Below, piece after piece: positions 1-64,000 of a stretch of 64,000 nt of DNA. The position numbers were made by a program, and so were the translations under genes. This DNA comes from Muribaculaceae bacterium (lineage in GTDB: Bacteria > Bacteroidota > Bacteroidia > Bacteroidales > Muribaculaceae). The stretch lies in contig JAFOXR010000043.1 of assembly GCA_017391675.1 (NCBI GenBank), positions 4,339 to 68,338 of the forward strand, in the 5' to 3' direction. Within the stretch, counting starts at the first letter, position 1; every line of letters starts with the position of its first letter. Below the pieces are notes generated by a model. It saw only the letters and a program-made list of their open reading frames with translations, had not been told where the DNA came from and did not search any database.

Positions 1-24
1 TCTTTTCCATAGGAGAAACGATTG

Positions 25-1110
25 TTATCTTATGCAATTAGGGTTTTCCTTAACCTTTTTAAGATCGTTATCCACCATTATGTTTATAAGTTCCTGGAAA
101 GAGGTCTTTCTAGGATTCCAGCCAAGTTTTTCTTTTGCTTTAGCAGGATTGCCGAGCAACTGCTCAACCTCACATGGACGGAAGAACTTAGGGTCAACTT
201 CAACAATCACTTTTCCAGTAGCCTTGTCAATACCTTTTTCGTCTACGCCCTTACCTTTCCATTCAAGCTCTATTCCTGCCCGGCTGAAAGCAAGTGTGGT
301 AAATTCTCTCACGCTATGGTATTCACCGGTAGCGATGACGAAATCATCGGGCTCGTCCTGCTGAAGTATAAGCCACATGCATTCTACATAATCCTTTGCA
401 TATCCCCAGTCGCGCATAGCGTCAAGGTTGCCAAGGTAGAGTTTGTCCTGCAGACCGTTCACGATGCGAGCTGCCGCAAGTGTTATTTTACGAGTGACGA
501 ATGTTTCGCCGCGGCGTTCGCTTTCATGATTGAAAAGGATTCCATTCACGGCATACATTCCGTAACTTTCACGATAGTTCTTGGTAATCCAGAATCCATA
601 AAGTTTAGCACAACCATAAGGACTGCGAGGGTAGAAAGGTGTGGTTTCCGATTGAGGAACTTCCTGAACCTTTCCGTATAGCTCAGATGTGCTGGCCTGG
701 TATATTCTAGTTACTTTTTCTCGCTTAAGAATGCGAACAGCCTCAAGCAGGCGCAGTGTACCTACAGCATCGGTTTCGGCTGTGTATTCAGGTACATCAA
801 ACGATACCTTCACATGGCTTTGAGCTGCAAGGTTGTATATTTCAGTAGGCTGTACTTCCTGAATGATGCGAATGAGAGAACTTGAGTCGGTCATGTCGCC
901 ATAGTGCAGGTTGATAGTGCGGCTTTGCTTCATGTCGCGTACCCACTCGTTGAAATACAGATGCTCAATGCGTCCTGTGTTGAATGAACTGCTGCGTCTT
1001 ATTATGCCATGGACTTCGTATCCTTTTTCAAGCAGGAATTCAGCAAGAAAAGAACCGTCTTGTCCTGTGATTCCGGTAATAAGCGCAATATTCTTTTTCG
1101 TTGTGTTCAT
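25..1110 (-). CDS. gmd: GDP-mannose 4,6-dehydratase
   Basis: 361-aa ORF. N-terminal Rossmann motif [19 protein letters not shown]; length and conserved blocks ([23 protein letters not shown]) are typical of Gmd. Confidence 0.93.
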
Positions 1111-1128
1111 ATATTTAGTTATATTCTG

Positions 1129-1644
1129 TTATTCTTCAATAAATTCAAGTATGTCGTAAATATTGTCCACGATGATGTCGGGCAGATAGTCATTTTGTAA
1201 TCCAAAGTTCTGCTTGTGCTTGTTTCGCCCGTCATCGGCAATGCAGATGGTAGTCCACCCCAGTTTGTTAGGCCAGAAGAAATCCTTTGCCGTATTGTCG
1301 CCAATGTAGTAGAACTTCTTGTATTCAGGGAACTTGTCAATGAAATAGGTAAAGTTCTGCTTGTCGGTCTTTTCGGTACCTATTTCTTGGGATATGATAA
1401 TATCCAGAGTGTCAGCAAACTCATCAAGACCTAATGCCTTGATTTTTTCTCGTTGCACTTTGGCCTCTCCATCGGTAATGATAGCTATGCGATACCCCTG
1501 TTCCTTGAGACTTTGCAGAGTGTTAAGGGTGAATCGGTCCAGGGTGATGCCGTAGCCGTTTTGTATAAAGTCCTGTTCTTTATACAAAGTGTCGTCAAGA
1601 TCGAATGCGACAAGAATGCTCTTTGATGTTAAGGCTTCGTCCAT
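1129..1644 (-). CDS. HAD-superfamily hydrolase/phosphatase
   Basis: 171-aa ORF with HAD motif I FDLDDTLY near the N-terminus and a C-terminal GDN motif (YYIGDNTAKDF). Tightly packed between gmd and the aminotransferase. Confidence 0.7.
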   Translation of the reverse strand: MDEALTSKSILVAFDLDDTLYKEQDFIQNGYGITLDRFTLNTLQSLKEQGYRIAIITDGEAKVQREKIKALGLDEFADTLDIIISQEIGTEKTDKQNFTYFIDKFPEYKKFYYIGDNTAKDFFWPNKLGWTTICIADDGRNKHKQNFGLQNDYLPDIIVDNIYDILEFIEE

Positions 1645-1649
1645 AGTGA

Positions 1650-2792
1650 TTATTTTCTTTGTGTGAAGAAATCTATTATGGCATCGGCAGTGCGTTGTAT
1701 ATCATCGTCGGTAAGATTGGATCCGCTAGGCAAGCATAAACCATTGTTGTAGATGTCTTCGGCGCAATTACCTCCATAGTAGGGCGCATTGTTGAAGACT
1801 GGCTGCATGTGCATAGGTCGCCATATCCATCGCGACTCGATGTTCTTTTCTTCCAGTGCCAAACGCAAATCTTCCGGATTAATGTTAAGCTGCCTGTCAA
1901 AAGATATTGTCGTAAGCCAGAAGTTAGAATTAAAATCCTTACTAGGATTCTGCATCACATGAATACCTTTCACACCTTCAAGCAGCTTGGTGTAAAGGTC
2001 GTGAATAGCTCTGCGTCGTGCCACATGTTCGCTTAGCACCTGCATTTGTCCGCATCCAATGCCTGCACTGATGTTGCTGAGCCTGTAGTTATAGCCTATT
2101 TCTTTGTGATAATAATAGGGCATAGGTTCCTTGGCTTGTGTGGCAAGGAATTTTGTGCGTTTTGCCTCGTCAGGACCGGGACATATTAAAGCCCCTCCTC
2201 CCGAAGTGGTAATAATCTTGTTGCCGTTAAAGCTAAGCGCTCCATATTTACCTAGAGTACCGCATCGTTCTCCCTTGTATTCAGAACCAAGAGCTTCGGC
2301 CGCATCTTCAAGAACAGGAATTCCGTATTTATTGGCAATATCCATGATTTCGTTCATCTTTGCGGGCATTCCGTAGAGATGAACAGGAATAATGGCTTTA
2401 GGGTATTGTCCTGTAACTTTCTTTCGGTCGATTATTGCCTCTTCTAAAGCCTCGGGTGACATATTCCAAGTGTCGGGCTCGCTATCCACAAAAACAGGCT
2501 TTGCTCCTAAATAAGCAATGGGGTTGGCGCTGGCTGAAAATGTGAGGGATTGGCATATCACTTCATCTTCGGCTTTTATTCCGAGCATAACCAATCCCAA
2601 ATGCAAAGCTGCAGTGCCTGCACTTAATGCCACCACTGTATTGTCCTTGCCTAAGTAGGAGCCAAGCAGTCGCTCAAACTCATCAACATTAGGTCCCAAA
2701 GGAACGACCCAGTTGTCCTGAAATGCTTTATCTATCCATTTCATCTCATTTCCACTGAGATGGGGAAACGACAGGAATATTCTAGAACTCAT
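1650..2792 (-). CDS. DegT/DnrJ/EryC1/StrS-family PLP-dependent sugar aminotransferase
   Basis: 380-aa ORF. N-terminus SFPHLSGNEMKWIDKAF..NWV..GPNV and an internal SFNGNKIITTSGGGAL block (PLP-lysine region) are typical of the family. Confidence 0.85.
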   Translation of the reverse strand: MSSRIFLSFPHLSGNEMKWIDKAFQDNWVVPLGPNVDEFERLLGSYLGKDNTVVALSAGTAALHLGLVMLGIKAEDEVICQSLTFSASANPIAYLGAKPVFVDSEPDTWNMSPEALEEAIIDRKKVTGQYPKAIIPVHLYGMPAKMNEIMDIANKYGIPVLEDAAEALGSEYKGERCGTLGKYGALSFNGNKIITTSGGGALICPGPDEAKRTKFLATQAKEPMPYYYHKEIGYNYRLSNISAGIGCGQMQVLSEHVARRRAIHDLYTKLLEGVKGIHVMQNPSKDFNSNFWLTTISFDRQLNINPEDLRLALEEKNIESRWIWRPMHMQPVFNNAPYYGGNCAEDIYNNGLCLPSGSNLTDDDIQRTADAIIDFFTQRK

Positions 2793-2817
2793 TTGTATTC
2801 TTGTTTTTAATATATTG

Positions 2818-2825
2818 CGAAGTTA
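2818..2825 (-). promoter_or_regulatory. Possible Bacteroidetes -7 promoter box (TAACTTCG, near-match to TAnnTTTG) for the aminotransferase-HAD-gmd unit
   Basis: The reverse complement of cgaagtta lies about 25 nt upstream of the ATG at 2792. It shares a 16/17-nt context with the better box at 13371-13378. Confidence 0.3.
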
Positions 2826-2849
2826 CGATATTTTATTGAAAATACCGAT

Positions 2850-5800
2850 TTACTTCACATTAAAATTACTGCCAGCGGAGTGTGCAACAATTTGAGGTGC
2901 ATATTGGCACTGAATAGTTGCAATACCGCAGTTGAACTTGCCTGGATTTGTCACATAAGCATCATAAGTTATCACATGGGTGCCTTTAGGCAGCGAGTAG
3001 AAGAACAGGTTGGTTGCCGAATCTTTTACTTCCATATAATATCCCAATAGATCTTGAACACGATAGCCGGAAATTTGATCACTAGGCTCAATGCAGGCAG
3101 GACGGTCGTCGGTAAGCGTCACAAATTCAAGGTCGCGGGAGTTGGTGATGATAAGTGTTACTCTCACTTTATCACCCACTTTGAATGTGTCGCTTTGAGA
3201 TGATATGTTTGAAATCTCCTTCTTTATAGAAAGAGCCGAGCACGAAGCAGCCTTAATATCCTTCATAGGAGCATAATACTTGCTATATATTGCCCCCCAT
3301 GCAGGACTGGAGGCGGTGCGGTCTATTGAAATTGTATTGTTCCTGGATTGATTGTTGATATTCAATTTCATCTTTCCGTATCCAAGAATCTTATCAAATG
3401 ATTTGAATTCCAGTTTTTTACCATTTATTAAAATTGAAGGTGATTGCGATTTGGCTAGATAATCGCTACCTGTTGAAAGAATAGCATAAACAGCGTCGGC
3501 TGCCATGCTAGAATTGCCCCAATCGTTTGCCTGTTTCTCAATAATAAGCCATTCTCTTATTTGGTCAATGTATATTGATGCAGGCTTGATTTTGTGATAA
3601 GCTTGTAGAATCAATGATGTAATTGAAGTTTTGTAGATGTAATTGTCTCGACCGCTGCTGAAAGTGTCCCAGAATCGTCCATAATGAGGCTTATAGATAC
3701 TATATTGTCCTAGTGATTCGATAATAGGTTTAGCTTGTTCTGCTCTGCCGAAATTAGCCAGAGTGATTGCTGTGAAAGCTTTGTTGGGAATGTCCATTCT
3801 TTCCCATTCATTAGTCAAGGATTCCAGTATTTTTTCATATAAATTGTTTACTGTGGTACTCATAGGGATATCCATATATAAAGAACGGGTATAGGCATAA
3901 TTCAAGAATCCTGAATAGGAAAGTCTATCGTCTTGACGATTGTATTTCTCTATGATAGCCTTGTCAAGATAACTGACGGAATTTTTAATTACATTAGTTA
4001 AGTCGGTATTCGTTTCACGAGTTAAACTCATAGCTTTACCTATGACTTGCATAATATTTAGCGTGGTAATAGGTGAGGATGTTGCTCCTGGGTATTTGAA
4101 CCATGAAAAACCGCCATCTTCAAGTTGTAGTTCCTTTAATTTCAATATAAGTTTGGATGTTTCGGTATCGGAAATGCTATTGTCAAATAACTGAGAAAGT
4201 TGAGACATGCGTAGCGTTTGTTCCTTGCTGGCTTGCAAGAAAGGTGATGCTATCAGATCTCCGATTTTCAGCTCAGGATTCTTTTCAAGCATCGATATCA
4301 AAGCAGAGTCCTGCGGGTTGTTTCTCCAATATTTAAGCGCTTCCAGTATCTGCGGATTCTCGTTAGCGACTTTCCTTGCTATTATATTAGTGAATATCGA
4401 GTGAGCTAATTGCGTCGCAGTAGTATTGTCGTTGCTTTGAATTGATGGTAATGCCGTAGCAATATACCACACAGGATTATCGCAGTATTCAAGAGTAACA
4501 TCTGCATTCTTTGGAAATTTAGGCAACTTGATAGTAGCCGATTCTTCTCCTGCATCAATATAGAAAGATTTACTTTCAGTAACAAGGCTAGTACTTAGCA
4601 GGATAGGAATTGCAACTTGTTCTCCATCGGAGTGAGTTCCGTTAGTCGCTTTAATTCGGAATGCAATTAGAGTCAAAGAATCGGGAACTGTATATTCAAT
4701 AGAAGTAATTTCGGTTCCTTGTGGAAATATGTTGAAATTGTAATCTTGTGTTTTAAGTATATCGTTATTGACAGGATTGAATATTTCTATTGTAGCATGA
4801 CAACTCTGAATAGAATCGGTCGCATTCTGTACCGATGCCATTAATGTTGCTCTATCGCCTTGGCGAAGGAATCGTGGCATATTTGACTTGACCATTATTG
4901 GTTTGTTGCTAACGATTTCTTTAAGCAAAGTTGCTGTGTTCAGGTCTTTGTCATAACCTACGGCTTGAAACATCCAAGTAGTGTTATAGTTGGGGACAAT
5001 GAACTCGATGCCGGCGTTCCCGTTTTCATCAGTAACAAGCATAGGCTTCCAAAATACCGTCTTTACAGGTGCAGTCCTTACCGAAATTTCAGTTAGATCT
5101 TCACCTTTGTCTGCAGCCATCTTGTCGCTCATCGTTCCGAAAGCAGATTCGATAACAACTGCTTCTTCAGTCGCAAAGGTTTCATTGGCATTGCTTTTAA
5201 CTGCAGCATATTCTATATGGTTATTGCTACGGCTAAATCTTCTCATTGAGGAAGCAAAGAAAAACTGATTGTAAAAATTAAATTCCGGTTTGATAATGTG
5301 GGGATGTTTATTCAGCATGGCGATTATGCTATCAATCTCAGTCTCCCAATTGAAATAGTTGGACTGCATTCCCCATTTGTATAGGTCCTGAATAGAAAGA
5401 GCTGCACTTGTGTATTGAGGTGAATATTGGGCGCTGAATCTCCACCGGTTGTTCCTAAGTTTGTTTACAGCCATGTCGGTCATAGTGCTAATTATAGCAC
5501 CATTGGCTACTGACTTCCCGTTCCGAGAAAGATGTAATGTCCACTTTTCTCTATCTCCTGCAGTTATTTTATCGCGGAAAGATTCTATACTCAAATCCAT
5601 GTTAGCCCTTTCGTGCTTAGGCTTTATCGTGATATTGTGTTGGTAAGGGACAAGGTCTTTTACGCAATAAAATTGCACGATAAGGTTGGCTTCTGCATTT
5701 TGAGGCATTGTGTAATTGAATTTTGTTAGACCTCTAGGAATGCTAATCCACCCTTCTTTAAGCACTTCATCTTTGTAGCTTATCGAATAATATACATTGC

Positions 5801-8426
5801 TGCTGCTGTTACTATTCCAAAGCAGGATTTCAGCATTGTTTCCAGGCCTGCATTCCATTTGTTCATATGGAGTCCATAAAGGTTTATTAACAGGACTGCT
5901 TTTTTCCGTTGGTCGGAAAACAATGATTTTTTTATTTTTTATGTTTAACGATGTGTCGTTTAATGTTGAAATGGATAAAGTATATTCTCCTGAAGGTATT
6001 CTTGAGAAATCTACTTCCGGTTTGCTGGATAAGAATTCAAGCGTGTCTGTCTGGTTGCTTGTGTTGTTCTTTAAAGACAGTATGCAATTGAAGTCAGTAG
6101 TCTTGCTTTTGTCGTTGGATTCAATAACAACAGGAAGTGTTACCTTGCGGCTTGCATCAATGACAAGCTCATTGGAATTCCAACGCATGATGAAAGAAGA
6201 GCCTAGCGTGAAATTGAAACTTCCCGATTGTGATTCTCCGACCTTATCGGTAGCCGTAGCGCTAAGACGATAGGTGCAGAATGGAGAATTCTCTTGTTCT
6301 TTGAGAACTTTAGCATCAATGCTTATAGAGAAAATCCCATTTTCGTCGGTGGTAGTCTCGTAAGAAGCAATTTTGCTAAAAGAGTTCCATAATGATGCGC
6401 ATTCTAGAGAGAACCTTACTGGAATTTTACCCAAAGGCATGTCGCTGAAAGTCTTAGCACTGCCCTTAATAGTAAATTCACTATTGTCGCTAAAGGTGTG
6501 CTGGTTATCGTCAAAAATGATTTGGAATGTAGGCGTTTTATATTCGCTTACAGTGATAGTTGTGTAACCGCAAACGGAGTTTCTAGCAGAATCTGGAATT
6601 ATGCATATTAAATATTCTCCGTTCATTCTATTGACAGGAATTGTATAATCATGGATTATGCGACCGTGATTGTCGGTAGTTAATTCAGTCGAAGAAACCG
6701 TGTCTTGTGAAGCATCAAATATCACTAGCATCTTCACTTTGTGTTGCTTGAGCGGTTCTTTTTTTGTCGCGCTAGTGCGATATACAACAGCCGAAATGTG
6801 CGCAGTCTCTGCAGGTCGGTATATGGCAAGATCGGTGAAAATGCTAGCTTTGTAATCCCATTCATCTGAGAAACTGGAATAGTAGTTGTTGTATATGTTT
6901 GTTGAATAGAATTTGTCCTTTCCATGTGTAAACTTGAATTTTTTGAACTGTGTGTCATAAGCGGCTACTGAGCCATTATGATTTGTCTTTTTAGAATAAT
7001 ATAAAGGCTTATTCCCATTTGTTGAAGATGTTACTGTTATATTTCTATAAGGCTTTCCTGTAATTGCGTTTACTGCGAAGATATGTCTTCTCTTGCGTGA
7101 GTTATTGAATATGCTGAACGAAGTTATGTCGCTGACTATAAAATTATCTAAGTAGCGATTTGTCCCTAGGACTTTTTTCCCGTTTTTCCCGTGAATGCTT
7201 ATTGTAGCGGTATAACTCCCATAAGGAAGAGGCGGAACCGAAATTCTTATCGTGTCACAGAAAGGAACTTTGAGATTATTGCTTATTTCTTTGCTGAAAA
7301 TAGGGCGCATAGAATTGAAATCGGGCGCTTTTCTGATTTCGCTTTCTTCTATATTGTAAATATCTATTGAAAAATGACTAATATTTTCTACTTTACATAT
7401 CATCTCAATAGAATCGGTTGATGTGTATTGTTTCTTGAATGAGATATAGCCGTTAGGCTTTTCCATGGACAGTATGTTGGCCCTTACCTCTGGAGCATAG
7501 ATGCTGTTAGGGAACTTCTTGAGGTATGCTGAAAGAAGTGAATATTGTTCTTTCTTCTTCGCTTTCTTTTTGGAAAGAGCCAGTACAATAGGAGCCACAT
7601 CAGGCGTTTTGTTGAATTCTTGATACAGTGAATCAAGCTTTTTTTCGGTATTTGTATTGGTATATTCAAGATTGTTGAGTGTTGCCTCAATATATGGCTT
7701 GGAGCCATACTGATGGAATTTGATTAGGCTTTCGTAAATGGAACAAATTCTTTGCGCATAGTCGTTGGGCTTATAGGAGTGTGTTCTGACAAAAGGATTC
7801 CAACCATTGACTATTCCCCAACTTTTATAGATGTCAATACATTGATACGAAACAAAATCGAAAAGAGTTGGATATGTGCCAGTGGAGATTTTGTTTATGT
7901 TAATGATATCTGGGTATTCAGTTATCGCGTGAGATTTCAATGATTTGCTGAAATTTATCGATTTTTCTATGAGACTGGAGATGTATACCTTGAATTGGCT
8001 GATGTCCCATTCGAACATTTCGTTTAAGCGTGTTGTTGAGTTTGTGCCATTGTCCCGTTGTGAAATCTTATATTGGAATTTGTTGTAATATGAATTGACG
8101 ATTTGGGCTTCCAGTAGGTACAGGATTGACTTTATTTCATCGGCGTTTTCGGTATATGCGATTTTGTCAATAGAATAAATTATTTGAGGCAATGAGTCGC
8201 TGGAAATCATGCTCTTGGCGAGTGATGACTGTATTATTGCGGAGACGGTTTCTTCTCCGTTTCCGTTTTTGAGCGCTTGTTGGAGTTTGGTTTCTGCGTT
8301 CTGTATTACCGTCTTGGGAAAGTTGAAATTAGGCTTGTCGAAAGAACCCTTGCCTGTTGCATGAAGAGAACTGTTAAGCATCAGGCTTAGAACAATAACT
8401 GATAGTAGTATATAATAGCGTTTCAT
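2850..8426 (-). CDS. Alpha-2-macroglobulin family protein (bacterial A2M-like, apparently thioester-less)
   Basis: 1858-aa ORF with an N-terminal signal peptide (MKRYYILLSVIVLSLMLNSSLHA) and a long beta-rich repetitive body. TED-like segment LQLEDGGFSWFKYPG, and a C-terminal receptor-like domain. No CxEQ motif is present; the expected position reads CDNP. Confidence 0.8.
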   Translation of the reverse strand: MKRYYILLSVIVLSLMLNSSLHATGKGSFDKPNFNFPKTVIQNAETKLQQALKNGNGEETVSAIIQSSLAKSMISSDSLPQIIYSIDKIAYTENADEIKSILYLLEAQIVNSYYNKFQYKISQRDNGTNSTTRLNEMFEWDISQFKVYISSLIEKSINFSKSLKSHAITEYPDIININKISTGTYPTLFDFVSYQCIDIYKSWGIVNGWNPFVRTHSYKPNDYAQRICSIYESLIKFHQYGSKPYIEATLNNLEYTNTNTEKKLDSLYQEFNKTPDVAPIVLALSKKKAKKKEQYSLLSAYLKKFPNSIYAPEVRANILSMEKPNGYISFKKQYTSTDSIEMICKVENISHFSIDIYNIEESEIRKAPDFNSMRPIFSKEISNNLKVPFCDTIRISVPPLPYGSYTATISIHGKNGKKVLGTNRYLDNFIVSDITSFSIFNNSRKRRHIFAVNAITGKPYRNITVTSSTNGNKPLYYSKKTNHNGSVAAYDTQFKKFKFTHGKDKFYSTNIYNNYYSSFSDEWDYKASIFTDLAIYRPAETAHISAVVYRTSATKKEPLKQHKVKMLVIFDASQDTVSSTELTTDNHGRIIHDYTIPVNRMNGEYLICIIPDSARNSVCGYTTITVSEYKTPTFQIIFDDNQHTFSDNSEFTIKGSAKTFSDMPLGKIPVRFSLECASLWNSFSKIASYETTTDENGIFSISIDAKVLKEQENSPFCTYRLSATATDKVGESQSGSFNFTLGSSFIMRWNSNELVIDASRKVTLPVVIESNDKSKTTDFNCILSLKNNTSNQTDTLEFLSSKPEVDFSRIPSGEYTLSISTLNDTSLNIKNKKIIVFRPTEKSSPVNKPLWTPYEQMECRPGNNAEILLWNSNSSSNVYYSISYKDEVLKEGWISIPRGLTKFNYTMPQNAEANLIVQFYCVKDLVPYQHNITIKPKHERANMDLSIESFRDKITAGDREKWTLHLSRNGKSVANGAIISTMTDMAVNKLRNNRWRFSAQYSPQYTSAALSIQDLYKWGMQSNYFNWETEIDSIIAMLNKHPHIIKPEFNFYNQFFFASSMRRFSRSNNHIEYAAVKSNANETFATEEAVVIESAFGTMSDKMAADKGEDLTEISVRTAPVKTVFWKPMLVTDENGNAGIEFIVPNYNTTWMFQAVGYDKDLNTATLLKEIVSNKPIMVKSNMPRFLRQGDRATLMASVQNATDSIQSCHATIEIFNPVNNDILKTQDYNFNIFPQGTEITSIEYTVPDSLTLIAFRIKATNGTHSDGEQVAIPILLSTSLVTESKSFYIDAGEESATIKLPKFPKNADVTLEYCDNPVWYIATALPSIQSNDNTTATQLAHSIFTNIIARKVANENPQILEALKYWRNNPQDSALISMLEKNPELKIGDLIASPFLQASKEQTLRMSQLSQLFDNSISDTETSKLILKLKELQLEDGGFSWFKYPGATSSPITTLNIMQVIGKAMSLTRETNTDLTNVIKNSVSYLDKAIIEKYNRQDDRLSYSGFLNYAYTRSLYMDIPMSTTVNNLYEKILESLTNEWERMDIPNKAFTAITLANFGRAEQAKPIIESLGQYSIYKPHYGRFWDTFSSGRDNYIYKTSITSLILQAYHKIKPASIYIDQIREWLIIEKQANDWGNSSMAADAVYAILSTGSDYLAKSQSPSILINGKKLEFKSFDKILGYGKMKLNINNQSRNNTISIDRTASSPAWGAIYSKYYAPMKDIKAASCSALSIKKEISNISSQSDTFKVGDKVRVTLIITNSRDLEFVTLTDDRPACIEPSDQISGYRVQDLLGYYMEVKDSATNLFFYSLPKGTHVITYDAYVTNPGKFNCGIATIQCQYAPQIVAHSAGSNFNVK

Positions 8427-8464
8427 AGCCGTAGTGTTTTATTATAATAACAATTGCAATGTAG

Positions 8465-8509
8465 CAAAAAATCTCGAAACAAGGGTTAAAAACGCTTATT
8501 GTTCCGAGA
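8465..8509 (-). terminator. Rho-independent terminator after the Spy-like gene
   Basis: Inverted repeat tctcgaaacaa / ttgttccgaga (10 of 11 bp). On the minus strand it is followed by a U-tract (plus-strand A-run 8465-8471). Confidence 0.6.
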
Positions 8510-8536
8510 TTAAAGTATGAAAGAAAGTTAGTTATT

Positions 8537-9031
8537 TCAATTGTTGGGGGCTTTTGACGATTTGCTTCGTTTGTTGTGGTTAAGCATCTCTATAGAAAAG
8601 CGGTTCTCGGCTCTTTTCAACAAGAACATCTGTTTCTTGCTGAGAATTTTTGAGAATAATTCAAAGTAGTGGTTCTCTATTTCAGCCTCCTTTTCTTTCA
8701 CTTGAGAAAGTGCGGTTGCAACCGAAGCGTAATTTTCGTCGTTAGCTTCTTCTTGCGAGCTTGATAATTGCTGTTCCAGATTTCTTGCCTCACGATTGGT
8801 AGAATACACTTTGTCTTCCATTTCGGTATATAATGGAATGAATTCTTTTTGTTGGGCTTCGGTCATGCCTGTCTCCTTTATAAGGAAAGCATGCTTATAG
8901 TTGCGAACCTCGGTAATCCATTTATTCTCCTGTTGAGGCGCATTGCTGTTCTTGTCGGCGTGTGCTGCAAGACTTGAGCATAAAAACAATACTGAAAAGA
9001 ATATTGCTGATAGAGATTTATTCATAATCAA
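8537..9031 (-). CDS. Periplasmic Spy/CpxP-like (LTxxQ) protein
   Basis: 164-aa ORF with a signal peptide, two LTxxQ-like motifs (MTEAQQKEF, LSKKQMFLL) and a helical, charged composition. It is the last gene of the ECF sigma operon. Confidence 0.6.
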   Translation of the reverse strand: MIMNKSLSAIFFSVLFLCSSLAAHADKNSNAPQQENKWITEVRNYKHAFLIKETGMTEAQQKEFIPLYTEMEDKVYSTNREARNLEQQLSSSQEEANDENYASVATALSQVKEKEAEIENHYFELFSKILSKKQMFLLKRAENRFSIEMLNHNKRSKSSKAPNN

Positions 9032-9054
9032 GTTGTTTTTTTGAAGTGTTTGGT

Positions 9055-9447
9055 TTATGGTAGCTCCATAAAGGCTTCGTCGGCAGCTACACTGTCTTCA
9101 TAAGTATAGATGTCATATTCAGATATGTCGCCATGAAGCATGATTTCGTGAATGTTGTCTTCGTTCTGGAATCCTGCAACTATTGTGGGGTTGATTGGGC
9201 TATTGTCTTTTACTCCAGCCAAGTCGTTGAAAATCCACATCATGCACCATATTCCGGCAAACATTGCAGTCATGTAAATGTATGGTCTTATGCGGTTCCA
9301 GACAGAAGGTTTTACTTCGGGAATTATTTCATGATTGGACAATTCTTTTTCCATCTTTGAAGTGAATTCTTCAAAGAAATTGTCGGGAACTTTGAACCCT
9401 GGCTCTCGTCCTATCCTGGATAATATGTCCTGCTTGTTCTTCTTCAT
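9055..9447 (-). CDS. Putative anti-sigma factor (single-pass membrane protein)
   Basis: 130-aa ORF directly downstream of the ECF sigma gene, with one central TM helix (IYMTAMFAGIWCMMWIF). The call rests on position only. Confidence 0.5.
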   Translation of the reverse strand: MKKNKQDILSRIGREPGFKVPDNFFEEFTSKMEKELSNHEIIPEVKPSVWNRIRPYIYMTAMFAGIWCMMWIFNDLAGVKDNSPINPTIVAGFQNEDNIHEIMLHGDISEYDIYTYEDSVAADEAFMELP

Positions 9448-9480
9448 TCTGTTATTATGACTATATAGAATTGTAAAAGT

Positions 9481-10038
9481 TTAATCGATAGAAGAAAAAA
9501 AGTCTTCTATTTTTTTTACTGCATGATGATAGGACGCTTTAAGCGCGCCAACTGAAGTGCCTAGAATCTCGGACATGTCCTCGTATTTCATTTCATCAAA
9601 ATACCGCATGTTGAATACTAAGCGTTGCTTTTCGGGCAATTTGTTTATTGCCTTCTGCAGCTCAAGTCTCAGATTGTCACCGTCAAACCACTCGTCGGCT
9701 TCCAGACTGTTGATGAGGAATGAGTTTTCTTCGTCTATTGAAGAAGTGTGCTTGTTTCTTTCTTTGTTCAGGAATGTTATGGACTCGTTGATGGCAATCT
9801 TGTAGAGCCATGTGGATAGTTTAGCATCTCCTCTGAAATGGTTGATGTTTATCCATGCCTTGATGAAAGTTTCCTGCAATATATCGTTGGCATTGTCATG
9901 ATCTATAACCATGCGTCTTATTTGCCAGTAGAGCGGTTCGCTGTAATGCTTGATTACTTTGCTGAACGCTTTCTGGCAAGTCTCGGAATCTCGCAGTTCC
10001 TCGATGATTATTTCCTCGTTATAGTCTTGCTGTGCCAT
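9481..10038 (-). CDS. ECF-type RNA polymerase sigma-70 factor
   Basis: 185-aa ORF. Region 2 block DILQETFIKAW..F.G..KLSTWLYKIAINESITFL, and region 4 block LPEKQRLVFNMRYFDEMKYEDMSEILGTSVGALKASYHHAVKKI. Confidence 0.9.
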   Translation of the reverse strand: MAQQDYNEEIIIEELRDSETCQKAFSKVIKHYSEPLYWQIRRMVIDHDNANDILQETFIKAWININHFRGDAKLSTWLYKIAINESITFLNKERNKHTSSIDEENSFLINSLEADEWFDGDNLRLELQKAINKLPEKQRLVFNMRYFDEMKYEDMSEILGTSVGALKASYHHAVKKIEDFFSSID

Positions 10039-10125
10039 TTGATTGAATTTGCGTTGTAAAATTAATGCAAACTTTTGTCATTTGAATGATAGCGTGATAA
10101 ATTTAGTGATAAAATTTATTAAAAT

Positions 10126-10165
10126 AGATAAAGAAACAGGGTGCGTCATTGCTGGCGCACCCTGT
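10126..10165 (-). terminator. Rho-independent terminator after the TBDR-lipoprotein operon
   Basis: Perfect 10-bp stem acagggtgcg / cgcaccctgt with a 10-nt loop. On the minus strand it is followed by a T-rich tract (tttctttatct). Confidence 0.65.
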
Positions 10166-10187
10166 GTGATGTCTTTAGTGGGTGAAT

Positions 10188-11078
10188 TTATTTTTCAACA
10201 GAGAACAGGCAACTGTTGGCCGATACTTTGTAAGATATGCCTGCTACGCTGCTGCCTTGTGCATTGATAGAGCACACGAACTTCAATTGCAGTACATCAT
10301 CGGCGATTGTGCCTTGTAGCTCGGTTATCGGATAGTTTGGCATTGGAGTTTCAGCTCCAGTGTCACCGATGATGAATGGGGTGAGGCTGTCGTTGCTCAA
10401 GGTAAAGCCGTTTTCGGTAGCGGTAATAGCCACATCTTTGAACAGCATGTTCATGGCTGGCATCTTTATGGCAAATTGAGCCTTATTTACATAAATGTCG
10501 GCAGTAGAAGTCTCCTCATTAACGACTATTTTGCATGTTGTTTCTTCATTGACATATTTGTAGGAGTCGTTAGAACTTTGTTCTACAATGACTTGGCTTT
10601 CCTGGTCAAAAACCAGTGGAGCAGGATATGCAACGATCGAATACTGGTTGTTAAGAATGAATTCAACAAAAGCAACATTCTCGGTTGGCTCTTCTTTAGT
10701 GGTGATTTGTCCAGTGATTTTTGTGAATGTATATTGAGCCATAGCCTCTCCATTTACCTCTGGAACGATGCTTGATGCGTTGATGTTGATACCTTTGTCG
10801 GAATAAGTGAATTCCACATCGTTTATAACGAAAGTGATAGCTGGCATGAATGGGCTGAATTTCACGCCTGAAGCTGTGATGTCCATTGTGCCGTCCACAT
10901 AGTCAATGTCGTAGGTGTATTCTGCAGCATATACTGAAGACGATCCTTTTGATAGGTTGGTAACTTTGTTGCTTTGCTTCAATGTGAACTTCTCATTGAA
11001 TTTTTCGGTGTTTTCATCATCGCAAGAAGCCATGAATATAGCAAGTGCGATGAATGCCAAAAATTTTAGATGTTTCAT
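10188..11078 (-). CDS. Hypothetical lipoprotein co-transcribed with the TonB-dependent receptor
   Basis: 296-aa ORF with a lipoprotein signal peptide and lipobox (LAIFMASC). It lies 30 nt downstream of the receptor gene. I did not recognise a family. Confidence 0.55.
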   Translation of the reverse strand: MKHLKFLAFIALAIFMASCDDENTEKFNEKFTLKQSNKVTNLSKGSSSVYAAEYTYDIDYVDGTMDITASGVKFSPFMPAITFVINDVEFTYSDKGININASSIVPEVNGEAMAQYTFTKITGQITTKEEPTENVAFVEFILNNQYSIVAYPAPLVFDQESQVIVEQSSNDSYKYVNEETTCKIVVNEETSTADIYVNKAQFAIKMPAMNMLFKDVAITATENGFTLSNDSLTPFIIGDTGAETPMPNYPITELQGTIADDVLQLKFVCSINAQGSSVAGISYKVSANSCLFSVEK

Positions 11079-11108
11079 AAAAAAATGAGTTTATAGTTTA
11101 TTATTAAT

Positions 11109-13361
11109 TTAAATTTTTACGCGTATTGTAGCCCCTAGTGTGCGAGGCTTTCCTCTCTGAAGGAACTTGTTGCCGATAGAGACGAAATAGAATGTCTTGA
11201 AATCGGTATCGGTGAGATTCTGTCCCCATAGGTCAAGTGAGCAATTCTTGTTCTCGAAGCGTATCGAAGCGCCTGCTGTAGCATAGAATGCTTGTGAGAT
11301 GGTATTCTCTTCGTCCCAGTAGATTTCTCCCGCACCTCTTGTGCTGGCCGAAATAGTTATGTTTTCAAGCCATTTCAGGTTGGTCGGTATAGAATATGAT
11401 ATACCTGCATATATTGTATTGGCAGGTGAGTATGGAATGTATTTTCCTGCAAAGTTCTGTTTGCCGTTGTTGTAGCTAATGAACTTAGCATTAGTATATC
11501 CGTAGCTGGCATTAAGCATGAGATTTTTAACAGGAGAGTATCTTACAGCCGCTTCTGCTCCGAAACTGCGTGCATGTCCTGCGTTGGTCATTATGCGCCC
11601 GGTAGTGTTCCCGTCGGGGAAACGGGTGAGCTGCTGGTCGTTGCAGTCGATGTAGAATATAGAAGCATCGGCAATTATATTGCTGCTGTTGCTTTCCCAA
11701 TGAATGCCGGCTTCAAAGTTCCAGCTTTGTTCGGGCTTATAGCCTACCACTTCATCTATTTCATAGCTTTTGCTTAGCCCCATAATACCCATAATGCGTT
11801 GTTGCAGAACATCGGAAAACATTTGAGTGTTGAAACCGCCGGCTTTGTAGCCCTTGGCTGCACTTAAGTATGCGCTGGACTGGTTTTGAGCGCCAAAGCT
11901 ATAGGTTACGGATATCTTAGGAAGTATTTGCAAATAGGATTTGCTAAGCTTGTCGGTATCGTTTATTTTTACATCGGTGTGAGAGTAAGTGCTTCCATCA
12001 CTGGCCGAAATGGTGCTGTATCCAGTATCGCAGCTGCTGTGGTAGGTGAGAGCGGTGTGCTCATAGTCAAGTCGTATTCCAGCTGAAAAAGTGAAATTAT
12101 TCAGCTTGTAAGATGACTGATGGTATAGCGCTAGCCCGTAGTTCGGAATCGTGAAACGGCTTGAAAGCAGAAATTCTCTAGTGTCCCATGCAATAGGGTA
12201 GTCGGGAATAGCTTCGTTACGATTTTTCTCAATGAGCTGTTCTATTCCGTAGTCCTTGAATGTAACAGGAGCGTTCATGTCAAGGTGCTTGTAGAACGCA
12301 AAGGCACCGGCTAACCAGTTGTAATTGCTGCTTTCTTTCCCTTTGAAGATGAGGTCCTGTGTTATGGTGTGCTGTTTGCGTGCTTGTGTGAGTGTGAAAT
12401 ATGATAATGGAAGGAAATCCTGGTCTAGCGTCATGTTGTCGTCAATGTACTGAAAACTGGTGATGCTGGACAAGGTGAAAGCAGGTGCAATCCATTTTAT
12501 TGTCAGGCCGTCGTTGAAAGTACTACGGCGGTAAAAACAGGTGTCGTTGTAAGCGATTTCGCCGTTGTCAACCGATTCGTAAGGATATCCGCCTTGTCGC
12601 AATATGGAAAAATAGAAAGTGTTGTCAATGTGTAGGTTGCGTGACGGGCGCCATTGTATCTTGAAGCGTGCGCCACCCTGTTTTTCTTTGTCGCACTTTT
12701 CTCCGTTATGGGTGTTTGTGAACAGTCCGTCAGAGGAATAATAGTGCCCTGTGAGGCTAAGGCCAAGTTTGTCGCTTGGCTTATGATAAACCGATGCCGA
12801 TACTTTGTAGGTATTTCCCGAAGAGTACTCTGCCAGTAGTCTGATTCCCTGAAACTGGAAAGGGGATAGAGTGTAGATGTTGATGAGCCCTCCCATAGTA
12901 TTCCTTCCGAATAGGGTGCTTTGCGGACCTCGCAGAATTTCCATTCGATACACATCGGCAATGTCAAAGTCGTAATTGTTCTTGTCCATGACAGGAATGT
13001 TGTCGATGTTCATGCCTATTACAGGCTGGTCTATTCGTGTGCCCATTCCTCTTACATATATCGACGAGGTTATGCGAGAGCCATAGTCGGGCATGTACAC
13101 ATTGGGTGCAATCTCGCTTATGCTTTTAGCTGCCGACACATTCAGCCTTTCGGCATCTTTGGCATTCAGCTTTGTGGCAGCAGTGGCATGAGTGTCAAAA
13201 CTTTGCTTGATTGAGGTTACTGTGATCTCCTCAAGGGAAAGAATCGTGTCGCTTTGAGAAACGGTGAAATCATTGGCACACAACAAGCTGCTGATGTTTA
13301 AAAAACTCAGTAGCAAGATGAAAGTGAAAACACGATGATTATAATAGCGGCATCTTCTCAT
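11109..13361 (-). CDS. TonB-dependent outer-membrane receptor (non-SusC type)
   Basis: The ORF track extends to 13436. I place the start at MRRCRYYNHRVFTFILLLSFLNISSLLCA (13361) because this gives a signal peptide and sits just downstream of a -7 box. Plug-domain TonB-box region EEITVTSIK, RGPQSTLFGRNTMGGLINIYT, and a beta-barrel body ending in a C-terminal aromatic-rich strand. Confidence 0.88.
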   Translation of the reverse strand: MRRCRYYNHRVFTFILLLSFLNISSLLCANDFTVSQSDTILSLEEITVTSIKQSFDTHATAATKLNAKDAERLNVSAAKSISEIAPNVYMPDYGSRITSSIYVRGMGTRIDQPVIGMNIDNIPVMDKNNYDFDIADVYRMEILRGPQSTLFGRNTMGGLINIYTLSPFQFQGIRLLAEYSSGNTYKVSASVYHKPSDKLGLSLTGHYYSSDGLFTNTHNGEKCDKEKQGGARFKIQWRPSRNLHIDNTFYFSILRQGGYPYESVDNGEIAYNDTCFYRRSTFNDGLTIKWIAPAFTLSSITSFQYIDDNMTLDQDFLPLSYFTLTQARKQHTITQDLIFKGKESSNYNWLAGAFAFYKHLDMNAPVTFKDYGIEQLIEKNRNEAIPDYPIAWDTREFLLSSRFTIPNYGLALYHQSSYKLNNFTFSAGIRLDYEHTALTYHSSCDTGYSTISASDGSTYSHTDVKINDTDKLSKSYLQILPKISVTYSFGAQNQSSAYLSAAKGYKAGGFNTQMFSDVLQQRIMGIMGLSKSYEIDEVVGYKPEQSWNFEAGIHWESNSSNIIADASIFYIDCNDQQLTRFPDGNTTGRIMTNAGHARSFGAEAAVRYSPVKNLMLNASYGYTNAKFISYNNGKQNFAGKYIPYSPANTIYAGISYSIPTNLKWLENITISASTRGAGEIYWDEENTISQAFYATAGASIRFENKNCSLDLWGQNLTDTDFKTFYFVSIGNKFLQRGKPRTLGATIRVKI

Positions 13362-13370
13362 AATTCGGTG

Positions 13371-13378
13371 CAAAGTTA
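13371..13378 (-). promoter_or_regulatory. Bacteroidetes -7 promoter box TAACTTTG for the TonB-dependent receptor
   Basis: Reverse complement of caaagtta. It matches TAnnTTTG exactly and lies about 10 nt upstream of the proposed ATG. Confidence 0.55.
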
Positions 13379-13533
13379 CGATATAAAAAAACAAACTGCA
13401 ATCACTATATGTAGTGAAATAAACGGCCAAGGGCATGAGTGCTTTTTTTGAGACTGCTGTTGAAAGTCTAAATTTTTGAAAAAAAAGACGATAATTAATG
13501 AAATGGAAATTAGTTTAAATAGAAAAGAATCAT

Positions 13534-13541
13534 TATCTTTG
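13534..13541 (+). promoter_or_regulatory. Bacteroidetes -7 promoter box TATCTTTG at the head of the nuoA leader
   Basis: Exact TAnnTTTG match on the plus strand, about 270 nt upstream of the nuoA ATG. I found no other TTTG-type box between it and nuoA. Confidence 0.5.
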
Positions 13542-13725
13542 CACAATGAAAATAAGGCTGTGCAAGTGTTGTGCAGGAATGATGATAACTATTGCCATGT
13601 CTTATTAATTAAGTACTTAATTTGAAATATATGTATTTGATGTGTAATGTAAATATTACAAAGGGCTTAGCGTGTGCAGTTTTGTGTACGCCTGTTTTTG
13701 TCTTTACACATGAAATGCTTTGAGG

Positions 13726-13776
13726 GTGAGTCTTGGCTCTGCGGTATGCAGAAGCGCGGGACTCATTAATTTTTTT
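13726..13776 (+). terminator. Terminator-like extended hairpin plus U-tract immediately upstream of nuoA (candidate attenuator or sRNA 3' end)
   Basis: Outer stem gtgagtc / gactcat, inner stem gctctgc / gcaga(a)gc with a 5-nt loop, then taattttttt. There is no upstream plus-strand gene that it could terminate. Confidence 0.5.
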
Positions 13777-13809
13777 AGTGATAAATATAAATTGGTTTAA
13801 TAATATTTT

Positions 13810-14178
13810 ATGGAGTTATTAAGTATTCAGAGTACGACGCTAATGGTAACTGCATTGCTTACAGGTATAGGACTTGTGGCAGCTGCTCTTATCATAGCTA
13901 AGTTGATATCGCCTAAGTCTTACTCTCCGCTAAAGGGAAAGTCTTATGAGTGCGGTGTTCCTACGAGAGGTGAAAGTATGATGCAGTTCAAGGTGGGTTA
14001 CTACTTGTTCGCAATCCTTTTCTTGATGTTTGATGTGGAAACTGTATTTTTGTTCCCATGGGCAGTAGTGTGCAAGACATTGGGAACTGCAGGCCTTGTT
14101 AGCGTGGGAATATTCTTGGCAGTATTAATTTTGGGCTTGGCATATGCTTGGCGGAAAGGAGCTTTGGAATGGAAATAA
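13810..14178 (+). CDS. nuoA: NADH-quinone oxidoreductase subunit A
   Basis: 122-aa three-TM protein with the conserved YECG.P and FDVE..FLFPWA motifs. Confidence 0.93.
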   Translation: MELLSIQSTTLMVTALLTGIGLVAAALIIAKLISPKSYSPLKGKSYECGVPTRGESMMQFKVGYYLFAILFLMFDVETVFLFPWAVVCKTLGTAGLVSVGIFLAVLILGLAYAWRKGALEWK

Positions 14179-14780
14179 AGATAAAGAGCATGAAGCGCGA
14201 CGATTGGAAGGATAATGAATATATCGACCAATTGGTAGAAGAACTTAATGCAAGTGGCGCTAATGTCGTAGTAGGTACGCTAGACAAACTTATAAACTGG
14301 GGTCGCGCAAACTCATTGTGGCCATTGTGTTTCGGTACCAGCTGTTGTGCTATTGAATTCATGCATTTGGGCGCAGCTCGTCATGATATGGCTCGTTTTG
14401 GTTTTGAGGTAACACGAAACTCTCCTCGTCAAGCCGACCTTCTTATGGTGAACGGAACAATCACATATCGTATGGCTCCAGTGCTTATGCGTCTGTACGA
14501 ACAAATGGCTGAACCTAAATATGTGATAGCTACTGGTAGCTGTAACATTTCAGGCGGTCCATTCATTGGTTCACACTGCGTAGTTCAAGGTTTGGATAAA
14601 TTGCTGCCTGTTGATGTGTGGATTCCAGGTTGTCCTCCAAGACCAGAGGCTATGTATTACGGAATGATGCAGCTTCAACGCAAAATCATGACTCAAAAGT
14701 ATTTTGGAGGCGTGAACCGTCAAGAAAAATTGAAGGATTTCTTGGCAGAGCATCCTGAAGAAGCTGAAGGATTGAAGTAA
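14169..14780 (+). CDS. nuoB: NADH-quinone oxidoreductase subunit B
   Basis: N2 cluster ligand motifs are present: GTSCCAIEF and GSCNISGGPF..., then PGCPPRPE. I chose the start at MEIKIKS, which overlaps the nuoA stop. The ORF track start at 14148 and the ATG at 14190 are alternatives. Confidence 0.9.
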   Translation: MEIKIKSMKRDDWKDNEYIDQLVEELNASGANVVVGTLDKLINWGRANSLWPLCFGTSCCAIEFMHLGAARHDMARFGFEVTRNSPRQADLLMVNGTITYRMAPVLMRLYEQMAEPKYVIATGSCNISGGPFIGSHCVVQGLDKLLPVDVWIPGCPPRPEAMYYGMMQLQRKIMTQKYFGGVNRQEKLKDFLAEHPEEAEGLK

Positions 14781-14845
14781 ATTCGGCAGTCAGAAACAGA
14801 GAGGAGAAACTTATAATAACGAAAATAGTTACACATATATATAAT

Positions 14846-16480
14846 ATGGTGAATTTACAAGAAAAAATCGCAAGCCTATGTCCATCGGCAACATTTGAAG
14901 AGGGCGAATACCTTCTAGTAAATGTGGCAGATAAAGAATGGCACTCTTTGGCTGAAAGTCTGAAGAAGGAATTAGGCTTCGACTACTTAGTGTCGGTAAC
15001 CGGAGTTGATTGGAATGAATCACTTGGCTGTATGTATTATTTGACAAACACCGAAACTAACGAAAAGGTGAGTGTGAAAGTGGCAACAACCGATCGTGAA
15101 AACCCAATGCTTCATAGCGTGAGCGACTTGTGGAAAGTGGCTTTGATTCAAGAGCGTGAAGTATATGACTTCTTCGGTATCGTGTTTATTGGACATCCTG
15201 ATATGCGTCGTCTTTTCATGCGTACCGATTGGGTGGGATATCCGTTAAGAAAGGATTATGATGCCAATCCTGAACTGAATCCTATTCGTCTTGATGCTGA
15301 AGAAAATGAAGATGACAGCTTCGTGGTAACCGAAGATGAAAACGGAAAATTGACTAAGACTGATTATAAGATATTCAGTGAAAACGACTATGTCGTAAAC
15401 TTTGGCCCTCAACACCCATCTACACACGGTGTGATGCGTTTGCGTAGCGCAGTAGATGGTGAAACAATCACAAAGGTTGTGCCAGTGTGCGGTTATATCC
15501 ACCGCGGTATAGAGAAATTGTGTGAAGGAAAAACTTATCCTCAAACACTCTTCTTCACCGACCGTATGGATTATATGAGCTCTTGCCAGAACCGTCACTG
15601 CTTGTGCTTGTGTATTGAAAAGGCACTAGGCCTAGAAGTTCCTCGTCGTGCTCAGATTATCCGCGTAATGTTTGACGAGTTGATGCGTATCGGTTCACAT
15701 ATTCTAGCTTATGGATGTATGGCTATGGATATGGGTGCAACTACCGCATTCGTTTATGGTTTCCGTGAACGAGAACAATTGATGGATATCTTTGAAAAGA
15801 CAACAGGTGGCCGTATGTCTCAACACTATCATGTGATAGGTGGTGTGGCTGCCGATGTTCACCCTGATTTCATAAAAGATGTGCGTGAATTCTGTGCAAT
15901 CCTGCCTAGCAAAGTGAAGGAATACCACACATTGGTTACTGGCAATGTGATTTTCAAGAACAGAACTATAGGTGTGGGTGTGATAGGCAAGGAAGATGTG
16001 ATAAGCTATGGTACTAGCGGACCTAATGGCCGTGCTTCAGGCTGGTCATGCGATGTGCGTAAGCGTGCACCTTATGCAATCTATAATGAATTGAACTTCG
16101 ATGAAGTAATTTACAACGAAGGCGATAGCTTTGCCCGTTATATGGTGAGAATGGACGAAGTGATGCAAAGCGTGAAGTTGCTGGAACAGCTATGCGACAT
16201 GCTTGAAAAAGAAGAAGGTAACGAATATATCGCACCAAAGGTGCCAAAGATTATTAAGTTGCCTGCAGGTCACTGGTTCCAGGAAGTTGAAGCTAGCCGT
16301 GGCGCATTTGGCGTATATATCGAGAGTGACGGTGGAAAGAATCCATACCGCATGCACTTCAATAGCCCTGGTTTGAACCATGTGGCAGCAGTGGATAAGT
16401 GTTGTGCAGGCTATAAGATTGCCGACTTGATAACAATCTCGGCTTCTTTGGACTATGTAATTCCTGATATCGACCGATAA
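14846..16480 (+). CDS. nuoCD: NADH-quinone oxidoreductase fused subunits C/D
   Basis: 544 aa. The N-terminal NuoC-like part contains EREVYDFFGI.F.GHPD.RRL. The C-terminal NuoD part contains NFGPQHPSTHGV.RL and ends in DIDR. Confidence 0.93.
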   Translation: MVNLQEKIASLCPSATFEEGEYLLVNVADKEWHSLAESLKKELGFDYLVSVTGVDWNESLGCMYYLTNTETNEKVSVKVATTDRENPMLHSVSDLWKVALIQEREVYDFFGIVFIGHPDMRRLFMRTDWVGYPLRKDYDANPELNPIRLDAEENEDDSFVVTEDENGKLTKTDYKIFSENDYVVNFGPQHPSTHGVMRLRSAVDGETITKVVPVCGYIHRGIEKLCEGKTYPQTLFFTDRMDYMSSCQNRHCLCLCIEKALGLEVPRRAQIIRVMFDELMRIGSHILAYGCMAMDMGATTAFVYGFREREQLMDIFEKTTGGRMSQHYHVIGGVAADVHPDFIKDVREFCAILPSKVKEYHTLVTGNVIFKNRTIGVGVIGKEDVISYGTSGPNGRASGWSCDVRKRAPYAIYNELNFDEVIYNEGDSFARYMVRMDEVMQSVKLLEQLCDMLEKEEGNEYIAPKVPKIIKLPAGHWFQEVEASRGAFGVYIESDGGKNPYRMHFNSPGLNHVAAVDKCCAGYKIADLITISASLDYVIPDIDR

Positions 16481-16520
16481 AATAAACAAAGAATAGTAAT
16501 TTAAAGAACAAATAACAGAT

Positions 16521-17597
16521 ATGTTTGATTTCAGTATAGTTACAGGTTGGCTGCATAATTGGCTTCTTGGCTTCATGCCAGAATGGCTAACTACGACCGT
16601 AGAGTGCGTGTTGATAGGTGTACTTATGATTGTGGCCTACGCTGTATTGGCGATGGTGTATATATTTTATGAACGCAAGTTGTGTGCATGGATGCAATGC
16701 CGTCTAGGTCCTACTCGTGTAGGTCCTTGGGGTTTGTTCCAGCTGTTTGCCGATGTGTTCAAAATGCTTATTAAGGAAATTATCCGTCTTGAAAACATTG
16801 ACCGTTTCCTATTTGCTCTTGCCCCATATCTAGTAATCGTGGCTTCAATGCTTACATTTGCATGCTTGCCATGGGGTAACGGATTGCAAATCATAGATTT
16901 CAATATTGGAGTATTCTTCATGGTTGCGGCATCTTCAATAGGTGTGCTAGGTATTTTGCTTGCAGGTTGGTCAAGTAACAATAAGTATACACTTATCGGT
17001 GCGATGCGAAGCGGCGCGCAAATGGTAAGTTATGAACTTTCTGTAGGCTTGTCAATCCTTACTATCGTAGTATTGGCAGGAACAATGTCAATAACTGAAT
17101 TGGTTGAAGCTCAAAGCGATGGCTGGTTCTTGTTCAAGGGACACATTCCAGCATTCATTGCTTTTGTGATATATTTGATTGCAGCAAATGCAGAAACAAA
17201 CCGTGGTCCATTCGATATGCCTGAAGCAGAGCATGAGCTTACTGCAGGATATCACACCGAATATTCGGGTATGCACTTCGGATTCTTCTATTTGGCTGAA
17301 TATTTGAACTTGTTCATCGTTTCAGGAATTGCTTCATTGCTGTTCTTGGGAGGCTGGATGCCATTGCATGTTCCTGGCTGGGACGGTTTCAACGCAGTTA
17401 TGGATTACATTCCATCAATTGTATGGTTCATAGGTAAGGCATTGTTTGTGACATTCCTTTTGATGTGGTTCCGTTGGTCTTATCCACGCGTGCGTATTGA
17501 CCAAATGTTAAAATTGGAATGGAAATACTTGATGCCAATAGGTCTATTCAACCTTATCCTGATGACATTGGTTGTAATGTATGACTTGCATTTCTAA
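16521..17597 (+). CDS. nuoH: NADH-quinone oxidoreductase subunit H
   Basis: 358-aa polytopic protein. Motifs ERK..AWMQ.R.GP.RVGPWGL.Q..AD..K, and [22 protein letters not shown]. Confidence 0.93.
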
Positions 17598-17625
17598 TTT
17601 ATAGAGAAATAAAACAATATTATAA

Positions 17626-19146
<1,521 letters not shown>

Positions 19147-19165
19147 TAAATTATTATAACGAGAT

Positions 19166-19399
19166 ATGACACTGAATATAATATCGGCTGAACAGGTGGA
19201 ATTTACCGGGACTGTGACAAAAGTGACACTTCCTGGTGCTCAAGGATTGTTTACAGTGCTTGAGAATCACGCGGCCTTGATTGCATCTCTAGTTGCCGGA
19301 AAACTGGTCTATACACAGGACGGCAATGATGTGACAATGGAAATTAAAGGCGGTATTGCCGATGTAAACCATAATGTAGTGTCGGTGTGTCTGTATTAA
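19166..19399 (+). CDS. atpC: F1 ATP synthase subunit epsilon (short form, beta-sandwich only)
   Basis: 77-aa ORF directly after atpD. The N-terminal pattern (LNIIS.E...F.G.V..V.LPG..G.F.VL..H) is typical of the epsilon N-domain. No C-terminal helical hairpin is encoded. Confidence 0.8.
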   Translation: MTLNIISAEQVEFTGTVTKVTLPGAQGLFTVLENHAALIASLVAGKLVYTQDGNDVTMEIKGGIADVNHNVVSVCLY

Positions 19400-19410
19400 T
19401 TCCGTGAGAT

Positions 19411-20466
19411 ATGAAGAAAGTTCTTTCCATATTATTGACTCTGATGATGGCGCTGTCGGTTGCACCGTTTGCGGCTCAGGCAAGTGACCATTCATCGGGA
19501 GTAGAAGATCCCAAGGGTATTATTTTTGAACACTTGGGAGATACCTATGGCTGGGCGGCTCCGTTCTCTCACAGCACCTACATTCCATTGCCTATTATAG
19601 TGCGCGACTGCAATGGCGACTGGCATGTGTTCAGTTCGGCTCGTGTTGAGCATGGCGCTACTTATGACGGATTTAAGATTTCCAGTGAAGGAGAGTATAA
19701 AGGCAAACTGGTAGGGACCGATGCTAATGGCGCAGAGTATCGTCCATTGGACATATCTATCACTAAGAATGTAGCAGCATTATTCATTTCGGCTTTGGTT
19801 GTAGTGCTATGTGTAATGAGCATATACCGATGGTATAAGAAGAACCCGTTGAAAGCTCCGCGCAAAGGTACTGCGTTCCTTGAACTGATAGTGGAATTTG
19901 TGTACAGCAGTGTAGTGCGTCCAACTTTGGGAAAGAATGCCAAGAAGTTTGGCCCTTATCTGCTCACTGTATTCTTCTTGATATTGATAATGAACTTGCT
20001 AGGCTTGATAGTGATATTCCCTGGAGGAGCCAATCTTACAGGTAATATAGCTGTGACTCTGGTTCTTGCATTGTTCACATTCTTCATTACCAATGTGTTC
20101 GGAACAAAACACTATTGGAAAGAAGTGTTCTGGCCAGATGTGCCATTGTGGTTGAAGTTCCCACTGCCAATCATGCCAATGATTGAGCTGTTTGGTCTTT
20201 TCACAAAGCCTGCTGCGCTTACTATCCGTTTGTTTGCCAACATGATGGGCGGACACATCATAGTGCTTGTATTGACATTGTTGATTTTCATCTTCGGTGC
20301 ATTTGGTGCCGCTGCTATGGGAGTGACAACAGTCGTATCGGTAGCATTCTCATTGTTCATGCTGTTGCTTGATACACTAGTGAGCTTTATTCAGGCATTC
20401 GTGTTCACAATGCTGTCGGCATTATTTATTTCTATGGCACAAGAAGGTCATGGAGAAGAAATTTAA
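19411..20466 (+). CDS. atpB: Fo ATP synthase subunit a with N-terminal signal peptide and extra-membrane extension
   Basis: 351 aa. The C-terminal part carries the a-subunit signature with the essential Arg (LTIRLFANMMGGH). The N-terminal 120 aa or so comprise a signal peptide (MKKVLSILLTLMMALSVAPFAAQA) plus a soluble segment. Confidence 0.9.
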   Translation: MKKVLSILLTLMMALSVAPFAAQASDHSSGVEDPKGIIFEHLGDTYGWAAPFSHSTYIPLPIIVRDCNGDWHVFSSARVEHGATYDGFKISSEGEYKGKLVGTDANGAEYRPLDISITKNVAALFISALVVVLCVMSIYRWYKKNPLKAPRKGTAFLELIVEFVYSSVVRPTLGKNAKKFGPYLLTVFFLILIMNLLGLIVIFPGGANLTGNIAVTLVLALFTFFITNVFGTKHYWKEVFWPDVPLWLKFPLPIMPMIELFGLFTKPAALTIRLFANMMGGHIIVLVLTLLIFIFGAFGAAAMGVTTVVSVAFSLFMLLLDTLVSFIQAFVFTMLSALFISMAQEGHGEEI

Positions 20467-20493
20467 TTGAAAATAAAATAAACAAAATATTAA

Positions 20494-20775
<282 letters not shown>

Positions 20776-20785
20776 ATAAGATAGA

Positions 20786-21283
20786 ATGGAACTGTTCTCG
20801 CCTGATTTCGGCTTGATATTCTGGATGTTTCTTACAGTACTTCTTCTTGTTGTGCTGTTGGGTAAATTCGCGTGGCCATTTATCGTGAAGACTCTTGAAG
20901 AAAGAGCCGACTTGATCGATAAAGGCGTTGAGTATGCCCAAGACGCAAAGGAACAGTTGGAGAATGCTCAGAAAGAAGCAGCCAAATATGTAACCGAAGC
21001 ACAGAAACAGCAAGCTGAAATCTTGCGCGAAGCTGCCAAGATGAAAACTCAGATTATTGAGGAAGCAAAAGAAGCGGCAGCTGTTGAGGCTAAGAAGGTA
21101 ATGGACGCTGCAAAGCTGTCTATCGAGCAAGCGCGCAAGGAATCGGAGATGCAATTCCGCAGTGAGGTGAGCCAATTTGCATTGCAGATTGCCGAAAAGG
21201 TAGTTCGCAAGGATTTGGCTGACGATAAGTCACAAGCCGAGCTTGTGGATAAATTGTTGAATGAGGTTGAGACTAAAAACTAG
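20786..21283 (+). CDS. atpF: Fo ATP synthase subunit b
   Basis: 165 aa with one N-terminal TM helix, then a long charged coiled-coil rich in A, E, K and Q. Its operon position is between atpE and atpH. Confidence 0.88.
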   Translation: MELFSPDFGLIFWMFLTVLLLVVLLGKFAWPFIVKTLEERADLIDKGVEYAQDAKEQLENAQKEAAKYVTEAQKQQAEILREAAKMKTQIIEEAKEAAAVEAKKVMDAAKLSIEQARKESEMQFRSEVSQFALQIAEKVVRKDLADDKSQAELVDKLLNEVETKN

Positions 21284-21288
21284 TAGTT

Positions 21289-21831
21289 ATGAATGACGGA
21301 CTTATTCCAAATCGGTATGCGAAAGCGCTTTATAAGTATGCGCAGGAATTAGGAATGGCGCAGGCGGTTTATGCTCAAATGAAGCAGCTGTCGGCAAATT
21401 ATGCTCTGTTGCCCGAATTGAAAAAGGCAGTAGACAATCCATTCTTGCCTGTAGCCGATAGGGAAAAAGTGCTTTTGTCGGCATCTGGTGCTGAAAAGGA
21501 CAGTTGTCTTGACAAATTCATATTGATGGTGATTAAGAACAACCGTGAATGCTTTATGCGCGAAATATCGTTGGCTTATGGCAAAATATACCGTGAGGCC
21601 AATAATATAGCGCAGGTGAATATCACTACGGCAGTAGAACTGCCTAATGATAAGCTATCGCAAATAGTAGAAGTGATACAGGCACAGCTTAACGGCAAAA
21701 CCGTAGAAGAAACGGTAACAGTGGATTCGTCGCTGATAGGCGGATTCAAGGTGCAGGTGGATTCAATGGTGCTTGATACTTCGATCAGTAATGAATTAAA
21801 GAAATTGCGTTTAAAACTCTTAAAGAGATGA
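21289..21831 (+). CDS. atpH: F1 ATP synthase subunit delta (OSCP)
   Basis: 180 aa. N-terminal RYAKALY motif and C-terminal GGF.V.VD..V.D.S....L..L, typical of delta/OSCP. Confidence 0.88.
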
Positions 21832-23405
21832 TAAATCCAAGTGAGGTATCAGAAATATTAAAGAAAGAACTCAGCGAAGTCAATACCAAGACCGCGTTTG
21901 AAGAAGTTGGCACCGTGCTAAGCGTAGGTGACGGCGTAGCGCATGTATACGGACTCGAAAATGTAAAGGCTAATGAGCTTGTTGAATTCGAGAACGGCGT
22001 GACAGGCGTTGCTATGAACCTTGAAGAAAGCAATGTGGGTGTAATTCTTCTTGACAAGGTGAACGAGGTGACCGAGAATATGAGCGTGCGCCGTACAGGA
22101 AAAATCGCATCTATCGAGGTGGGAGAAAATCTTCTTGGACGCGTAATCAATATCCTTGGAGAGCCTCTAGACGGTAAAGGCCCTATTGAAGGAAAGATGG
22201 TGAGAATGCCTCTTGACCGTAAGGCTCCTGGCGTTATTTTCCGTCAACCTGTGAATCAGCCTTTGCAAACCGGTATTAAGGCGATTGACTCGATGATTCC
22301 AATCGGCCGTGGTCAGCGTGAGCTTATTATCGGTGACCGCCAGATTGGTAAGACTGCTATCGCTATTGATACCATTATAAACCAACGAAGCGGATATGAA
22401 GCAGGCAAACCAGTGTACTGTATCTATGTAGCAATAGGACAAAAGGCTTCAACCGTTGCGCAAATCGTGAATGAATTGAAAGAGCATGGCGCTTTAGAGT
22501 ATACAGTTGTGGTGGCAGCTACTGCTTCCGACTCTGCTTCAATGCGTTATTATGTACCTTTTGCCGGAGCGGCGATAGGTGAGTACTTCCGCGACTCTGG
22601 CCGTGATGCTCTTATTGTATATGATGACTTGTCTAAGCAGGCTGTGGCATATCGTGAGCTATGTCTTATCTTGAAGCGTCCTTCGGGCCGTGAAGCATAT
22701 CCTGGTGATATCTTCTATCTTCACTCTCGTTTGCTAGAGCGTGCAGCTAAGATTATCGACAATCAGAAGGTGGCTGAAGCCATGAACGACCTTCCTGAGG
22801 ATATGAAACCTCTAGTGAAGGGTGGCGGTTCTCTTACAGCTCTTCCTATTATCGAAACTCAGGCTGGTGACGTGTCGGCATATATTCCTACCAATGTGAT
22901 TTCAATTACCGACGGACAGATTTATCTTGAATCAGGATTGTTCAACAATGGTGTTCGTCCTGCTGTGAATGTGGGTATCTCAGTGTCACGTGTGGGCGGT
23001 AATGCTCAAATCAAGTCAATGAAGAAAGTGGCTGGTACGCTGAAGATTTCTCAGGCACAGTTCCGTGAATTGGAATCGTTCACTAAGTTTGGTGGTGACA
23101 TCGACCCTGTAACTGCTATGACTATCGATAAGGGCCGTAAGAATGAACGCCTGTTGATTCAGCCTCAATATACGCCAGTTCCTGTTGAAGAACAGATTGC
23201 GGCAATTTATTGCGGTACTCAAGGCTTGATGAGCGATGTTCCGCTAGATAAAGTGTCGGAATTTGAGAAGTTGTTTATACAGACCTTGAAAGTGAAGTAT
23301 CAGGCAGAAGTGCTTGATGTGCTTAAAAGTGGCGTTATAAATGACGATGTGACAGCAAAATTGGCTGAAGTAGCTAAGCAAGTAGCAGCAAATTATAAGA
23401 ACTAG
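21828..23405 (+). CDS. atpA: F1 ATP synthase subunit alpha
   Basis: 525 aa. Walker [10 protein letters not shown] plus the conserved block [39 protein letters not shown] overlap with atpH. Confidence 0.97.
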
Positions 23406-23413
23406 TATATACT

Positions 23414-24304
23414 ATGGCAACCTTACGCGAGTTAAAAGGAAGAATCGGTTCTGTGGCATCGACTGGAAAGATTACTGGTGCCATGAAGATGATTTCGTCG
23501 GCTAAAATGCATAAGTATGAGCAAGCGTTGAAGCGTTTGGTGCCTTTCCGTGAACAGGTTCAGTCCGTAATAGGACATTTGCTTGCGGCTGAAGGCGAAT
23601 ACACCTCGCCGCTTATAGAAGAGCGTGAGGTGAAAAGTATAGCATATCTGGTTTACGGCTCGGACGACGGATTGTGTGGAGCTTATAACAATAACATATA
23701 CAAGGGACTGCTTGAATATGTAGGAAAGGCTAGAGAACAATATGGCAATGGCATTGATGTGACTGTGCTTCCAGTAGGAAAGAAGATGACTAAAGCTAGT
23801 ATGCGTATGGTCGGTACGGGCGTTAATGTTGAGCCTGTAACTTCGATACACACACGCAGCACACAGAAAGATGTGGCTGAATTTGCCGAAATGCTGAAGG
23901 ATAAGTTCCTTAATAAGGAATATGACTTGGTAGAGGTAATATTTATGCACTATCACTCTGTGAGCCGTCAAGTTCTTGTAAAGGAACAGCTGTTACCAGT
24001 ATCTTATGATGTACTTGTGGCCGAAAGTTCAAGTGCAGTCAATAAGAATGCTCCATGCCTGCTTGAACCAGATGGAAATACTATCTTCAACAGCGTACTT
24101 CCGTTATACCTGCTCTCTATGGTGCAGACTCAATTCACCGAGAACAATGCATCGGAACAGGCTGCTCGTGTAATGGCTATGCAGAGCGCGAGTGATAACG
24201 CCAAGACATTGCTTGAAACTTTACAGCTAGAATACAATAAGTTGAGACAACAAGGCATTACAACCGAGTTGCTTGATATTGTGGGCGGTCAAGTGGAACG
24301 ATAA
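23414..24304 (+). CDS. atpG: F1 ATP synthase subunit gamma
   Basis: 296 aa. N-terminal L.E.K.RI.SV..T.KIT.AMKM.S.AK, and C-terminal LQLEYNKLRQQGITTELLDIVGG. Confidence 0.93.
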   Translation: MATLRELKGRIGSVASTGKITGAMKMISSAKMHKYEQALKRLVPFREQVQSVIGHLLAAEGEYTSPLIEEREVKSIAYLVYGSDDGLCGAYNNNIYKGLLEYVGKAREQYGNGIDVTVLPVGKKMTKASMRMVGTGVNVEPVTSIHTRSTQKDVAEFAEMLKDKFLNKEYDLVEVIFMHYHSVSRQVLVKEQLLPVSYDVLVAESSSAVNKNAPCLLEPDGNTIFNSVLPLYLLSMVQTQFTENNASEQAARVMAMQSASDNAKTLLETLQLEYNKLRQQGITTELLDIVGGQVER

Positions 24305-24323
24305 AAGGAAAATAACAATGAAT

Positions 24324-24353
24324 AAGGAGAATGTTTATACCGGTTCTCCTTTG
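24324..24353 (+). promoter_or_regulatory. 8-bp perfect hairpin overlapping a partial -7-like box (CTCCTTTG) in the atpG-nuoI spacer
   Basis: aaggagaa (24324-24331) pairs with ttctcctt (24344-24351) across a 12-nt loop. No U-tract follows. The TTTG at 24350-24353 lies 51 nt upstream of the nuoI ATG. Confidence 0.3.
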
Positions 24354-24403
24354 CAAATAATAGTAATTTCGGTATAGTAGTGTTTTTAAGTGTACTTAAA
24401 TTT

Positions 24404-24955
24404 ATGAGTATTAAGGAATATTTTTCTTCTCTTTTCAAAGGGATTGTGAGCCTTCTGAAAGGATTGCAGGTTACGGGTAAAGAGCTTGTTACTCCAAAGG
24501 TAACATATCAGTATCCTGAAAATAGAGCTACGCTTGAGATTCCTGAACGCTTCAGAGCGACACTGGCGTTTAAATACGACAGCGAGGGATATCACAAGTG
24601 TATTGCATGCGGACTATGCCAAATGAACTGTCCGAACGGTTCTATCAGTATTGAATCCAAAATGGTGGAAATGCCTGATGGAAAGAAAAAGAAAAAACTT
24701 GAAAAATACATGTATGACCTAGGCAGCTGTACATTCTGCATGCTGTGCGTTACATCATGTGCCGCAAAGGCTATAGAGTTTACCAATGAATTTGAGCAAG
24801 CTGTGTTCACTCGTGAGAAACTGAAGAAGCAGTTGAACTATCTGCCTGAAAAGGAAAAGCCTGCTCCAGCGCCTAAGCCTGCTGCTCCTGCTGTGAAAGC
24901 CGAAGAGCCTGCTGCTAGTGCTGCACAAGAAGAAAAAAAACAAGAAAATAATTAA
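24404..24955 (+). CDS. nuoI: NADH-quinone oxidoreductase subunit I with a Pro/Ala/Glu-rich C-terminal tail
   Basis: Two 4Fe-4S motifs, CIACGLCQMNCP and CTFCMLCVTSCAAKA. I chose the start at the ATG (MSIKEYF) rather than the GTG at 24380. The C-terminus reads EKEKPAPAPKPAAPAVKAEEPAASAAQEEKKQENN. Confidence 0.9.
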   Translation: MSIKEYFSSLFKGIVSLLKGLQVTGKELVTPKVTYQYPENRATLEIPERFRATLAFKYDSEGYHKCIACGLCQMNCPNGSISIESKMVEMPDGKKKKKLEKYMYDLGSCTFCMLCVTSCAAKAIEFTNEFEQAVFTREKLKKQLNYLPEKEKPAPAPKPAAPAVKAEEPAASAAQEEKKQENN

Positions 24956-24957
24956 AT

Positions 24958-25473
24958 ATGGAATCAGTAGGAAATATTATTATGTATTTCATAATTGCGC
25001 TTGCAATTATCGTGTTCTCGGTGCTGACGGTGACCACAGGCAAGATATTGCGTGCGGCAACATATTTGCTTTTCGTATTGTTTGCAACAGCCGGAATTTA
25101 TTTCCAGATGGGATATGAGTTCCTTGGTGCTGTGCAGATTGCAGTGTATGCGGGAGGTATACTAGTGTTGTTCGTGTTTGCTATCTTCCTTACAGGAAAG
25201 CCAGGCAAGGCATCAGAACCCCTTGAATCTAGCAAAAAGAAGATAGGGTTAAGTGCGGCCATTCTGGGTGCATTAGTGTGTGGATACGCTTTGTTCTCAA
25301 AGGCGGATATGTGTAACGCAGTGGTTTCTCAGCCAATTGATGTTACAATCAACAATATAGGCTCTATGTTGTTGAGCACCGAAAAGTTCGGCTATCTGTT
25401 GCCTTTCGAAGCAATAAGTATCCTGTTGTTAGCATGTATAATTGGTGGTATTGTAATTGCCCGTAAACGATAA
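24958..25473 (+). CDS. nuoJ: NADH-quinone oxidoreductase subunit J
   Basis: 171-aa membrane protein with the conserved region F.LGA.Q..VYAGGI.VLF.F. Operon position supports the call. Confidence 0.88.
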   Translation: MESVGNIIMYFIIALAIIVFSVLTVTTGKILRAATYLLFVLFATAGIYFQMGYEFLGAVQIAVYAGGILVLFVFAIFLTGKPGKASEPLESSKKKIGLSAAILGALVCGYALFSKADMCNAVVSQPIDVTINNIGSMLLSTEKFGYLLPFEAISILLLACIIGGIVIARKR

Positions 25474-25485
25474 GGAGAGATAGAT

Positions 25486-25797
25486 ATGGACTTGACATTA
25501 TTGATGTATCTTGTACCCAGCTTGATTATGTTCTGCTGTGGAGTTTATGGGTTCGTTACCCGCAAAAATATGATTGCAGTGTTGATATCTCTAGAGCTTA
25601 TGCTTAATGCTGTGGATATTAATTTTGTAGTGTTTAACCGATTCTTGTTCCCGGGTGAGATGGAAGGCATGTTCTTCTCATTGTTTGCCATCGCGATAGC
25701 GGCTGCGGAAACTGCACTAGTGATAGCTATTATCATCAATGTGTTCCGTATGGCTAAGAATATCGATATTCGTGAACTTACTAAAATGAAATTTTAA
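25486..25797 (+). CDS. nuoK: NADH-quinone oxidoreductase subunit K
   Basis: 103-aa three-TM protein with the conserved SLELMLNA and AAAE.A..LA motifs. Confidence 0.9.
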   Translation: MDLTLLMYLVPSLIMFCCGVYGFVTRKNMIAVLISLELMLNAVDINFVVFNRFLFPGEMEGMFFSLFAIAIAAAETALVIAIIINVFRMAKNIDIRELTKMKF

Positions 25798-25802
25798 GCT
25801 TT

Positions 25803-27743
25803 ATGGATTTCTCATATTCTTATTTAGTATTGGTGCTCCCATTGGTGACATTCCTGTTCTTGGGACTGATGGGAACCAGATTGAGCAGAAAGACTGCCGG
25901 AGTGGTGGGTACTTCTATGATGGGTATAACAGCTGTCATAGCGTATGCTATTTCTCTAGCTTATTTCTTTGGAACAGACCAGGGTCAGATTATTGAAGGA
26001 ATCCGCCAACAAATAGTGGCATGGGACCTTACTTGGCTTGAGTTCAGCGAAAAACTTGTGATAAAGATAGGCTTCTTGCTTGATCCTATTTCGGCAATGA
26101 TGCTTATCGTGATAACTACGGTATCATTCTTGGTGCACTTGTATAGCTTGGGCTATATGCAGGATCATAACCATGAGTATGAAAAAGGCTTGCAACGCTA
26201 CTATGCGTTCTTGTCACTTTTCTCATTGTCAATGCTAGGTCTTGTAGTGGCTCCAAACATTTTCCAGATGTATATATTCTGGGAGCTTGTGGGTGTGTCA
26301 TCATACTTGTTGATTGGATTCTATTACACATTGCCAGCTGCAGTATCGGCTTCAAAGAAGGCGTTTATCGTTACTCGTTTTGCCGATCTAGGCTTCTTGG
26401 TAGGTATTCTTATCCTTTCATATTTCACTCAGACATTTGACTTCATCACGCTTACAAGCAATCCGACTGCAGCAATAGAAACAGCAGGTGGTGCAACCTT
26501 CATGGGCTGTTCAGTAATGGCGTGGGCGTTGACCTTGATTTTCATGGGTGGTGCAGGTAAATCGGCAATGTTCCCATTGCATATATGGTTGCCTGACGCT
26601 ATGGAAGGTCCAACTCCAGTATCGGCGTTGATTCACGCTGCTACCATGGTTGTTGCCGGTGTATTCTTGATTGCCCGTATGTTCCCATTGTACTGCATGG
26701 AAGAAGGCACAATGACTGTGATTACAGTTATCGGTGCATTCACAGCATTCTATGCAGCTGCAGTAGCATGCGTGCAGAGCGATATCAAGCGCGTGCTTGC
26801 ATTCTCTACTATTTCGCAAATCGCATTCATGGTAACATCGCTAGGTGTTGCGCGTCCTGAATTGCATGAAGGTGTGGGTTACATGGCTTCAATGTTCCAC
26901 TTGTTCACTCACGCAATGTTCAAGGCGTTGCTGTTCTTGTGTGCAGGTGCAATCATTCACGCTGTACACAGCAACGAAATGAGCGCTATGGGCGGTCTTC
27001 GCAAGTACATGCCTATTTGTAATATTGCATTCTTGATTGGCTGTCTTGCTATTGCAGGTATTCCTCCATTTGCAGGATTCTTCAGTAAGGACGAAATCCT
27101 TGTCGCTGCATTTGAACAGCACACATTCTGGGGTATCTGGATGATGCTAGTTGCTGGTATGACAGCATTCTATATGTTCCGTCTATACTACAAGATTTTC
27201 TGGTGGAACAATCCTGACTACGGTCACCACACTCCACACGATGCGCCTATGACAATGTCTTTGCCATTGATTATCCTTTCGGTGGTTTCAATAGTAGCAG
27301 GTCTTATCCCATTCGGAGAATTCGTGTCATGGAACCGTGAGGCTTATCACATTCACTTGAATTATACAGTGGCTATAAGCAGTGTGGCTGTGGCAGTAGT
27401 AGCAATTCTTCTTGCAACAAAGTTGTACTTGAAGGAAAACGAAGCACCAGCAAAGATGGCGAAATCATTTAAGGGCTTGTGGACTGCAGCTTATAACCGT
27501 TTCTATATGGACGAGTTGTATCAGTTCATTACTCATAAGATTATATTCGAGAGAGTGAGCCGTCCATTGGCATGGTTTGACCGTCAGATCGTTGATGGCT
27601 CGTTGAACAGTCTTGCTAACCTAGCTAATTCAGCATCGTTTGCAATACGCAAACTTCAATCAGGCAGCATACAGTCTTATGTATATGTATACTTGATTGG
27701 CGTATTGTTGCTTGCTGCAATTACAGTGATATGTTTAATCTGA
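25803..27743 (+). CDS. nuoL: NADH-quinone oxidoreductase subunit L
   Basis: 646-aa antiporter-like subunit. Motifs WE.VG..SYLLIGF, KSA.FPLH.WLPDAMEGPTPVSALIHAATMV.AG and HAMFKALLF, with a long C-terminal extension (lateral helix). Confidence 0.93.
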   Translation: MDFSYSYLVLVLPLVTFLFLGLMGTRLSRKTAGVVGTSMMGITAVIAYAISLAYFFGTDQGQIIEGIRQQIVAWDLTWLEFSEKLVIKIGFLLDPISAMMLIVITTVSFLVHLYSLGYMQDHNHEYEKGLQRYYAFLSLFSLSMLGLVVAPNIFQMYIFWELVGVSSYLLIGFYYTLPAAVSASKKAFIVTRFADLGFLVGILILSYFTQTFDFITLTSNPTAAIETAGGATFMGCSVMAWALTLIFMGGAGKSAMFPLHIWLPDAMEGPTPVSALIHAATMVVAGVFLIARMFPLYCMEEGTMTVITVIGAFTAFYAAAVACVQSDIKRVLAFSTISQIAFMVTSLGVARPELHEGVGYMASMFHLFTHAMFKALLFLCAGAIIHAVHSNEMSAMGGLRKYMPICNIAFLIGCLAIAGIPPFAGFFSKDEILVAAFEQHTFWGIWMMLVAGMTAFYMFRLYYKIFWWNNPDYGHHTPHDAPMTMSLPLIILSVVSIVAGLIPFGEFVSWNREAYHIHLNYTVAISSVAVAVVAILLATKLYLKENEAPAKMAKSFKGLWTAAYNRFYMDELYQFITHKIIFERVSRPLAWFDRQIVDGSLNSLANLANSASFAIRKLQSGSIQSYVYVYLIGVLLLAAITVICLI

Positions 27744-27772
27744 TTTAGAAACGGTCTTAATACTTAAGAAAA

Positions 27773-29278
27773 ATGATTTGGGAAAATATATTAATTTATT
27801 TCGTCGTAATACCAGTGCTTACATTGGCTGGTTTGGCGATATGCAAGAATATTAAGCAAGTAAGAGCCGTATCTATAGTTGGCGCTTCAGCCTTGATGGT
27901 CTTGGGCGTATATGTATTGATAGAATTCTTGCAGCTTCGTGCGGCAGGAAATGTAGAAGAGATGTTGTTCCGTGGCGACTGGTCATGGTTTGAACCTCTC
28001 AACATAAAACTGTCATTAGGTGTTGATGGAATTTCGGTAGCAATGCTATTGCTTTCATGTGTGATTGTATTTGCTGGCGTGTTTGCATCATGGAATATGG
28101 ATCCGCTTCCTCGTGAATATTTCATGTGGTTCTGGTTGTTGTCAACCGGTGTGTTCGGATTCTTTATCGCAATAGACTTGTTTGCAATGTTCATGTTCTA
28201 TGAAGTAGCGCTTATCCCAATGTACCTGTTGATTGGTGTATGGGGAAGCGGCAACAAGAACTATTCAGCCATGAAGCTTACGCTTATGCTTATGGGAGCA
28301 TCGGCATTGTTGATGCTTGGCATTATCGGAATCTATTTCCATTCGGCAGCCGATGGCAACCTTACTATGAATATCCTTGAAATTGCAAAGAACAATGCAA
28401 TTCCAAATAACTGGCAGTATTTCTTGTTCCCTATGACTTTTGTAGGCTTCGGTGTGCTAGGTGCAATGTTCCCATTCCACACATGGAGTCCTGACGGTCA
28501 CGCATCAGCTCCTACTGCAGTGTCAATGCTACACGCAGGTGTGTTGATGAAGCTGGGAGGTTATGGCTGTTTCCGCATTGCCATATACTTGATGCCTCAC
28601 GCTGCTAATGAATTGGCATGGATATTCTTGATCTTGACAGGTATCAGCGTTGTGTATGGAGCATTCAGTGCATGTGTACAGACCGACTTGAAGTATATCA
28701 ATGCTTACTCTTCGGTGAGCCACTGCGGTATGGTATTGTTTGCAATATTGATGCTTAACACTACTGCAATGACAGGTGCAATCATGCAGATGCTTTCACA
28801 CGGTCTTATGACAGCGTTGTTCTTCGCCTTGATCGGTATGATCTACGGCAGAACTCACACTCGTGATATCCGCAAGATGGGTGGTCTAATGCAGATTATG
28901 CCATTCTTGGGAGTTGGATATGTGATAGCAGGTCTTGCTAACCTTGGTTTGCCAGGCTTCAGCGGTTTCGTTGCCGAAATGACAATCTTTGTTGGTTCAT
29001 TCGCTCATGCCGATATGTTCCACAGAGTATTGACAATAATGGCATGTAGCGCGATTGTGATTACAGCTGTATATATTTTGCGAGTTGTGGGCAAGATGCT
29101 TTATGGTCCAGTGTATGATGATCATCACCGCACATTGACCGATGCAGTATGGCATGAAAAGTTTGCAGTAATCACACTTATCGTGTGCGTTGCTGGATTA
29201 GGATGCTTCCCTAACTTCTTTAATGAGATTATTTACGACAGCTTTGCGCCAATCATCAAGGCGCTAGGAGCTTTCTAA
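27773..29278 (+). CDS. nuoM: NADH-quinone oxidoreductase subunit M
   Basis: 501-aa antiporter-like subunit. Motifs FMFYE..LIPMYLLIG.WG, FPFHTW.PDGH..APTAVSMLHAGVL.KLGGYG and SSVSH.G. Confidence 0.92.
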   Translation: MIWENILIYFVVIPVLTLAGLAICKNIKQVRAVSIVGASALMVLGVYVLIEFLQLRAAGNVEEMLFRGDWSWFEPLNIKLSLGVDGISVAMLLLSCVIVFAGVFASWNMDPLPREYFMWFWLLSTGVFGFFIAIDLFAMFMFYEVALIPMYLLIGVWGSGNKNYSAMKLTLMLMGASALLMLGIIGIYFHSAADGNLTMNILEIAKNNAIPNNWQYFLFPMTFVGFGVLGAMFPFHTWSPDGHASAPTAVSMLHAGVLMKLGGYGCFRIAIYLMPHAANELAWIFLILTGISVVYGAFSACVQTDLKYINAYSSVSHCGMVLFAILMLNTTAMTGAIMQMLSHGLMTALFFALIGMIYGRTHTRDIRKMGGLMQIMPFLGVGYVIAGLANLGLPGFSGFVAEMTIFVGSFAHADMFHRVLTIMACSAIVITAVYILRVVGKMLYGPVYDDHHRTLTDAVWHEKFAVITLIVCVAGLGCFPNFFNEIIYDSFAPIIKALGAF

Positions 29279-29310
29279 TTTGTAGTGTTGAAAAATAAAA
29301 CTAAGAGAAA

Positions 29311-30774
29311 ATGGATTATTCACAATTTTTAAATATGCCGCAAGAAATAGGACTGCTAGTAGTGTTCTTATTGGTATTCTTGTATGACACATTCATGTCA
29401 AAGAAGGTGCAAAATGCTCTACCGGTGTTCACTTGTGTGGCTTTTGGTTTGTTCACCATTGCAAATTTGTTCTTTGCCTATGAAGAAGGTACAATCTTCG
29501 GAGGTATGTTTGAAACGACTCAGGCAACAGTAGCTATCAAGGCGATATTGAATATTGGTATGCTTATCGTGCTTATCCAATCAATCAAATGGGCTAATAG
29601 CGAGTATATGACAGTGCGCAGAGGCGAATTCTATGAATTGCTGCTAATAACATTGTTTGGTATGTACTTCATGATTTCAGCGCGTCACTTCCTGATGTTT
29701 GTAATCGGATTGGAAACAGCGTCATTGCCATTGGCTGCATTGATAGCATTCGAAAAGAATCGCTACGAAAGCCATGAAGCAGCAGCTAAGTATATGTTTA
29801 CTGCAATATTCTCTTCAGCAGTATTCATGATGGGCTTGTCATTCGTGTATGCATTGAGCGGTTCGTTGTATTTCAGCGACATTGCACTGTCTGTTATGGG
29901 TGAAAAGTCAACAATGCTTATCGTTGCTCTTGCATTTGTGATTGCTGGTGTAGGCTTCAAGTTGTCTCTTGTTCCATTCCACTTGTGGACTGCCGATGTT
30001 TATCAAGGAGCTCCTACTCCTGTAACAGGATACTTGTCGGTTATTTCAAAGGGATCAGCAGCATTCGGATTCATGGTAATTCTTGTGCAAGTGTTCGGCT
30101 CAGTATATGATATGGCATGGGAATGGATGCTTTATGCATTGATCGTGCTTACTATCACACTAGGTAACTTGTTCGCTATCCGTCAGCGCAATATGAAGCG
30201 TTTCTTGGCATTCTCTTCAGTGTCGCAAGCTGGTTATATCATGCTTGGTATCATTTCGGCGAATGCGCTTGGTCTTGGATCGTTGATGTATTATGTACTA
30301 GTGTATGTGCTTTCAAACTTGGCTGCATTTGGCGTGATTGGAGCTATTGAAAATAAGACTGGTAAGGTGATGATGGCCGACTATAACGGTTTGCGCAGCA
30401 CCAATCCATGGTTGTCATTTGCTATGATGCTTGCGATGTTCTCGCTTGCAGGTATTCCTCCGTTTGCAGGATTCTTCAGCAAGTTCTTTATCTTCACTAG
30501 CGCATTGAGTACAGGCAGCGTTGCATTGTATGTACTAGTGCTTATCGCATTGCTTAACACTATCATCTCATTGTATTACTACTTGCTAGTGGTTAAGGCT
30601 ATGTTCATCAATAAGCCGGGTGAAGAAGGTGCTATCGCTCCATTCAAGAGCGCTTGCAGTGAGCGTTTGGCTATGATTGTATGTGTGCTTGGCATTATCC
30701 TTGTGGGTATTGTGAGCTGCATCTACTCAGGCTTGATTGAAGCAGCAGAATCTTCTGTCACAATGTTCATGTAA
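29311..30774 (+). CDS. nuoN: NADH-quinone oxidoreductase subunit N
   Basis: 487-aa antiporter-like subunit. Motifs GLE..SLP, PFHLWTADVYQGAPTPVTGYLSV.SK and KR.LAFSSVSQAGY. Confidence 0.92.
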   Translation: MDYSQFLNMPQEIGLLVVFLLVFLYDTFMSKKVQNALPVFTCVAFGLFTIANLFFAYEEGTIFGGMFETTQATVAIKAILNIGMLIVLIQSIKWANSEYMTVRRGEFYELLLITLFGMYFMISARHFLMFVIGLETASLPLAALIAFEKNRYESHEAAAKYMFTAIFSSAVFMMGLSFVYALSGSLYFSDIALSVMGEKSTMLIVALAFVIAGVGFKLSLVPFHLWTADVYQGAPTPVTGYLSVISKGSAAFGFMVILVQVFGSVYDMAWEWMLYALIVLTITLGNLFAIRQRNMKRFLAFSSVSQAGYIMLGIISANALGLGSLMYYVLVYVLSNLAAFGVIGAIENKTGKVMMADYNGLRSTNPWLSFAMMLAMFSLAGIPPFAGFFSKFFIFTSALSTGSVALYVLVLIALLNTIISLYYYLLVVKAMFINKPGEEGAIAPFKSACSERLAMIVCVLGIILVGIVSCIYSGLIEAAESSVTMFM

Positions 30775-30795
30775 TTGAATATCTTATATACGGGA

Positions 30796-30831
30796 AAGAG
30801 AGGCAACCAAGAGGTTGTCTCTCTTTTTTTG
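30796..30831 (+). terminator. Strong rho-independent terminator ending the nuo/atp block
   Basis: 12-bp stem agagaggcaacc / ggttgtctctct (one G-U pair), 4-nt loop, then a run of seven T. Confidence 0.85.
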
Positions 30832-30849
30832 TATATGGATAAAAAACAG

Positions 30850-30857
30850 TAAATTTG
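30850..30857 (+). promoter_or_regulatory. -7 promoter box TAAATTTG
   Basis: Exact TAnnTTTG match, 35 nt upstream of the ATG at 30892. Confidence 0.5.
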
Positions 30858-30891
30858 CATTATGTTAACTGCTAGATAAAAAAGATTGATT

Positions 30892-31485
30892 ATGAGAAGA
30901 ATTTGGTCTTATGTTGCACTATGCGCAAGTCTGTCGTTGGGTTATATTTTAATCTCGTGTTCACAAGGTAACATGAAAGAAAATGCAGAGGGTGATACTG
31001 ATACTGTAATCGTGGTAGGTGGAGAAGATGAAACTGTAATTGCTGAAGAACAGAAGAATGAGAAACAGCATAAGGAAGAAGTTTTGCGTGATAAGGAAGG
31101 TGAAGACGAAAAAAATAACATAGAAGTACAGCCTAAGGTGGAGGAAGCTCCAAAGGAGATAGGGGCTAGTCCTGATGCCGTTTATTTCCTTGATGATTCA
31201 GAAACGGAGAGTACACCAAAATATCCTGAAGGAGAAAAGGCTTTGAAGAAGGCTCTTAAGAATAAGCTGCGAAAAGCCAAGAAAGGTGAGAAGGCAAAGT
31301 TCCGTGCAAGCATTGTAATAAAGAGCGACGGCAGTGTGGGACGAGTGCAGTTTACAGAGTGCGGATATAACGATGAGTATAAAGCGGAGATCGTAGATGC
31401 TCTCAAATCTTTGCCTGCATTTGAGCCTGGAATGAAGGACGGGAAAGCTGTGGATTCATGGTATTATTTGAATTATAAGCGTTAA
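30892..31485 (+). CDS. Lipoprotein with a TonB C-terminal-like domain
   Basis: Signal peptide with lipobox (LGYILISC), then an E/K-rich low-complexity linker. The C-terminal 90 aa or so (YPEGEKAL...ASIVIKSDGSVGRVQF...AEIVDALKSLPAFEPGMKDGKAVDSWY) resembles a TonB_C fold. The ATG at 30892 is preferred to the TTG at 30886. Confidence 0.6.
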   Translation: MRRIWSYVALCASLSLGYILISCSQGNMKENAEGDTDTVIVVGGEDETVIAEEQKNEKQHKEEVLRDKEGEDEKNNIEVQPKVEEAPKEIGASPDAVYFLDDSETESTPKYPEGEKALKKALKNKLRKAKKGEKAKFRASIVIKSDGSVGRVQFTECGYNDEYKAEIVDALKSLPAFEPGMKDGKAVDSWYYLNYKR

Positions 31486-31564
31486 TTTACGGGCTTTATA
31501 CAAAATCCGATGTGTGAAATAGCTTTTTTATTCTATAAATTATGCTAATTTCATGATAAATGAG

Positions 31565-31572
31565 TACTTTTG
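31565..31572 (+). promoter_or_regulatory. -7 promoter box TACTTTTG
   Basis: Exact TAnnTTTG match, 46 nt upstream of the ATG at 31618. Confidence 0.5.
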
Positions 31573-31617
31573 CAAAACAAATAACATGTTTAAGCGAAAG
31601 TTGAGTAAACTTTAGAA

Positions 31618-32451
31618 ATGAGAATAATAGCGGAAAGTAGTTCTACGAAGTCGGTATGGGCTTTGGTGGAAGATGGAAATATAGTTGAAAGTGTAAAAAT
31701 AGAAGGTATAAATCCGTTTTTCCAGTCAAGAAGAGAAATCAGTCATATAATACGATTAGGTTTGCCCGACACTTTTTTCAGGCGTCGTTGGGAGCATGTT
31801 GACCTTTATTGCTCAGGCTGTACAAGCGTAGAAAAAAAGAAGATCGTTGAGGCTTCGGCTGTGGCTCAGTTCAAGACTCCGGTAACAGTTGAAAGTAACT
31901 TGCTGGGTGCAGCTCGTGGCCTGTTAGGAAAGAAATCGGGGATCGTAAGTATCTTGGACTCAGGTTCCAGCTCTTGCCAATATGACGGTAACGGAATCGA
32001 AAAGCAGGTAAGTTCCTTAGGGTTTATTCTTGGAGATGAAGGTAGCGGTGCTGCTCTAGGACGAATTCTGTTGAGCGATTGCCTAAAAGATGTGGCTCCA
32101 AAAGAAATTTCGGATTTGTTCTATGACAAGTATAAATTGACGACCGACGAGATAATGGACGAAGTCTACACTACGAATGCAACCAACAAGTGGCTTAGCA
32201 AGTATGCTTCGTTCTTGTCGGAACATATTGATAACGAATATGTTAATGCGTTGGTAAGAGGAGAGCTGAAACGCTTCTTTGTGCGTAACATATTGCAGTA
32301 TGATTACGAAAAATATCCAGTGAGTTTCGTTGGAGAAATAGCATGTATGTATGAAAAGGAACTTAAGGAAGTTGCTGCCGAACTAGGTGTTTCGGTTGAC
32401 TCAATAGAAAAAAATGCGCTTCCTGGTTTGGTGAAGTATCATACGATATAA
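31618..32451 (+). CDS. BadF/BadG/BcrA/BcrD-type ATPase family sugar kinase (GlcNAc/MurNAc kinase paralog)
   Basis: 277 aa and colinear with the MurK-like protein at 46137-46982. Shared blocks are STK..W, GFILGDEGSGA.LG..L and the F.G.IA..Y region. Its phosphate-1 motif is AESSSTK rather than ADCGSTK. Confidence 0.7.
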   Translation: MRIIAESSSTKSVWALVEDGNIVESVKIEGINPFFQSRREISHIIRLGLPDTFFRRRWEHVDLYCSGCTSVEKKKIVEASAVAQFKTPVTVESNLLGAARGLLGKKSGIVSILDSGSSSCQYDGNGIEKQVSSLGFILGDEGSGAALGRILLSDCLKDVAPKEISDLFYDKYKLTTDEIMDEVYTTNATNKWLSKYASFLSEHIDNEYVNALVRGELKRFFVRNILQYDYEKYPVSFVGEIACMYEKELKEVAAELGVSVDSIEKNALPGLVKYHTI

Positions 32452-32499
32452 ACGCTTTTTCTATAGAAAGCAAACAGCTATAAGCGTGACGATTTGAAT

Positions 32500-32553
32500 A
32501 AGGTTTAAGAGGGTTGTAGCTCAGATGATGAGAATTAAAACCTCTTAAACCTT
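32500..32553. repeat. 13-bp perfect inverted repeat with a 28-nt loop
   Basis: aaggtttaagagg (32500-32512) pairs with cctcttaaacctt (32541-32553). It lies in the intergenic region downstream of the kinase paralog, and no U-tract follows. Confidence 0.6.
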
Positions 32554-32615
32554 AAAATATGTTTACAAGTGGATAAATAAGTCTTTATTTGTTTCGTAAT
32601 GTGAAGTTAAAGTAT

Positions 32616-32623
32616 TAAATTTG
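32616..32623 (+). promoter_or_regulatory. -7 promoter box TAAATTTG heading the cell-wall salvage cluster
   Basis: Exact TAnnTTTG match, about 80 nt upstream of the ATG at 32703. Confidence 0.5.
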
Positions 32624-32702
32624 TATGATTACCGTAGGGGTATTGTGAAATGAGCTATTTTGGCTTGAAAATAAAGACTGAAAAACAGAAAAATAAGAGC
32701 AT

Positions 32703-35700
32703 ATGATGAAACTTTTCTTGACATTATTGTCGGTAGGAATGCTGGGCGTAGCGACTGCTAATGCTCAACGCCCGCTAGCATCAGCACAAAAGGATAGCAT
32801 TGAGGCGAGAATACGCTCAACTATACCTGGCAACATGCAGCTAGGCGAGATTAAAGTGTTGAAAGCCACAGTGAGTGAGAAAAGACAAACTGTAAATATC
32901 AATATGAATGAAGTGTATTCGTATGTGCCATTTACAGAAACTACACTTAGTGAAGTTAAAAGTTTGGTCTTAGGCGAATTGCCTTCAAAATACAAGAGCT
33001 ATACTGTAAAAATCTCCATAAAAGGAGTGCCAGCAGAACGCTATATTCCTGTGTTTACAAAGGCTTACAGAAAGAAGAATGAGAAGTTTATAGTGTCTCA
33101 GGATCCGAACGATAATTTTACAAAAGGTTTAAGCGGAAATATTATAGCTTTGTGGCAAAGCCACGGTTGGTATTTCGAACCAAAGCTAGACCGTTGGGAA
33201 TGGCAGCGTGCACGCATCTTCCAAACAGTAGAAGACTTGTATACTCAAAGCTATGTAATGCCATTCTTGATGCCAATGCTTGAAAATGCCGGAGCTTATG
33301 TGATGAGTCCGCGTGAGCGCGACATAAATACATTCGAGCAGATTATTGACGGAGAAGGCAAGTATGCTTATAGCGGTTATCAGGAACACAAGAAAGGCGA
33401 AAAATGGTATGACGGTAGTAATGCTGGATTTGCCTACGAACGTGCTGAATACAGAAACTTTGAAAATCCATTTAAGGAAGGAACCTATCGTGAAGCAAAA
33501 ACTTCAAATAACAAGGACAAAGTGTCTACCGCTTCATGGAGTGCCGAAGTGCCAAAAGACGGAAACTATGCAGTGTATATTTCTTATGCTACTACACCAA
33601 AGAGCGTAAGTGATGTGAGATATACGATCAATAGTCAAGCCGGCTCGAAAGAATTTGTTGTGAACCAAAAGATGGGTGGCGGTACATGGCTTTACCTAGG
33701 TCATTATCCTTTGAAGGCCGGTTTGAACGAAAATGTGGTTGAAATAAGCAATTACTCTGAAGAGAATGGTGTAGTTACAGCCGATGCCGTTAAGATTGGT
33801 GGAGGTATAGGAAACATTGCTCGTAAAGTACAAGCAATGAGCGAAAATGTAAAGAGCTCTGATAATAAGGCCTCAAAGACTATCGCTACTCCTGAAGTTG
33901 ATTATCGCTGGCAATTAAGCAATTATCCACGCTTTACAGAAGGCGCTCGCTACTTCTTGCAATGGGCAGGCGTTCCTGACAGTGTATACTCACCAACTGA
34001 AGGCGTGAATGACTATACCGATGATTATAGCTGCCGTGGACATTGGGTGAATTATTTGTCGGGAGGTTCTCGCGTGAGACCTGACGGAGAAGGCTTGAAT
34101 ATCCCAGTGGATTTGGCGTTCGCATTCCACACCGATGCAGGAACTACTCCAAACGATTCTATCATAGGAACTTTGGGTATCTATATGACAAAGAAGTTTG
34201 ACAAATATGCTGATGGAACACCTCGCATTCTGTCTCGCGATTTCACCAATAAGGTGATGACAAATATCGTAGATGATGTGAGAAGACAGTTTGAACCAGA
34301 ATGGGCTCGTCGCGGAATGTGGGACCGCTCATATGCTGAGGCTCGTGTGCCAGAAGTGCCAACAATGCTACTAGAACTTCTTTCACATCAGAACTTTGCT
34401 GATATGAAATATGGACTTGATCCTAATTTCCGTTTCACAGTGAGCCGTGCTATCTATAAAGGCATGCTTCAATTCTTGGCTAAGCGTGATGGCCGATTGT
34501 ACATGGTACAGCCATTGCCTGTAAATTCATTTGAAATTGCTCCAAGTGGAAATAACAAGTTCCTTTTGTCTTGGAAACCTACAACTGATACATTAACTGC
34601 TAACTCTGACGCATCTTCTTACCTAGTGTATGAACGCATCGGCAACGGCGCATTCAAGTTTGTTGCTAAGACTGTAGCACCTCAATATCTAGCTGAAGTT
34701 AATGATAATCTTATCCATAGCTATAAGGTAGTGGCAATGAATGACGGAGGTAAGAGTTTTCCAAGTGAAATCCTTTCATTGGGTGTAGCACCTGAATCTA
34801 AAGGAACTGTAATGGTGGTGAACGGATTTACTCGCGTATCGGCTCCCGACTGGTTTGAAGCCGGTGAAATTGCAGGATTCTATGATGAACGCGATCATGG
34901 CGTACCTTATGTAAATGACATAAGCTTTATCGGTTCGCAGTTCGAGTTCCGTCGTGAAATACCATGGATGGATGACGATGCTGCAGGATTCGGAGCGAGC
35001 CGCTCAAATTATGAAACTAAGGTTATTGCAGGTAATACATTCGATTATCCAATCGTGCATGGTGAAGCTATAATGGCTGCTGGTTATTCATTCGTTTCAA
35101 GCAGTATGGACGCCTTCGCAGGAAAATCGTTTAATGCAGAGCAGTATCCAGTAGTGGATATCATAATGGGTAAGCAAAAAGAAGTGAAGATAGGCCGCGG
35201 TGCAGTGCCTAACCGCTATAAAACAATGTCACCTGAATTGATGACTACAATCACCGAGTATACTAAGACTGGAGGTAATGTAATGCTTACAGGTTCGTTC
35301 ATTGCAACTGATATTTGGGACAAGAAGAATGCTGTAGAAGAAGAAAAGGCATTTGCAGCCGATGTGCTTGGTTACAAGTGGAGAGTAGGCCAGGCTGCAA
35401 TCGTAGGAAAGATACATTCTGTGCCAAGCATTCATTCTAAGTTGAGCGATGATGGCAGTTGGACCTTCGGAATGGAATTGAATGACAAGATTTATGCGGT
35501 AGAGTCGCCAGATGCTATATATCCAGCTGACACTCAGACCGGTGCTACCGTTTTCCGCTACACTGAAAACAATATCCCTGCAGGTGTCGCATCGTCAAAG
35601 AATGGGTATAAGACATTCGTCCTAGGTGTACCGTTTGAGGTGATTAAAGGCAAGGAAAATAGAAATGCGTTCATGCAGCGCGTTTTGAACTTCTTTGAGA

Positions 35701-35705
35701 AATAA
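32703..35705 (+). CDS. Large secreted protein with an Amidase_3-like (MurNAc-L-Ala amidase fold) core
   Basis: 1000 aa with a signal peptide (MMKLFLTLLSVGMLGVATANA). Central blocks DLAFAFHTDAG and PTMLLELLSHQNFADMKYGLDPNFRFTVSRAIYKGMLQFL resemble the SIHxNA and E-containing motifs of zinc amidases. The flanking regions are not assignable by eye. Confidence 0.5.
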   Translation: MMKLFLTLLSVGMLGVATANAQRPLASAQKDSIEARIRSTIPGNMQLGEIKVLKATVSEKRQTVNINMNEVYSYVPFTETTLSEVKSLVLGELPSKYKSYTVKISIKGVPAERYIPVFTKAYRKKNEKFIVSQDPNDNFTKGLSGNIIALWQSHGWYFEPKLDRWEWQRARIFQTVEDLYTQSYVMPFLMPMLENAGAYVMSPRERDINTFEQIIDGEGKYAYSGYQEHKKGEKWYDGSNAGFAYERAEYRNFENPFKEGTYREAKTSNNKDKVSTASWSAEVPKDGNYAVYISYATTPKSVSDVRYTINSQAGSKEFVVNQKMGGGTWLYLGHYPLKAGLNENVVEISNYSEENGVVTADAVKIGGGIGNIARKVQAMSENVKSSDNKASKTIATPEVDYRWQLSNYPRFTEGARYFLQWAGVPDSVYSPTEGVNDYTDDYSCRGHWVNYLSGGSRVRPDGEGLNIPVDLAFAFHTDAGTTPNDSIIGTLGIYMTKKFDKYADGTPRILSRDFTNKVMTNIVDDVRRQFEPEWARRGMWDRSYAEARVPEVPTMLLELLSHQNFADMKYGLDPNFRFTVSRAIYKGMLQFLAKRDGRLYMVQPLPVNSFEIAPSGNNKFLLSWKPTTDTLTANSDASSYLVYERIGNGAFKFVAKTVAPQYLAEVNDNLIHSYKVVAMNDGGKSFPSEILSLGVAPESKGTVMVVNGFTRVSAPDWFEAGEIAGFYDERDHGVPYVNDISFIGSQFEFRREIPWMDDDAAGFGASRSNYETKVIAGNTFDYPIVHGEAIMAAGYSFVSSSMDAFAGKSFNAEQYPVVDIIMGKQKEVKIGRGAVPNRYKTMSPELMTTITEYTKTGGNVMLTGSFIATDIWDKKNAVEEEKAFAADVLGYKWRVGQAAIVGKIHSVPSIHSKLSDDGSWTFGMELNDKIYAVESPDAIYPADTQTGATVFRYTENNIPAGVASSKNGYKTFVLGVPFEVIKGKENRNAFMQRVLNFFEK

Positions 35706-35774
35706 TAACTTGAAAAGGAATTAATATACAAAAATTAATAAATAACAATTATATAACTAAATCAATAAACAACA

Positions 35775-37235
35775 ATGAAGACAATTAACTGTTTCGTACC
35801 ATTTGCAAGCGCTGAGCAAGCTAAGGCTACAGTGGAAGCATTGAAAGCTAGTGAACTAGTAAAGAATGTATATCTTCTAAAGACTGCTGAGGCAGAAGGA
35901 ACTATAGAAGGTTGTGAAGCAATTGATATCAAGTCGCTATATGCTACTGATACAATCAAGAAGATTGCTGAAAAGGCTGATGCTGATTATGTATTGCTTT
36001 ATACTAAGTATGATACATTGGTTCCTGGCATGTTTGCTATCGAAAGAATGGAAAAATTGGCATCAGACAGTTCTGCTGCAATGGTTTATGCTGACCACTA
36101 TCAAGTAGTAGACGGCAAGCAAACTAATGCTCCAGTGATTGATTATCAATTCGGTAGTCTTCGTGACGACTTCGATTTCGGTTCTGTGCTAATGTTCAAT
36201 GCTGCAAATTATAAGGAAGCAGCTGCTGGTATCGATAAAGAATACGAACATGCAGGTTTGTATGATTTGCGTTTGCGCATCTCAAGACTAGGTAACCTAG
36301 TACACATTAACGAATATTTATACAGCGATGTTCAACAAGATACTCGTAAGAGTGGTGAAAAGATTTTCGACTATGTAGATCCAAGAAACCGTGGTCGCCA
36401 AATCGAAATGGAACAAGCTTGTACAGAACACTTGAAAGCTATCGGCGGTTACCTAGAACCTAAGTTCCAAGAAATCGCATTCGACAAGGGTGAATTCGAA
36501 TATGAAGCATCAGTTATGATTCCTGTTCGTAACCGTATCCGCACAGTGCGCGACGCGATCAAGTCTGTTCTAGCTCAAAAGTGTAACTTCAAGTTCAACC
36601 TTATCATTGTAGATAACGGTTCAACAGACGGAACAACTGAAGCTATCCAAGAATTCAAAGATGACGAAAGACTTATCCACATTATCCCAGAACGCAATGA
36701 CCTAGGTATCGGCGGTTGCTGGAATCTTGGTGCACATCACCCTAAGTGCGGTAAGTTCATCGTTCAATTGGACAGTGATGACGTTTACAAAGATGAAAAC
36801 ACTCTTCAAACAATGGTGAACGCATTCTACGAACAAAACTGTGCAATGGTAGTGGGTACTTACATGATGACAAACTTCGATATGGAAATGATCGCTCCAG
36901 GTATCATCGACCATAAGGAATGGACTCCAGATAACGGACGCAACAATGCACTTCGTATCAATGGTCTTGGTGCTCCTCGCGCATTCTATACTCCAGTTCT
37001 TCGTGACATCAAGGTTCCAAACACTAGCTACGGTGAAGACTACGCTCTAGGTTTGAATATCTCTCGTAACTATCAAATCGGTCGTGTATATGATGTAGTA
37101 TACTTGTGCCGTCGTTGGGACGATAACAGTGATGCTTCTCTTGATATCGTTAAGATGAATGGTCACAACTTATACAAGGACCGTATCCGTACATGGGAAC
37201 TAGAAGCTCGTATCGCTAAAAACAAGAAAGCTTAA
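35775..37235 (+). CDS. Family 2 glycosyltransferase with an uncharacterised N-terminal domain
   Basis: 486 aa. The GT-A core starts near residue 245 (SVMIPVRNRIRTVRDAIKSVLAQ...NLIIVDNGSTDGT), with a DxD-type motif QLDSDDVY. The N-terminal 240 aa or so are unassigned. Confidence 0.8.
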   Translation: MKTINCFVPFASAEQAKATVEALKASELVKNVYLLKTAEAEGTIEGCEAIDIKSLYATDTIKKIAEKADADYVLLYTKYDTLVPGMFAIERMEKLASDSSAAMVYADHYQVVDGKQTNAPVIDYQFGSLRDDFDFGSVLMFNAANYKEAAAGIDKEYEHAGLYDLRLRISRLGNLVHINEYLYSDVQQDTRKSGEKIFDYVDPRNRGRQIEMEQACTEHLKAIGGYLEPKFQEIAFDKGEFEYEASVMIPVRNRIRTVRDAIKSVLAQKCNFKFNLIIVDNGSTDGTTEAIQEFKDDERLIHIIPERNDLGIGGCWNLGAHHPKCGKFIVQLDSDDVYKDENTLQTMVNAFYEQNCAMVVGTYMMTNFDMEMIAPGIIDHKEWTPDNGRNNALRINGLGAPRAFYTPVLRDIKVPNTSYGEDYALGLNISRNYQIGRVYDVVYLCRRWDDNSDASLDIVKMNGHNLYKDRIRTWELEARIAKNKKA

Positions 37236-37240
37236 TAGAA

Positions 37241-38176
37241 ATGGCAGTATTCACATCTAAGGACGTAGAAAGCTTGTTCCAACGCCAGTTTGAGGTGTGG
37301 GAAACAGCAAAAAATAATTTTGATGCGCTCAAGGGTGTAAAGGTTAAGACATTGAAAGTGGGTAATGCCACTTTCAATGTTCAATTTAACCCAGGTCGTA
37401 TCGTATCAAGTGCCGCTAAGGTAGATGCAAAATCCTTGAAGGAAAGAAAATGTTTCTTGTGTGAGGCAAATAGACCTGCAGTGCAAGAAGGTTTGGCATG
37501 GGAAAACTATACAGTTTTGATTAACCCATTCCCGATTTTCCCAAGACACTTGACAATCCCTTGCAACGACCATACCGACCAATTGATATCTGGCCGTATC
37601 GGTGATATGATGTCGCTTGCTGCATTGCTACCAGAATACATATTGTTCTATAATGGACCTAAGTGCGGTGCTTCAGCTCCTGATCACATGCACTTCCAAG
37701 CAGGAAACAAGGGCTTTATGACATTTGATGCTGATATCGCTAAGGGTGAAAAGACTTTGGTGAAGGAAGCAGAAGGCGCAAAATTGGAATATGTAAAGGG
37801 ACTTGGCCGTGTGGCTCTAGTTATTACAGCCGATAAGAAAGAAGCTGGCGAGGCATTGTTTAACGAAGTATTTGCAGCGCTTCCTCAAAAGGAAGAAGAG
37901 ACAGAACCAATGCTAAATATCCTATGCTGGGCAGAAGGTGAAAAGTGGGTGATTGCAGTATTCCCAAGAAAGCAACACCGTCCTTCATGCTATTCGGCAG
38001 AAGGAGATGCTAACATCTTGATTTCTCCTGCATCGGTAGATATGGGTGGCGTTTTCATCACTCCATTGGAAAAGGACTTTGATAAGATAACTGCAGAAGA
38101 TGTGCAAATGATTCTTGACGAAGTGTGCTTTGGAGAAGAAGATGCTGAAAAACTAATTGCAACATTAAAAGGATAA
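37241..38176 (+). CDS. DUF4922-like protein, HIT/GalT-branch nucleotidyltransferase or phosphorylase fold
   Basis: 311 aa. Carries the HxHxQ motif APDHMHFQAG, as found in GDP-L-galactose phosphorylase and Ap4A phosphorylase-type HIT proteins. 6 nt downstream of the GT2 gene. Confidence 0.6.
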   Translation: MAVFTSKDVESLFQRQFEVWETAKNNFDALKGVKVKTLKVGNATFNVQFNPGRIVSSAAKVDAKSLKERKCFLCEANRPAVQEGLAWENYTVLINPFPIFPRHLTIPCNDHTDQLISGRIGDMMSLAALLPEYILFYNGPKCGASAPDHMHFQAGNKGFMTFDADIAKGEKTLVKEAEGAKLEYVKGLGRVALVITADKKEAGEALFNEVFAALPQKEEETEPMLNILCWAEGEKWVIAVFPRKQHRPSCYSAEGDANILISPASVDMGGVFITPLEKDFDKITAEDVQMILDEVCFGEEDAEKLIATLKG

Positions 38177-38180
38177 AGCT

Positions 38181-39500
38181 ATGAGTAATGTACCTCAAGT
38201 GCAGGTAGGCATTATGCACGAGCCTAGTGTGGAATTTGTTCTGCACGGGAACTATAAGGTGAACGGAATAGAGGTAACCGGTAACCAGACTGCTACAATG
38301 CAGGACGGAAAGGTGTGCTGGAACGGTTCTGTGTGTGAAGAATTCTTTTTCGAACCAACCGATGCCGAAAATGATTCATTTGAATTGATTGGCGTTACAA
38401 TTGGCGTGAATTTTCACTGGGAGCGTAAAGAAAACCAGACATTCCGCGGTGCTTTGCGTCTGATTGTTGAGCATGGAGCACTTTGCCCTGTAAATGTTCT
38501 TTCAGTAGAAGAATATTTGTTGAGCGTGATTTCAAGTGAGATGAGTGCAACAGCATCTTTGGAACTGTTGAAGGCTCATGCCGTGATTTCTCGCAGTTGG
38601 TTGCTTGCTCAAATGGACAAGAGCAAGAAATTGGCAGCAGGTGCGACAAAATATTGTGCATGCACACAAACAGAGGACGAGCTAGTGAAATGGTATGATC
38701 GCGAAGACCACTTCAATTTTGATGTGTGTGCCGATGACCATTGCCAACGCTATCAAGGTATCACCCGCGCTTCAACTCAGAAGGTGCGTGATGCAATAAA
38801 AGCTACTTGGGGAGAAGTACTTACTTATGACGGCGAACTTTGTGATGCTCGTTTCTCTAAGAGCTGCGGTGGTGTATATGAGGAATTTGAAAATTGTTGG
38901 GAACCAAAGCATTATGACTATTTGGTGGCTCGTCTTGATGGGGCAGACGAAATGAACTTCCCTGATTTGACAGTAGAAGAGAATGCACGCGAGTGGATTC
39001 TTAATGCACCAGAAGCATATTGCAACACTACCGACAAGAAAATCCTTTCACAAGTTCTGAATAACTATGATCAGGAAACAACCGATTTCTATCGCTGGAA
39101 GGTAGAGTACACTCAAGACGAACTTTCAAAACTTGTGAAAGAGCGTTCGGGCGTTGATTACGGAAAGATTCTTGACTTGGAACCTATAGCAAGAGGTACA
39201 TCTGGCCGCCTATATCGTCTAAAGATTGTAGGCGACAAGAAGACTCAGATTATAGGTAAAGAACTTGAAATCCGTCGCACATTGTCACCATCACACTTGT
39301 ATAGCTCGGCATTTGTTGTAGAAAAGCAAGATGTTGATGCTGACGGAGTACCTCAAAAGTTCATTATTCGCGGTGCAGGATGGGGACATGGCGTAGGCTT
39401 GTGCCAAATCGGTGCTGCAGTAATGGGTGAAAAGGGCTACAATTACAAAGAAATCCTTTTGCATTACTTCATCAATGCAGATATAAACAAATTATACTAA
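38181..39500 (+). CDS. SpoIID/LytB domain protein (lytic transglycosylase / amidase enhancer family)
   Basis: 439 aa. Blocks EEYLLSVISSEM.....ELLKAHAVISRSW, CADDHCQRYQG, FSKSCGG and GAGWGHGVGLCQIGA are hallmark SpoIID motifs. Confidence 0.85.
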   Translation: MSNVPQVQVGIMHEPSVEFVLHGNYKVNGIEVTGNQTATMQDGKVCWNGSVCEEFFFEPTDAENDSFELIGVTIGVNFHWERKENQTFRGALRLIVEHGALCPVNVLSVEEYLLSVISSEMSATASLELLKAHAVISRSWLLAQMDKSKKLAAGATKYCACTQTEDELVKWYDREDHFNFDVCADDHCQRYQGITRASTQKVRDAIKATWGEVLTYDGELCDARFSKSCGGVYEEFENCWEPKHYDYLVARLDGADEMNFPDLTVEENAREWILNAPEAYCNTTDKKILSQVLNNYDQETTDFYRWKVEYTQDELSKLVKERSGVDYGKILDLEPIARGTSGRLYRLKIVGDKKTQIIGKELEIRRTLSPSHLYSSAFVVEKQDVDADGVPQKFIIRGAGWGHGVGLCQIGAAVMGEKGYNYKEILLHYFINADINKLY

Positions 39501-39530
39501 AACTAACAACTAAATCATTTTAAAATAATA

Positions 39531-40877
39531 ATGAAGACAGAAACAAAACGTAATCCGTGGGCATGGATTCCAACGCTATACTTTGCGCAAGGTATTCCAT
39601 TCATTTTCATCAATATGGTGACAATGGTGCTATTTACTCAGCTTGGTATGTCGGAAACCGACGCTACCCTTTACACTGGTTGGCTATACTTGCCATGGGT
39701 AATCAAACCATTCTGGGGACCAATCGTGGATATTATTCGCACAAAGCGTTGGTGGACAGTGACAATGCAGATTTGTGTAGCAGTTGGTCTTGCAGCGATT
39801 GCATTCACATTGCCATTGCCAAATAAAGAGGAAATTGCAGCAGGATTGCCAGTAAGCGCATTCATGCTATGTCTATTCTTCTATTTTATCACTGCTTTCT
39901 GTTCAGCAACTCACGATATCGCTTCTGACGGTTTCTATATGATTGCATTGAATACAGCAGAACAAAGTATGTTTGTAGGTATCCGTTCTACATTCTACCG
40001 TTGTGCTAATGTATTCGGTCAAGGTGGTCTTGTAATGCTTGCTGGATATTTGGAATCACAAACAGGTAGCGTATCTACTGCATGGCAATATACTGTTATC
40101 ATCTGTGCAGTATTCTTTGCCGTTGTTTCTATCTGGCACGCATTTATCCTTCCTGTTCCTGCAACCGATAAGGCCGTAGGTGATGCAAAGAAGAAGAGCG
40201 TTGGCGATATCGTTAAGGAATTCTCTGGCTCATTCGTGACATTCTTCCAAAAGAAGCATGTTATCTTGGCTATGTTGTTCATGTTGCTTTATCGTCTTCC
40301 TGAAGCTCAAGTTGTTAAGCTTTGTCAGCCATTCCTACTTGCAGCACGCGATGCAGGAGGTCTAGGAATGACTCAAACTGAAGTGGGCTTCGCTTACGGA
40401 ACACTTGCAATCATCGGTCTTACTGTGGGTGGTATCATCGGTGGTATCTGTGCTTCTAATGGCGGTTTGAAGAAATGGATTTGGCCAATGGCTCTAGCTA
40501 CTTCGCTTAACTGCGTGGCTTATATCGTACTATCAAATGTACAGCCATCTTATGCTGAACTATCTGGTAAGATCATTATCTTCAGTGCTATTATTCTAGA
40601 ACAGTTCGCTTATGGATTCGGATTTACTGCATTCATGCTATACATGATGTACTTTGCTGACGGTCCTTACAAGACTTCTCACTATGCAATCTGTACAGCA
40701 TTCATGGCTCTAGGTATGATGCTTCCAGGTATGGCTGCCGGTTTCATTAAGGAAGAACTTCTAGGCAATTCTTACATCAATTTCTTCTGGTGGGTACTTG
40801 CTTGTAACTTTGCAACTTGGCTAGTAACAGCTCTAGTACGCAAGCACATCAATCCAGAATATGGAGCAAAGAAATAA
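39531..40877 (+). CDS. ampG: AmpG-family muropeptide MFS permease
   Basis: 448-aa polytopic protein. The N-terminal block YFAQGIPFIF...LG.S....LYTGWLYLPWVIKPFWGPIVD matches the AmpG signature. Confidence 0.85.
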   Translation: MKTETKRNPWAWIPTLYFAQGIPFIFINMVTMVLFTQLGMSETDATLYTGWLYLPWVIKPFWGPIVDIIRTKRWWTVTMQICVAVGLAAIAFTLPLPNKEEIAAGLPVSAFMLCLFFYFITAFCSATHDIASDGFYMIALNTAEQSMFVGIRSTFYRCANVFGQGGLVMLAGYLESQTGSVSTAWQYTVIICAVFFAVVSIWHAFILPVPATDKAVGDAKKKSVGDIVKEFSGSFVTFFQKKHVILAMLFMLLYRLPEAQVVKLCQPFLLAARDAGGLGMTQTEVGFAYGTLAIIGLTVGGIIGGICASNGGLKKWIWPMALATSLNCVAYIVLSNVQPSYAELSGKIIIFSAIILEQFAYGFGFTAFMLYMMYFADGPYKTSHYAICTAFMALGMMLPGMAAGFIKEELLGNSYINFFWWVLACNFATWLVTALVRKHINPEYGAKK

Positions 40878-40892
40878 TTTTAGCGTATAGAC

Positions 40893-42134
40893 ATGAAAAA
40901 ACTATCTATATTCTTAAGCTTGGTTTGCCTTGTGTCATTCTTAGGAATGGCACAAGTGAAGCCAGGTATTGAAACCCTTCGTGATGGAGGTTTCGAACAA
41001 CTTAAAGGAAAGCGTGTGGGATTGATCACTAATCCTAGCGGTGTGGACAATAATCTGAAGTCTACTATCGACATCCTTTCAGAAGCAGAGGGCGTGAAAC
41101 TTACCGCACTGTATAGCCCAGAACATGGTGTGCGCGGCGATATCTATGCCGGCGCAAAAGTTGATACATATGTAGATAAGAAGACTGGAGTAACAGTTTT
41201 CTCGTTATATGGCAAGAACAAAAAGCCATCGGCAGAAATGCTTAAAGATGTAGATGTACTTATCTACGATATTCAAGACAATGGTTGTCGCTCATTCACT
41301 TTCATAAGCACAATGGGATTGTGTATGGAAGCATGCGCTGAGAATAATAAAGAATTTATGGTGCTTGACCGCCCGAATCCGCTATCGGGTTTAAAGGTTG
41401 AAGGCTGCTTGGTTGAAGATGGCTTCTACTCTCTTGTGAGCCAGTTCCCAATACCTTATCTTTATGGATTGACTCCAGGTGAACTAGCGCTTATGCTTAA
41501 CGATGGTATGTTGAAAGATGGTAAAAAGGCTAAATTGACAGTCGTTCCTATGACTGGCTGGCATCGTTACATGACATTTGACCAAACTGGTATGCCATGG
41601 ATTTTGCCTTCACCTCACCAACCATATCCACAATCGGCTGTTTATTACCCAACAACAGGTATCATAGGTGAATTGTACAATATCTCAATAGGTGTAGGTT
41701 ATACAATGCCTTTCCAATTGATTTGTGCTCCTTGGATTGAAGCCGATAAGTTCTGCGACCGCATGAACGGTTTGAATCTTAAGGGAATTGTGTTCCGTCC
41801 TATCCACATTAAGCCATACTATAGCCAAAGCAAGGGAGAGAACATTCAGGGTGTGCAGCTTTATGTAACCGATGTTCTTGATGCCGATTTGACAATGGTT
41901 CAGTTCCATGCAATGGAAGTATTGGCCGAAATGTATCCAGAAAAGCGTTTGCTTGATGAAGACGGTCAAGGAACACTTGGTAACCGCTGGAATATGTTTG
42001 ATAAAGTTTGCGGAACAAACAAGATCCGTATAGAATTTTCAAAGAATTATAAAGTTGCCGACATCATTGAATACTGGAACAAAGATGTTGACGCTTTCAG
42101 GGAAAAATCAAAGAAATACTACCTTTATAACTAA
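40893..42134 (+). CDS. namZ: DUF1343 family exo-beta-N-acetylmuramidase (NamZ-like)
   Basis: 413 aa with a signal peptide. Contains PGIETLRDGGFEQLKGKRVGLITNPSGVD, SPEHG, DIQDNGCRSFTF and LDRPNP, all typical DUF1343 blocks. Confidence 0.85.
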   Translation: MKKLSIFLSLVCLVSFLGMAQVKPGIETLRDGGFEQLKGKRVGLITNPSGVDNNLKSTIDILSEAEGVKLTALYSPEHGVRGDIYAGAKVDTYVDKKTGVTVFSLYGKNKKPSAEMLKDVDVLIYDIQDNGCRSFTFISTMGLCMEACAENNKEFMVLDRPNPLSGLKVEGCLVEDGFYSLVSQFPIPYLYGLTPGELALMLNDGMLKDGKKAKLTVVPMTGWHRYMTFDQTGMPWILPSPHQPYPQSAVYYPTTGIIGELYNISIGVGYTMPFQLICAPWIEADKFCDRMNGLNLKGIVFRPIHIKPYYSQSKGENIQGVQLYVTDVLDADLTMVQFHAMEVLAEMYPEKRLLDEDGQGTLGNRWNMFDKVCGTNKIRIEFSKNYKVADIIEYWNKDVDAFREKSKKYYLYN

Positions 42135-42152
42135 TAAAGGATAATTGTACCG

Positions 42153-44948
42153 ATGACAAAGGAAGAAAAATACAAGGCTTATCTTAGCGAGGTGAAACAA
42201 TTTGTTTCGGCCGATCGCATTTACACCGATGACCTTCATCGTTTAGCATGGGGTACTGATGCCGGATTCTATCGTGAAATCCCGGAAATCGTGATTCGTT
42301 CAAAGAATGAAGAAGAAGTATCAAGACTGTTGAAATTGTCCGATAAGTATGAGTTGCCTGTAACATTCCGTGCTGCAGGTACTAGTCTTTCTGGCCAGGC
42401 AATCACTAATTCAATCCTGATTGTAGCTGGTAAGCATTGGGAAGACTATGAAGTGCTTGACAATGGTGAACGCATCAAGTTGCAACCAGGTATCATAGGT
42501 GACCGAGTAAATCAAATATTGAAGCCATACGGCAAAATCTTCTCGCCAGACCCTGCATCAAAGAAATCGGCAATGGTGGGTGGTATTGTCATGAACAATG
42601 CTTCAGGTATGAATTGTGGTACTCATGCGAGCAGTGACCGCGTATTGCAGTCGGCTCGTATGGTTCTTTCTGACGGTACGGTACTTGATACCGGAGATGA
42701 AGAAAGCAAGAAGGCATTTGCAGTTTCTCACCCGGACTTTATAAAGAAAATTGAGGAATTGCGTGATAAAGTCAATTCCGATGAAGAATTGGTGAAGCGT
42801 ATCAAGCACAAGTATGCAATTAAGAATGTAACAGGTCTTAATATATTGCCATTTGTGCTTTATACCGATCCGTTCGAGATAATGACACACTTGCTTGTGG
42901 GTTCAGAAGGAACCCTTGCATTCGGTAGCGAGTTTACTATGTATTCAGGACACTTGTACAAGCATTCAGCTAGTGCAATGCTATATTTCAAGTCAATGCG
43001 TGAAGCCAGTGAAGCTGTGGTGGCTATGCGTAATGGTCCTATTCATAGTGCCGAGATGCTTGACAAGAAATCGCTTTCTTCGGTAAATGATACTACTGGA
43101 GAGGGCTTGACAGCTGTTCTTACTGAAACCAAGGCAGATACTAAGGAAGAGCTTGACGCAAACATTGCTGAATTGACTCGTATCCTTGAAAAATTTGACT
43201 TATATGTACCTGCACGCTTTACCGATGATCCAGCAGAGTACTCTAAGTACTGGGCTATCCGTTCGGGAATTTTCCCTAGTGTGGGCGGAACAAGACCAAT
43301 AGGAACAACTGTGATTATCGAAGATGTGGCTTTCCATATCGAAGATTTGCCAAACGCAACAGTTGACCTAGCCGAAATGCTTGAAAAGCATGGCTATGAA
43401 GATTCTTGTATTTACGGCCATGCCCTAGAGGGCAACTACCACTTTATCATAGCTCAAAGATTTGATAGCGAGGAAGAACTTGCTAAGTATAAGAACTTGA
43501 TGCTTGAAGTGGAAAAGCTTGTTGTAGACAAATATGACGGCTCATTGAAGGCTGAACACGGTACAGGTAAGAATATGGCACCATTTGTAGTTCACGAATG
43601 GGGTGAAAAGGCATTTGCCGTGATGCGTGAAGTTAAGCAATTGTTTGACCCGAAGAACATACTTAATCCTGGTGTAATTTTCAACGATGACCCAGAATGC
43701 TATGTTAAGGGACTTAAACCAATGCCTATTACTAACGAACGCGTGAATAAGTGTATAGAGTGCGGATTCTGTGAAGTGAATTGTGTCGCTTGCGGGTTCA
43801 CATTGTCATCGCGTCAACGAATCGTGATACAGCGCGAATTGTCACGCCTTCGTGAAACTGGCGAGGATAACGAACGCTTGAAGAGACTTGAAAAGCAATT
43901 CAAGTACGCTGGAAATGCAACTTGCGCCGGTGACGGATTGTGCAGCACATCTTGTCCTATGAAGATAAATGTGGGCGAGATGATACACGATTTGCGTGAA
44001 GAGGCGTTGCCAAAGGGTAGCCTGGGCTATAAGGTAGGCGATCTTGCAGCTAAGCACCTTAAAGGAGTGAAGGCCGTTCTTCGTCCAGTGCTTTCAGTAG
44101 CGTCAGTTGCCCAAAAGGTAATCGGTAACAAGGGCGTTGAAGTTGTAGGACAGACATTGAACAAGGCTGGTATTCCATTGTGGACACCTTCAATGCCTAC
44201 TGCTCACTATTCTTGTCCTCAAAGTCAGGAAAAGCATGAGAAGAAAGTGGTGTACTTCCCAAGCTGTTTGAATCAAACAATGGGACATTCTCATGTAGAT
44301 CATGAAAAGAAAGATCTTGTGAACAAGATGGTAGAATTCCTTGAAAAGGTGGGTTATGAGATTATCTACCCAGAAGGAATGCAGAACTTGTGCTGTGGTA
44401 TGATTTGGGAAAGTAAGGGTATGCCTGAAATCGCCGACCGCAAGACCAAAGAGCTAGAAGAGGCGTTGTGGAAGGCATCAGAACAAGGCAAGTATCCTGT
44501 GCTTTGTGACCAGAGCCCATGCTTGCACCGTATGCGTAATCACATCACTAAGATGCACCTTTATGAACCAGTAGAGTTTATTCATGATCTAGTAGCTCCA
44601 ACTCTAGAATTTACACCGATAGATGAACCTGTAACAGTGCATGTGACCTGTACAATGCGTCACATGGGATTAGGCGATAAAGTCATAGCATTGGCTAAGA
44701 TGTGTTCGCGTAATGTAATCGTTCCAGAAGGTGTGGGCTGTTGTGGCTTTGCTGGAGACAAGGGCTTTACTCTCCCTGACCTGAACAAGTATGCATTGAG
44801 AAAGTTGCGTCCTCAATTGGAAAAAGCTGGTGTGAAGAGAGGCTACTCTAATAGCCGCACATGTGAAATCGGTCTTACAACCAATTCGGGAGTGCCTTAT
44901 CAGTCAATTGTGTTCTTGGTAGACGAGTGTGCTAAATTGAAGAAATAA
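42153..44948 (+). CDS. FAD-binding plus Fe-S/CCG-domain oxidoreductase (D-lactate / D-2-hydroxyacid dehydrogenase-like)
   Basis: 931 aa. N-terminal FAD_binding_4 region (FRAAGTSLSGQA), FAD-oxidase C-terminal block (LKAEHGTGKNMAPF...K..FDP.NILNPG), a ferredoxin-type motif CIECGFCEVNC...C.TSCP, and two C-terminal cysteine-rich CCG-like regions (NLCCGM, GCCGFAG). Confidence 0.8.
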   Translation: MTKEEKYKAYLSEVKQFVSADRIYTDDLHRLAWGTDAGFYREIPEIVIRSKNEEEVSRLLKLSDKYELPVTFRAAGTSLSGQAITNSILIVAGKHWEDYEVLDNGERIKLQPGIIGDRVNQILKPYGKIFSPDPASKKSAMVGGIVMNNASGMNCGTHASSDRVLQSARMVLSDGTVLDTGDEESKKAFAVSHPDFIKKIEELRDKVNSDEELVKRIKHKYAIKNVTGLNILPFVLYTDPFEIMTHLLVGSEGTLAFGSEFTMYSGHLYKHSASAMLYFKSMREASEAVVAMRNGPIHSAEMLDKKSLSSVNDTTGEGLTAVLTETKADTKEELDANIAELTRILEKFDLYVPARFTDDPAEYSKYWAIRSGIFPSVGGTRPIGTTVIIEDVAFHIEDLPNATVDLAEMLEKHGYEDSCIYGHALEGNYHFIIAQRFDSEEELAKYKNLMLEVEKLVVDKYDGSLKAEHGTGKNMAPFVVHEWGEKAFAVMREVKQLFDPKNILNPGVIFNDDPECYVKGLKPMPITNERVNKCIECGFCEVNCVACGFTLSSRQRIVIQRELSRLRETGEDNERLKRLEKQFKYAGNATCAGDGLCSTSCPMKINVGEMIHDLREEALPKGSLGYKVGDLAAKHLKGVKAVLRPVLSVASVAQKVIGNKGVEVVGQTLNKAGIPLWTPSMPTAHYSCPQSQEKHEKKVVYFPSCLNQTMGHSHVDHEKKDLVNKMVEFLEKVGYEIIYPEGMQNLCCGMIWESKGMPEIADRKTKELEEALWKASEQGKYPVLCDQSPCLHRMRNHITKMHLYEPVEFIHDLVAPTLEFTPIDEPVTVHVTCTMRHMGLGDKVIALAKMCSRNVIVPEGVGCCGFAGDKGFTLPDLNKYALRKLRPQLEKAGVKRGYSNSRTCEIGLTTNSGVPYQSIVFLVDECAKLKK

Positions 44949-44967
44949 TAAAAAATAGTATAACATT

Positions 44968-46140
44968 ATGACACAACAGAAAAAAACCGGCAGATTGCTA
45001 GCGCTAGATGTAATGCGCGGTATTACTGTTGCAGGTATGTTGTTGGTGAATAATCCTGGTTCATGGGGAGCATTGTATGCACCGCTCGGTCACGCCGACT
45101 GGAATGGATTGACACCTACCGACTTGGTGTTCCCATTCTTCATGTTCATCATGGGTGTGGCAATGTTCATGTCGATGAGAAAGTTTGAATTTAAGTTGAG
45201 CGCTCCAGTGAGCTGGAAGATTGTTAAACGAACCATTGTGATATTTGCGATAGGTTTGGCGTTGGCTTGGTTTGGCCATTTCTGCCGCTCGTTAGCAGCT
45301 GGAAAACCATTCCTTGATGCGATAAACAATCTTGAGACGATGCGTATACTCGGTGTGATGCCTCGATTGGCACTATGCTATTGCGCTGCATCGTTCATTG
45401 CATGTACAGTTAACTTCAAGCGTATTCCTTGGGTTATTGCAGCATTGCTAGTGGTTTATTCATTGATACTGGTACTAGGTAACGGATATGCAATCAGCGA
45501 GGACAACTTGCTTTATCGCATTGACAATGCTGTGCTTGGCAGCAACCACATGTATAAGGGCTTGGCTGTGTGGAAAGTTCTAGAAAACTCTGCATTTGAC
45601 CCTGAAGGTTTCGTTAGCACATTGCCTGCTATTGCACATGTGCTTATAGGTTTGATGTGCGGTCACTTGATAATAACTATCAAGGATAATGACGAGCGCG
45701 TTAAGAACTTGTTTATAGTGGGAGCTATATTGATGACTATCGGCTGGTTGTTGAGCTACGGTTTGCCAATCAACAAGAACATCTGGTCTCCAACATTCGT
45801 TCTGGTAACATGCGGTATGGGTTCAACATTGCTAGCATTGCTTATCTGGATAATTGACATTAAGGGATACAAGGCTTGGTCAAGATTCTTTGAGACATTC
45901 GGTATCAATCCTCTATTCCTGTATGTGCTAGGCGGTGCATTAGGAATACTATTCGGCTGCATCAAGTTGCCTATCGGAGAAGAAATGGTGTCAATACACA
46001 ATATCATTTACAAAAACTTCTTGCTAGAAGTCTTCGGAGATAAATATTTCGCATCATGCTTGTATGCAATCATCTTTGTATGCATTAACTGGTGCATAGG
46101 TTATGTTTTGTACAAGAAAAAAATATATATAAAGATATGA
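44968..46140 (+). CDS. HGSNAT/NagX/DUF5009-family polytopic membrane protein, candidate MurNAc transporter (MurT-like)
   Basis: 390 aa with roughly 10-11 TM segments. N-terminal RLLALDVMRGITVAGMLLVNNPGSW is typical of the DUF1624/DUF5009 family. It sits immediately upstream of the kinase gene, with an ATGA overlap, followed by murQ. This matches the murT-murK-murQ order described in Tannerella. Confidence 0.6.
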   Translation: MTQQKKTGRLLALDVMRGITVAGMLLVNNPGSWGALYAPLGHADWNGLTPTDLVFPFFMFIMGVAMFMSMRKFEFKLSAPVSWKIVKRTIVIFAIGLALAWFGHFCRSLAAGKPFLDAINNLETMRILGVMPRLALCYCAASFIACTVNFKRIPWVIAALLVVYSLILVLGNGYAISEDNLLYRIDNAVLGSNHMYKGLAVWKVLENSAFDPEGFVSTLPAIAHVLIGLMCGHLIITIKDNDERVKNLFIVGAILMTIGWLLSYGLPINKNIWSPTFVLVTCGMGSTLLALLIWIIDIKGYKAWSRFFETFGINPLFLYVLGGALGILFGCIKLPIGEEMVSIHNIIYKNFLLEVFGDKYFASCLYAIIFVCINWCIGYVLYKKKIYIKI

Positions 46141-46982
46141 TACTAATAGCAGATTGTGGTAGCACTAAAATTCAATGGTGCGCAGTAGAGAACGGTAAGG
46201 TAGTGAAGGAAGTGTTCACTCCAGGTATGAATGCGGTAATGCTTACCGAAGAAGAAATGGCACAACGCATCGGTAACGAGTTGAAGCCAGAAGTAGAAGG
46301 CATGACCTTCGATAGCATCTATTTCTATGGTGCAGGTTGTATTTCAGAAGAAGTGTGCGCAAATGTGCGCCGTGCAATTGCGGCTCATGTTCCAGCTCCT
46401 GTAATTGAGGTTTATACCGACCTTCTTGCAGCTGCTCGCGCTCTATTCGGAAGAGAAGCAGGTATCGCATGTATCATGGGTACAGGTTCTAACTCTTGTT
46501 ACTATGACGGTGAAAAGATCGTTGATAATGTATCTCCTCTAGGTTATATCCTAGGTGACGAAGGTAGTGGTGCTGTACTAGGTAAATTGCTAGTAGGTGA
46601 TGTATTGAAGAAACAGTTGCCAGAACCTTTGTGTGAAAAGTTCCTTGCTCAATATGATCTTGACCGCATGAAGATTATCCAAAAGGTATATCGTGAACAC
46701 CCAGCAAACCGCTTCTTGGCATCGGTTACTCCATTCCTTATCCAGAACATTGAAGAGCCAGCAGTACACCGCTTGGTATTGAATGCATTCAAGGCGTTCT
46801 TCGTGCGTAACATTGCAAACTATAAGGATTACAAGAACTACAGCATCAACTTCGTAGGTTCAATTGCACACTACTACAAAGATGTTCTAGAAGAAGCTGC
46901 TTGCTCAGTAGATTGCAAGATTGGCAAGATTCTTCAAGCTCCAATGGAAGGTTTGATTGCATTCCACACAGAAAAGAACTAA
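46137..46982 (+). CDS. murK: BadF-type sugar kinase, probable MurNAc kinase
   Basis: I chose the start at MILIADCGSTKIQW, where the ATGA overlaps the upstream stop; the ORF track start is 46092. ASKHA phosphate-1 motif DCGSTK and the GYILGDEGSGAVLG block. Adjacent to murQ. Confidence 0.72.
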   Translation: MILIADCGSTKIQWCAVENGKVVKEVFTPGMNAVMLTEEEMAQRIGNELKPEVEGMTFDSIYFYGAGCISEEVCANVRRAIAAHVPAPVIEVYTDLLAAARALFGREAGIACIMGTGSNSCYYDGEKIVDNVSPLGYILGDEGSGAVLGKLLVGDVLKKQLPEPLCEKFLAQYDLDRMKIIQKVYREHPANRFLASVTPFLIQNIEEPAVHRLVLNAFKAFFVRNIANYKDYKNYSINFVGSIAHYYKDVLEEAACSVDCKIGKILQAPMEGLIAFHTEKN

Positions 46983-47007
46983 GAACTAATAAAACATATT
47001 CAAAATT

Positions 47008-47829
47008 ATGGCATTTGAAAAGATAACAGAACAATCATCGTTGTATAACGATTTGGAAAAAATGTCGGTACATGACCTGTTGGTAGGTATCAATAAAGAA
47101 GACCAAAAGGTTGCTCTTGCAGTAGAAAAGGCTATCCCTGCTATCGAAAAGCTAGTAACAGGTATAGTAGAACGCATGAAGCGCGGTGGCCGTATTTTCT
47201 ATATGGGTGCTGGTACATCAGGCCGTATTGGAGTGCTTGACGCTTCTGAAATTCCACCTACATACGGTATGGACCCTTCTTGGGTAGTAGGTCTTATTGC
47301 AGGTGGTGATTTTGCGCTTCGTAATCCAGTGGAAAATGCTGAAGACGATACAGAACAAGGTTGGAAAGACCTTCAAGCTCACAATATCAACGAAAAGGAT
47401 ACCGTTATCGGTATTGCTGCATCAGGAACAACACCTTATGTAATCGGCGCATTGAAGGCTGCTCGTGCTAACGGCTGTCTTACTGCATCGGTTTCTTCAA
47501 ACCCTGATTCTCCAATCGCTGAAGCTGCAGAAATTGCAATTGAAATGATTGTAGGTCCTGAATTTGTAACAGGTTCTTCTCGTATGAAGAGCGGTACAGG
47601 TCAAAAGTTGATTTGTAACATGATTACTACATCTGTTATGATTCAAATGGGTCGTGTGAAGGGTAACAAGATGGTGAACATGCAGCTTAGCAATGCAAAG
47701 CTTGTTGACCGTGGTACTCGCATGATCGTTGAGGAACTAGGCTTGCCTTATGATGAAGCTCGCCGCCTTCTTCTTCTTCATGGTGAAGTGAAGCGTGCTT
47801 GCGACGCTTACCGCGCAGAAAACGCTTAA
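47008..47829 (+). CDS. murQ: N-acetylmuramic acid 6-phosphate etherase
   Basis: 273-aa SIS-domain protein. Hallmark blocks GGRIFYMGAGTSGRIGVLDASEIPPTYG, GIAASGTTPYVIGAL, VGPEFVTGSSRMKSGTGQKL and NMQLSNAKLVDRG. Confidence 0.93.
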   Translation: MAFEKITEQSSLYNDLEKMSVHDLLVGINKEDQKVALAVEKAIPAIEKLVTGIVERMKRGGRIFYMGAGTSGRIGVLDASEIPPTYGMDPSWVVGLIAGGDFALRNPVENAEDDTEQGWKDLQAHNINEKDTVIGIAASGTTPYVIGALKAARANGCLTASVSSNPDSPIAEAAEIAIEMIVGPEFVTGSSRMKSGTGQKLICNMITTSVMIQMGRVKGNKMVNMQLSNAKLVDRGTRMIVEELGLPYDEARRLLLLHGEVKRACDAYRAENA

Positions 47830-47860
47830 TCAGAAAGTATCTTAAACAAATAGTTAATTA

Positions 47861-47897
47861 TGTTGGCAGGCCAGACGGTCTGCCAACATTGTTTTTT
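47861..47897 (+). terminator. Strong rho-independent terminator after murQ
   Basis: 12-bp stem tgttggcaggcc / ggtctgccaaca with a 4-nt loop, followed by ttgtttttt. Confidence 0.85.
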
Positions 47898-48043
47898 ATT
47901 CATGAAACCGCAGTGGCCAATACGGCTTTTTTCTCTAAAAAATGTTGTAGAAAGGGAAGTTTTGGGTGTTTTATTTTGAACTCTTAAGATATTGGAGTAC
48001 TTTTACATTGACAAACTATGTAGAAGCTAAAAAAGTGATAAAA

Positions 48044-48934
48044 ATGAAGAAAAATATATTACTGTTATTCCTTGCATTCATGACTCTTGGCGTATATGCA
48101 CAAGAGGCAGCAGAGACTGTTCAGCCCGAAGAGCCAAAGCCTCTTTTCAAGTATCCGCAAGCGCCCGATACTATTACCTCTTTCCAGGATAGAGCCAATT
48201 ATGTGATTGCGCGTTTCTGGAATGAATTTGATGTGTCGAAGCAGGTGAAAGACGGTGTTGCTTTTGAAAAGGCTTTTTCGGACTATGTTGAGTTTTTCCC
48301 TCATGCTCACAAGAATATTGTAATAAACTCTATCAGGAACTTGATGAACAAGGCGCAAAGCAATAAGACAAATTTCTTGTTGATAGGAATGCTTGCTGAG
48401 AAATACTTGTATTCGCCTCGTGCAGTGTTTGCTAGCGATGAAGCGTATTTGCCTTTTGCCGAAGCCGTTGTGAAGAATAAGTCAATGAAGAAGGAAGTGC
48501 GTGAGTATTACCGTAAACAGATTGAGCGAATCAATCAGAATATGCTAGGTGCTGCTTGCCCCGACATTCAAGTGACCGATACTGACGGGAATAAAAGTCA
48601 TCTGTCGGAACTGTTGAGCGATAAGATGACATTGCTGTTCTTTAATGACGGTGAGTGCAGCAATTGTGCGCTTGATCGTATAAAGCTAAGCACTAGCGTG
48701 CATCTGAATAAACTTATCTCTGAAGGAAATCTCAAGATAATATGCATCGCTCCCAAAAAGTATAGTGACGACTGGGCTGCCGATGCAAAGACTTGGGCTG
48801 ATAACTGGACGGTAGTGGCATCAGATGATGCATATAAAGTGTTTGATGTGAGAATAGCTCCGGCGATATTCATTATTAACGATCAGAAAAAGATTGCCGA
48901 TAAGAATGTGCCTGTAAGTGTTTTGACTAGATAA
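48044..48934 (+). CDS. Secreted thioredoxin-fold (TlpA-like) protein with an N-terminal helical domain (DUF5106-like)
   Basis: I chose the start at MKKNILLLFLAFMTLGVYAQ (signal peptide); the ORF track start is 47966. The C-terminal half has a CxxC motif (GECSNC) in a context resembling a thioredoxin fold. Confidence 0.6.
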   Translation: MKKNILLLFLAFMTLGVYAQEAAETVQPEEPKPLFKYPQAPDTITSFQDRANYVIARFWNEFDVSKQVKDGVAFEKAFSDYVEFFPHAHKNIVINSIRNLMNKAQSNKTNFLLIGMLAEKYLYSPRAVFASDEAYLPFAEAVVKNKSMKKEVREYYRKQIERINQNMLGAACPDIQVTDTDGNKSHLSELLSDKMTLLFFNDGECSNCALDRIKLSTSVHLNKLISEGNLKIICIAPKKYSDDWAADAKTWADNWTVVASDDAYKVFDVRIAPAIFIINDQKKIADKNVPVSVLTR

Positions 48935-48955
48935 CGAATTAATAAATATAATTAT

Positions 48956-49468
48956 ATGGCAGCGACATTTATAAAGCGTATGTTCCTGTATAGTGCAGGG
49001 CTTACATTTACTAATATGGCCAGGTTGTTCATACGCCTGTTCACTGGTGTTATGTTCATGTCGATAGGAATACGCCAAATTGCTAATTTCAACCAGTTGG
49101 CACCCGATTTCTGCTCAGTTTTCGGAATGACAAGTGAAACGACACTGCTTGTAGTGATACTGATTGAGGTGATATGCTCAACGCTTATTATACTGGGATT
49201 ATTTACCCGATTTGCCTTGATTCCGCCGATAGTATCAATGGTGATAGCAGAACATGTGATGATGCAGTTTTATGATACATTGGGCATGGCAAAACTGTAT
49301 AGCATGCAGATGGGCTATCTTCCAATGATGTTTATAGGAATATTCATCTTCATGATGCTCGCTGGACCTGGCAAAATTTCGCTTGACTATATCATTTCGG
49401 TAAATCTTACTAGCGTTGATGAAAAGGGAGAAGCCGAAGCAAAGGAATTTGAATTGGAAGATTCCTGA
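48956..49468 (+). CDS. DoxX-family membrane protein
   Basis: 170 aa with four predicted TM helices. N-terminal block ARLFIRLFTGVMFMSIGIRQI resembles the DoxX signature. Confidence 0.6.
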   Translation: MAATFIKRMFLYSAGLTFTNMARLFIRLFTGVMFMSIGIRQIANFNQLAPDFCSVFGMTSETTLLVVILIEVICSTLIILGLFTRFALIPPIVSMVIAEHVMMQFYDTLGMAKLYSMQMGYLPMMFIGIFIFMMLAGPGKISLDYIISVNLTSVDEKGEAEAKEFELEDS

Positions 49469-49502
49469 TAAGGGAATAAGAATCTAAAGTACACGAAAAG
49501 TA

Positions 49503-50582
49503 ATGAATGTAGCAGTACTTATATCGGGCGGTGTGGATAGTGCGGTCGTGGTGCATAAACTTAAAGAAGAAGGCCACGATCTGAATCTGTTCTATATACG
49601 AATAGGTATGGACAATGGCGAGGGCGATTGTTCGGCAGAAGAAGACATTGAAATGTGTTCTCTTATTGCTAAAAAGTACGGGCTTCCGTTAGAGGTCGTA
49701 TCATTGCATGAGGAGTATTGGGATAATGTGATGGAATATGCTTTGCGTACAGTTAAGGCAGGACTTACTCCCAATCCCGACATGATGTGCAATAAGATGA
49801 TAAAATTCGGATACTTCGAACAGCGTTGGGGTAAGGATTTTGATATCACAGCTACCGGTCATTATGCTAGCACCGATTTTGTGAACGGCACAAAATATCT
49901 TGCTACAGCAGTAGATCCTGTAAAGGATCAGACTGACTTCCTTGCACAAATAAGTTATGAGCAGCTTAGCCACTTGATGTTCCCGCTCGGAACAATGCCT
50001 AAGAGCGAAGTGCGACAGATGGCTATTGACGCAAAATTGCCGAATGCTTTCCGTAAGGACAGTCAGGGAATATGCTTTTTGGGCAAAATTAATTATAACG
50101 ATTTCATTCGTCGTCATCTTGGCGAGAAGAAAGGCAATATAATTGAACTTGAGACAGGCAAGAAGATAGGAGAACACAAGGGCTACTGGTTCCATACGAT
50201 AGGTCAGCGCCGTGGCTTGGGACTAAGTGGCGGACCTTGGTTCGTTGTAAAGAAAAATGTTCAGGACAATACTATTTATGTGAGCAACGGTTATGATACC
50301 GAGAAGCAGTATGGTAAACTGATTCATATTGATGAGATGCATTTCATTTCGGGCAATCCATGGAAAGAAATGAACTCTCCGGTAGAAATAATGTTCAAGA
50401 ATAGGCATACCCCTGAATTCATTAAGGCGAAGTTCACTCATTTGCAAGGCGGTGAGTATATAATAGAGTCAGAAAAGAAGGTTCAAGGTATCGCACCGGG
50501 TCAGTTTGCAGTAATATATGATGCTACTGGTCACTTGTGCTATGGAAGTGGAGTGATAACTGGCCAGAAAGTGAAAGAGTGA
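49503..50582 (+). CDS. mnmA: tRNA 2-thiouridine(34) synthase
   Basis: 359 aa. PP-loop [13 protein letters not shown], the NPD..CN cysteine motif ([10 protein letters not shown]) and the [10 protein letters not shown] motif. Confidence 0.93.
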
Positions 50583-50602
50583 CATAAAAGGAAATTGATA
50601 AT

Positions 50603-51205
50603 ATGGAAAGGGTAAAGTTGAATGTTTTGGGAATCACCTACAGCCAGGTGCAGGCTGGGGCATATGCTCTAGTGCTCTCGGAAGAAGGCGGACCATATCG
50701 TATTCCTGTAGTCGTGGGAGTGGCCGAAGCTCAATCCATAGCAATAAAACTTGAGAATATGATACCACCTCGTCCGTTGCCGCATGATTTGATAGTGGGT
50801 CTGTCGCGTGCTTACGGAATAAATCTTGACGAGGTGTTCCTGTATAAATTTGAAAATGGCATTTTCTTGTCGGAACTTAAGTTCAGCAGTGACGACCGCA
50901 GCGTGAAAGTGGATTCCCGCACTAGCGATGCCATAGCTTTGGCGTTGCGTACGGGTGCTCCGATTTACACTACTAGGGAAATACTGGAGAAAACAGGGTT
51001 CATATCCGATAAGGCTGATGCTGCGCCTAAAAACATGTTTGCCGATGAACCAAGGACTATAAATCTCAAGAAGTTCGCAGTTGAAGAACTTGAAAAGATG
51101 ATAGCCAAATGCGTAGAACGGGAAGAATATGAAAAAGCGGCAGAAATAAAGAATATTATAGCCGAAAAACTGGCTGAACGAGATAATAAAACATCAGAAG
51201 ATTAA
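50603..51205 (+). CDS. Bifunctional nuclease (DUF151) with a C-terminal UVR motif
   Basis: 200 aa. N-terminal block ...YALVL.E.GG.YRIPVVVG..EAQSIA..LE...PPRPL.HDL is typical of the BFN domain. The C-terminal EEYEKAAEIKNII resembles a UvrB/C motif. Confidence 0.8.
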   Translation: MERVKLNVLGITYSQVQAGAYALVLSEEGGPYRIPVVVGVAEAQSIAIKLENMIPPRPLPHDLIVGLSRAYGINLDEVFLYKFENGIFLSELKFSSDDRSVKVDSRTSDAIALALRTGAPIYTTREILEKTGFISDKADAAPKNMFADEPRTINLKKFAVEELEKMIAKCVEREEYEKAAEIKNIIAEKLAERDNKTSED

Positions 51206-51230
51206 TAGAGAGTAAGCAAAACGAAACATT

Positions 51231-52535
51231 ATGTGGACGATAAAATCGAGACTGACAGTAATGAACTTCCTGGAATTTGCAGTGTGGGGCGCATATCTCA
51301 CCTGTATGGGTAATTATCTGGGAAAAGCAGGAATGGGTGCAGAGATTGCATGGTTTTATGCGATACAGGGTATCGTGTCGATCTTTATGCCTACTCTGAT
51401 GGGAATCATAGCCGACCGTTATATACAGCCGCAGCGTTTGCTAGGCGTGTGTCATCTTGTGGCGGGGCTGGCGATGATAGGTCTGTTCTATATGGGAATG
51501 ACATCGGCAACACCCGATAAGGTTACTTTCATATCTTTGTATACATTGAGCGTGGCGTTCTATATGCCTACTCTGGCGTTGTCAAATACAACAGCATTCA
51601 CAATATTGAAAGAACATGGATATGATACAATAAAGTCATTCCCTTCAATACGAGTGTTTGGAACTGTCGGCTTCATAGCGACAATGTGGTTTGTGAACTG
51701 TGCAACACTTGATAATGGAGCGTTCTCGTTCTCTCTAGCTGAGAATGCAAATAAGTTCCAGTATACTCACCTGCAGTTCTTGGTGTCGGGTGTGTTAAGT
51801 GTTATTTTGTTTGCATATTGCTTGACCTTGCCTGAGTGCAAACTTGTGCCAAAGACTTCGCAAACATTGGCTGAAACTTTCGGATTGGATGCATTCAAGC
51901 TGTTGAAGAATAAGAGAATGGCGATTTTCTTCCTGTTCTCATGCCTGTTGGGCATGTCATTGCAGGTGACAAATGGATATGCAACGCCATTCATTACAAG
52001 CTTTAAGGGAATGGCGCAGTATGCCGATTCTTTTGCTGCAAATAATGCAACATTGCTTATCTCGCTTTCGCAAGTGGCAGAGGCATTGTGCATATTGCTG
52101 ATACCATTCTTCCTAAGACGATATGGAATCAAGGTAGTAATGCTCATCGCGATGTTTGCATGGGTAGGCCGATTCGGATTCTTTGGTTTAGGAAATCCTG
52201 CGTTCCCAGGAGTGATATTGTTTCTGCTTTCTTGCATAGTATATGGAGTTGCTTTTGACTTCTTCAATGTATCGGGAGGAATGTTTGTGGATCAGGAGAG
52301 CGACAGCAATGTGCGTGCGTCGGCTCAGGGGTTGTTCATGCTTATGACAAACGGCCTTGGCGCGACGATAGGAACGCTATTGGCAGGAGAAGTTGTGAAC
52401 CGTTACTGCAGCTGGACTGCCGACGGCTATTTGCTTGGTGACTGGCAGAGCGTGTGGTTTATATTTGCAGGTTTTGCCTTGGTTGTAGCTGTAGCATTCA
52501 TGCTGTTGTTTAAGGAGAAAAAGGCTCGTGCGTAA
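51231..52535 (+). CDS. NupG/XapB-type nucleoside:H+ symporter (MFS)
   Basis: 434-aa 12-TM protein. The N-terminal RLTVMNFLEFAVWGAYLTCMGNYL matches the NupG-family start. Confidence 0.8.
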   Translation: MWTIKSRLTVMNFLEFAVWGAYLTCMGNYLGKAGMGAEIAWFYAIQGIVSIFMPTLMGIIADRYIQPQRLLGVCHLVAGLAMIGLFYMGMTSATPDKVTFISLYTLSVAFYMPTLALSNTTAFTILKEHGYDTIKSFPSIRVFGTVGFIATMWFVNCATLDNGAFSFSLAENANKFQYTHLQFLVSGVLSVILFAYCLTLPECKLVPKTSQTLAETFGLDAFKLLKNKRMAIFFLFSCLLGMSLQVTNGYATPFITSFKGMAQYADSFAANNATLLISLSQVAEALCILLIPFFLRRYGIKVVMLIAMFAWVGRFGFFGLGNPAFPGVILFLLSCIVYGVAFDFFNVSGGMFVDQESDSNVRASAQGLFMLMTNGLGATIGTLLAGEVVNRYCSWTADGYLLGDWQSVWFIFAGFALVVAVAFMLLFKEKKARA

Positions 52536-52558
52536 TTAATTAAATAGATTCGGAAAGT

Positions 52559-53269
52559 ATGCATCGCTTTTATGCCCCCGATATTGAAACATCGCTCACT
52601 CTGCCAGAGATTGAGTCGCAGCATGCTGTGCGTGTGTTGAGGCTAGCAGAAGGGGATATGATAGAAGTTGTAGATGGCAAGGGAACATTGTTCGCTTGCC
52701 GAATAACGCTAGCTCATAGCAAACATTGTGGCGTGGAAATTGTGGAAAGTATAGAAGCGGGAACTCATTGGGGGAACAGAATTATACTATGCGTAGCACC
52801 TACCAAGAATCTTGACCGTATTGAATGGCTTGCCGAGAAATGCACCGAGATGGGGATAGACAGGCTGATTCCGATAAAATGCCGTTATTCCGAGCGCAAG
52901 GAACTCAAGACGGAACGCTTGCAGAAGATTCTTGTATCGGCAATGAAGCAATCGCTGAAAGCCGTTTTGCCGCAGCTTGATGAAATGACACCTGTTGCAG
53001 AGGTGATAAACATGCCGTTTGAAGGACAGAAGTACATTGCCTATTGTGATGATGCCGTTGATCGCAGGTTGCTTGCAAAGGAATATAAACCAGGAGAAGA
53101 TGTAATGATTCTCATTGGTCCTGAAGGAGATTTCAGCAAAGAAGAAGTTGATGCGGCCTTGAATAATGGTTTTGTACCAGTGTCGCTAGGAGAGAGTCGA
53201 TTAAGGACCGAAACAGCAGCGGTTTCGGCATGCTTTGCGTGCCATACGCTGAATCAGAAGAGTGAGTGA
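52559..53269 (+). CDS. rsmE: 16S rRNA (uracil1498-N3)-methyltransferase
   Basis: 236 aa. N-terminal MHRFY followed by a PUA-like domain, and the C-terminal SPOUT knot motif ILIGPEGDFS..E........G...VSLG...LR.ETA. Confidence 0.88.
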   Translation: MHRFYAPDIETSLTLPEIESQHAVRVLRLAEGDMIEVVDGKGTLFACRITLAHSKHCGVEIVESIEAGTHWGNRIILCVAPTKNLDRIEWLAEKCTEMGIDRLIPIKCRYSERKELKTERLQKILVSAMKQSLKAVLPQLDEMTPVAEVINMPFEGQKYIAYCDDAVDRRLLAKEYKPGEDVMILIGPEGDFSKEEVDAALNNGFVPVSLGESRLRTETAAVSACFACHTLNQKSE

Positions 53270-53319
53270 ATTATAAAATAGATATTAAAAATTAGAAACA
53301 GAATAAATTTTTGTTAGAA

Positions 53320-54915
53320 ATGAAAAAAGGACTATTAGCATTGTGCTTTATGGCATGTTCTGCATTGTCGGTAACATCGTTTGCACAGAATAAGGTCAGT
53401 GATGCTCAGCGTCGCATAAATGCGGCAGTAATGGCTGTGTATAATGAAGAATTGGCAAAGAATCCTTATGATTATGCGCTATTGTATAGCCGTGCCAATC
53501 AATATTTCCTTAATGGTGAGTATCTTAAGTCGCTGGAAGATATTAATAACTCTATTAAATACATGCCTAAATCAGATGAGTCTACTATGTTTGAAGCGCA
53601 TGTCCTTCGTGCTAAAATCTATGTGATACGCAAGGAAAATGCAGCGGCAATAATGGACTTGAAGATTGCTAATACAATTAAGCCAACCGATCAGCATACG
53701 CTATTGCTGCTAGGTAATATGTGTGTGGAAAGTGGCGATTTGGAATCGGCACGAACTGCTTACAAGACATTGCAGCGCATGAATTCTCTTGATTACAATG
53801 CTTTGGCGGGATTGGCTAAGGTCGCTGTTAAGGAAGGCAATTATGATGAGGCGGCAACTTATGCCAATAGAGCAGTGGACTTGTTCCCAGCTGAGCCTAG
53901 AGTGTACTTGAACCGTTCTGATGTGCTTGTGATGATGAATGATTATAAGGGCGCTGCTCAAGATATTATTTCTGCAATAAGTGTTTCTAATGACATCTCA
54001 GGTGCGTTGCAGAGACTAGTGGATATGAGTGATACCAATTATAGTGATGTGATGGACGCTTTGTCCAATTCTATTGACAAGGCTCCAGAGGTGGGCATGT
54101 TCTATTACATTAGAGCATCGGTTGCAATGGAGCATAATCATTATTCTGCCGCATTGAAGGACCTTAATACAATAATCAACAAGAAATTGTATGATTATCA
54201 TGGCATTTACTATTATAGCGCGTTGGCCAACTTTAACTTGAGCCGTTACATGGAGGCACTGAACAGAATAAATACAGCTATAATGATGGATGCAACTCGC
54301 CCTGGATATTATGTACTAAAGGCTAAGATTCAAAGTGCAATGGGTATGACTGAGGACGGTTTGAAATCGGTGAATATGGCGCTTGGTATGGCTCCAAACT
54401 ATATAGATGCTTTGAGAGAAAAGGCTCTCCTTAATATTCTTGCGGGAAATTACAAGGTGGCGCTTACATCAATAAATGAAGCATTGCTGAATGACCCAAC
54501 AATCGCCGAGAATGTGCTGTTGCGTGCGTGGCTTCACAAGACATATTTGAAGGGCGAGACAACGGCTAAAAACGATTATAATAATGTTTTGCTCATAGGT
54601 GAAGACCTGTCATCGTTGAGAGGTGTAGCCTTGAGCGGACTTGGAAGAACCGATGAGGCTAAGGCTTGGGCCGACAAGATGGTAGCGGAAATGCCTGCAG
54701 CAGGCGGTGAAGCATATTATACTGCAGCAGTAGTATATACTTTATGCGGTGATAATGAAAAGGCTTTGGACTTGCTTGAAAGTGCATTGGCCAACGGCTA
54801 TGGAAATTATTACAAGGTATATGATTACCGTGAAGGCGAAGTGAATCTATTGCCTCTACGCTCATTGCCAAGATTTAAAGAAATCGTAAATAAATACGAT
54901 AAGGTGTTTGAGTAA
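53320..54915 (+). CDS. Secreted tetratricopeptide-repeat protein
   Basis: The ATG at 53320 (MKKGLLALCFMACSALSVTSFA signal peptide) is preferred to the TTG at 53311. The body carries repeated 34-residue A/Y/L-patterned TPR units throughout. Confidence 0.75.
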   Translation: MKKGLLALCFMACSALSVTSFAQNKVSDAQRRINAAVMAVYNEELAKNPYDYALLYSRANQYFLNGEYLKSLEDINNSIKYMPKSDESTMFEAHVLRAKIYVIRKENAAAIMDLKIANTIKPTDQHTLLLLGNMCVESGDLESARTAYKTLQRMNSLDYNALAGLAKVAVKEGNYDEAATYANRAVDLFPAEPRVYLNRSDVLVMMNDYKGAAQDIISAISVSNDISGALQRLVDMSDTNYSDVMDALSNSIDKAPEVGMFYYIRASVAMEHNHYSAALKDLNTIINKKLYDYHGIYYYSALANFNLSRYMEALNRINTAIMMDATRPGYYVLKAKIQSAMGMTEDGLKSVNMALGMAPNYIDALREKALLNILAGNYKVALTSINEALLNDPTIAENVLLRAWLHKTYLKGETTAKNDYNNVLLIGEDLSSLRGVALSGLGRTDEAKAWADKMVAEMPAAGGEAYYTAAVVYTLCGDNEKALDLLESALANGYGNYYKVYDYREGEVNLLPLRSLPRFKEIVNKYDKVFE

Positions 54916-54937
54916 ATGGTGAGATAAAGAAGTTGTG

Positions 54938-54973
54938 AGCGGCATTATTTGTGATAGTGCCGCTTATTTTTTT
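54938..54973 (+). terminator. Rho-independent terminator after the TPR gene
   Basis: 7-bp stem agcggca / tgccgct with a 13-nt loop, followed by tattttttt. Confidence 0.6.
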
Positions 54974-55056
54974 AGTGGAAAGACCAAAAAAAGGATAAAA
55001 TCACCTATCTTGATTATTTTTTTGATGAAACACTTGCGTAGTTGGGAGAAAGTGCG

Positions 55057-55064
55057 TATCTTTG
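55057..55064 (+). promoter_or_regulatory. -7 promoter box TATCTTTG for tRNA-Val
   Basis: Exact TAnnTTTG match, 24 nt upstream of tRNA position 1. Confidence 0.6.
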
Positions 55065-55087
55065 CATCGCAATTGAGAAATCAATGA

Positions 55088-55162
55088 GGGCGTTTAGCTC
55101 AGCTGGTTCAGAGCATCTGCCTTACAAGCAGAGGGTCGGCGGTTCGAATCCGTCAACGCCCA
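55088..55162 (+). tRNA. tRNA-Val (anticodon TAC)
   Basis: Manual cloverleaf fold. Acceptor gggcgtt/aacgccc, D-arm gctc/gagc, anticodon arm tctgc/gcaga with loop cTTACAa, T-arm ggcgg/ccgtc with loop ttcgaat, discriminator A. No CCA is encoded. Confidence 0.92.
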
Positions 55163-55170
55163 CAAGAAAA

Positions 55171-55201
55171 AAGCGGTTCAATTTAAATTGAGCCGCTTTT
55201 T
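55171..55201 (+). terminator. Rho-independent terminator after tRNA-Val
   Basis: 9-bp stem agcggttca / tgagccgct (one G-U pair) with an 8-nt loop, followed by ttttt. Confidence 0.75.
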
Positions 55202-55248
55202 CGTTTTATTATATCTCCCTTTTATTTGACCATATAAACCATTATATA

Positions 55249-55256
55249 TATCTTTG
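55249..55256 (+). promoter_or_regulatory. -7 promoter box TATCTTTG for the aminotransferase gene
   Basis: Exact TAnnTTTG match, 22 nt upstream of the ATG at 55278. Confidence 0.55.
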
Positions 55257-55277
55257 TAAAAACTAATCTACAAGATT

Positions 55278-56474
55278 ATGCCAAATATTTCACTCCGGGC
55301 AACTGAAATGCCCGCATCACCGATTAGAAAGCTTGTGCCGCTAGCTGAGGCAGCAAAAGCTCGCGGAACAAAGATATATCATCTGAACATTGGTCAGCCC
55401 GATTTGCCCACACCACAGGTGGCTCTAGATGCTATACGCAATGTGGATCGTACAATACTTGAGTATAGTCCAAGTGACGGATACCGTTCACTTCGTGAAA
55501 AGCTGGTGGGGTATTATGACCAGTATCAAATCCATCTTACTCCAGAGGATATAATTATTACTACAGGAGGTTCGGAGGCTGTGCTTTTCGCCTTTATGTC
55601 ATGCCTGAATCCAGGGGACGAGATTATCGTGCCAGAACCTGCGTATGCCAACTATATGGCATTTGCAATCTCGGCAGGAGCTGTTATACGCCCTGTGATT
55701 TCCTCAATTGAGGACGGGTTCGCTTTGCCGAGCATAGAGAAGTTTGAGGCTCTTATAAACGAGCGCACTCGAGGCATTCTCATATGCAATCCTAATAATC
55801 CTACTGGTTACCTGTACACTCGCAAGGAAATGAACCAGATTCGTGATTTGGTAAAGAAGCATGATCTATTCCTTTTCTCCGATGAGGTTTATCGCGAATA
55901 TATTTACACTGGTTCTCCATATATTTCGGCTTGTCACCTGGAGGGCATAGAAGATAATGTGGTCCTTATTGACTCTGTGTCTAAGCGTTACTCAGAGTGC
56001 GGTATTCGTATTGGTGCTCTAATTACAAAGAATAAGACTCTACGCGCAGCTGTAATGAAATTCTGTCAGGCTCGCTTGTCGCCGCCGCTAATAGGACAGA
56101 TTATAGCTGAGGCTTCATTAGATGCTCCTCGCCAGTATTCGACTGATGTGTACGAAGAATATATTGAGCGACGCAAGTGTCTTGTCGACGGTTTGAATAA
56201 GATTCCAGGCGTTTATTCTCCTATACCTATGGGTGCGTTCTATACGGTTGCTCGTCTTCCGGTAGACGATACCGACGATTTCTGTGCCTGGTGCTTGAGT
56301 GATTTTGAATATGAAGGAGAAACCGTAATGCTGGCTCCTGCTTCGGGTTTCTATTCCGATCCGTCGATGGGAAGGAATGAAGTGCGAATCGCTTATGTGC
56401 TTAAAAAGGAAGATTTACAGCGGGCGTTAATAGTTCTAGCCAAAGCTCTTGAAGCATATAATAACCGCAAGTAA
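55278..56474 (+). CDS. Class I PLP-dependent aminotransferase (aspartate/aromatic aminotransferase-like)
   Basis: 398 aa. N-terminal block MPASPIRKL, then L.IGQPD, NPNNPTG and the SVSKRYS lysine motif. Confidence 0.85.
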   Translation: MPNISLRATEMPASPIRKLVPLAEAAKARGTKIYHLNIGQPDLPTPQVALDAIRNVDRTILEYSPSDGYRSLREKLVGYYDQYQIHLTPEDIIITTGGSEAVLFAFMSCLNPGDEIIVPEPAYANYMAFAISAGAVIRPVISSIEDGFALPSIEKFEALINERTRGILICNPNNPTGYLYTRKEMNQIRDLVKKHDLFLFSDEVYREYIYTGSPYISACHLEGIEDNVVLIDSVSKRYSECGIRIGALITKNKTLRAAVMKFCQARLSPPLIGQIIAEASLDAPRQYSTDVYEEYIERRKCLVDGLNKIPGVYSPIPMGAFYTVARLPVDDTDDFCAWCLSDFEYEGETVMLAPASGFYSDPSMGRNEVRIAYVLKKEDLQRALIVLAKALEAYNNRK

Positions 56475-56495
56475 TTAATGCTTGAATAAACAACC

Positions 56496-56524
56496 AAGAG
56501 GGCGAGTCATTGACTCGCCCTCTT
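56496..56524. terminator. Bidirectional GC-rich hairpin between convergent genes
   Basis: 12-bp perfect stem aagagggcgagt / actcgccctctt with a 5-nt loop, located between the aminotransferase (+) and purU (-) stops. The flanking U-tracts are weak. Confidence 0.6.
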
Positions 56525-56556
56525 AGTTGTTATATGGACCTTGCTTTAGCGTTATA

Positions 56557-57426
56557 TTAGCTGAAAACAACTGTTTTGTTGCGGTAGGTGAGAATCTTGC
56601 GTTGTATATGCTTCTCTACTGCACGGGAAAGGACAATCTTCTCGAGGTCACGACCTTTTTTCACAAGATCTTCTACAGTGTCCTTATGCGTGATACGCAC
56701 GATATCCTGTTCAATAATAGGACCAGCATCAAGTTCGGTAGTGACATAGTGACTGGTTGCACCGATAAGTTTCACGCCTCTTTCGTAGGCTGCATGATAT
56801 GGCTTTGCTCCAACGAATGCAGGCAAGAATGAGTGGTGAATGTTGATGATCCTGTTTGGGTATCTGTTGATAAAATCTTCCGACAATACTTGCATGTATC
56901 TGGCTAGAACAATGAAGTCGATATCGTATTTCTTTAGGATTTCAAATTCGCGCTGTTCCATTTCTGCCTTGTTCTCGCGAGTGACAGGGATATATTCGTA
57001 TGGAATGTTGAATTGCTCTGCCGTAAGCTGCATATTTGGGTGGTTGCTGATGATGACAGGTATTTCCACATCCCATTCACCTGCGATATATCTGGCAAGC
57101 ATATCGTAAAGGCAGTGTGACATTTTAGACACGAATATAGCCATTCGTTGCTTGCGGCCGGTAAATGAGATTCCGTATGTCATATTGTACTTTCCAGCAT
57201 ACAAGGTCTCGAAATAATCGGAAATCTTCTCACGAGGAATAATGAATTTCTCTAAATCCCATTCCACTCTCATATAGAATATGCCGTTTGCTCTATCCAC
57301 ATACTGGTCCAGGTAAAGGATATTACCTCCATTAGTATTGATGAATTCTGTAATTACGGCAATGATGCCTGGCTGGTCGGGGCAGTGCATTAGCAGTATA
57401 GCGCTGTCCGGTCTGTTCTCTTTCAT
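56557..57426 (-). CDS. purU: Formyltetrahydrofolate deformylase
   Basis: 289 aa. N-terminal ACT domain (ILLMHCPDQPGIIAVITEFI), then a formyltransferase core with INIHHSFLPAF.GA.PY..A and HYVT.ELD.GPII.Q. Confidence 0.92.
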   Translation of the reverse strand: MKENRPDSAILLMHCPDQPGIIAVITEFINTNGGNILYLDQYVDRANGIFYMRVEWDLEKFIIPREKISDYFETLYAGKYNMTYGISFTGRKQRMAIFVSKMSHCLYDMLARYIAGEWDVEIPVIISNHPNMQLTAEQFNIPYEYIPVTRENKAEMEQREFEILKKYDIDFIVLARYMQVLSEDFINRYPNRIINIHHSFLPAFVGAKPYHAAYERGVKLIGATSHYVTTELDAGPIIEQDIVRITHKDTVEDLVKKGRDLEKIVLSRAVEKHIQRKILTYRNKTVVFS

Positions 57427-57463
57427 AGATTGTTTTATGAATTGTAGATTTTTATTTGTTCTG

Positions 57464-57471
57464 CAAAGATA
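57464..57471 (-). promoter_or_regulatory. -7 promoter box TATCTTTG for purU
   Basis: Reverse complement of caaagata. Exact TAnnTTTG match, about 38 nt upstream of the purU ATG. Confidence 0.55.
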
Positions 57472-57577
57472 GTGAAAATGAGCGTAGTGAGCAATAAAAC
57501 ACTGGCAGAATGTGGCGTGATGATAGGAATTGCTTGCGTTTTGGGCGAAATAACAATAAATTGAGTTGTGAGTGCTA

Positions 57578-57616
57578 TAAAAAGAGAGAAGGTTGTATCA
57601 CTTATACAACCTTCTC
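57578..57616 (-). terminator. Strong rho-independent terminator after tonB
   Basis: 13-bp perfect stem gagaaggttgtat / atacaaccttctc with a 5-nt loop. On the minus strand it is followed by a T-rich tail ending in a five-T run (tctcttttt). Confidence 0.85.
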
Positions 57617-57659
57617 AGTATTATGTTTAACAGCTCAATCGAGCTTTAAACTCATATTA

Positions 57660-58517
57660 TTAGTTCAAACCTTGAAGTTTGAATGTGATAGGCAATGTAT
57701 ACCATACATTTACTGCCTGACCATTCATCTTACCAGGGATAAACTTAGGAAGAGACTTACATAGGCGAACAGCTTCCTTGTCTAGGTCACGGTCTACACT
57801 ACGGATTACCTTCACTTCGCCTACTGTACCATTCTTGGTAACAACGAATTGAACGATAACGCGTCCTTGTACACCATTTTCCATAGCAACTTGAGGATAG
57901 TTGATGTTGTTGCTCAAATATTTCATAAGAGCAGCGTCACCACCAGGGAATTGAGGCATTTGCTCAACCGCTGTAAATACCTTTTCAGGTTCTGGTTTCT
58001 TTTCTTCAACGATAACCTCGTTCTTGTATTCGCGTACTACATTACGGTCATCAGTACCCTGGTCGAAGTCTGTACTACCGAAAGCAGTTTCGGTTTCCTT
58101 CAATTCGTCAGCGGTCTTGATTTCGTCTTCCTTCTTCACTTCTTCGTCCTTAGCGATAAGAAGTTCGGTAACCTTTACTGTGTTAAGAATTTCTTCAGGA
58201 AGAGCTTCAGGTTCTGGCATTTCTACCTTTTCTTGAACTTCTTCTTCTGGTTCTTCCTCAGCTTGGTCAACGAATGCTACAAGTTCTTGGCTTGCTTGGT
58301 CGGTGATAGCTGCTTGTTCTGCAATATAAGCTTGTACGCTTAGGTAAGAATAAGCACCGATACCGATTACGATCAAACCTACAACTGTGTAGATGAAAGC
58401 TTTCATGTGGCGAGGCTTAGAGTCTGTACGAAGTACATAAGCGCCATAAGCCTTGTTTCTGCCTTCAAATACTATATCGCTCCACTCTCTCGACGTTAGA
58501 TCTACATCTTTTGCCAT
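57660..58517 (-). CDS. tonB: Energy transducer TonB
   Basis: 285 aa. N-terminal TM anchor, an acidic E/P-rich spacer, and a C-terminal TonB_C domain (EQMPQFPGGDAALMKYLSNNINYP..A.ENGVQGRVIVQFVV.K.G.V.EV.V.RS....LD.EA.R......KF.PG...G..V). Confidence 0.9.
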   Translation of the reverse strand: MAKDVDLTSREWSDIVFEGRNKAYGAYVLRTDSKPRHMKAFIYTVVGLIVIGIGAYSYLSVQAYIAEQAAITDQASQELVAFVDQAEEEPEEEVQEKVEMPEPEALPEEILNTVKVTELLIAKDEEVKKEDEIKTADELKETETAFGSTDFDQGTDDRNVVREYKNEVIVEEKKPEPEKVFTAVEQMPQFPGGDAALMKYLSNNINYPQVAMENGVQGRVIVQFVVTKNGTVGEVKVIRSVDRDLDKEAVRLCKSLPKFIPGKMNGQAVNVWYTLPITFKLQGLN

Positions 58518-58567
58518 AATAAAATTCCTTTCTGATTTTTAAAATTAAACAATTAATAGATCTCACA

Positions 58568-59263
58568 TCACTTTTGACGAGCTATCAAGAAATCGGCCAT
58601 CATAGCAGAGTCGGTACCGTTGATACGGTCGATTTGGTAACGGCTGATGTTGTTGATTTGCATTTCGTCTAGTGCAGTCACTAGGCTCTTGTAACTTGCG
58701 TTAGGAGTAGCCTTGATGATGATTACTGGACGAGTCAAAGTTGAGTCATTACGGATTTCCTTAGCGCGTGCTTGGTAAACACTGTCGTTAACAGCCTTGT
58801 TAGAAGAGAACTTCTTAGCTTTCCAGTCTTCTTTAAGCACGGTGATTTTCTCAACAACTTGTTTATTGCGTTCTTGAAGAACGGCACGGATACCTTGTGC
58901 TTTTCCGTTTTCGTTACCCTTGAACTCAATTTCCTTCATGATGTTGTTGTCAATCTTACCATCTTTGTTAGCATCTTCGATGTTAGGCATACCTTCATAG
59001 TAGTATACATAGTCCTTAGTAGGAACGCCATTGTCATCAATATCACTGTCGACGATGATAGTTACAGCTTCAGATTGTTTTACCTTGTTCTGCTCAGTCT
59101 TGTCCACTTTTTCGTTAGATGGCAAACTTATTTGCAAAGTTTGTGACTTGATCATAGTGGTACAAAGCATGAAGAAGGTAATCAAAAGCATGTTCATGTC
59201 CACCATCGGGGTGAAGTCTACGCGAACATCTTTTTTCTTGGTATATTCTTTCTTTTTAGCCAT
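58568..59263 (-). CDS. exbD: ExbD/TolR-family biopolymer transport protein (long form)
   Basis: 231 aa. N-terminal block VDFTPMVDMNMLLITFFML is typical of ExbD, followed by an extended periplasmic domain. Confidence 0.85.
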   Translation of the reverse strand: MAKKKEYTKKKDVRVDFTPMVDMNMLLITFFMLCTTMIKSQTLQISLPSNEKVDKTEQNKVKQSEAVTIIVDSDIDDNGVPTKDYVYYYEGMPNIEDANKDGKIDNNIMKEIEFKGNENGKAQGIRAVLQERNKQVVEKITVLKEDWKAKKFSSNKAVNDSVYQARAKEIRNDSTLTRPVIIIKATPNASYKSLVTALDEMQINNISRYQIDRINGTDSAMMADFLIARQK

Positions 59264-59264
59264 A

Positions 59265-59966
59265 TTAATCTTCTTCAGTTTTTAGAGCAGTCATCAAAGT
59301 GAACTTGTTCATCTTCAAAGTCTGCAAATTGTCCATTACCACTTGTACTACAGAATATGGGGTAGTAGCGTCAGCCTTGATAGCAATACCCTTACCGCTC
59401 TTTACAGCCTTAGCCAAATTTGGGTTTGAAGTATTGTACAAAGCAAGCATCCATTGTTGGAATTCGTTGCGGTTTTCTACATCTTTTCCCATGTCGATAG
59501 GAATACCTGCCTTAGGATTCTTAGCTGGATCCAATAAGTCGTCGCGTTTTTCTGTAGGAAGCTTACACCATTCAGATAGTTGCGCAAGAGGCAAACCGAA
59601 CATGTGTGTATTTCCAAACACAGCGACATCAGCATTGGTTAGCTGAATCTTCTTATTTGGGTGTTTCTTATTGTATTCCTCAACTACATTCAACAAAACT
59701 TCTTCACGCATCTTTTCGCTTGAATAAGATGAATCGCGGTCACCCGCAATAGACAAGAAGATTTGAGAGTCCTTTGTTACCAACAGAGTAACCAAGTTCT
59801 GTTCAGGCACCTTTTCTTCCGAAACAGATGCTGGAGTGATTACTGTTGTTGGTTCCTTTTGAAGGAATGTAGAAGTCAACATGAAGAAAGTAAGCAAAAG
59901 CACGGTCACGTCACTCATCGCGGTCATGTCGATGAACGGGGCCTTTTTCTCTGTTTTTACTTTCAT
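59265..59966 (-). CDS. exbD: ExbD/TolR-family biopolymer transport protein (long form, second copy)
   Basis: 233 aa. N-terminal block PFIDMTAMSDVTVLLLTFFML. Tandem with the other exbD, 1 nt apart. Confidence 0.85.
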   Translation of the reverse strand: MKVKTEKKAPFIDMTAMSDVTVLLLTFFMLTSTFLQKEPTTVITPASVSEEKVPEQNLVTLLVTKDSQIFLSIAGDRDSSYSSEKMREEVLLNVVEEYNKKHPNKKIQLTNADVAVFGNTHMFGLPLAQLSEWCKLPTEKRDDLLDPAKNPKAGIPIDMGKDVENRNEFQQWMLALYNTSNPNLAKAVKSGKGIAIKADATTPYSVVQVVMDNLQTLKMNKFTLMTALKTEED

Positions 59967-60017
59967 AGTTGTACTTTAATTAAATTGTTTTACCGTTAAA
60001 AAATATAGGTAATCAAA

Positions 60018-60821
60018 TTAATACTTGTTTTCGAATGTAGCAACGATAACAGCACCAGCTTCGTTGATCTTGTAAGTGATGTCGTTGATCTTAACATCGA
60101 AGTAGTTGTAAGAAATTACAGCTAGAGCACCTACAAGGATACCAGATGCAGTGTTTACAAGCGCTTCAGAGATACCAGCAGAAAGAGCAGCTGAGTCAGG
60201 AGCACCAGATTGACCAAGAGCTTGGAAAGACTTGATCATACCAAGCACAGTACCGAATAGACCCATAAGAGTACCTAGAGTAGTGTTGGTAAAGATAAGT
60301 GGCATATTTTGTTGCAATGTAGGCATTTCCATATTGATTGCTTCGTCTAGAGCGTTGCGGATAGCAGCAATACGGTTTTCTTTCTTAAGAGTTGTTTCTT
60401 TTGCCATAGCAGCATAAGCTTCAACACCTGCAAGAACTGAGTTACCGATAGAACCACCTTGCTTAGCGCAGATAGCCTTAGCTTCTTCGATCTTGTCAGC
60501 TTCTAGAGCAGCCTTAAGTTCTTTTACGAATTTGTCTACAGACTTAGCACCCTTAGCCTTGCCAAGAGCGATAAGGCGTTCTACAGAAAGAATGATCACC
60601 AATACCAAAAGACCTTGGATGATAGGTACCACGAAACCACCAAGATACATTGTACCTAGTAGGTTGATTGGGTGACCAGCTTCGTCAAAGTTGCCAGCAG
60701 CACCTAGTACGAAGTTGTAGAAACAGATTGAAATCACGAAACTTAGAAGAATAACAACGAATGCGTTGAATCCCTTCTTAGCATTTTTAGCCTTAGCGGC
60801 ACTCTTTTTTTGAGCTTCCAT
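60018..60821 (-). CDS. exbB: MotA/TolQ/ExbB proton-channel protein
   Basis: 267 aa with three TM helices. C-terminal signature TLGTLMGLFGTVLGMI.SF.....G.PD...L..GISEALVNTASGI. Confidence 0.9.
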   Translation of the reverse strand: MEAQKKSAAKAKNAKKGFNAFVVILLSFVISICFYNFVLGAAGNFDEAGHPINLLGTMYLGGFVVPIIQGLLVLVIILSVERLIALGKAKGAKSVDKFVKELKAALEADKIEEAKAICAKQGGSIGNSVLAGVEAYAAMAKETTLKKENRIAAIRNALDEAINMEMPTLQQNMPLIFTNTTLGTLMGLFGTVLGMIKSFQALGQSGAPDSAALSAGISEALVNTASGILVGALAVISYNYFDVKINDITYKINEAGAVIVATFENKY

Positions 60822-61013
60822 AATTTAAATAAATAAAATGTTAAAAAAATGTTTGTTAATAATTTATTTTAGTTGTTCAATTGTTTACACACGATAATAA
60901 GCAGCAGAAAAACGCTTTCCGCCAATCATTTTCAGTAGTTTACCTTATGGTCCAGTCTTGGGCTCAACGCACTTTTCTCTAAAATGTGTAACACCGAAAC
61001 ATGAAACCACACG

Positions 61014-61021
61014 CAAATGTA
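61014..61021 (-). promoter_or_regulatory. Possible -7 promoter box TACATTTG for the exbB operon
   Basis: Reverse complement of caaatgta. It matches TAnnTTTG exactly but implies a 5' UTR of about 190 nt. Confidence 0.3.
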
Positions 61022-61211
61022 TTATAAAATTTTTAATGATACAACCTAGACGGCTTTTTTTTCGCTTGAAACAAGTGTTTTTTTTGAATTTTTGTGAGTT
61101 GTCATGACCCTTTTTCATGTTTGTTGTGTTTTTATGTTGCAAGGGGAAAGAAACTTTGACTGTTTAACTTTTGTTGCACTTTGTTTGTGATGAGAAATGC
61201 AGTTTTTTTTG

Positions 61212-61219
61212 TACTTTTG
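61212..61219 (+). promoter_or_regulatory. -7 promoter box TACTTTTG for the nqr operon
   Basis: Exact TAnnTTTG match, 27 nt upstream of the ATG at 61246. Confidence 0.55.
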
Positions 61220-61245
61220 CTATACATTGTTGTAATATTAGAAAA

Positions 61246-62565
61246 ATGGCTGTTGTAAAATTAAAGAAAGGTTATGACCTTTGCCTGGAAGGTGCGATAT
61301 CCGACAATAGCGTTACTCCTTTGGAATGCCGCCTGTGTGCGGTTGTTCCCGACGATTTTCAAGGTCTTGTGCCAAGACTTGATGTGAAGGAGGGTGATAC
61401 TGTGAAACGAGGAGACCGTTTGTGCCATGACCGTCAGTATGCTGAAATTGCGATCACATCGCCAGTGGCTGGAACTGTAAAAGAAATCCGGCGTGGGGAG
61501 CGACGCAAGATAGAAGCAATAATAATAGAGAAGAACGAAAACGATTCTGCCAAGACTTTTGATGTGGCAGGAAACGCTAAATCGGTTCTGCTGGAAAGCG
61601 GATTATGGGCGTGCATCACGCAGCGCCCGTATGCTGTAGTACCTAATCCGAATGCTAAGCCTCGCGATATCTTCGTGACTGCATTTGATTCGGCTCCGTT
61701 ATCGCATGATATGTCGTTGATGCTTGCGGATAAGGCGGAATATGTGCAGCGAGGACTTGATGTGCTCGCGTCGCTTACCGATGGAGATGTGTATGTGGGT
61801 ATAAGGAAAGGTTTTCCTTATAGTATGAACAATGTTGTTGTAACTGAGTTTGAAGGACCTCACCCAGCGGGGAATGCCGGTGTCCAGGCTGCGAATGTGA
61901 AGCCTGTAAATAAAGGCGAGACTGTGTGGACCATGGATATTGTGACCGTAGCCCGTATAGGGGAACTTTTTGCTACCGGAAAAGTGCCGTTCACCACTGT
62001 AGTCGCTGTGGTAGGACCTAGGGCAGATAAGCCTAGACTGGTTAGTTGTGATATGGGTACACCATTGACGGCTATTCTTAGCGCTGGTGAGTGTGCCGAC
62101 GGCAATATCCGTGTGATAAGCGGCAATGTGCTTAATGGGCAGGTTGTGGGTACACAAGGATATCTGAGATTCCCGTATAGACAAGTGACACTTATAGACG
62201 AAATTGATAATCCAGGCGAATTTATGGGCTGGGCTTCATTGAGTCCTAGTAAATTCAGCGTATACCGCAGTTTCTTCTCTTGGCTATGTCCTAAAAGGAA
62301 AGTGGCTCTTGATGCAAAGCTGAATGGCGGAGAGAGGGCAATCGTGATGGCAGGGGAATATGACAAGATGCTGCCGATGGATATATATGGAGAATTCCTT
62401 ATAAAGTCTATAATCGCTTTCGATATAGAGAAAATGGAGCAACTTGGAATTTATGAAGTAGCTCCCGAGGATTTTGCTTTATGTGAATTTGCCGACACTT
62501 CAAAACTGGAACTTCAACATATCGTAAGGGACGGTTTGGACCGCTTGCGCAAGGAAATGGAATAA
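61246..62565 (+). CDS. nqrA: Na+-translocating NADH:quinone oxidoreductase subunit A
   Basis: I chose the start at MAVVKLKKGYDL (typical NqrA N-terminus, downstream of the promoter box); the ORF track start is the TTG at 61171. Conserved blocks V..GD.V..G, GPHPAGN.GV and GGERA.V..G.Y...LP.DI....L. Confidence 0.9.
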   Translation: MAVVKLKKGYDLCLEGAISDNSVTPLECRLCAVVPDDFQGLVPRLDVKEGDTVKRGDRLCHDRQYAEIAITSPVAGTVKEIRRGERRKIEAIIIEKNENDSAKTFDVAGNAKSVLLESGLWACITQRPYAVVPNPNAKPRDIFVTAFDSAPLSHDMSLMLADKAEYVQRGLDVLASLTDGDVYVGIRKGFPYSMNNVVVTEFEGPHPAGNAGVQAANVKPVNKGETVWTMDIVTVARIGELFATGKVPFTTVVAVVGPRADKPRLVSCDMGTPLTAILSAGECADGNIRVISGNVLNGQVVGTQGYLRFPYRQVTLIDEIDNPGEFMGWASLSPSKFSVYRSFFSWLCPKRKVALDAKLNGGERAIVMAGEYDKMLPMDIYGEFLIKSIIAFDIEKMEQLGIYEVAPEDFALCEFADTSKLELQHIVRDGLDRLRKEME

Positions 62566-62589
62566 ACCTAAAGTGAGAATAGAAAAGAG

Positions 62590-63789
62590 ATGAAAGCATT
62601 AAGAAAATATCTTGATAATATAAAGCCCAATTTTATGCCCGGAGGCAAATTTGCAAAATTGCAGTCGGTGTTTGAGGGTTTTGAGACATTCTTGTTCACG
62701 CCCGATACAACTCGTAAAACTGGCGTGCATGTGCATGATAGCATTGATCTCAAGAGAACGATGATAATTGTTGTTATTTCCCTCATTCCGGCATTGCTTT
62801 TCGGAATGTTTAATGTGGGTTATCAGCATTATCTTGCAATAGGAACGGAAGCTACGGTCATGGAAAAGTTTGCCTATGGACTGGTCGCGATGTTGCCTAG
62901 TATCGTTGTGTCATATACGGTAGGTCTTGGTATTGAGTTCATTGCAGCACAGATACGCGGACACGAGATTCAGGAAGGGTTCCTGGTTAGCGGTATATTG
63001 ATACCGATGATTTGTCCTATAGATACACCTGTGTGGATGATTGCCGTAGCTACCGCATTTGCTGTCGTTTTCGCAAAGGAAGTTTTTGGAGGAACAGGCA
63101 TGAATATATGGAATGTTGCATTGATAGCTCGTGCAGTGCTGTTCTTTGGCTATCCTTCAAAAATGTCGGGAGATGCAGTCTTTGTTGCGACTGAACCGGT
63201 GCTAGGACTTGGTAAGGGTACGGTAGTTGACGGGTTCTCTGGAGCAACGCCATTAGGCCAGGTTGCGACTGCAACAAGCGAGCCGCTTAGTATTACTGGG
63301 GTAACTGGCGAGCCAATAGGTTTATATGATGCGTTTATTGGCTTGATACCAGGTTCGGTAGGAGAGGTTTCTGCATTATGTATTCTTATAGGTGGAGCAA
63401 TATTGCTATACACAGGCATCGCATCGTGGAAAGTTATGGTGTCGGTGTTTGCCGGAGGATTTGTAATGGGAACGGTATGCAATATGTTTGCTACTCCAGT
63501 TTATCCTGCATCAATGCTTTCTGCCGTAGAGCAGATATGCTATGGCGGATTTGCATTTGCGGCTGTGTTTATGGCAACCGACCCGGTAACTGGAGCAAGA
63601 ACTGAAACGGGAAAGTATATTTATGGCTTCCTGGTGGGCGTATTTGCAATACTGATAAGAGTATATAATGGAGGCTATCCAGAAGGGGCGATGCTGGCGG
63701 TACTGCTTATGAATACATTTGCTCCGCTTATTGACTATTGTGTGGTACAGAGCAACATACGCCGTCGTCTAAACCGAGTAAAAAAATGA
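62590..63789 (+). CDS. nqrB: Na+-translocating NADH:quinone oxidoreductase subunit B
   Basis: 399-aa polytopic protein. Covalent-FMN threonine motif DGFSGATPLG, plus KE.FGGTG.N..N.AL.ARA.LFF.YP and TDPV. Confidence 0.93.
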   Translation: MKALRKYLDNIKPNFMPGGKFAKLQSVFEGFETFLFTPDTTRKTGVHVHDSIDLKRTMIIVVISLIPALLFGMFNVGYQHYLAIGTEATVMEKFAYGLVAMLPSIVVSYTVGLGIEFIAAQIRGHEIQEGFLVSGILIPMICPIDTPVWMIAVATAFAVVFAKEVFGGTGMNIWNVALIARAVLFFGYPSKMSGDAVFVATEPVLGLGKGTVVDGFSGATPLGQVATATSEPLSITGVTGEPIGLYDAFIGLIPGSVGEVSALCILIGGAILLYTGIASWKVMVSVFAGGFVMGTVCNMFATPVYPASMLSAVEQICYGGFAFAAVFMATDPVTGARTETGKYIYGFLVGVFAILIRVYNGGYPEGAMLAVLLMNTFAPLIDYCVVQSNIRRRLNRVKK

Positions 63790-63795
63790 AATGAT

Positions 63796-64000
63796 ATGAA
63801 CAAGCAAAGCAATACATATACGATATTATACTCAGTTATCCTAGTTGTGGTAGTGGGAGTGCTTCTTGCTGTTACATATATGGCATTGAAGCCTAAGCAA
63901 GATGAGAATATCGCTAATGATAAAAGACAGCAGATACTGAGTGCTGTGCATGTGGCATCTGCCGAAGGTGATGTAAAAAGTGCATACAATAAGTATATCG
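63796..64000 (+). CDS. nqrC: Na+-translocating NADH:quinone oxidoreductase subunit C (5' part, runs off the window)
   Basis: An open frame from the ATG at 63796 gives MNKQSNTYTILYSVILVVVVGVLLAVTYMALKPKQDENIANDKRQQIL..., the typical NqrC N-terminal TM anchor. It starts 7 nt after the nqrB stop and is not in the ORF track because no stop codon occurs within the window. Confidence 0.85.
   Translation, partial: MNKQSNTYTILYSVILVVVVGVLLAVTYMALKPKQDENIANDKRQQILSAVHVASAEGDVKSAYNKYI

Follow-up and report, generated by a model that had tools for sequence, protein, structure and literature searches.

The window analysed here is a stretch of 64,000 nucleotides of bacterial DNA, and positions 13810-30774 of its + strand carry a complete set of F1Fo ATP synthase genes nested among the genes of an NDH-1-like (complex I-like) enzyme. 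Based on Pfam assignment of all 18 ORFs, the order is nuoA-B-CD-H, atpD-C-B-E-F-H-A-G and nuoI-J-K-L-M-N, as the initial annotation of this DNA had proposed, and every ORF of the unit is intact, as it had also stated. Its count of 22 genes is an error; as nuoC and nuoD are fused, the three blocks comprise 4 + 8 + 6 genes. The coding features are as follows.

13810..17597, + strand: first block of the 11-subunit NDH-1-like complex (nuoA, nuoB, nuoCD, nuoH)
13810-14178, + strand: nuoA (PF00507)
14190-14780, + strand: nuoB (PF01058)
14846-16480, + strand: nuoCD, fused (PF00329+PF00346)
16521-17597, + strand: nuoH (PF00146)
17641..24304, + strand: complete F1Fo ATP synthase operon (Pfam, all eight subunits)
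17641-19146, + strand: atpD, beta subunit (Pfam)
19166-19399, + strand: atpC, epsilon (PF02823)
19411-20466, + strand: atpB, a (PF00119)
20524-20775, + strand: atpE, c (PF00137)
20786-21283, + strand: atpF, b (PF00430)
21289-21831, + strand: atpH, delta (PF00213)
21828-23405, + strand: atpA, alpha (Pfam)
23414-24304, + strand: atpG, gamma (PF00231)
24404..30774, + strand: second NDH-1-like block, nuoI-J-K-L-M-N (Pfam)
24404-24955, + strand: nuoI (Pfam Fer4 families)
24958-25473, + strand: nuoJ (PF00499)
25486-25797, + strand: nuoK (PF00420)
25803-27743, + strand: nuoL (Pfam)
27773-29278, + strand: nuoM (Pfam)
29311-30774, + strand: nuoN (Pfam)

The subunits NuoA, B, C, D, H, I, J, K, L, M and N are each assigned by Pfam, with NuoC and NuoD on one polypeptide, and no ORF for NuoE, NuoF or NuoG lies within 13810-30774. 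The second block contains PF00361 in three proteins, plus PF00662. The eight F-type subunits (alpha, beta, gamma, delta, epsilon, a, b and c) all exceed the Pfam gathering score, and the alpha and beta subunits carry PF00006/PF02874/PF00306. The order atpDC-BEFHAG, with delta present, is the usual F-type arrangement of Bacteroidales. The block shares with the operon of the Na+-translocating N-type ATPase (atpDCQRBEFAG) the leading atpD-atpC pair followed by the membrane subunits, but differs from it in the presence of atpH and the absence of atpQ and atpR; the atpC-atpB spacer is only 11 nt long and holds no extra small ORFs. In Na+ enzymes, such as that of Ilyobacter tartaricus, the c subunit is marked by a glutamine in helix 1 and an E-S/T pair. 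Motif reading of the c subunit encoded here reveals a GIGIGKIG stretch and the conserved carboxylate E, with neither element of the Na+ signature, which is a further difference from the N-ATPase. The ATP synthase of the locus is an ordinary F-type enzyme, and the c-subunit motif suggests that it is H+-coupled.

An F-type ATP synthase integrated within the complex I locus was described in 2016 for the S24-7 family, and the passages of that paper on the locus also report the absence of NuoEFG from the family (Ormerod et al. 2016, Microbiome 4:36; PMC4936053). S24-7 and 'Ca. Homeothermaceae' are the older names of the Muribaculaceae used there. The window agrees with those passages in family, in its 11-subunit complex I without NuoEFG, and in the integrated synthase, with atpD-G lying between nuoH and nuoI. 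What the present analysis adds to them (PMC4936053) is the insertion point at nuoH/nuoI, the spacer lengths, the distribution of the promoter motif, the leader hairpin and the hairpin of the atpG-nuoI spacer. In Bacteroides fragilis 638R, the nuo genes are ten adjacent genes without nuoEFG (BF638R_0841-0850), and the 11-subunit complex, whose electron donor is unknown, does not contribute measurably to NADH oxidation (Ito et al. 2020; PMC7002350). The gene set of B. fragilis (nuoA, B, CD, H, I, J, K, L, M and N) is the same as that of the window, whereas its ten genes are contiguous and those of the window are parted between nuoH and nuoI by eight atp genes.

The conservation of this order was surveyed in the best 80 of at least 542 NuoH relatives on genome contigs, each a different species representative; the set consists of the NuoH sequences closest to the window. 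In 79 of these 80 species atpD directly follows nuoH, and atpG is followed by nuoI in all 67 loci that reach far enough. The nested loci include Paramuribaculum intestinale DSM 100749, a cultured type strain, as well as Ca. Amulumruptor, Ca. Avimuribaculum and Sodaliphilus, all of them Muribaculaceae genera; many of the closest genome records bear the family name or one of these genus names. Two more contigs with an 80%-identical NuoH (P0120) display the same order. The single exception, a contig labelled Phocaeicola (L083), has a contiguous nuoA-B-CD-H-I-J-K-L-M-N locus and falls outside all nested loci in a neighbour-joining tree of NuoCD+NuoH. Together with BF638R_0841-0850 (PMC7002350), it bears out the statement of the initial annotation that nuo is contiguous in model Bacteroides. 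Pairwise identity over NuoCD+NuoH falls as low as 59% among the nested loci, which thus form a deep, family-level clade, and the order is conserved across it. The suggestion that the arrangement is unusual or novel is contradicted both by the survey and by the 2016 publication (PMC4936053); by the initial annotation's own yardstick it is lineage-typical, and the nested order is normal and known for Muribaculaceae and is not peculiar to this genome.

Two alternative explanations of the nesting were weighed. One is that the atp block was misjoined into the nuo operon within a metagenome bin. The window seemingly derives from an uncultured organism: NCBI lists a NuoH of 100% identity as 'MAG: Muribaculaceae bacterium', near-identical NuoH sequences are likewise assigned to Muribaculaceae bacterium, and by NuoH identity the organism is placed in the Muribaculaceae (S24-7). 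However, 353 indexed blocks of public assemblies contain the identical NuoH, and on all 10 inspected metagenome contigs (L001-L010; 50-100 kb, different samples, assembled independently with MEGAHIT, SPAdes and other assemblers) both junctions are identical to those of the window. Given also the same order in 79 other species representatives, one of them the cultured type strain, the probability of a chimera is practically nil, and the call for a check of the assembly is answered by the recurrence of both junctions, which indicates no artefact. The other alternative, a recent horizontal acquisition in which a foreign atp operon entered nuo in this lineage only, is extremely improbable, and no point in its favour was found. 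The GC content is uniform across the unit (0.40-0.47), the block contains no integrase or transposase ORF, and the same junctions occur across the family. A repeat search across the atp block detected no repeat, direct or inverted, that links the two junctions, which speaks against a recognisable footprint of a mobile element. With both junctions shared by all nested loci and the contiguous locus as outgroup, one ancient event is the parsimonious account. In an ancestor of the family, a Bacteroidales-type F1Fo operon (atpDC-BEFHAG) would have come between nuoH and nuoI of an 11-subunit, NuoEFG-less NDH-1-like operon, and the arrangement has presumably been inherited vertically since.

The expression of the locus was approached through its noncoding features.

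13534..13541, + strand: candidate Bacteroidetes-type -7 box TATCTTTG (TAnnTTTG), 276 nt upstream of nuoA
13726..13776, + strand: terminator-shaped hairpin in the nuoA 5' leader (hairpin 13726-13766, T7 13770-13776)
17598..17640, + strand: nuoH-atpD spacer, 43 nt, A/T-rich and unstructured
24305..24403, + strand: atpG-nuoI spacer, 99 nt
24324-24351, + strand: 9-bp hairpin in the atpG-nuoI spacer (-10.1 kcal/mol)
24337-24343, + strand: loop word ATACCGG in the atpG-nuoI spacer
24370-24376, + strand: CGGTATA, near reverse complement of ATACCGG, in the atpG-nuoI spacer
30795..30830, + strand: intrinsic terminator after nuoN (14-pair stem with one G-T, loop AAGA, T-run)

A sigma-70 promoter scan (34 sites against 43.6 expected) is uninformative because the promoter consensus of Bacteroidota differs, and the TAnnTTTG motif was used instead. 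The box TATCTTTG is the only intergenic + strand match clear of start codons between 13400 and 30845. The motif is present within 450 nt upstream of nuoA in 71 of 73 related species; its density there is 2.56 per kb, compared with 0.374 per kb in the background. An automated terminator scan likewise performed at chance level (13 sites, 13.3 expected) and missed the + strand terminator after nuoN, and candidates were hence folded directly. With RNAfold (30785-30835) the nuoN terminator reaches -26.9 kcal/mol, is followed by T7 and is the strongest in the unit. The initial annotation regarded it as the only convincing terminator; its rank stands, but a terminator-shaped hairpin lies just upstream of the gene block, in the nuoA leader. 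This hairpin is composed of GTGAGTC...GACTCAT, then TAA, then T7, and in the copy from the window's species (L010) folds with about -24 kcal/mol. In the half of the family to which the window belongs, 33 of 38 species have a strong leader hairpin with a T-run, which is absent from the nuoA leaders of the other half. In 24 of 28 examined it is closed by RTGRGY...RCTCAT or a one-base variant, around a hypervariable interior, and this conserved hairpin lies 33-90 nt upstream of nuoA. It is possibly an attenuator. A small upstream ORF starting from the ATG/GTG in its 5' arm was considered and dropped, since the reading frames vary between species (L016, for example, reads ATG AGC TGA) and are unconserved.

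The two junctions differ in structure. Both spacer lengths, 43 and 99 nt, are as first reported, and so is the lack of a hairpin or TAnnTTTG between nuoH and atpD (MFE -1.8 kcal/mol). Among species representatives the nuoH-atpD spacer has a median of 42 nt and is 22-60 nt long in 68 of 79, and the motif is found in none of the 79. The atpG-nuoI spacer is not featureless. Its hairpin is conserved in related species and covaries: of the 6 pairs predicted by RNAalifold, 5 show compensatory double changes. Sixteen species of the subclade to which the window belongs share this architecture, built on several stem sequences, and spacers in the subclade are enlarged to 99-344 nt. Across these species the loop always ends in ATACCGG, with CCGGTAT 18-75 nt downstream; the window contains ATACCGG 3 times against 2.94 expected, so the word is not a dispersed motif there. 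In five species (L015, L017, L018, L021 and L022) the hairpin has the canonical terminator shape of A-run, stem and T5. In the window it is trailed by TTTGC only, with no TAnnTTTG after it. In 35 of 67 species the spacer is 19-60 nt and unstructured, and in 7 of 67 it bears TAnnTTTG immediately upstream of nuoI. The spacer hairpin matches no Rfam family, and an Rfam scan of 12500-32500 (E <= 1) returned a single chance-level match overlapping the nuoN terminator and none for the leader hairpin. Partial termination or mRNA stabilisation is a possible role for the spacer hairpin.

These features are compatible with co-transcription, plausibly from a single promoter in front of nuoA. The most likely main transcript of the locus covers all 18 genes; it would begin at a Bacteroidetes-type promoter, some 276 nt before nuoA, and run to the strong nuoN terminator. 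The contrast in TAnnTTTG frequency between the nuoA leader, the first junction and the second, the short spacers and the nuoN terminator are the observations on the side of co-transcription. It is unlikely that nuoA-H, atpD-G and nuoI-N are instead separate units with their own promoters and terminators, the nesting being without regulatory consequence. The conserved atpG-nuoI hairpin, terminator-shaped in sister species, could partially uncouple nuoI-N, and, with TAnnTTTG before nuoI in seven species, a separate nuoI-N transcript is possible in some lineages; the scan is also blind to promoters that do not match TAnnTTTG. Against separate units stand the short, unstructured and motif-free first junction, the equally compact second junction in about half of the species, and the weak hairpin of the window itself. 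The order has moreover been kept across a clade of only 59% identity, as expected if the unit is selected as an operon. In the window's half of the family, expression may be fine-tuned by the leader hairpin (attenuation) and the post-atpG hairpin. That these represent two undescribed cis-acting RNA elements governing the 18-gene unit in that half is quite doubtful. If so, the leader attenuator would gate expression of complex I-like enzyme and ATP synthase jointly, the spacer element would determine how much nuoI-N transcript is made relative to nuoA-H plus atp, and ATACCGG and CCGGTAT could form a pseudoknot or alternative pairing.

The locus is very probably the standard respiratory locus of Muribaculaceae, derived from one ancestral nesting, inherited vertically and transcribed mainly as a single unit. 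It is no new kind of system, as the arrangement was published in 2016 and can be found in annotated public genomes. The new material is modest and concerns regulatory anatomy: the exact junctions, the occurrence of the promoter motif, the terminator hairpin of the leader and the atpG-nuoI hairpin. Transcript mapping in cultured Muribaculaceae thereby gains concrete targets. The nested order is a stable, family-wide synteny marker. An H+-pumping quinone reductase would be co-expressed with a probably H+-coupled ATP synthase. This suggests that an abundant gut family co-expresses its ATP synthase and a proton pump of the NuoEFG-less, complex I-like kind, and bears on the role and electron donor of the 11-subunit complex of Bacteroidales.

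The gene order under study is an F-type ATP synthase block set between two parts of the nuo operon, as laid out in the following list together with the main regulatory features.

Features of the nuo-atp unit in the window
13534-13541: TAnnTTTG copy TATCTTTG, upstream of nuoA (motif match)
13726-13766: terminator-shaped leader hairpin GTGAGTC...GACTCAT, with T7 at 13770-13776
First block of the unit, + strand: NuoA, NuoB, fused NuoCD, NuoH (Pfam)
17598-17640, + strand: nuoH-atpD spacer, 43 nt
Middle block, + strand: ATP synthase beta, epsilon, a, c, b, delta, alpha, gamma (Pfam)
24305-24403, + strand: atpG-nuoI spacer, 99 nt if nuoI starts at the ATG at 24404, in line with public gene calls
24324-24351: spacer hairpin, 3' of atpG; the whole element spans 24324-24376
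Last block of the unit, + strand: NuoI, NuoJ, NuoK, NuoL, NuoM, NuoN (Pfam)
30795-30830, + strand: terminator 3' of nuoN, -26.9 kcal/mol, then a T-run

The initial annotation described an atp block nested within nuo, with intact ORFs, and the Pfam assignments agree. The ORF listing of the window holds 18 intact ORFs on the + strand (13810-30774), and the claimed spacer lengths of 43 and 99 nt were measured again at the same values. The nuoH-atpD junction, said to lack a hairpin and a TAnnTTTG box (the Bacteroidetes -7 promoter motif), is an A/T-rich, unstructured spacer with an MFE of -1.8 kcal/mol in which no such box was found, and the terminator proposed after nuoN is likewise recovered. 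The nested-order observation is thus correct save for the gene count, as the "22-gene unit" is a miscount of 4 + 8 + 6 = 18 genes. A chimeric assembly as the source of the order is ruled out, since all 10 contigs inspected with identical NuoH (L001-L010; 50-100 kb, from differing samples and assemblers) reproduce both junctions and share the gene order and upstream neighbors. The exact NuoH protein, which NCBI names "MAG: Muribaculaceae bacterium", turns up in 353 indexed blocks of public assemblies.

The arrangement had been presented as unusual, a view that is rejected because the order is family-wide and already published. A survey with NuoH as the query and one genome per GTDB species returned at least 542 relatives, of which the best 80 (L011-L090, 71-89% identity) were each classified through tblastn searches using the window's 18 proteins before the junctions were extracted. 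Among these best 80 of at least 542, atpD lies directly 3' of nuoH in 79 loci, and nuoI lies directly 3' of atpG in all 67 that reach far enough. Among the nested loci are those of a cultured type strain, Paramuribaculum intestinale DSM 100749 (L079), of Ca. Amulumruptor caecigallinarius (L056) and Ca. Avimuribaculum pullicola (L035), and of a Sodaliphilus MAG (L064); nesting is also seen in two other contigs with an 80%-identical NuoH (P0120). In Ormerod et al. 2016 (Microbiome 4:36, PMC4936053), which covers 30 genomes of S24-7 ("Ca. Homeothermaceae", now Muribaculaceae), the nesting is already published, and an 11-subunit complex I without NuoEFG is reported in 25 of the 30. Genome H5 of that study has neither the complex I nor the ATP synthase and is a candidate case of secondary loss. 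The initial annotation had itself allowed that a family-wide order would be "lineage-typical rather than novel", and this is what the survey found: in Muribaculaceae the nested order is typical of the family and already in print, and the window adds one more member. In B. fragilis 638R the nuo operon consists of ten adjacent genes (BF638R_0841-0850), likewise without nuoEFG; its complex adds nothing measurable to NADH:quinone oxidoreductase activity, and its electron donor is reported as unknown (Ito et al. 2020, PMC7002350).

The sole contiguous nuoA-B-CD-H-I-J-K-L-M-N among the best 80 of at least 542 relatives is that of L083, labelled "uncultured Phocaeicola sp.". Because L083 falls outside all nested loci in a neighbor-joining tree of NuoCD plus NuoH, and the nested clade is deep (minimum pairwise identity 59% for the same proteins), the simplest history is a single rearrangement long ago, with the order inherited vertically ever since. 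The uniform GC content across the 18-gene unit, the lack of repeats flanking the window's atp block, and the absence of mobile-element genes among the ORFs inside it all fit a single ancient event.

The window encodes an ordinary F-type ATP synthase and not an N-ATPase, since the block encodes the delta subunit (atpH) and contains no atpQ or atpR by ORF and Pfam assignment. A glutamine and an E-S/T pair mark Na+-binding c-rings. The c subunit of the window has the conserved carboxylate and lacks these residues, which points to putative H+ coupling. The a subunit (AtpB, 351 aa) begins with a signal-peptide-like sequence, MKKVLSILLTLMMALSVAPFAAQA, and carries an N-terminal extension of ~120 residues (19411-19780) annotated as DUF8433 in precomputed Pfam; relatives share this annotation, with a subunits of 351-375 aa. 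In L005, one of the ten metagenome contigs whose NuoH is identical, the gene calls split atpD into two ORFs of 298 aa and 191 aa (11121-12626), which reflects an assembly error or else a frameshift or stop in the strain; the atpD of the window is intact.

The divergent upstream neighbors of nuoA (8537-13436, - strand) are partly conserved. Those beside nuoA are a TonB-dependent receptor of 775 aa and a protein of 285-296 aa with no assigned family, and both recur in the loci that have an 80%-identical NuoH (L091/L092, 3500-6630); further upstream, the window's species has a 185-aa ECF-type sigma factor gene along with two small ORFs. Located 11 kb downstream of the unit is a 931-aa fusion protein (42153-44948, + strand) with FAD_binding_4, FAD-oxidase_C, 4Fe-4S dicluster, and CCG cysteine-rich domains; it resembles a membrane-associated lactate/glycolate-type dehydrogenase and could be a putative electron feeder to the quinone pool.

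Sequence proxies favor one main transcription unit that would be co-transcribed from upstream of nuoA. Among the best 80 of at least 542 loci, 71 of 73 species have TAnnTTTG in the 450 nt upstream of nuoA, at a density of 2.56 per kb versus a background of 0.374 per kb; none of the 79 nuoH-atpD spacers and 7 of the 67 atpG-nuoI spacers contain it. In the same set, the nuoH-atpD spacer has a median of 42 nt and, in nearly every species, next to no predicted structure, and 35 of 67 species have an unstructured atpG-nuoI spacer of 19-60 nt. Junction spacers this short leave little room for a terminator and a promoter together.

The window's half of the family has a long nuoA leader, 270-410 nt from the -7 box, in which a hairpin and T-run lie downstream of the box and 33-90 nt before the nuoA start. 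Of the 38 species in this half, 33 have such a strong hairpin, and it lies at the window's position in L011, L014, L016-L018, L021-L029, L033-L040, L042-L048, L064, and L067; the other half, whose leaders are short, lacks it there, both results being drawn from the best 80 of at least 542. That of L010, the copy from the window's species, folds at about -24 kcal/mol. The stem RTGRGY...RCTCAT, or a one-base variant, closes 24 of the 28 hairpins examined around a hypervariable interior, and no Rfam match was found. A terminator of the upstream gene is excluded because that gene is divergent. Read most economically, the terminator-shaped structure is a candidate transcription attenuator gating the whole unit; alternatively, it could mark where a small RNA derived from the leader has its 3' end. 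The leader of the window also holds a perfect 14-nt palindrome, ATTAAGTACTTAAT (13608-13621), kept in the closest relatives (L011-L013, among the best 80 of at least 542) and not further out, which could be a candidate operator-like site.

In the window's subclade the atpG-nuoI spacer is expanded, measuring 99-344 nt, with a common architecture in 16 species from the best 80 of at least 542 (besides the window, L011, L012, L015, L017, L018, L021, L022, L026, L028, L030, L034-L037, L040). A purine-rich run opens the spacer and is followed by a hairpin whose arms vary compensatorily (GGAGAA/TTCTCC, GGTGA/TCACC, GGGTGGG/CCCACTC, GGAGAG/CTCTCC, GGAAGT/ACTTCC); RNAalifold predicts six pairs, five with double compensatory changes. 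ATACCGG always stands at the loop end, and its reverse complement CCGGTAT, nearly invariant, lies 18-75 nt downstream, just ahead of a conserved GATTTGACTTATCT block and the nuoI ATG; some species, the window included, have TCGGTAT or a weaker match instead. This topology would allow a pseudoknot or alternative pairing. The stem is followed by T5 in five sister species (L015, L017, L018, L021, L022), giving a canonical terminator shape, and by only TTTGC in the window; in a few species, such as L030, L034, L036, and L040, TTTG precedes CCGGTAT at promoter-like spacing. Such terminator-shaped stems and promoter-like spacing suggest that the spacer node may adjust nuoI-N expression relative to nuoA-H plus atp, which could occur via partial termination, mRNA stabilization, or a secondary promoter. 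The leader and spacer hairpins are small, clade-restricted regulatory leads.
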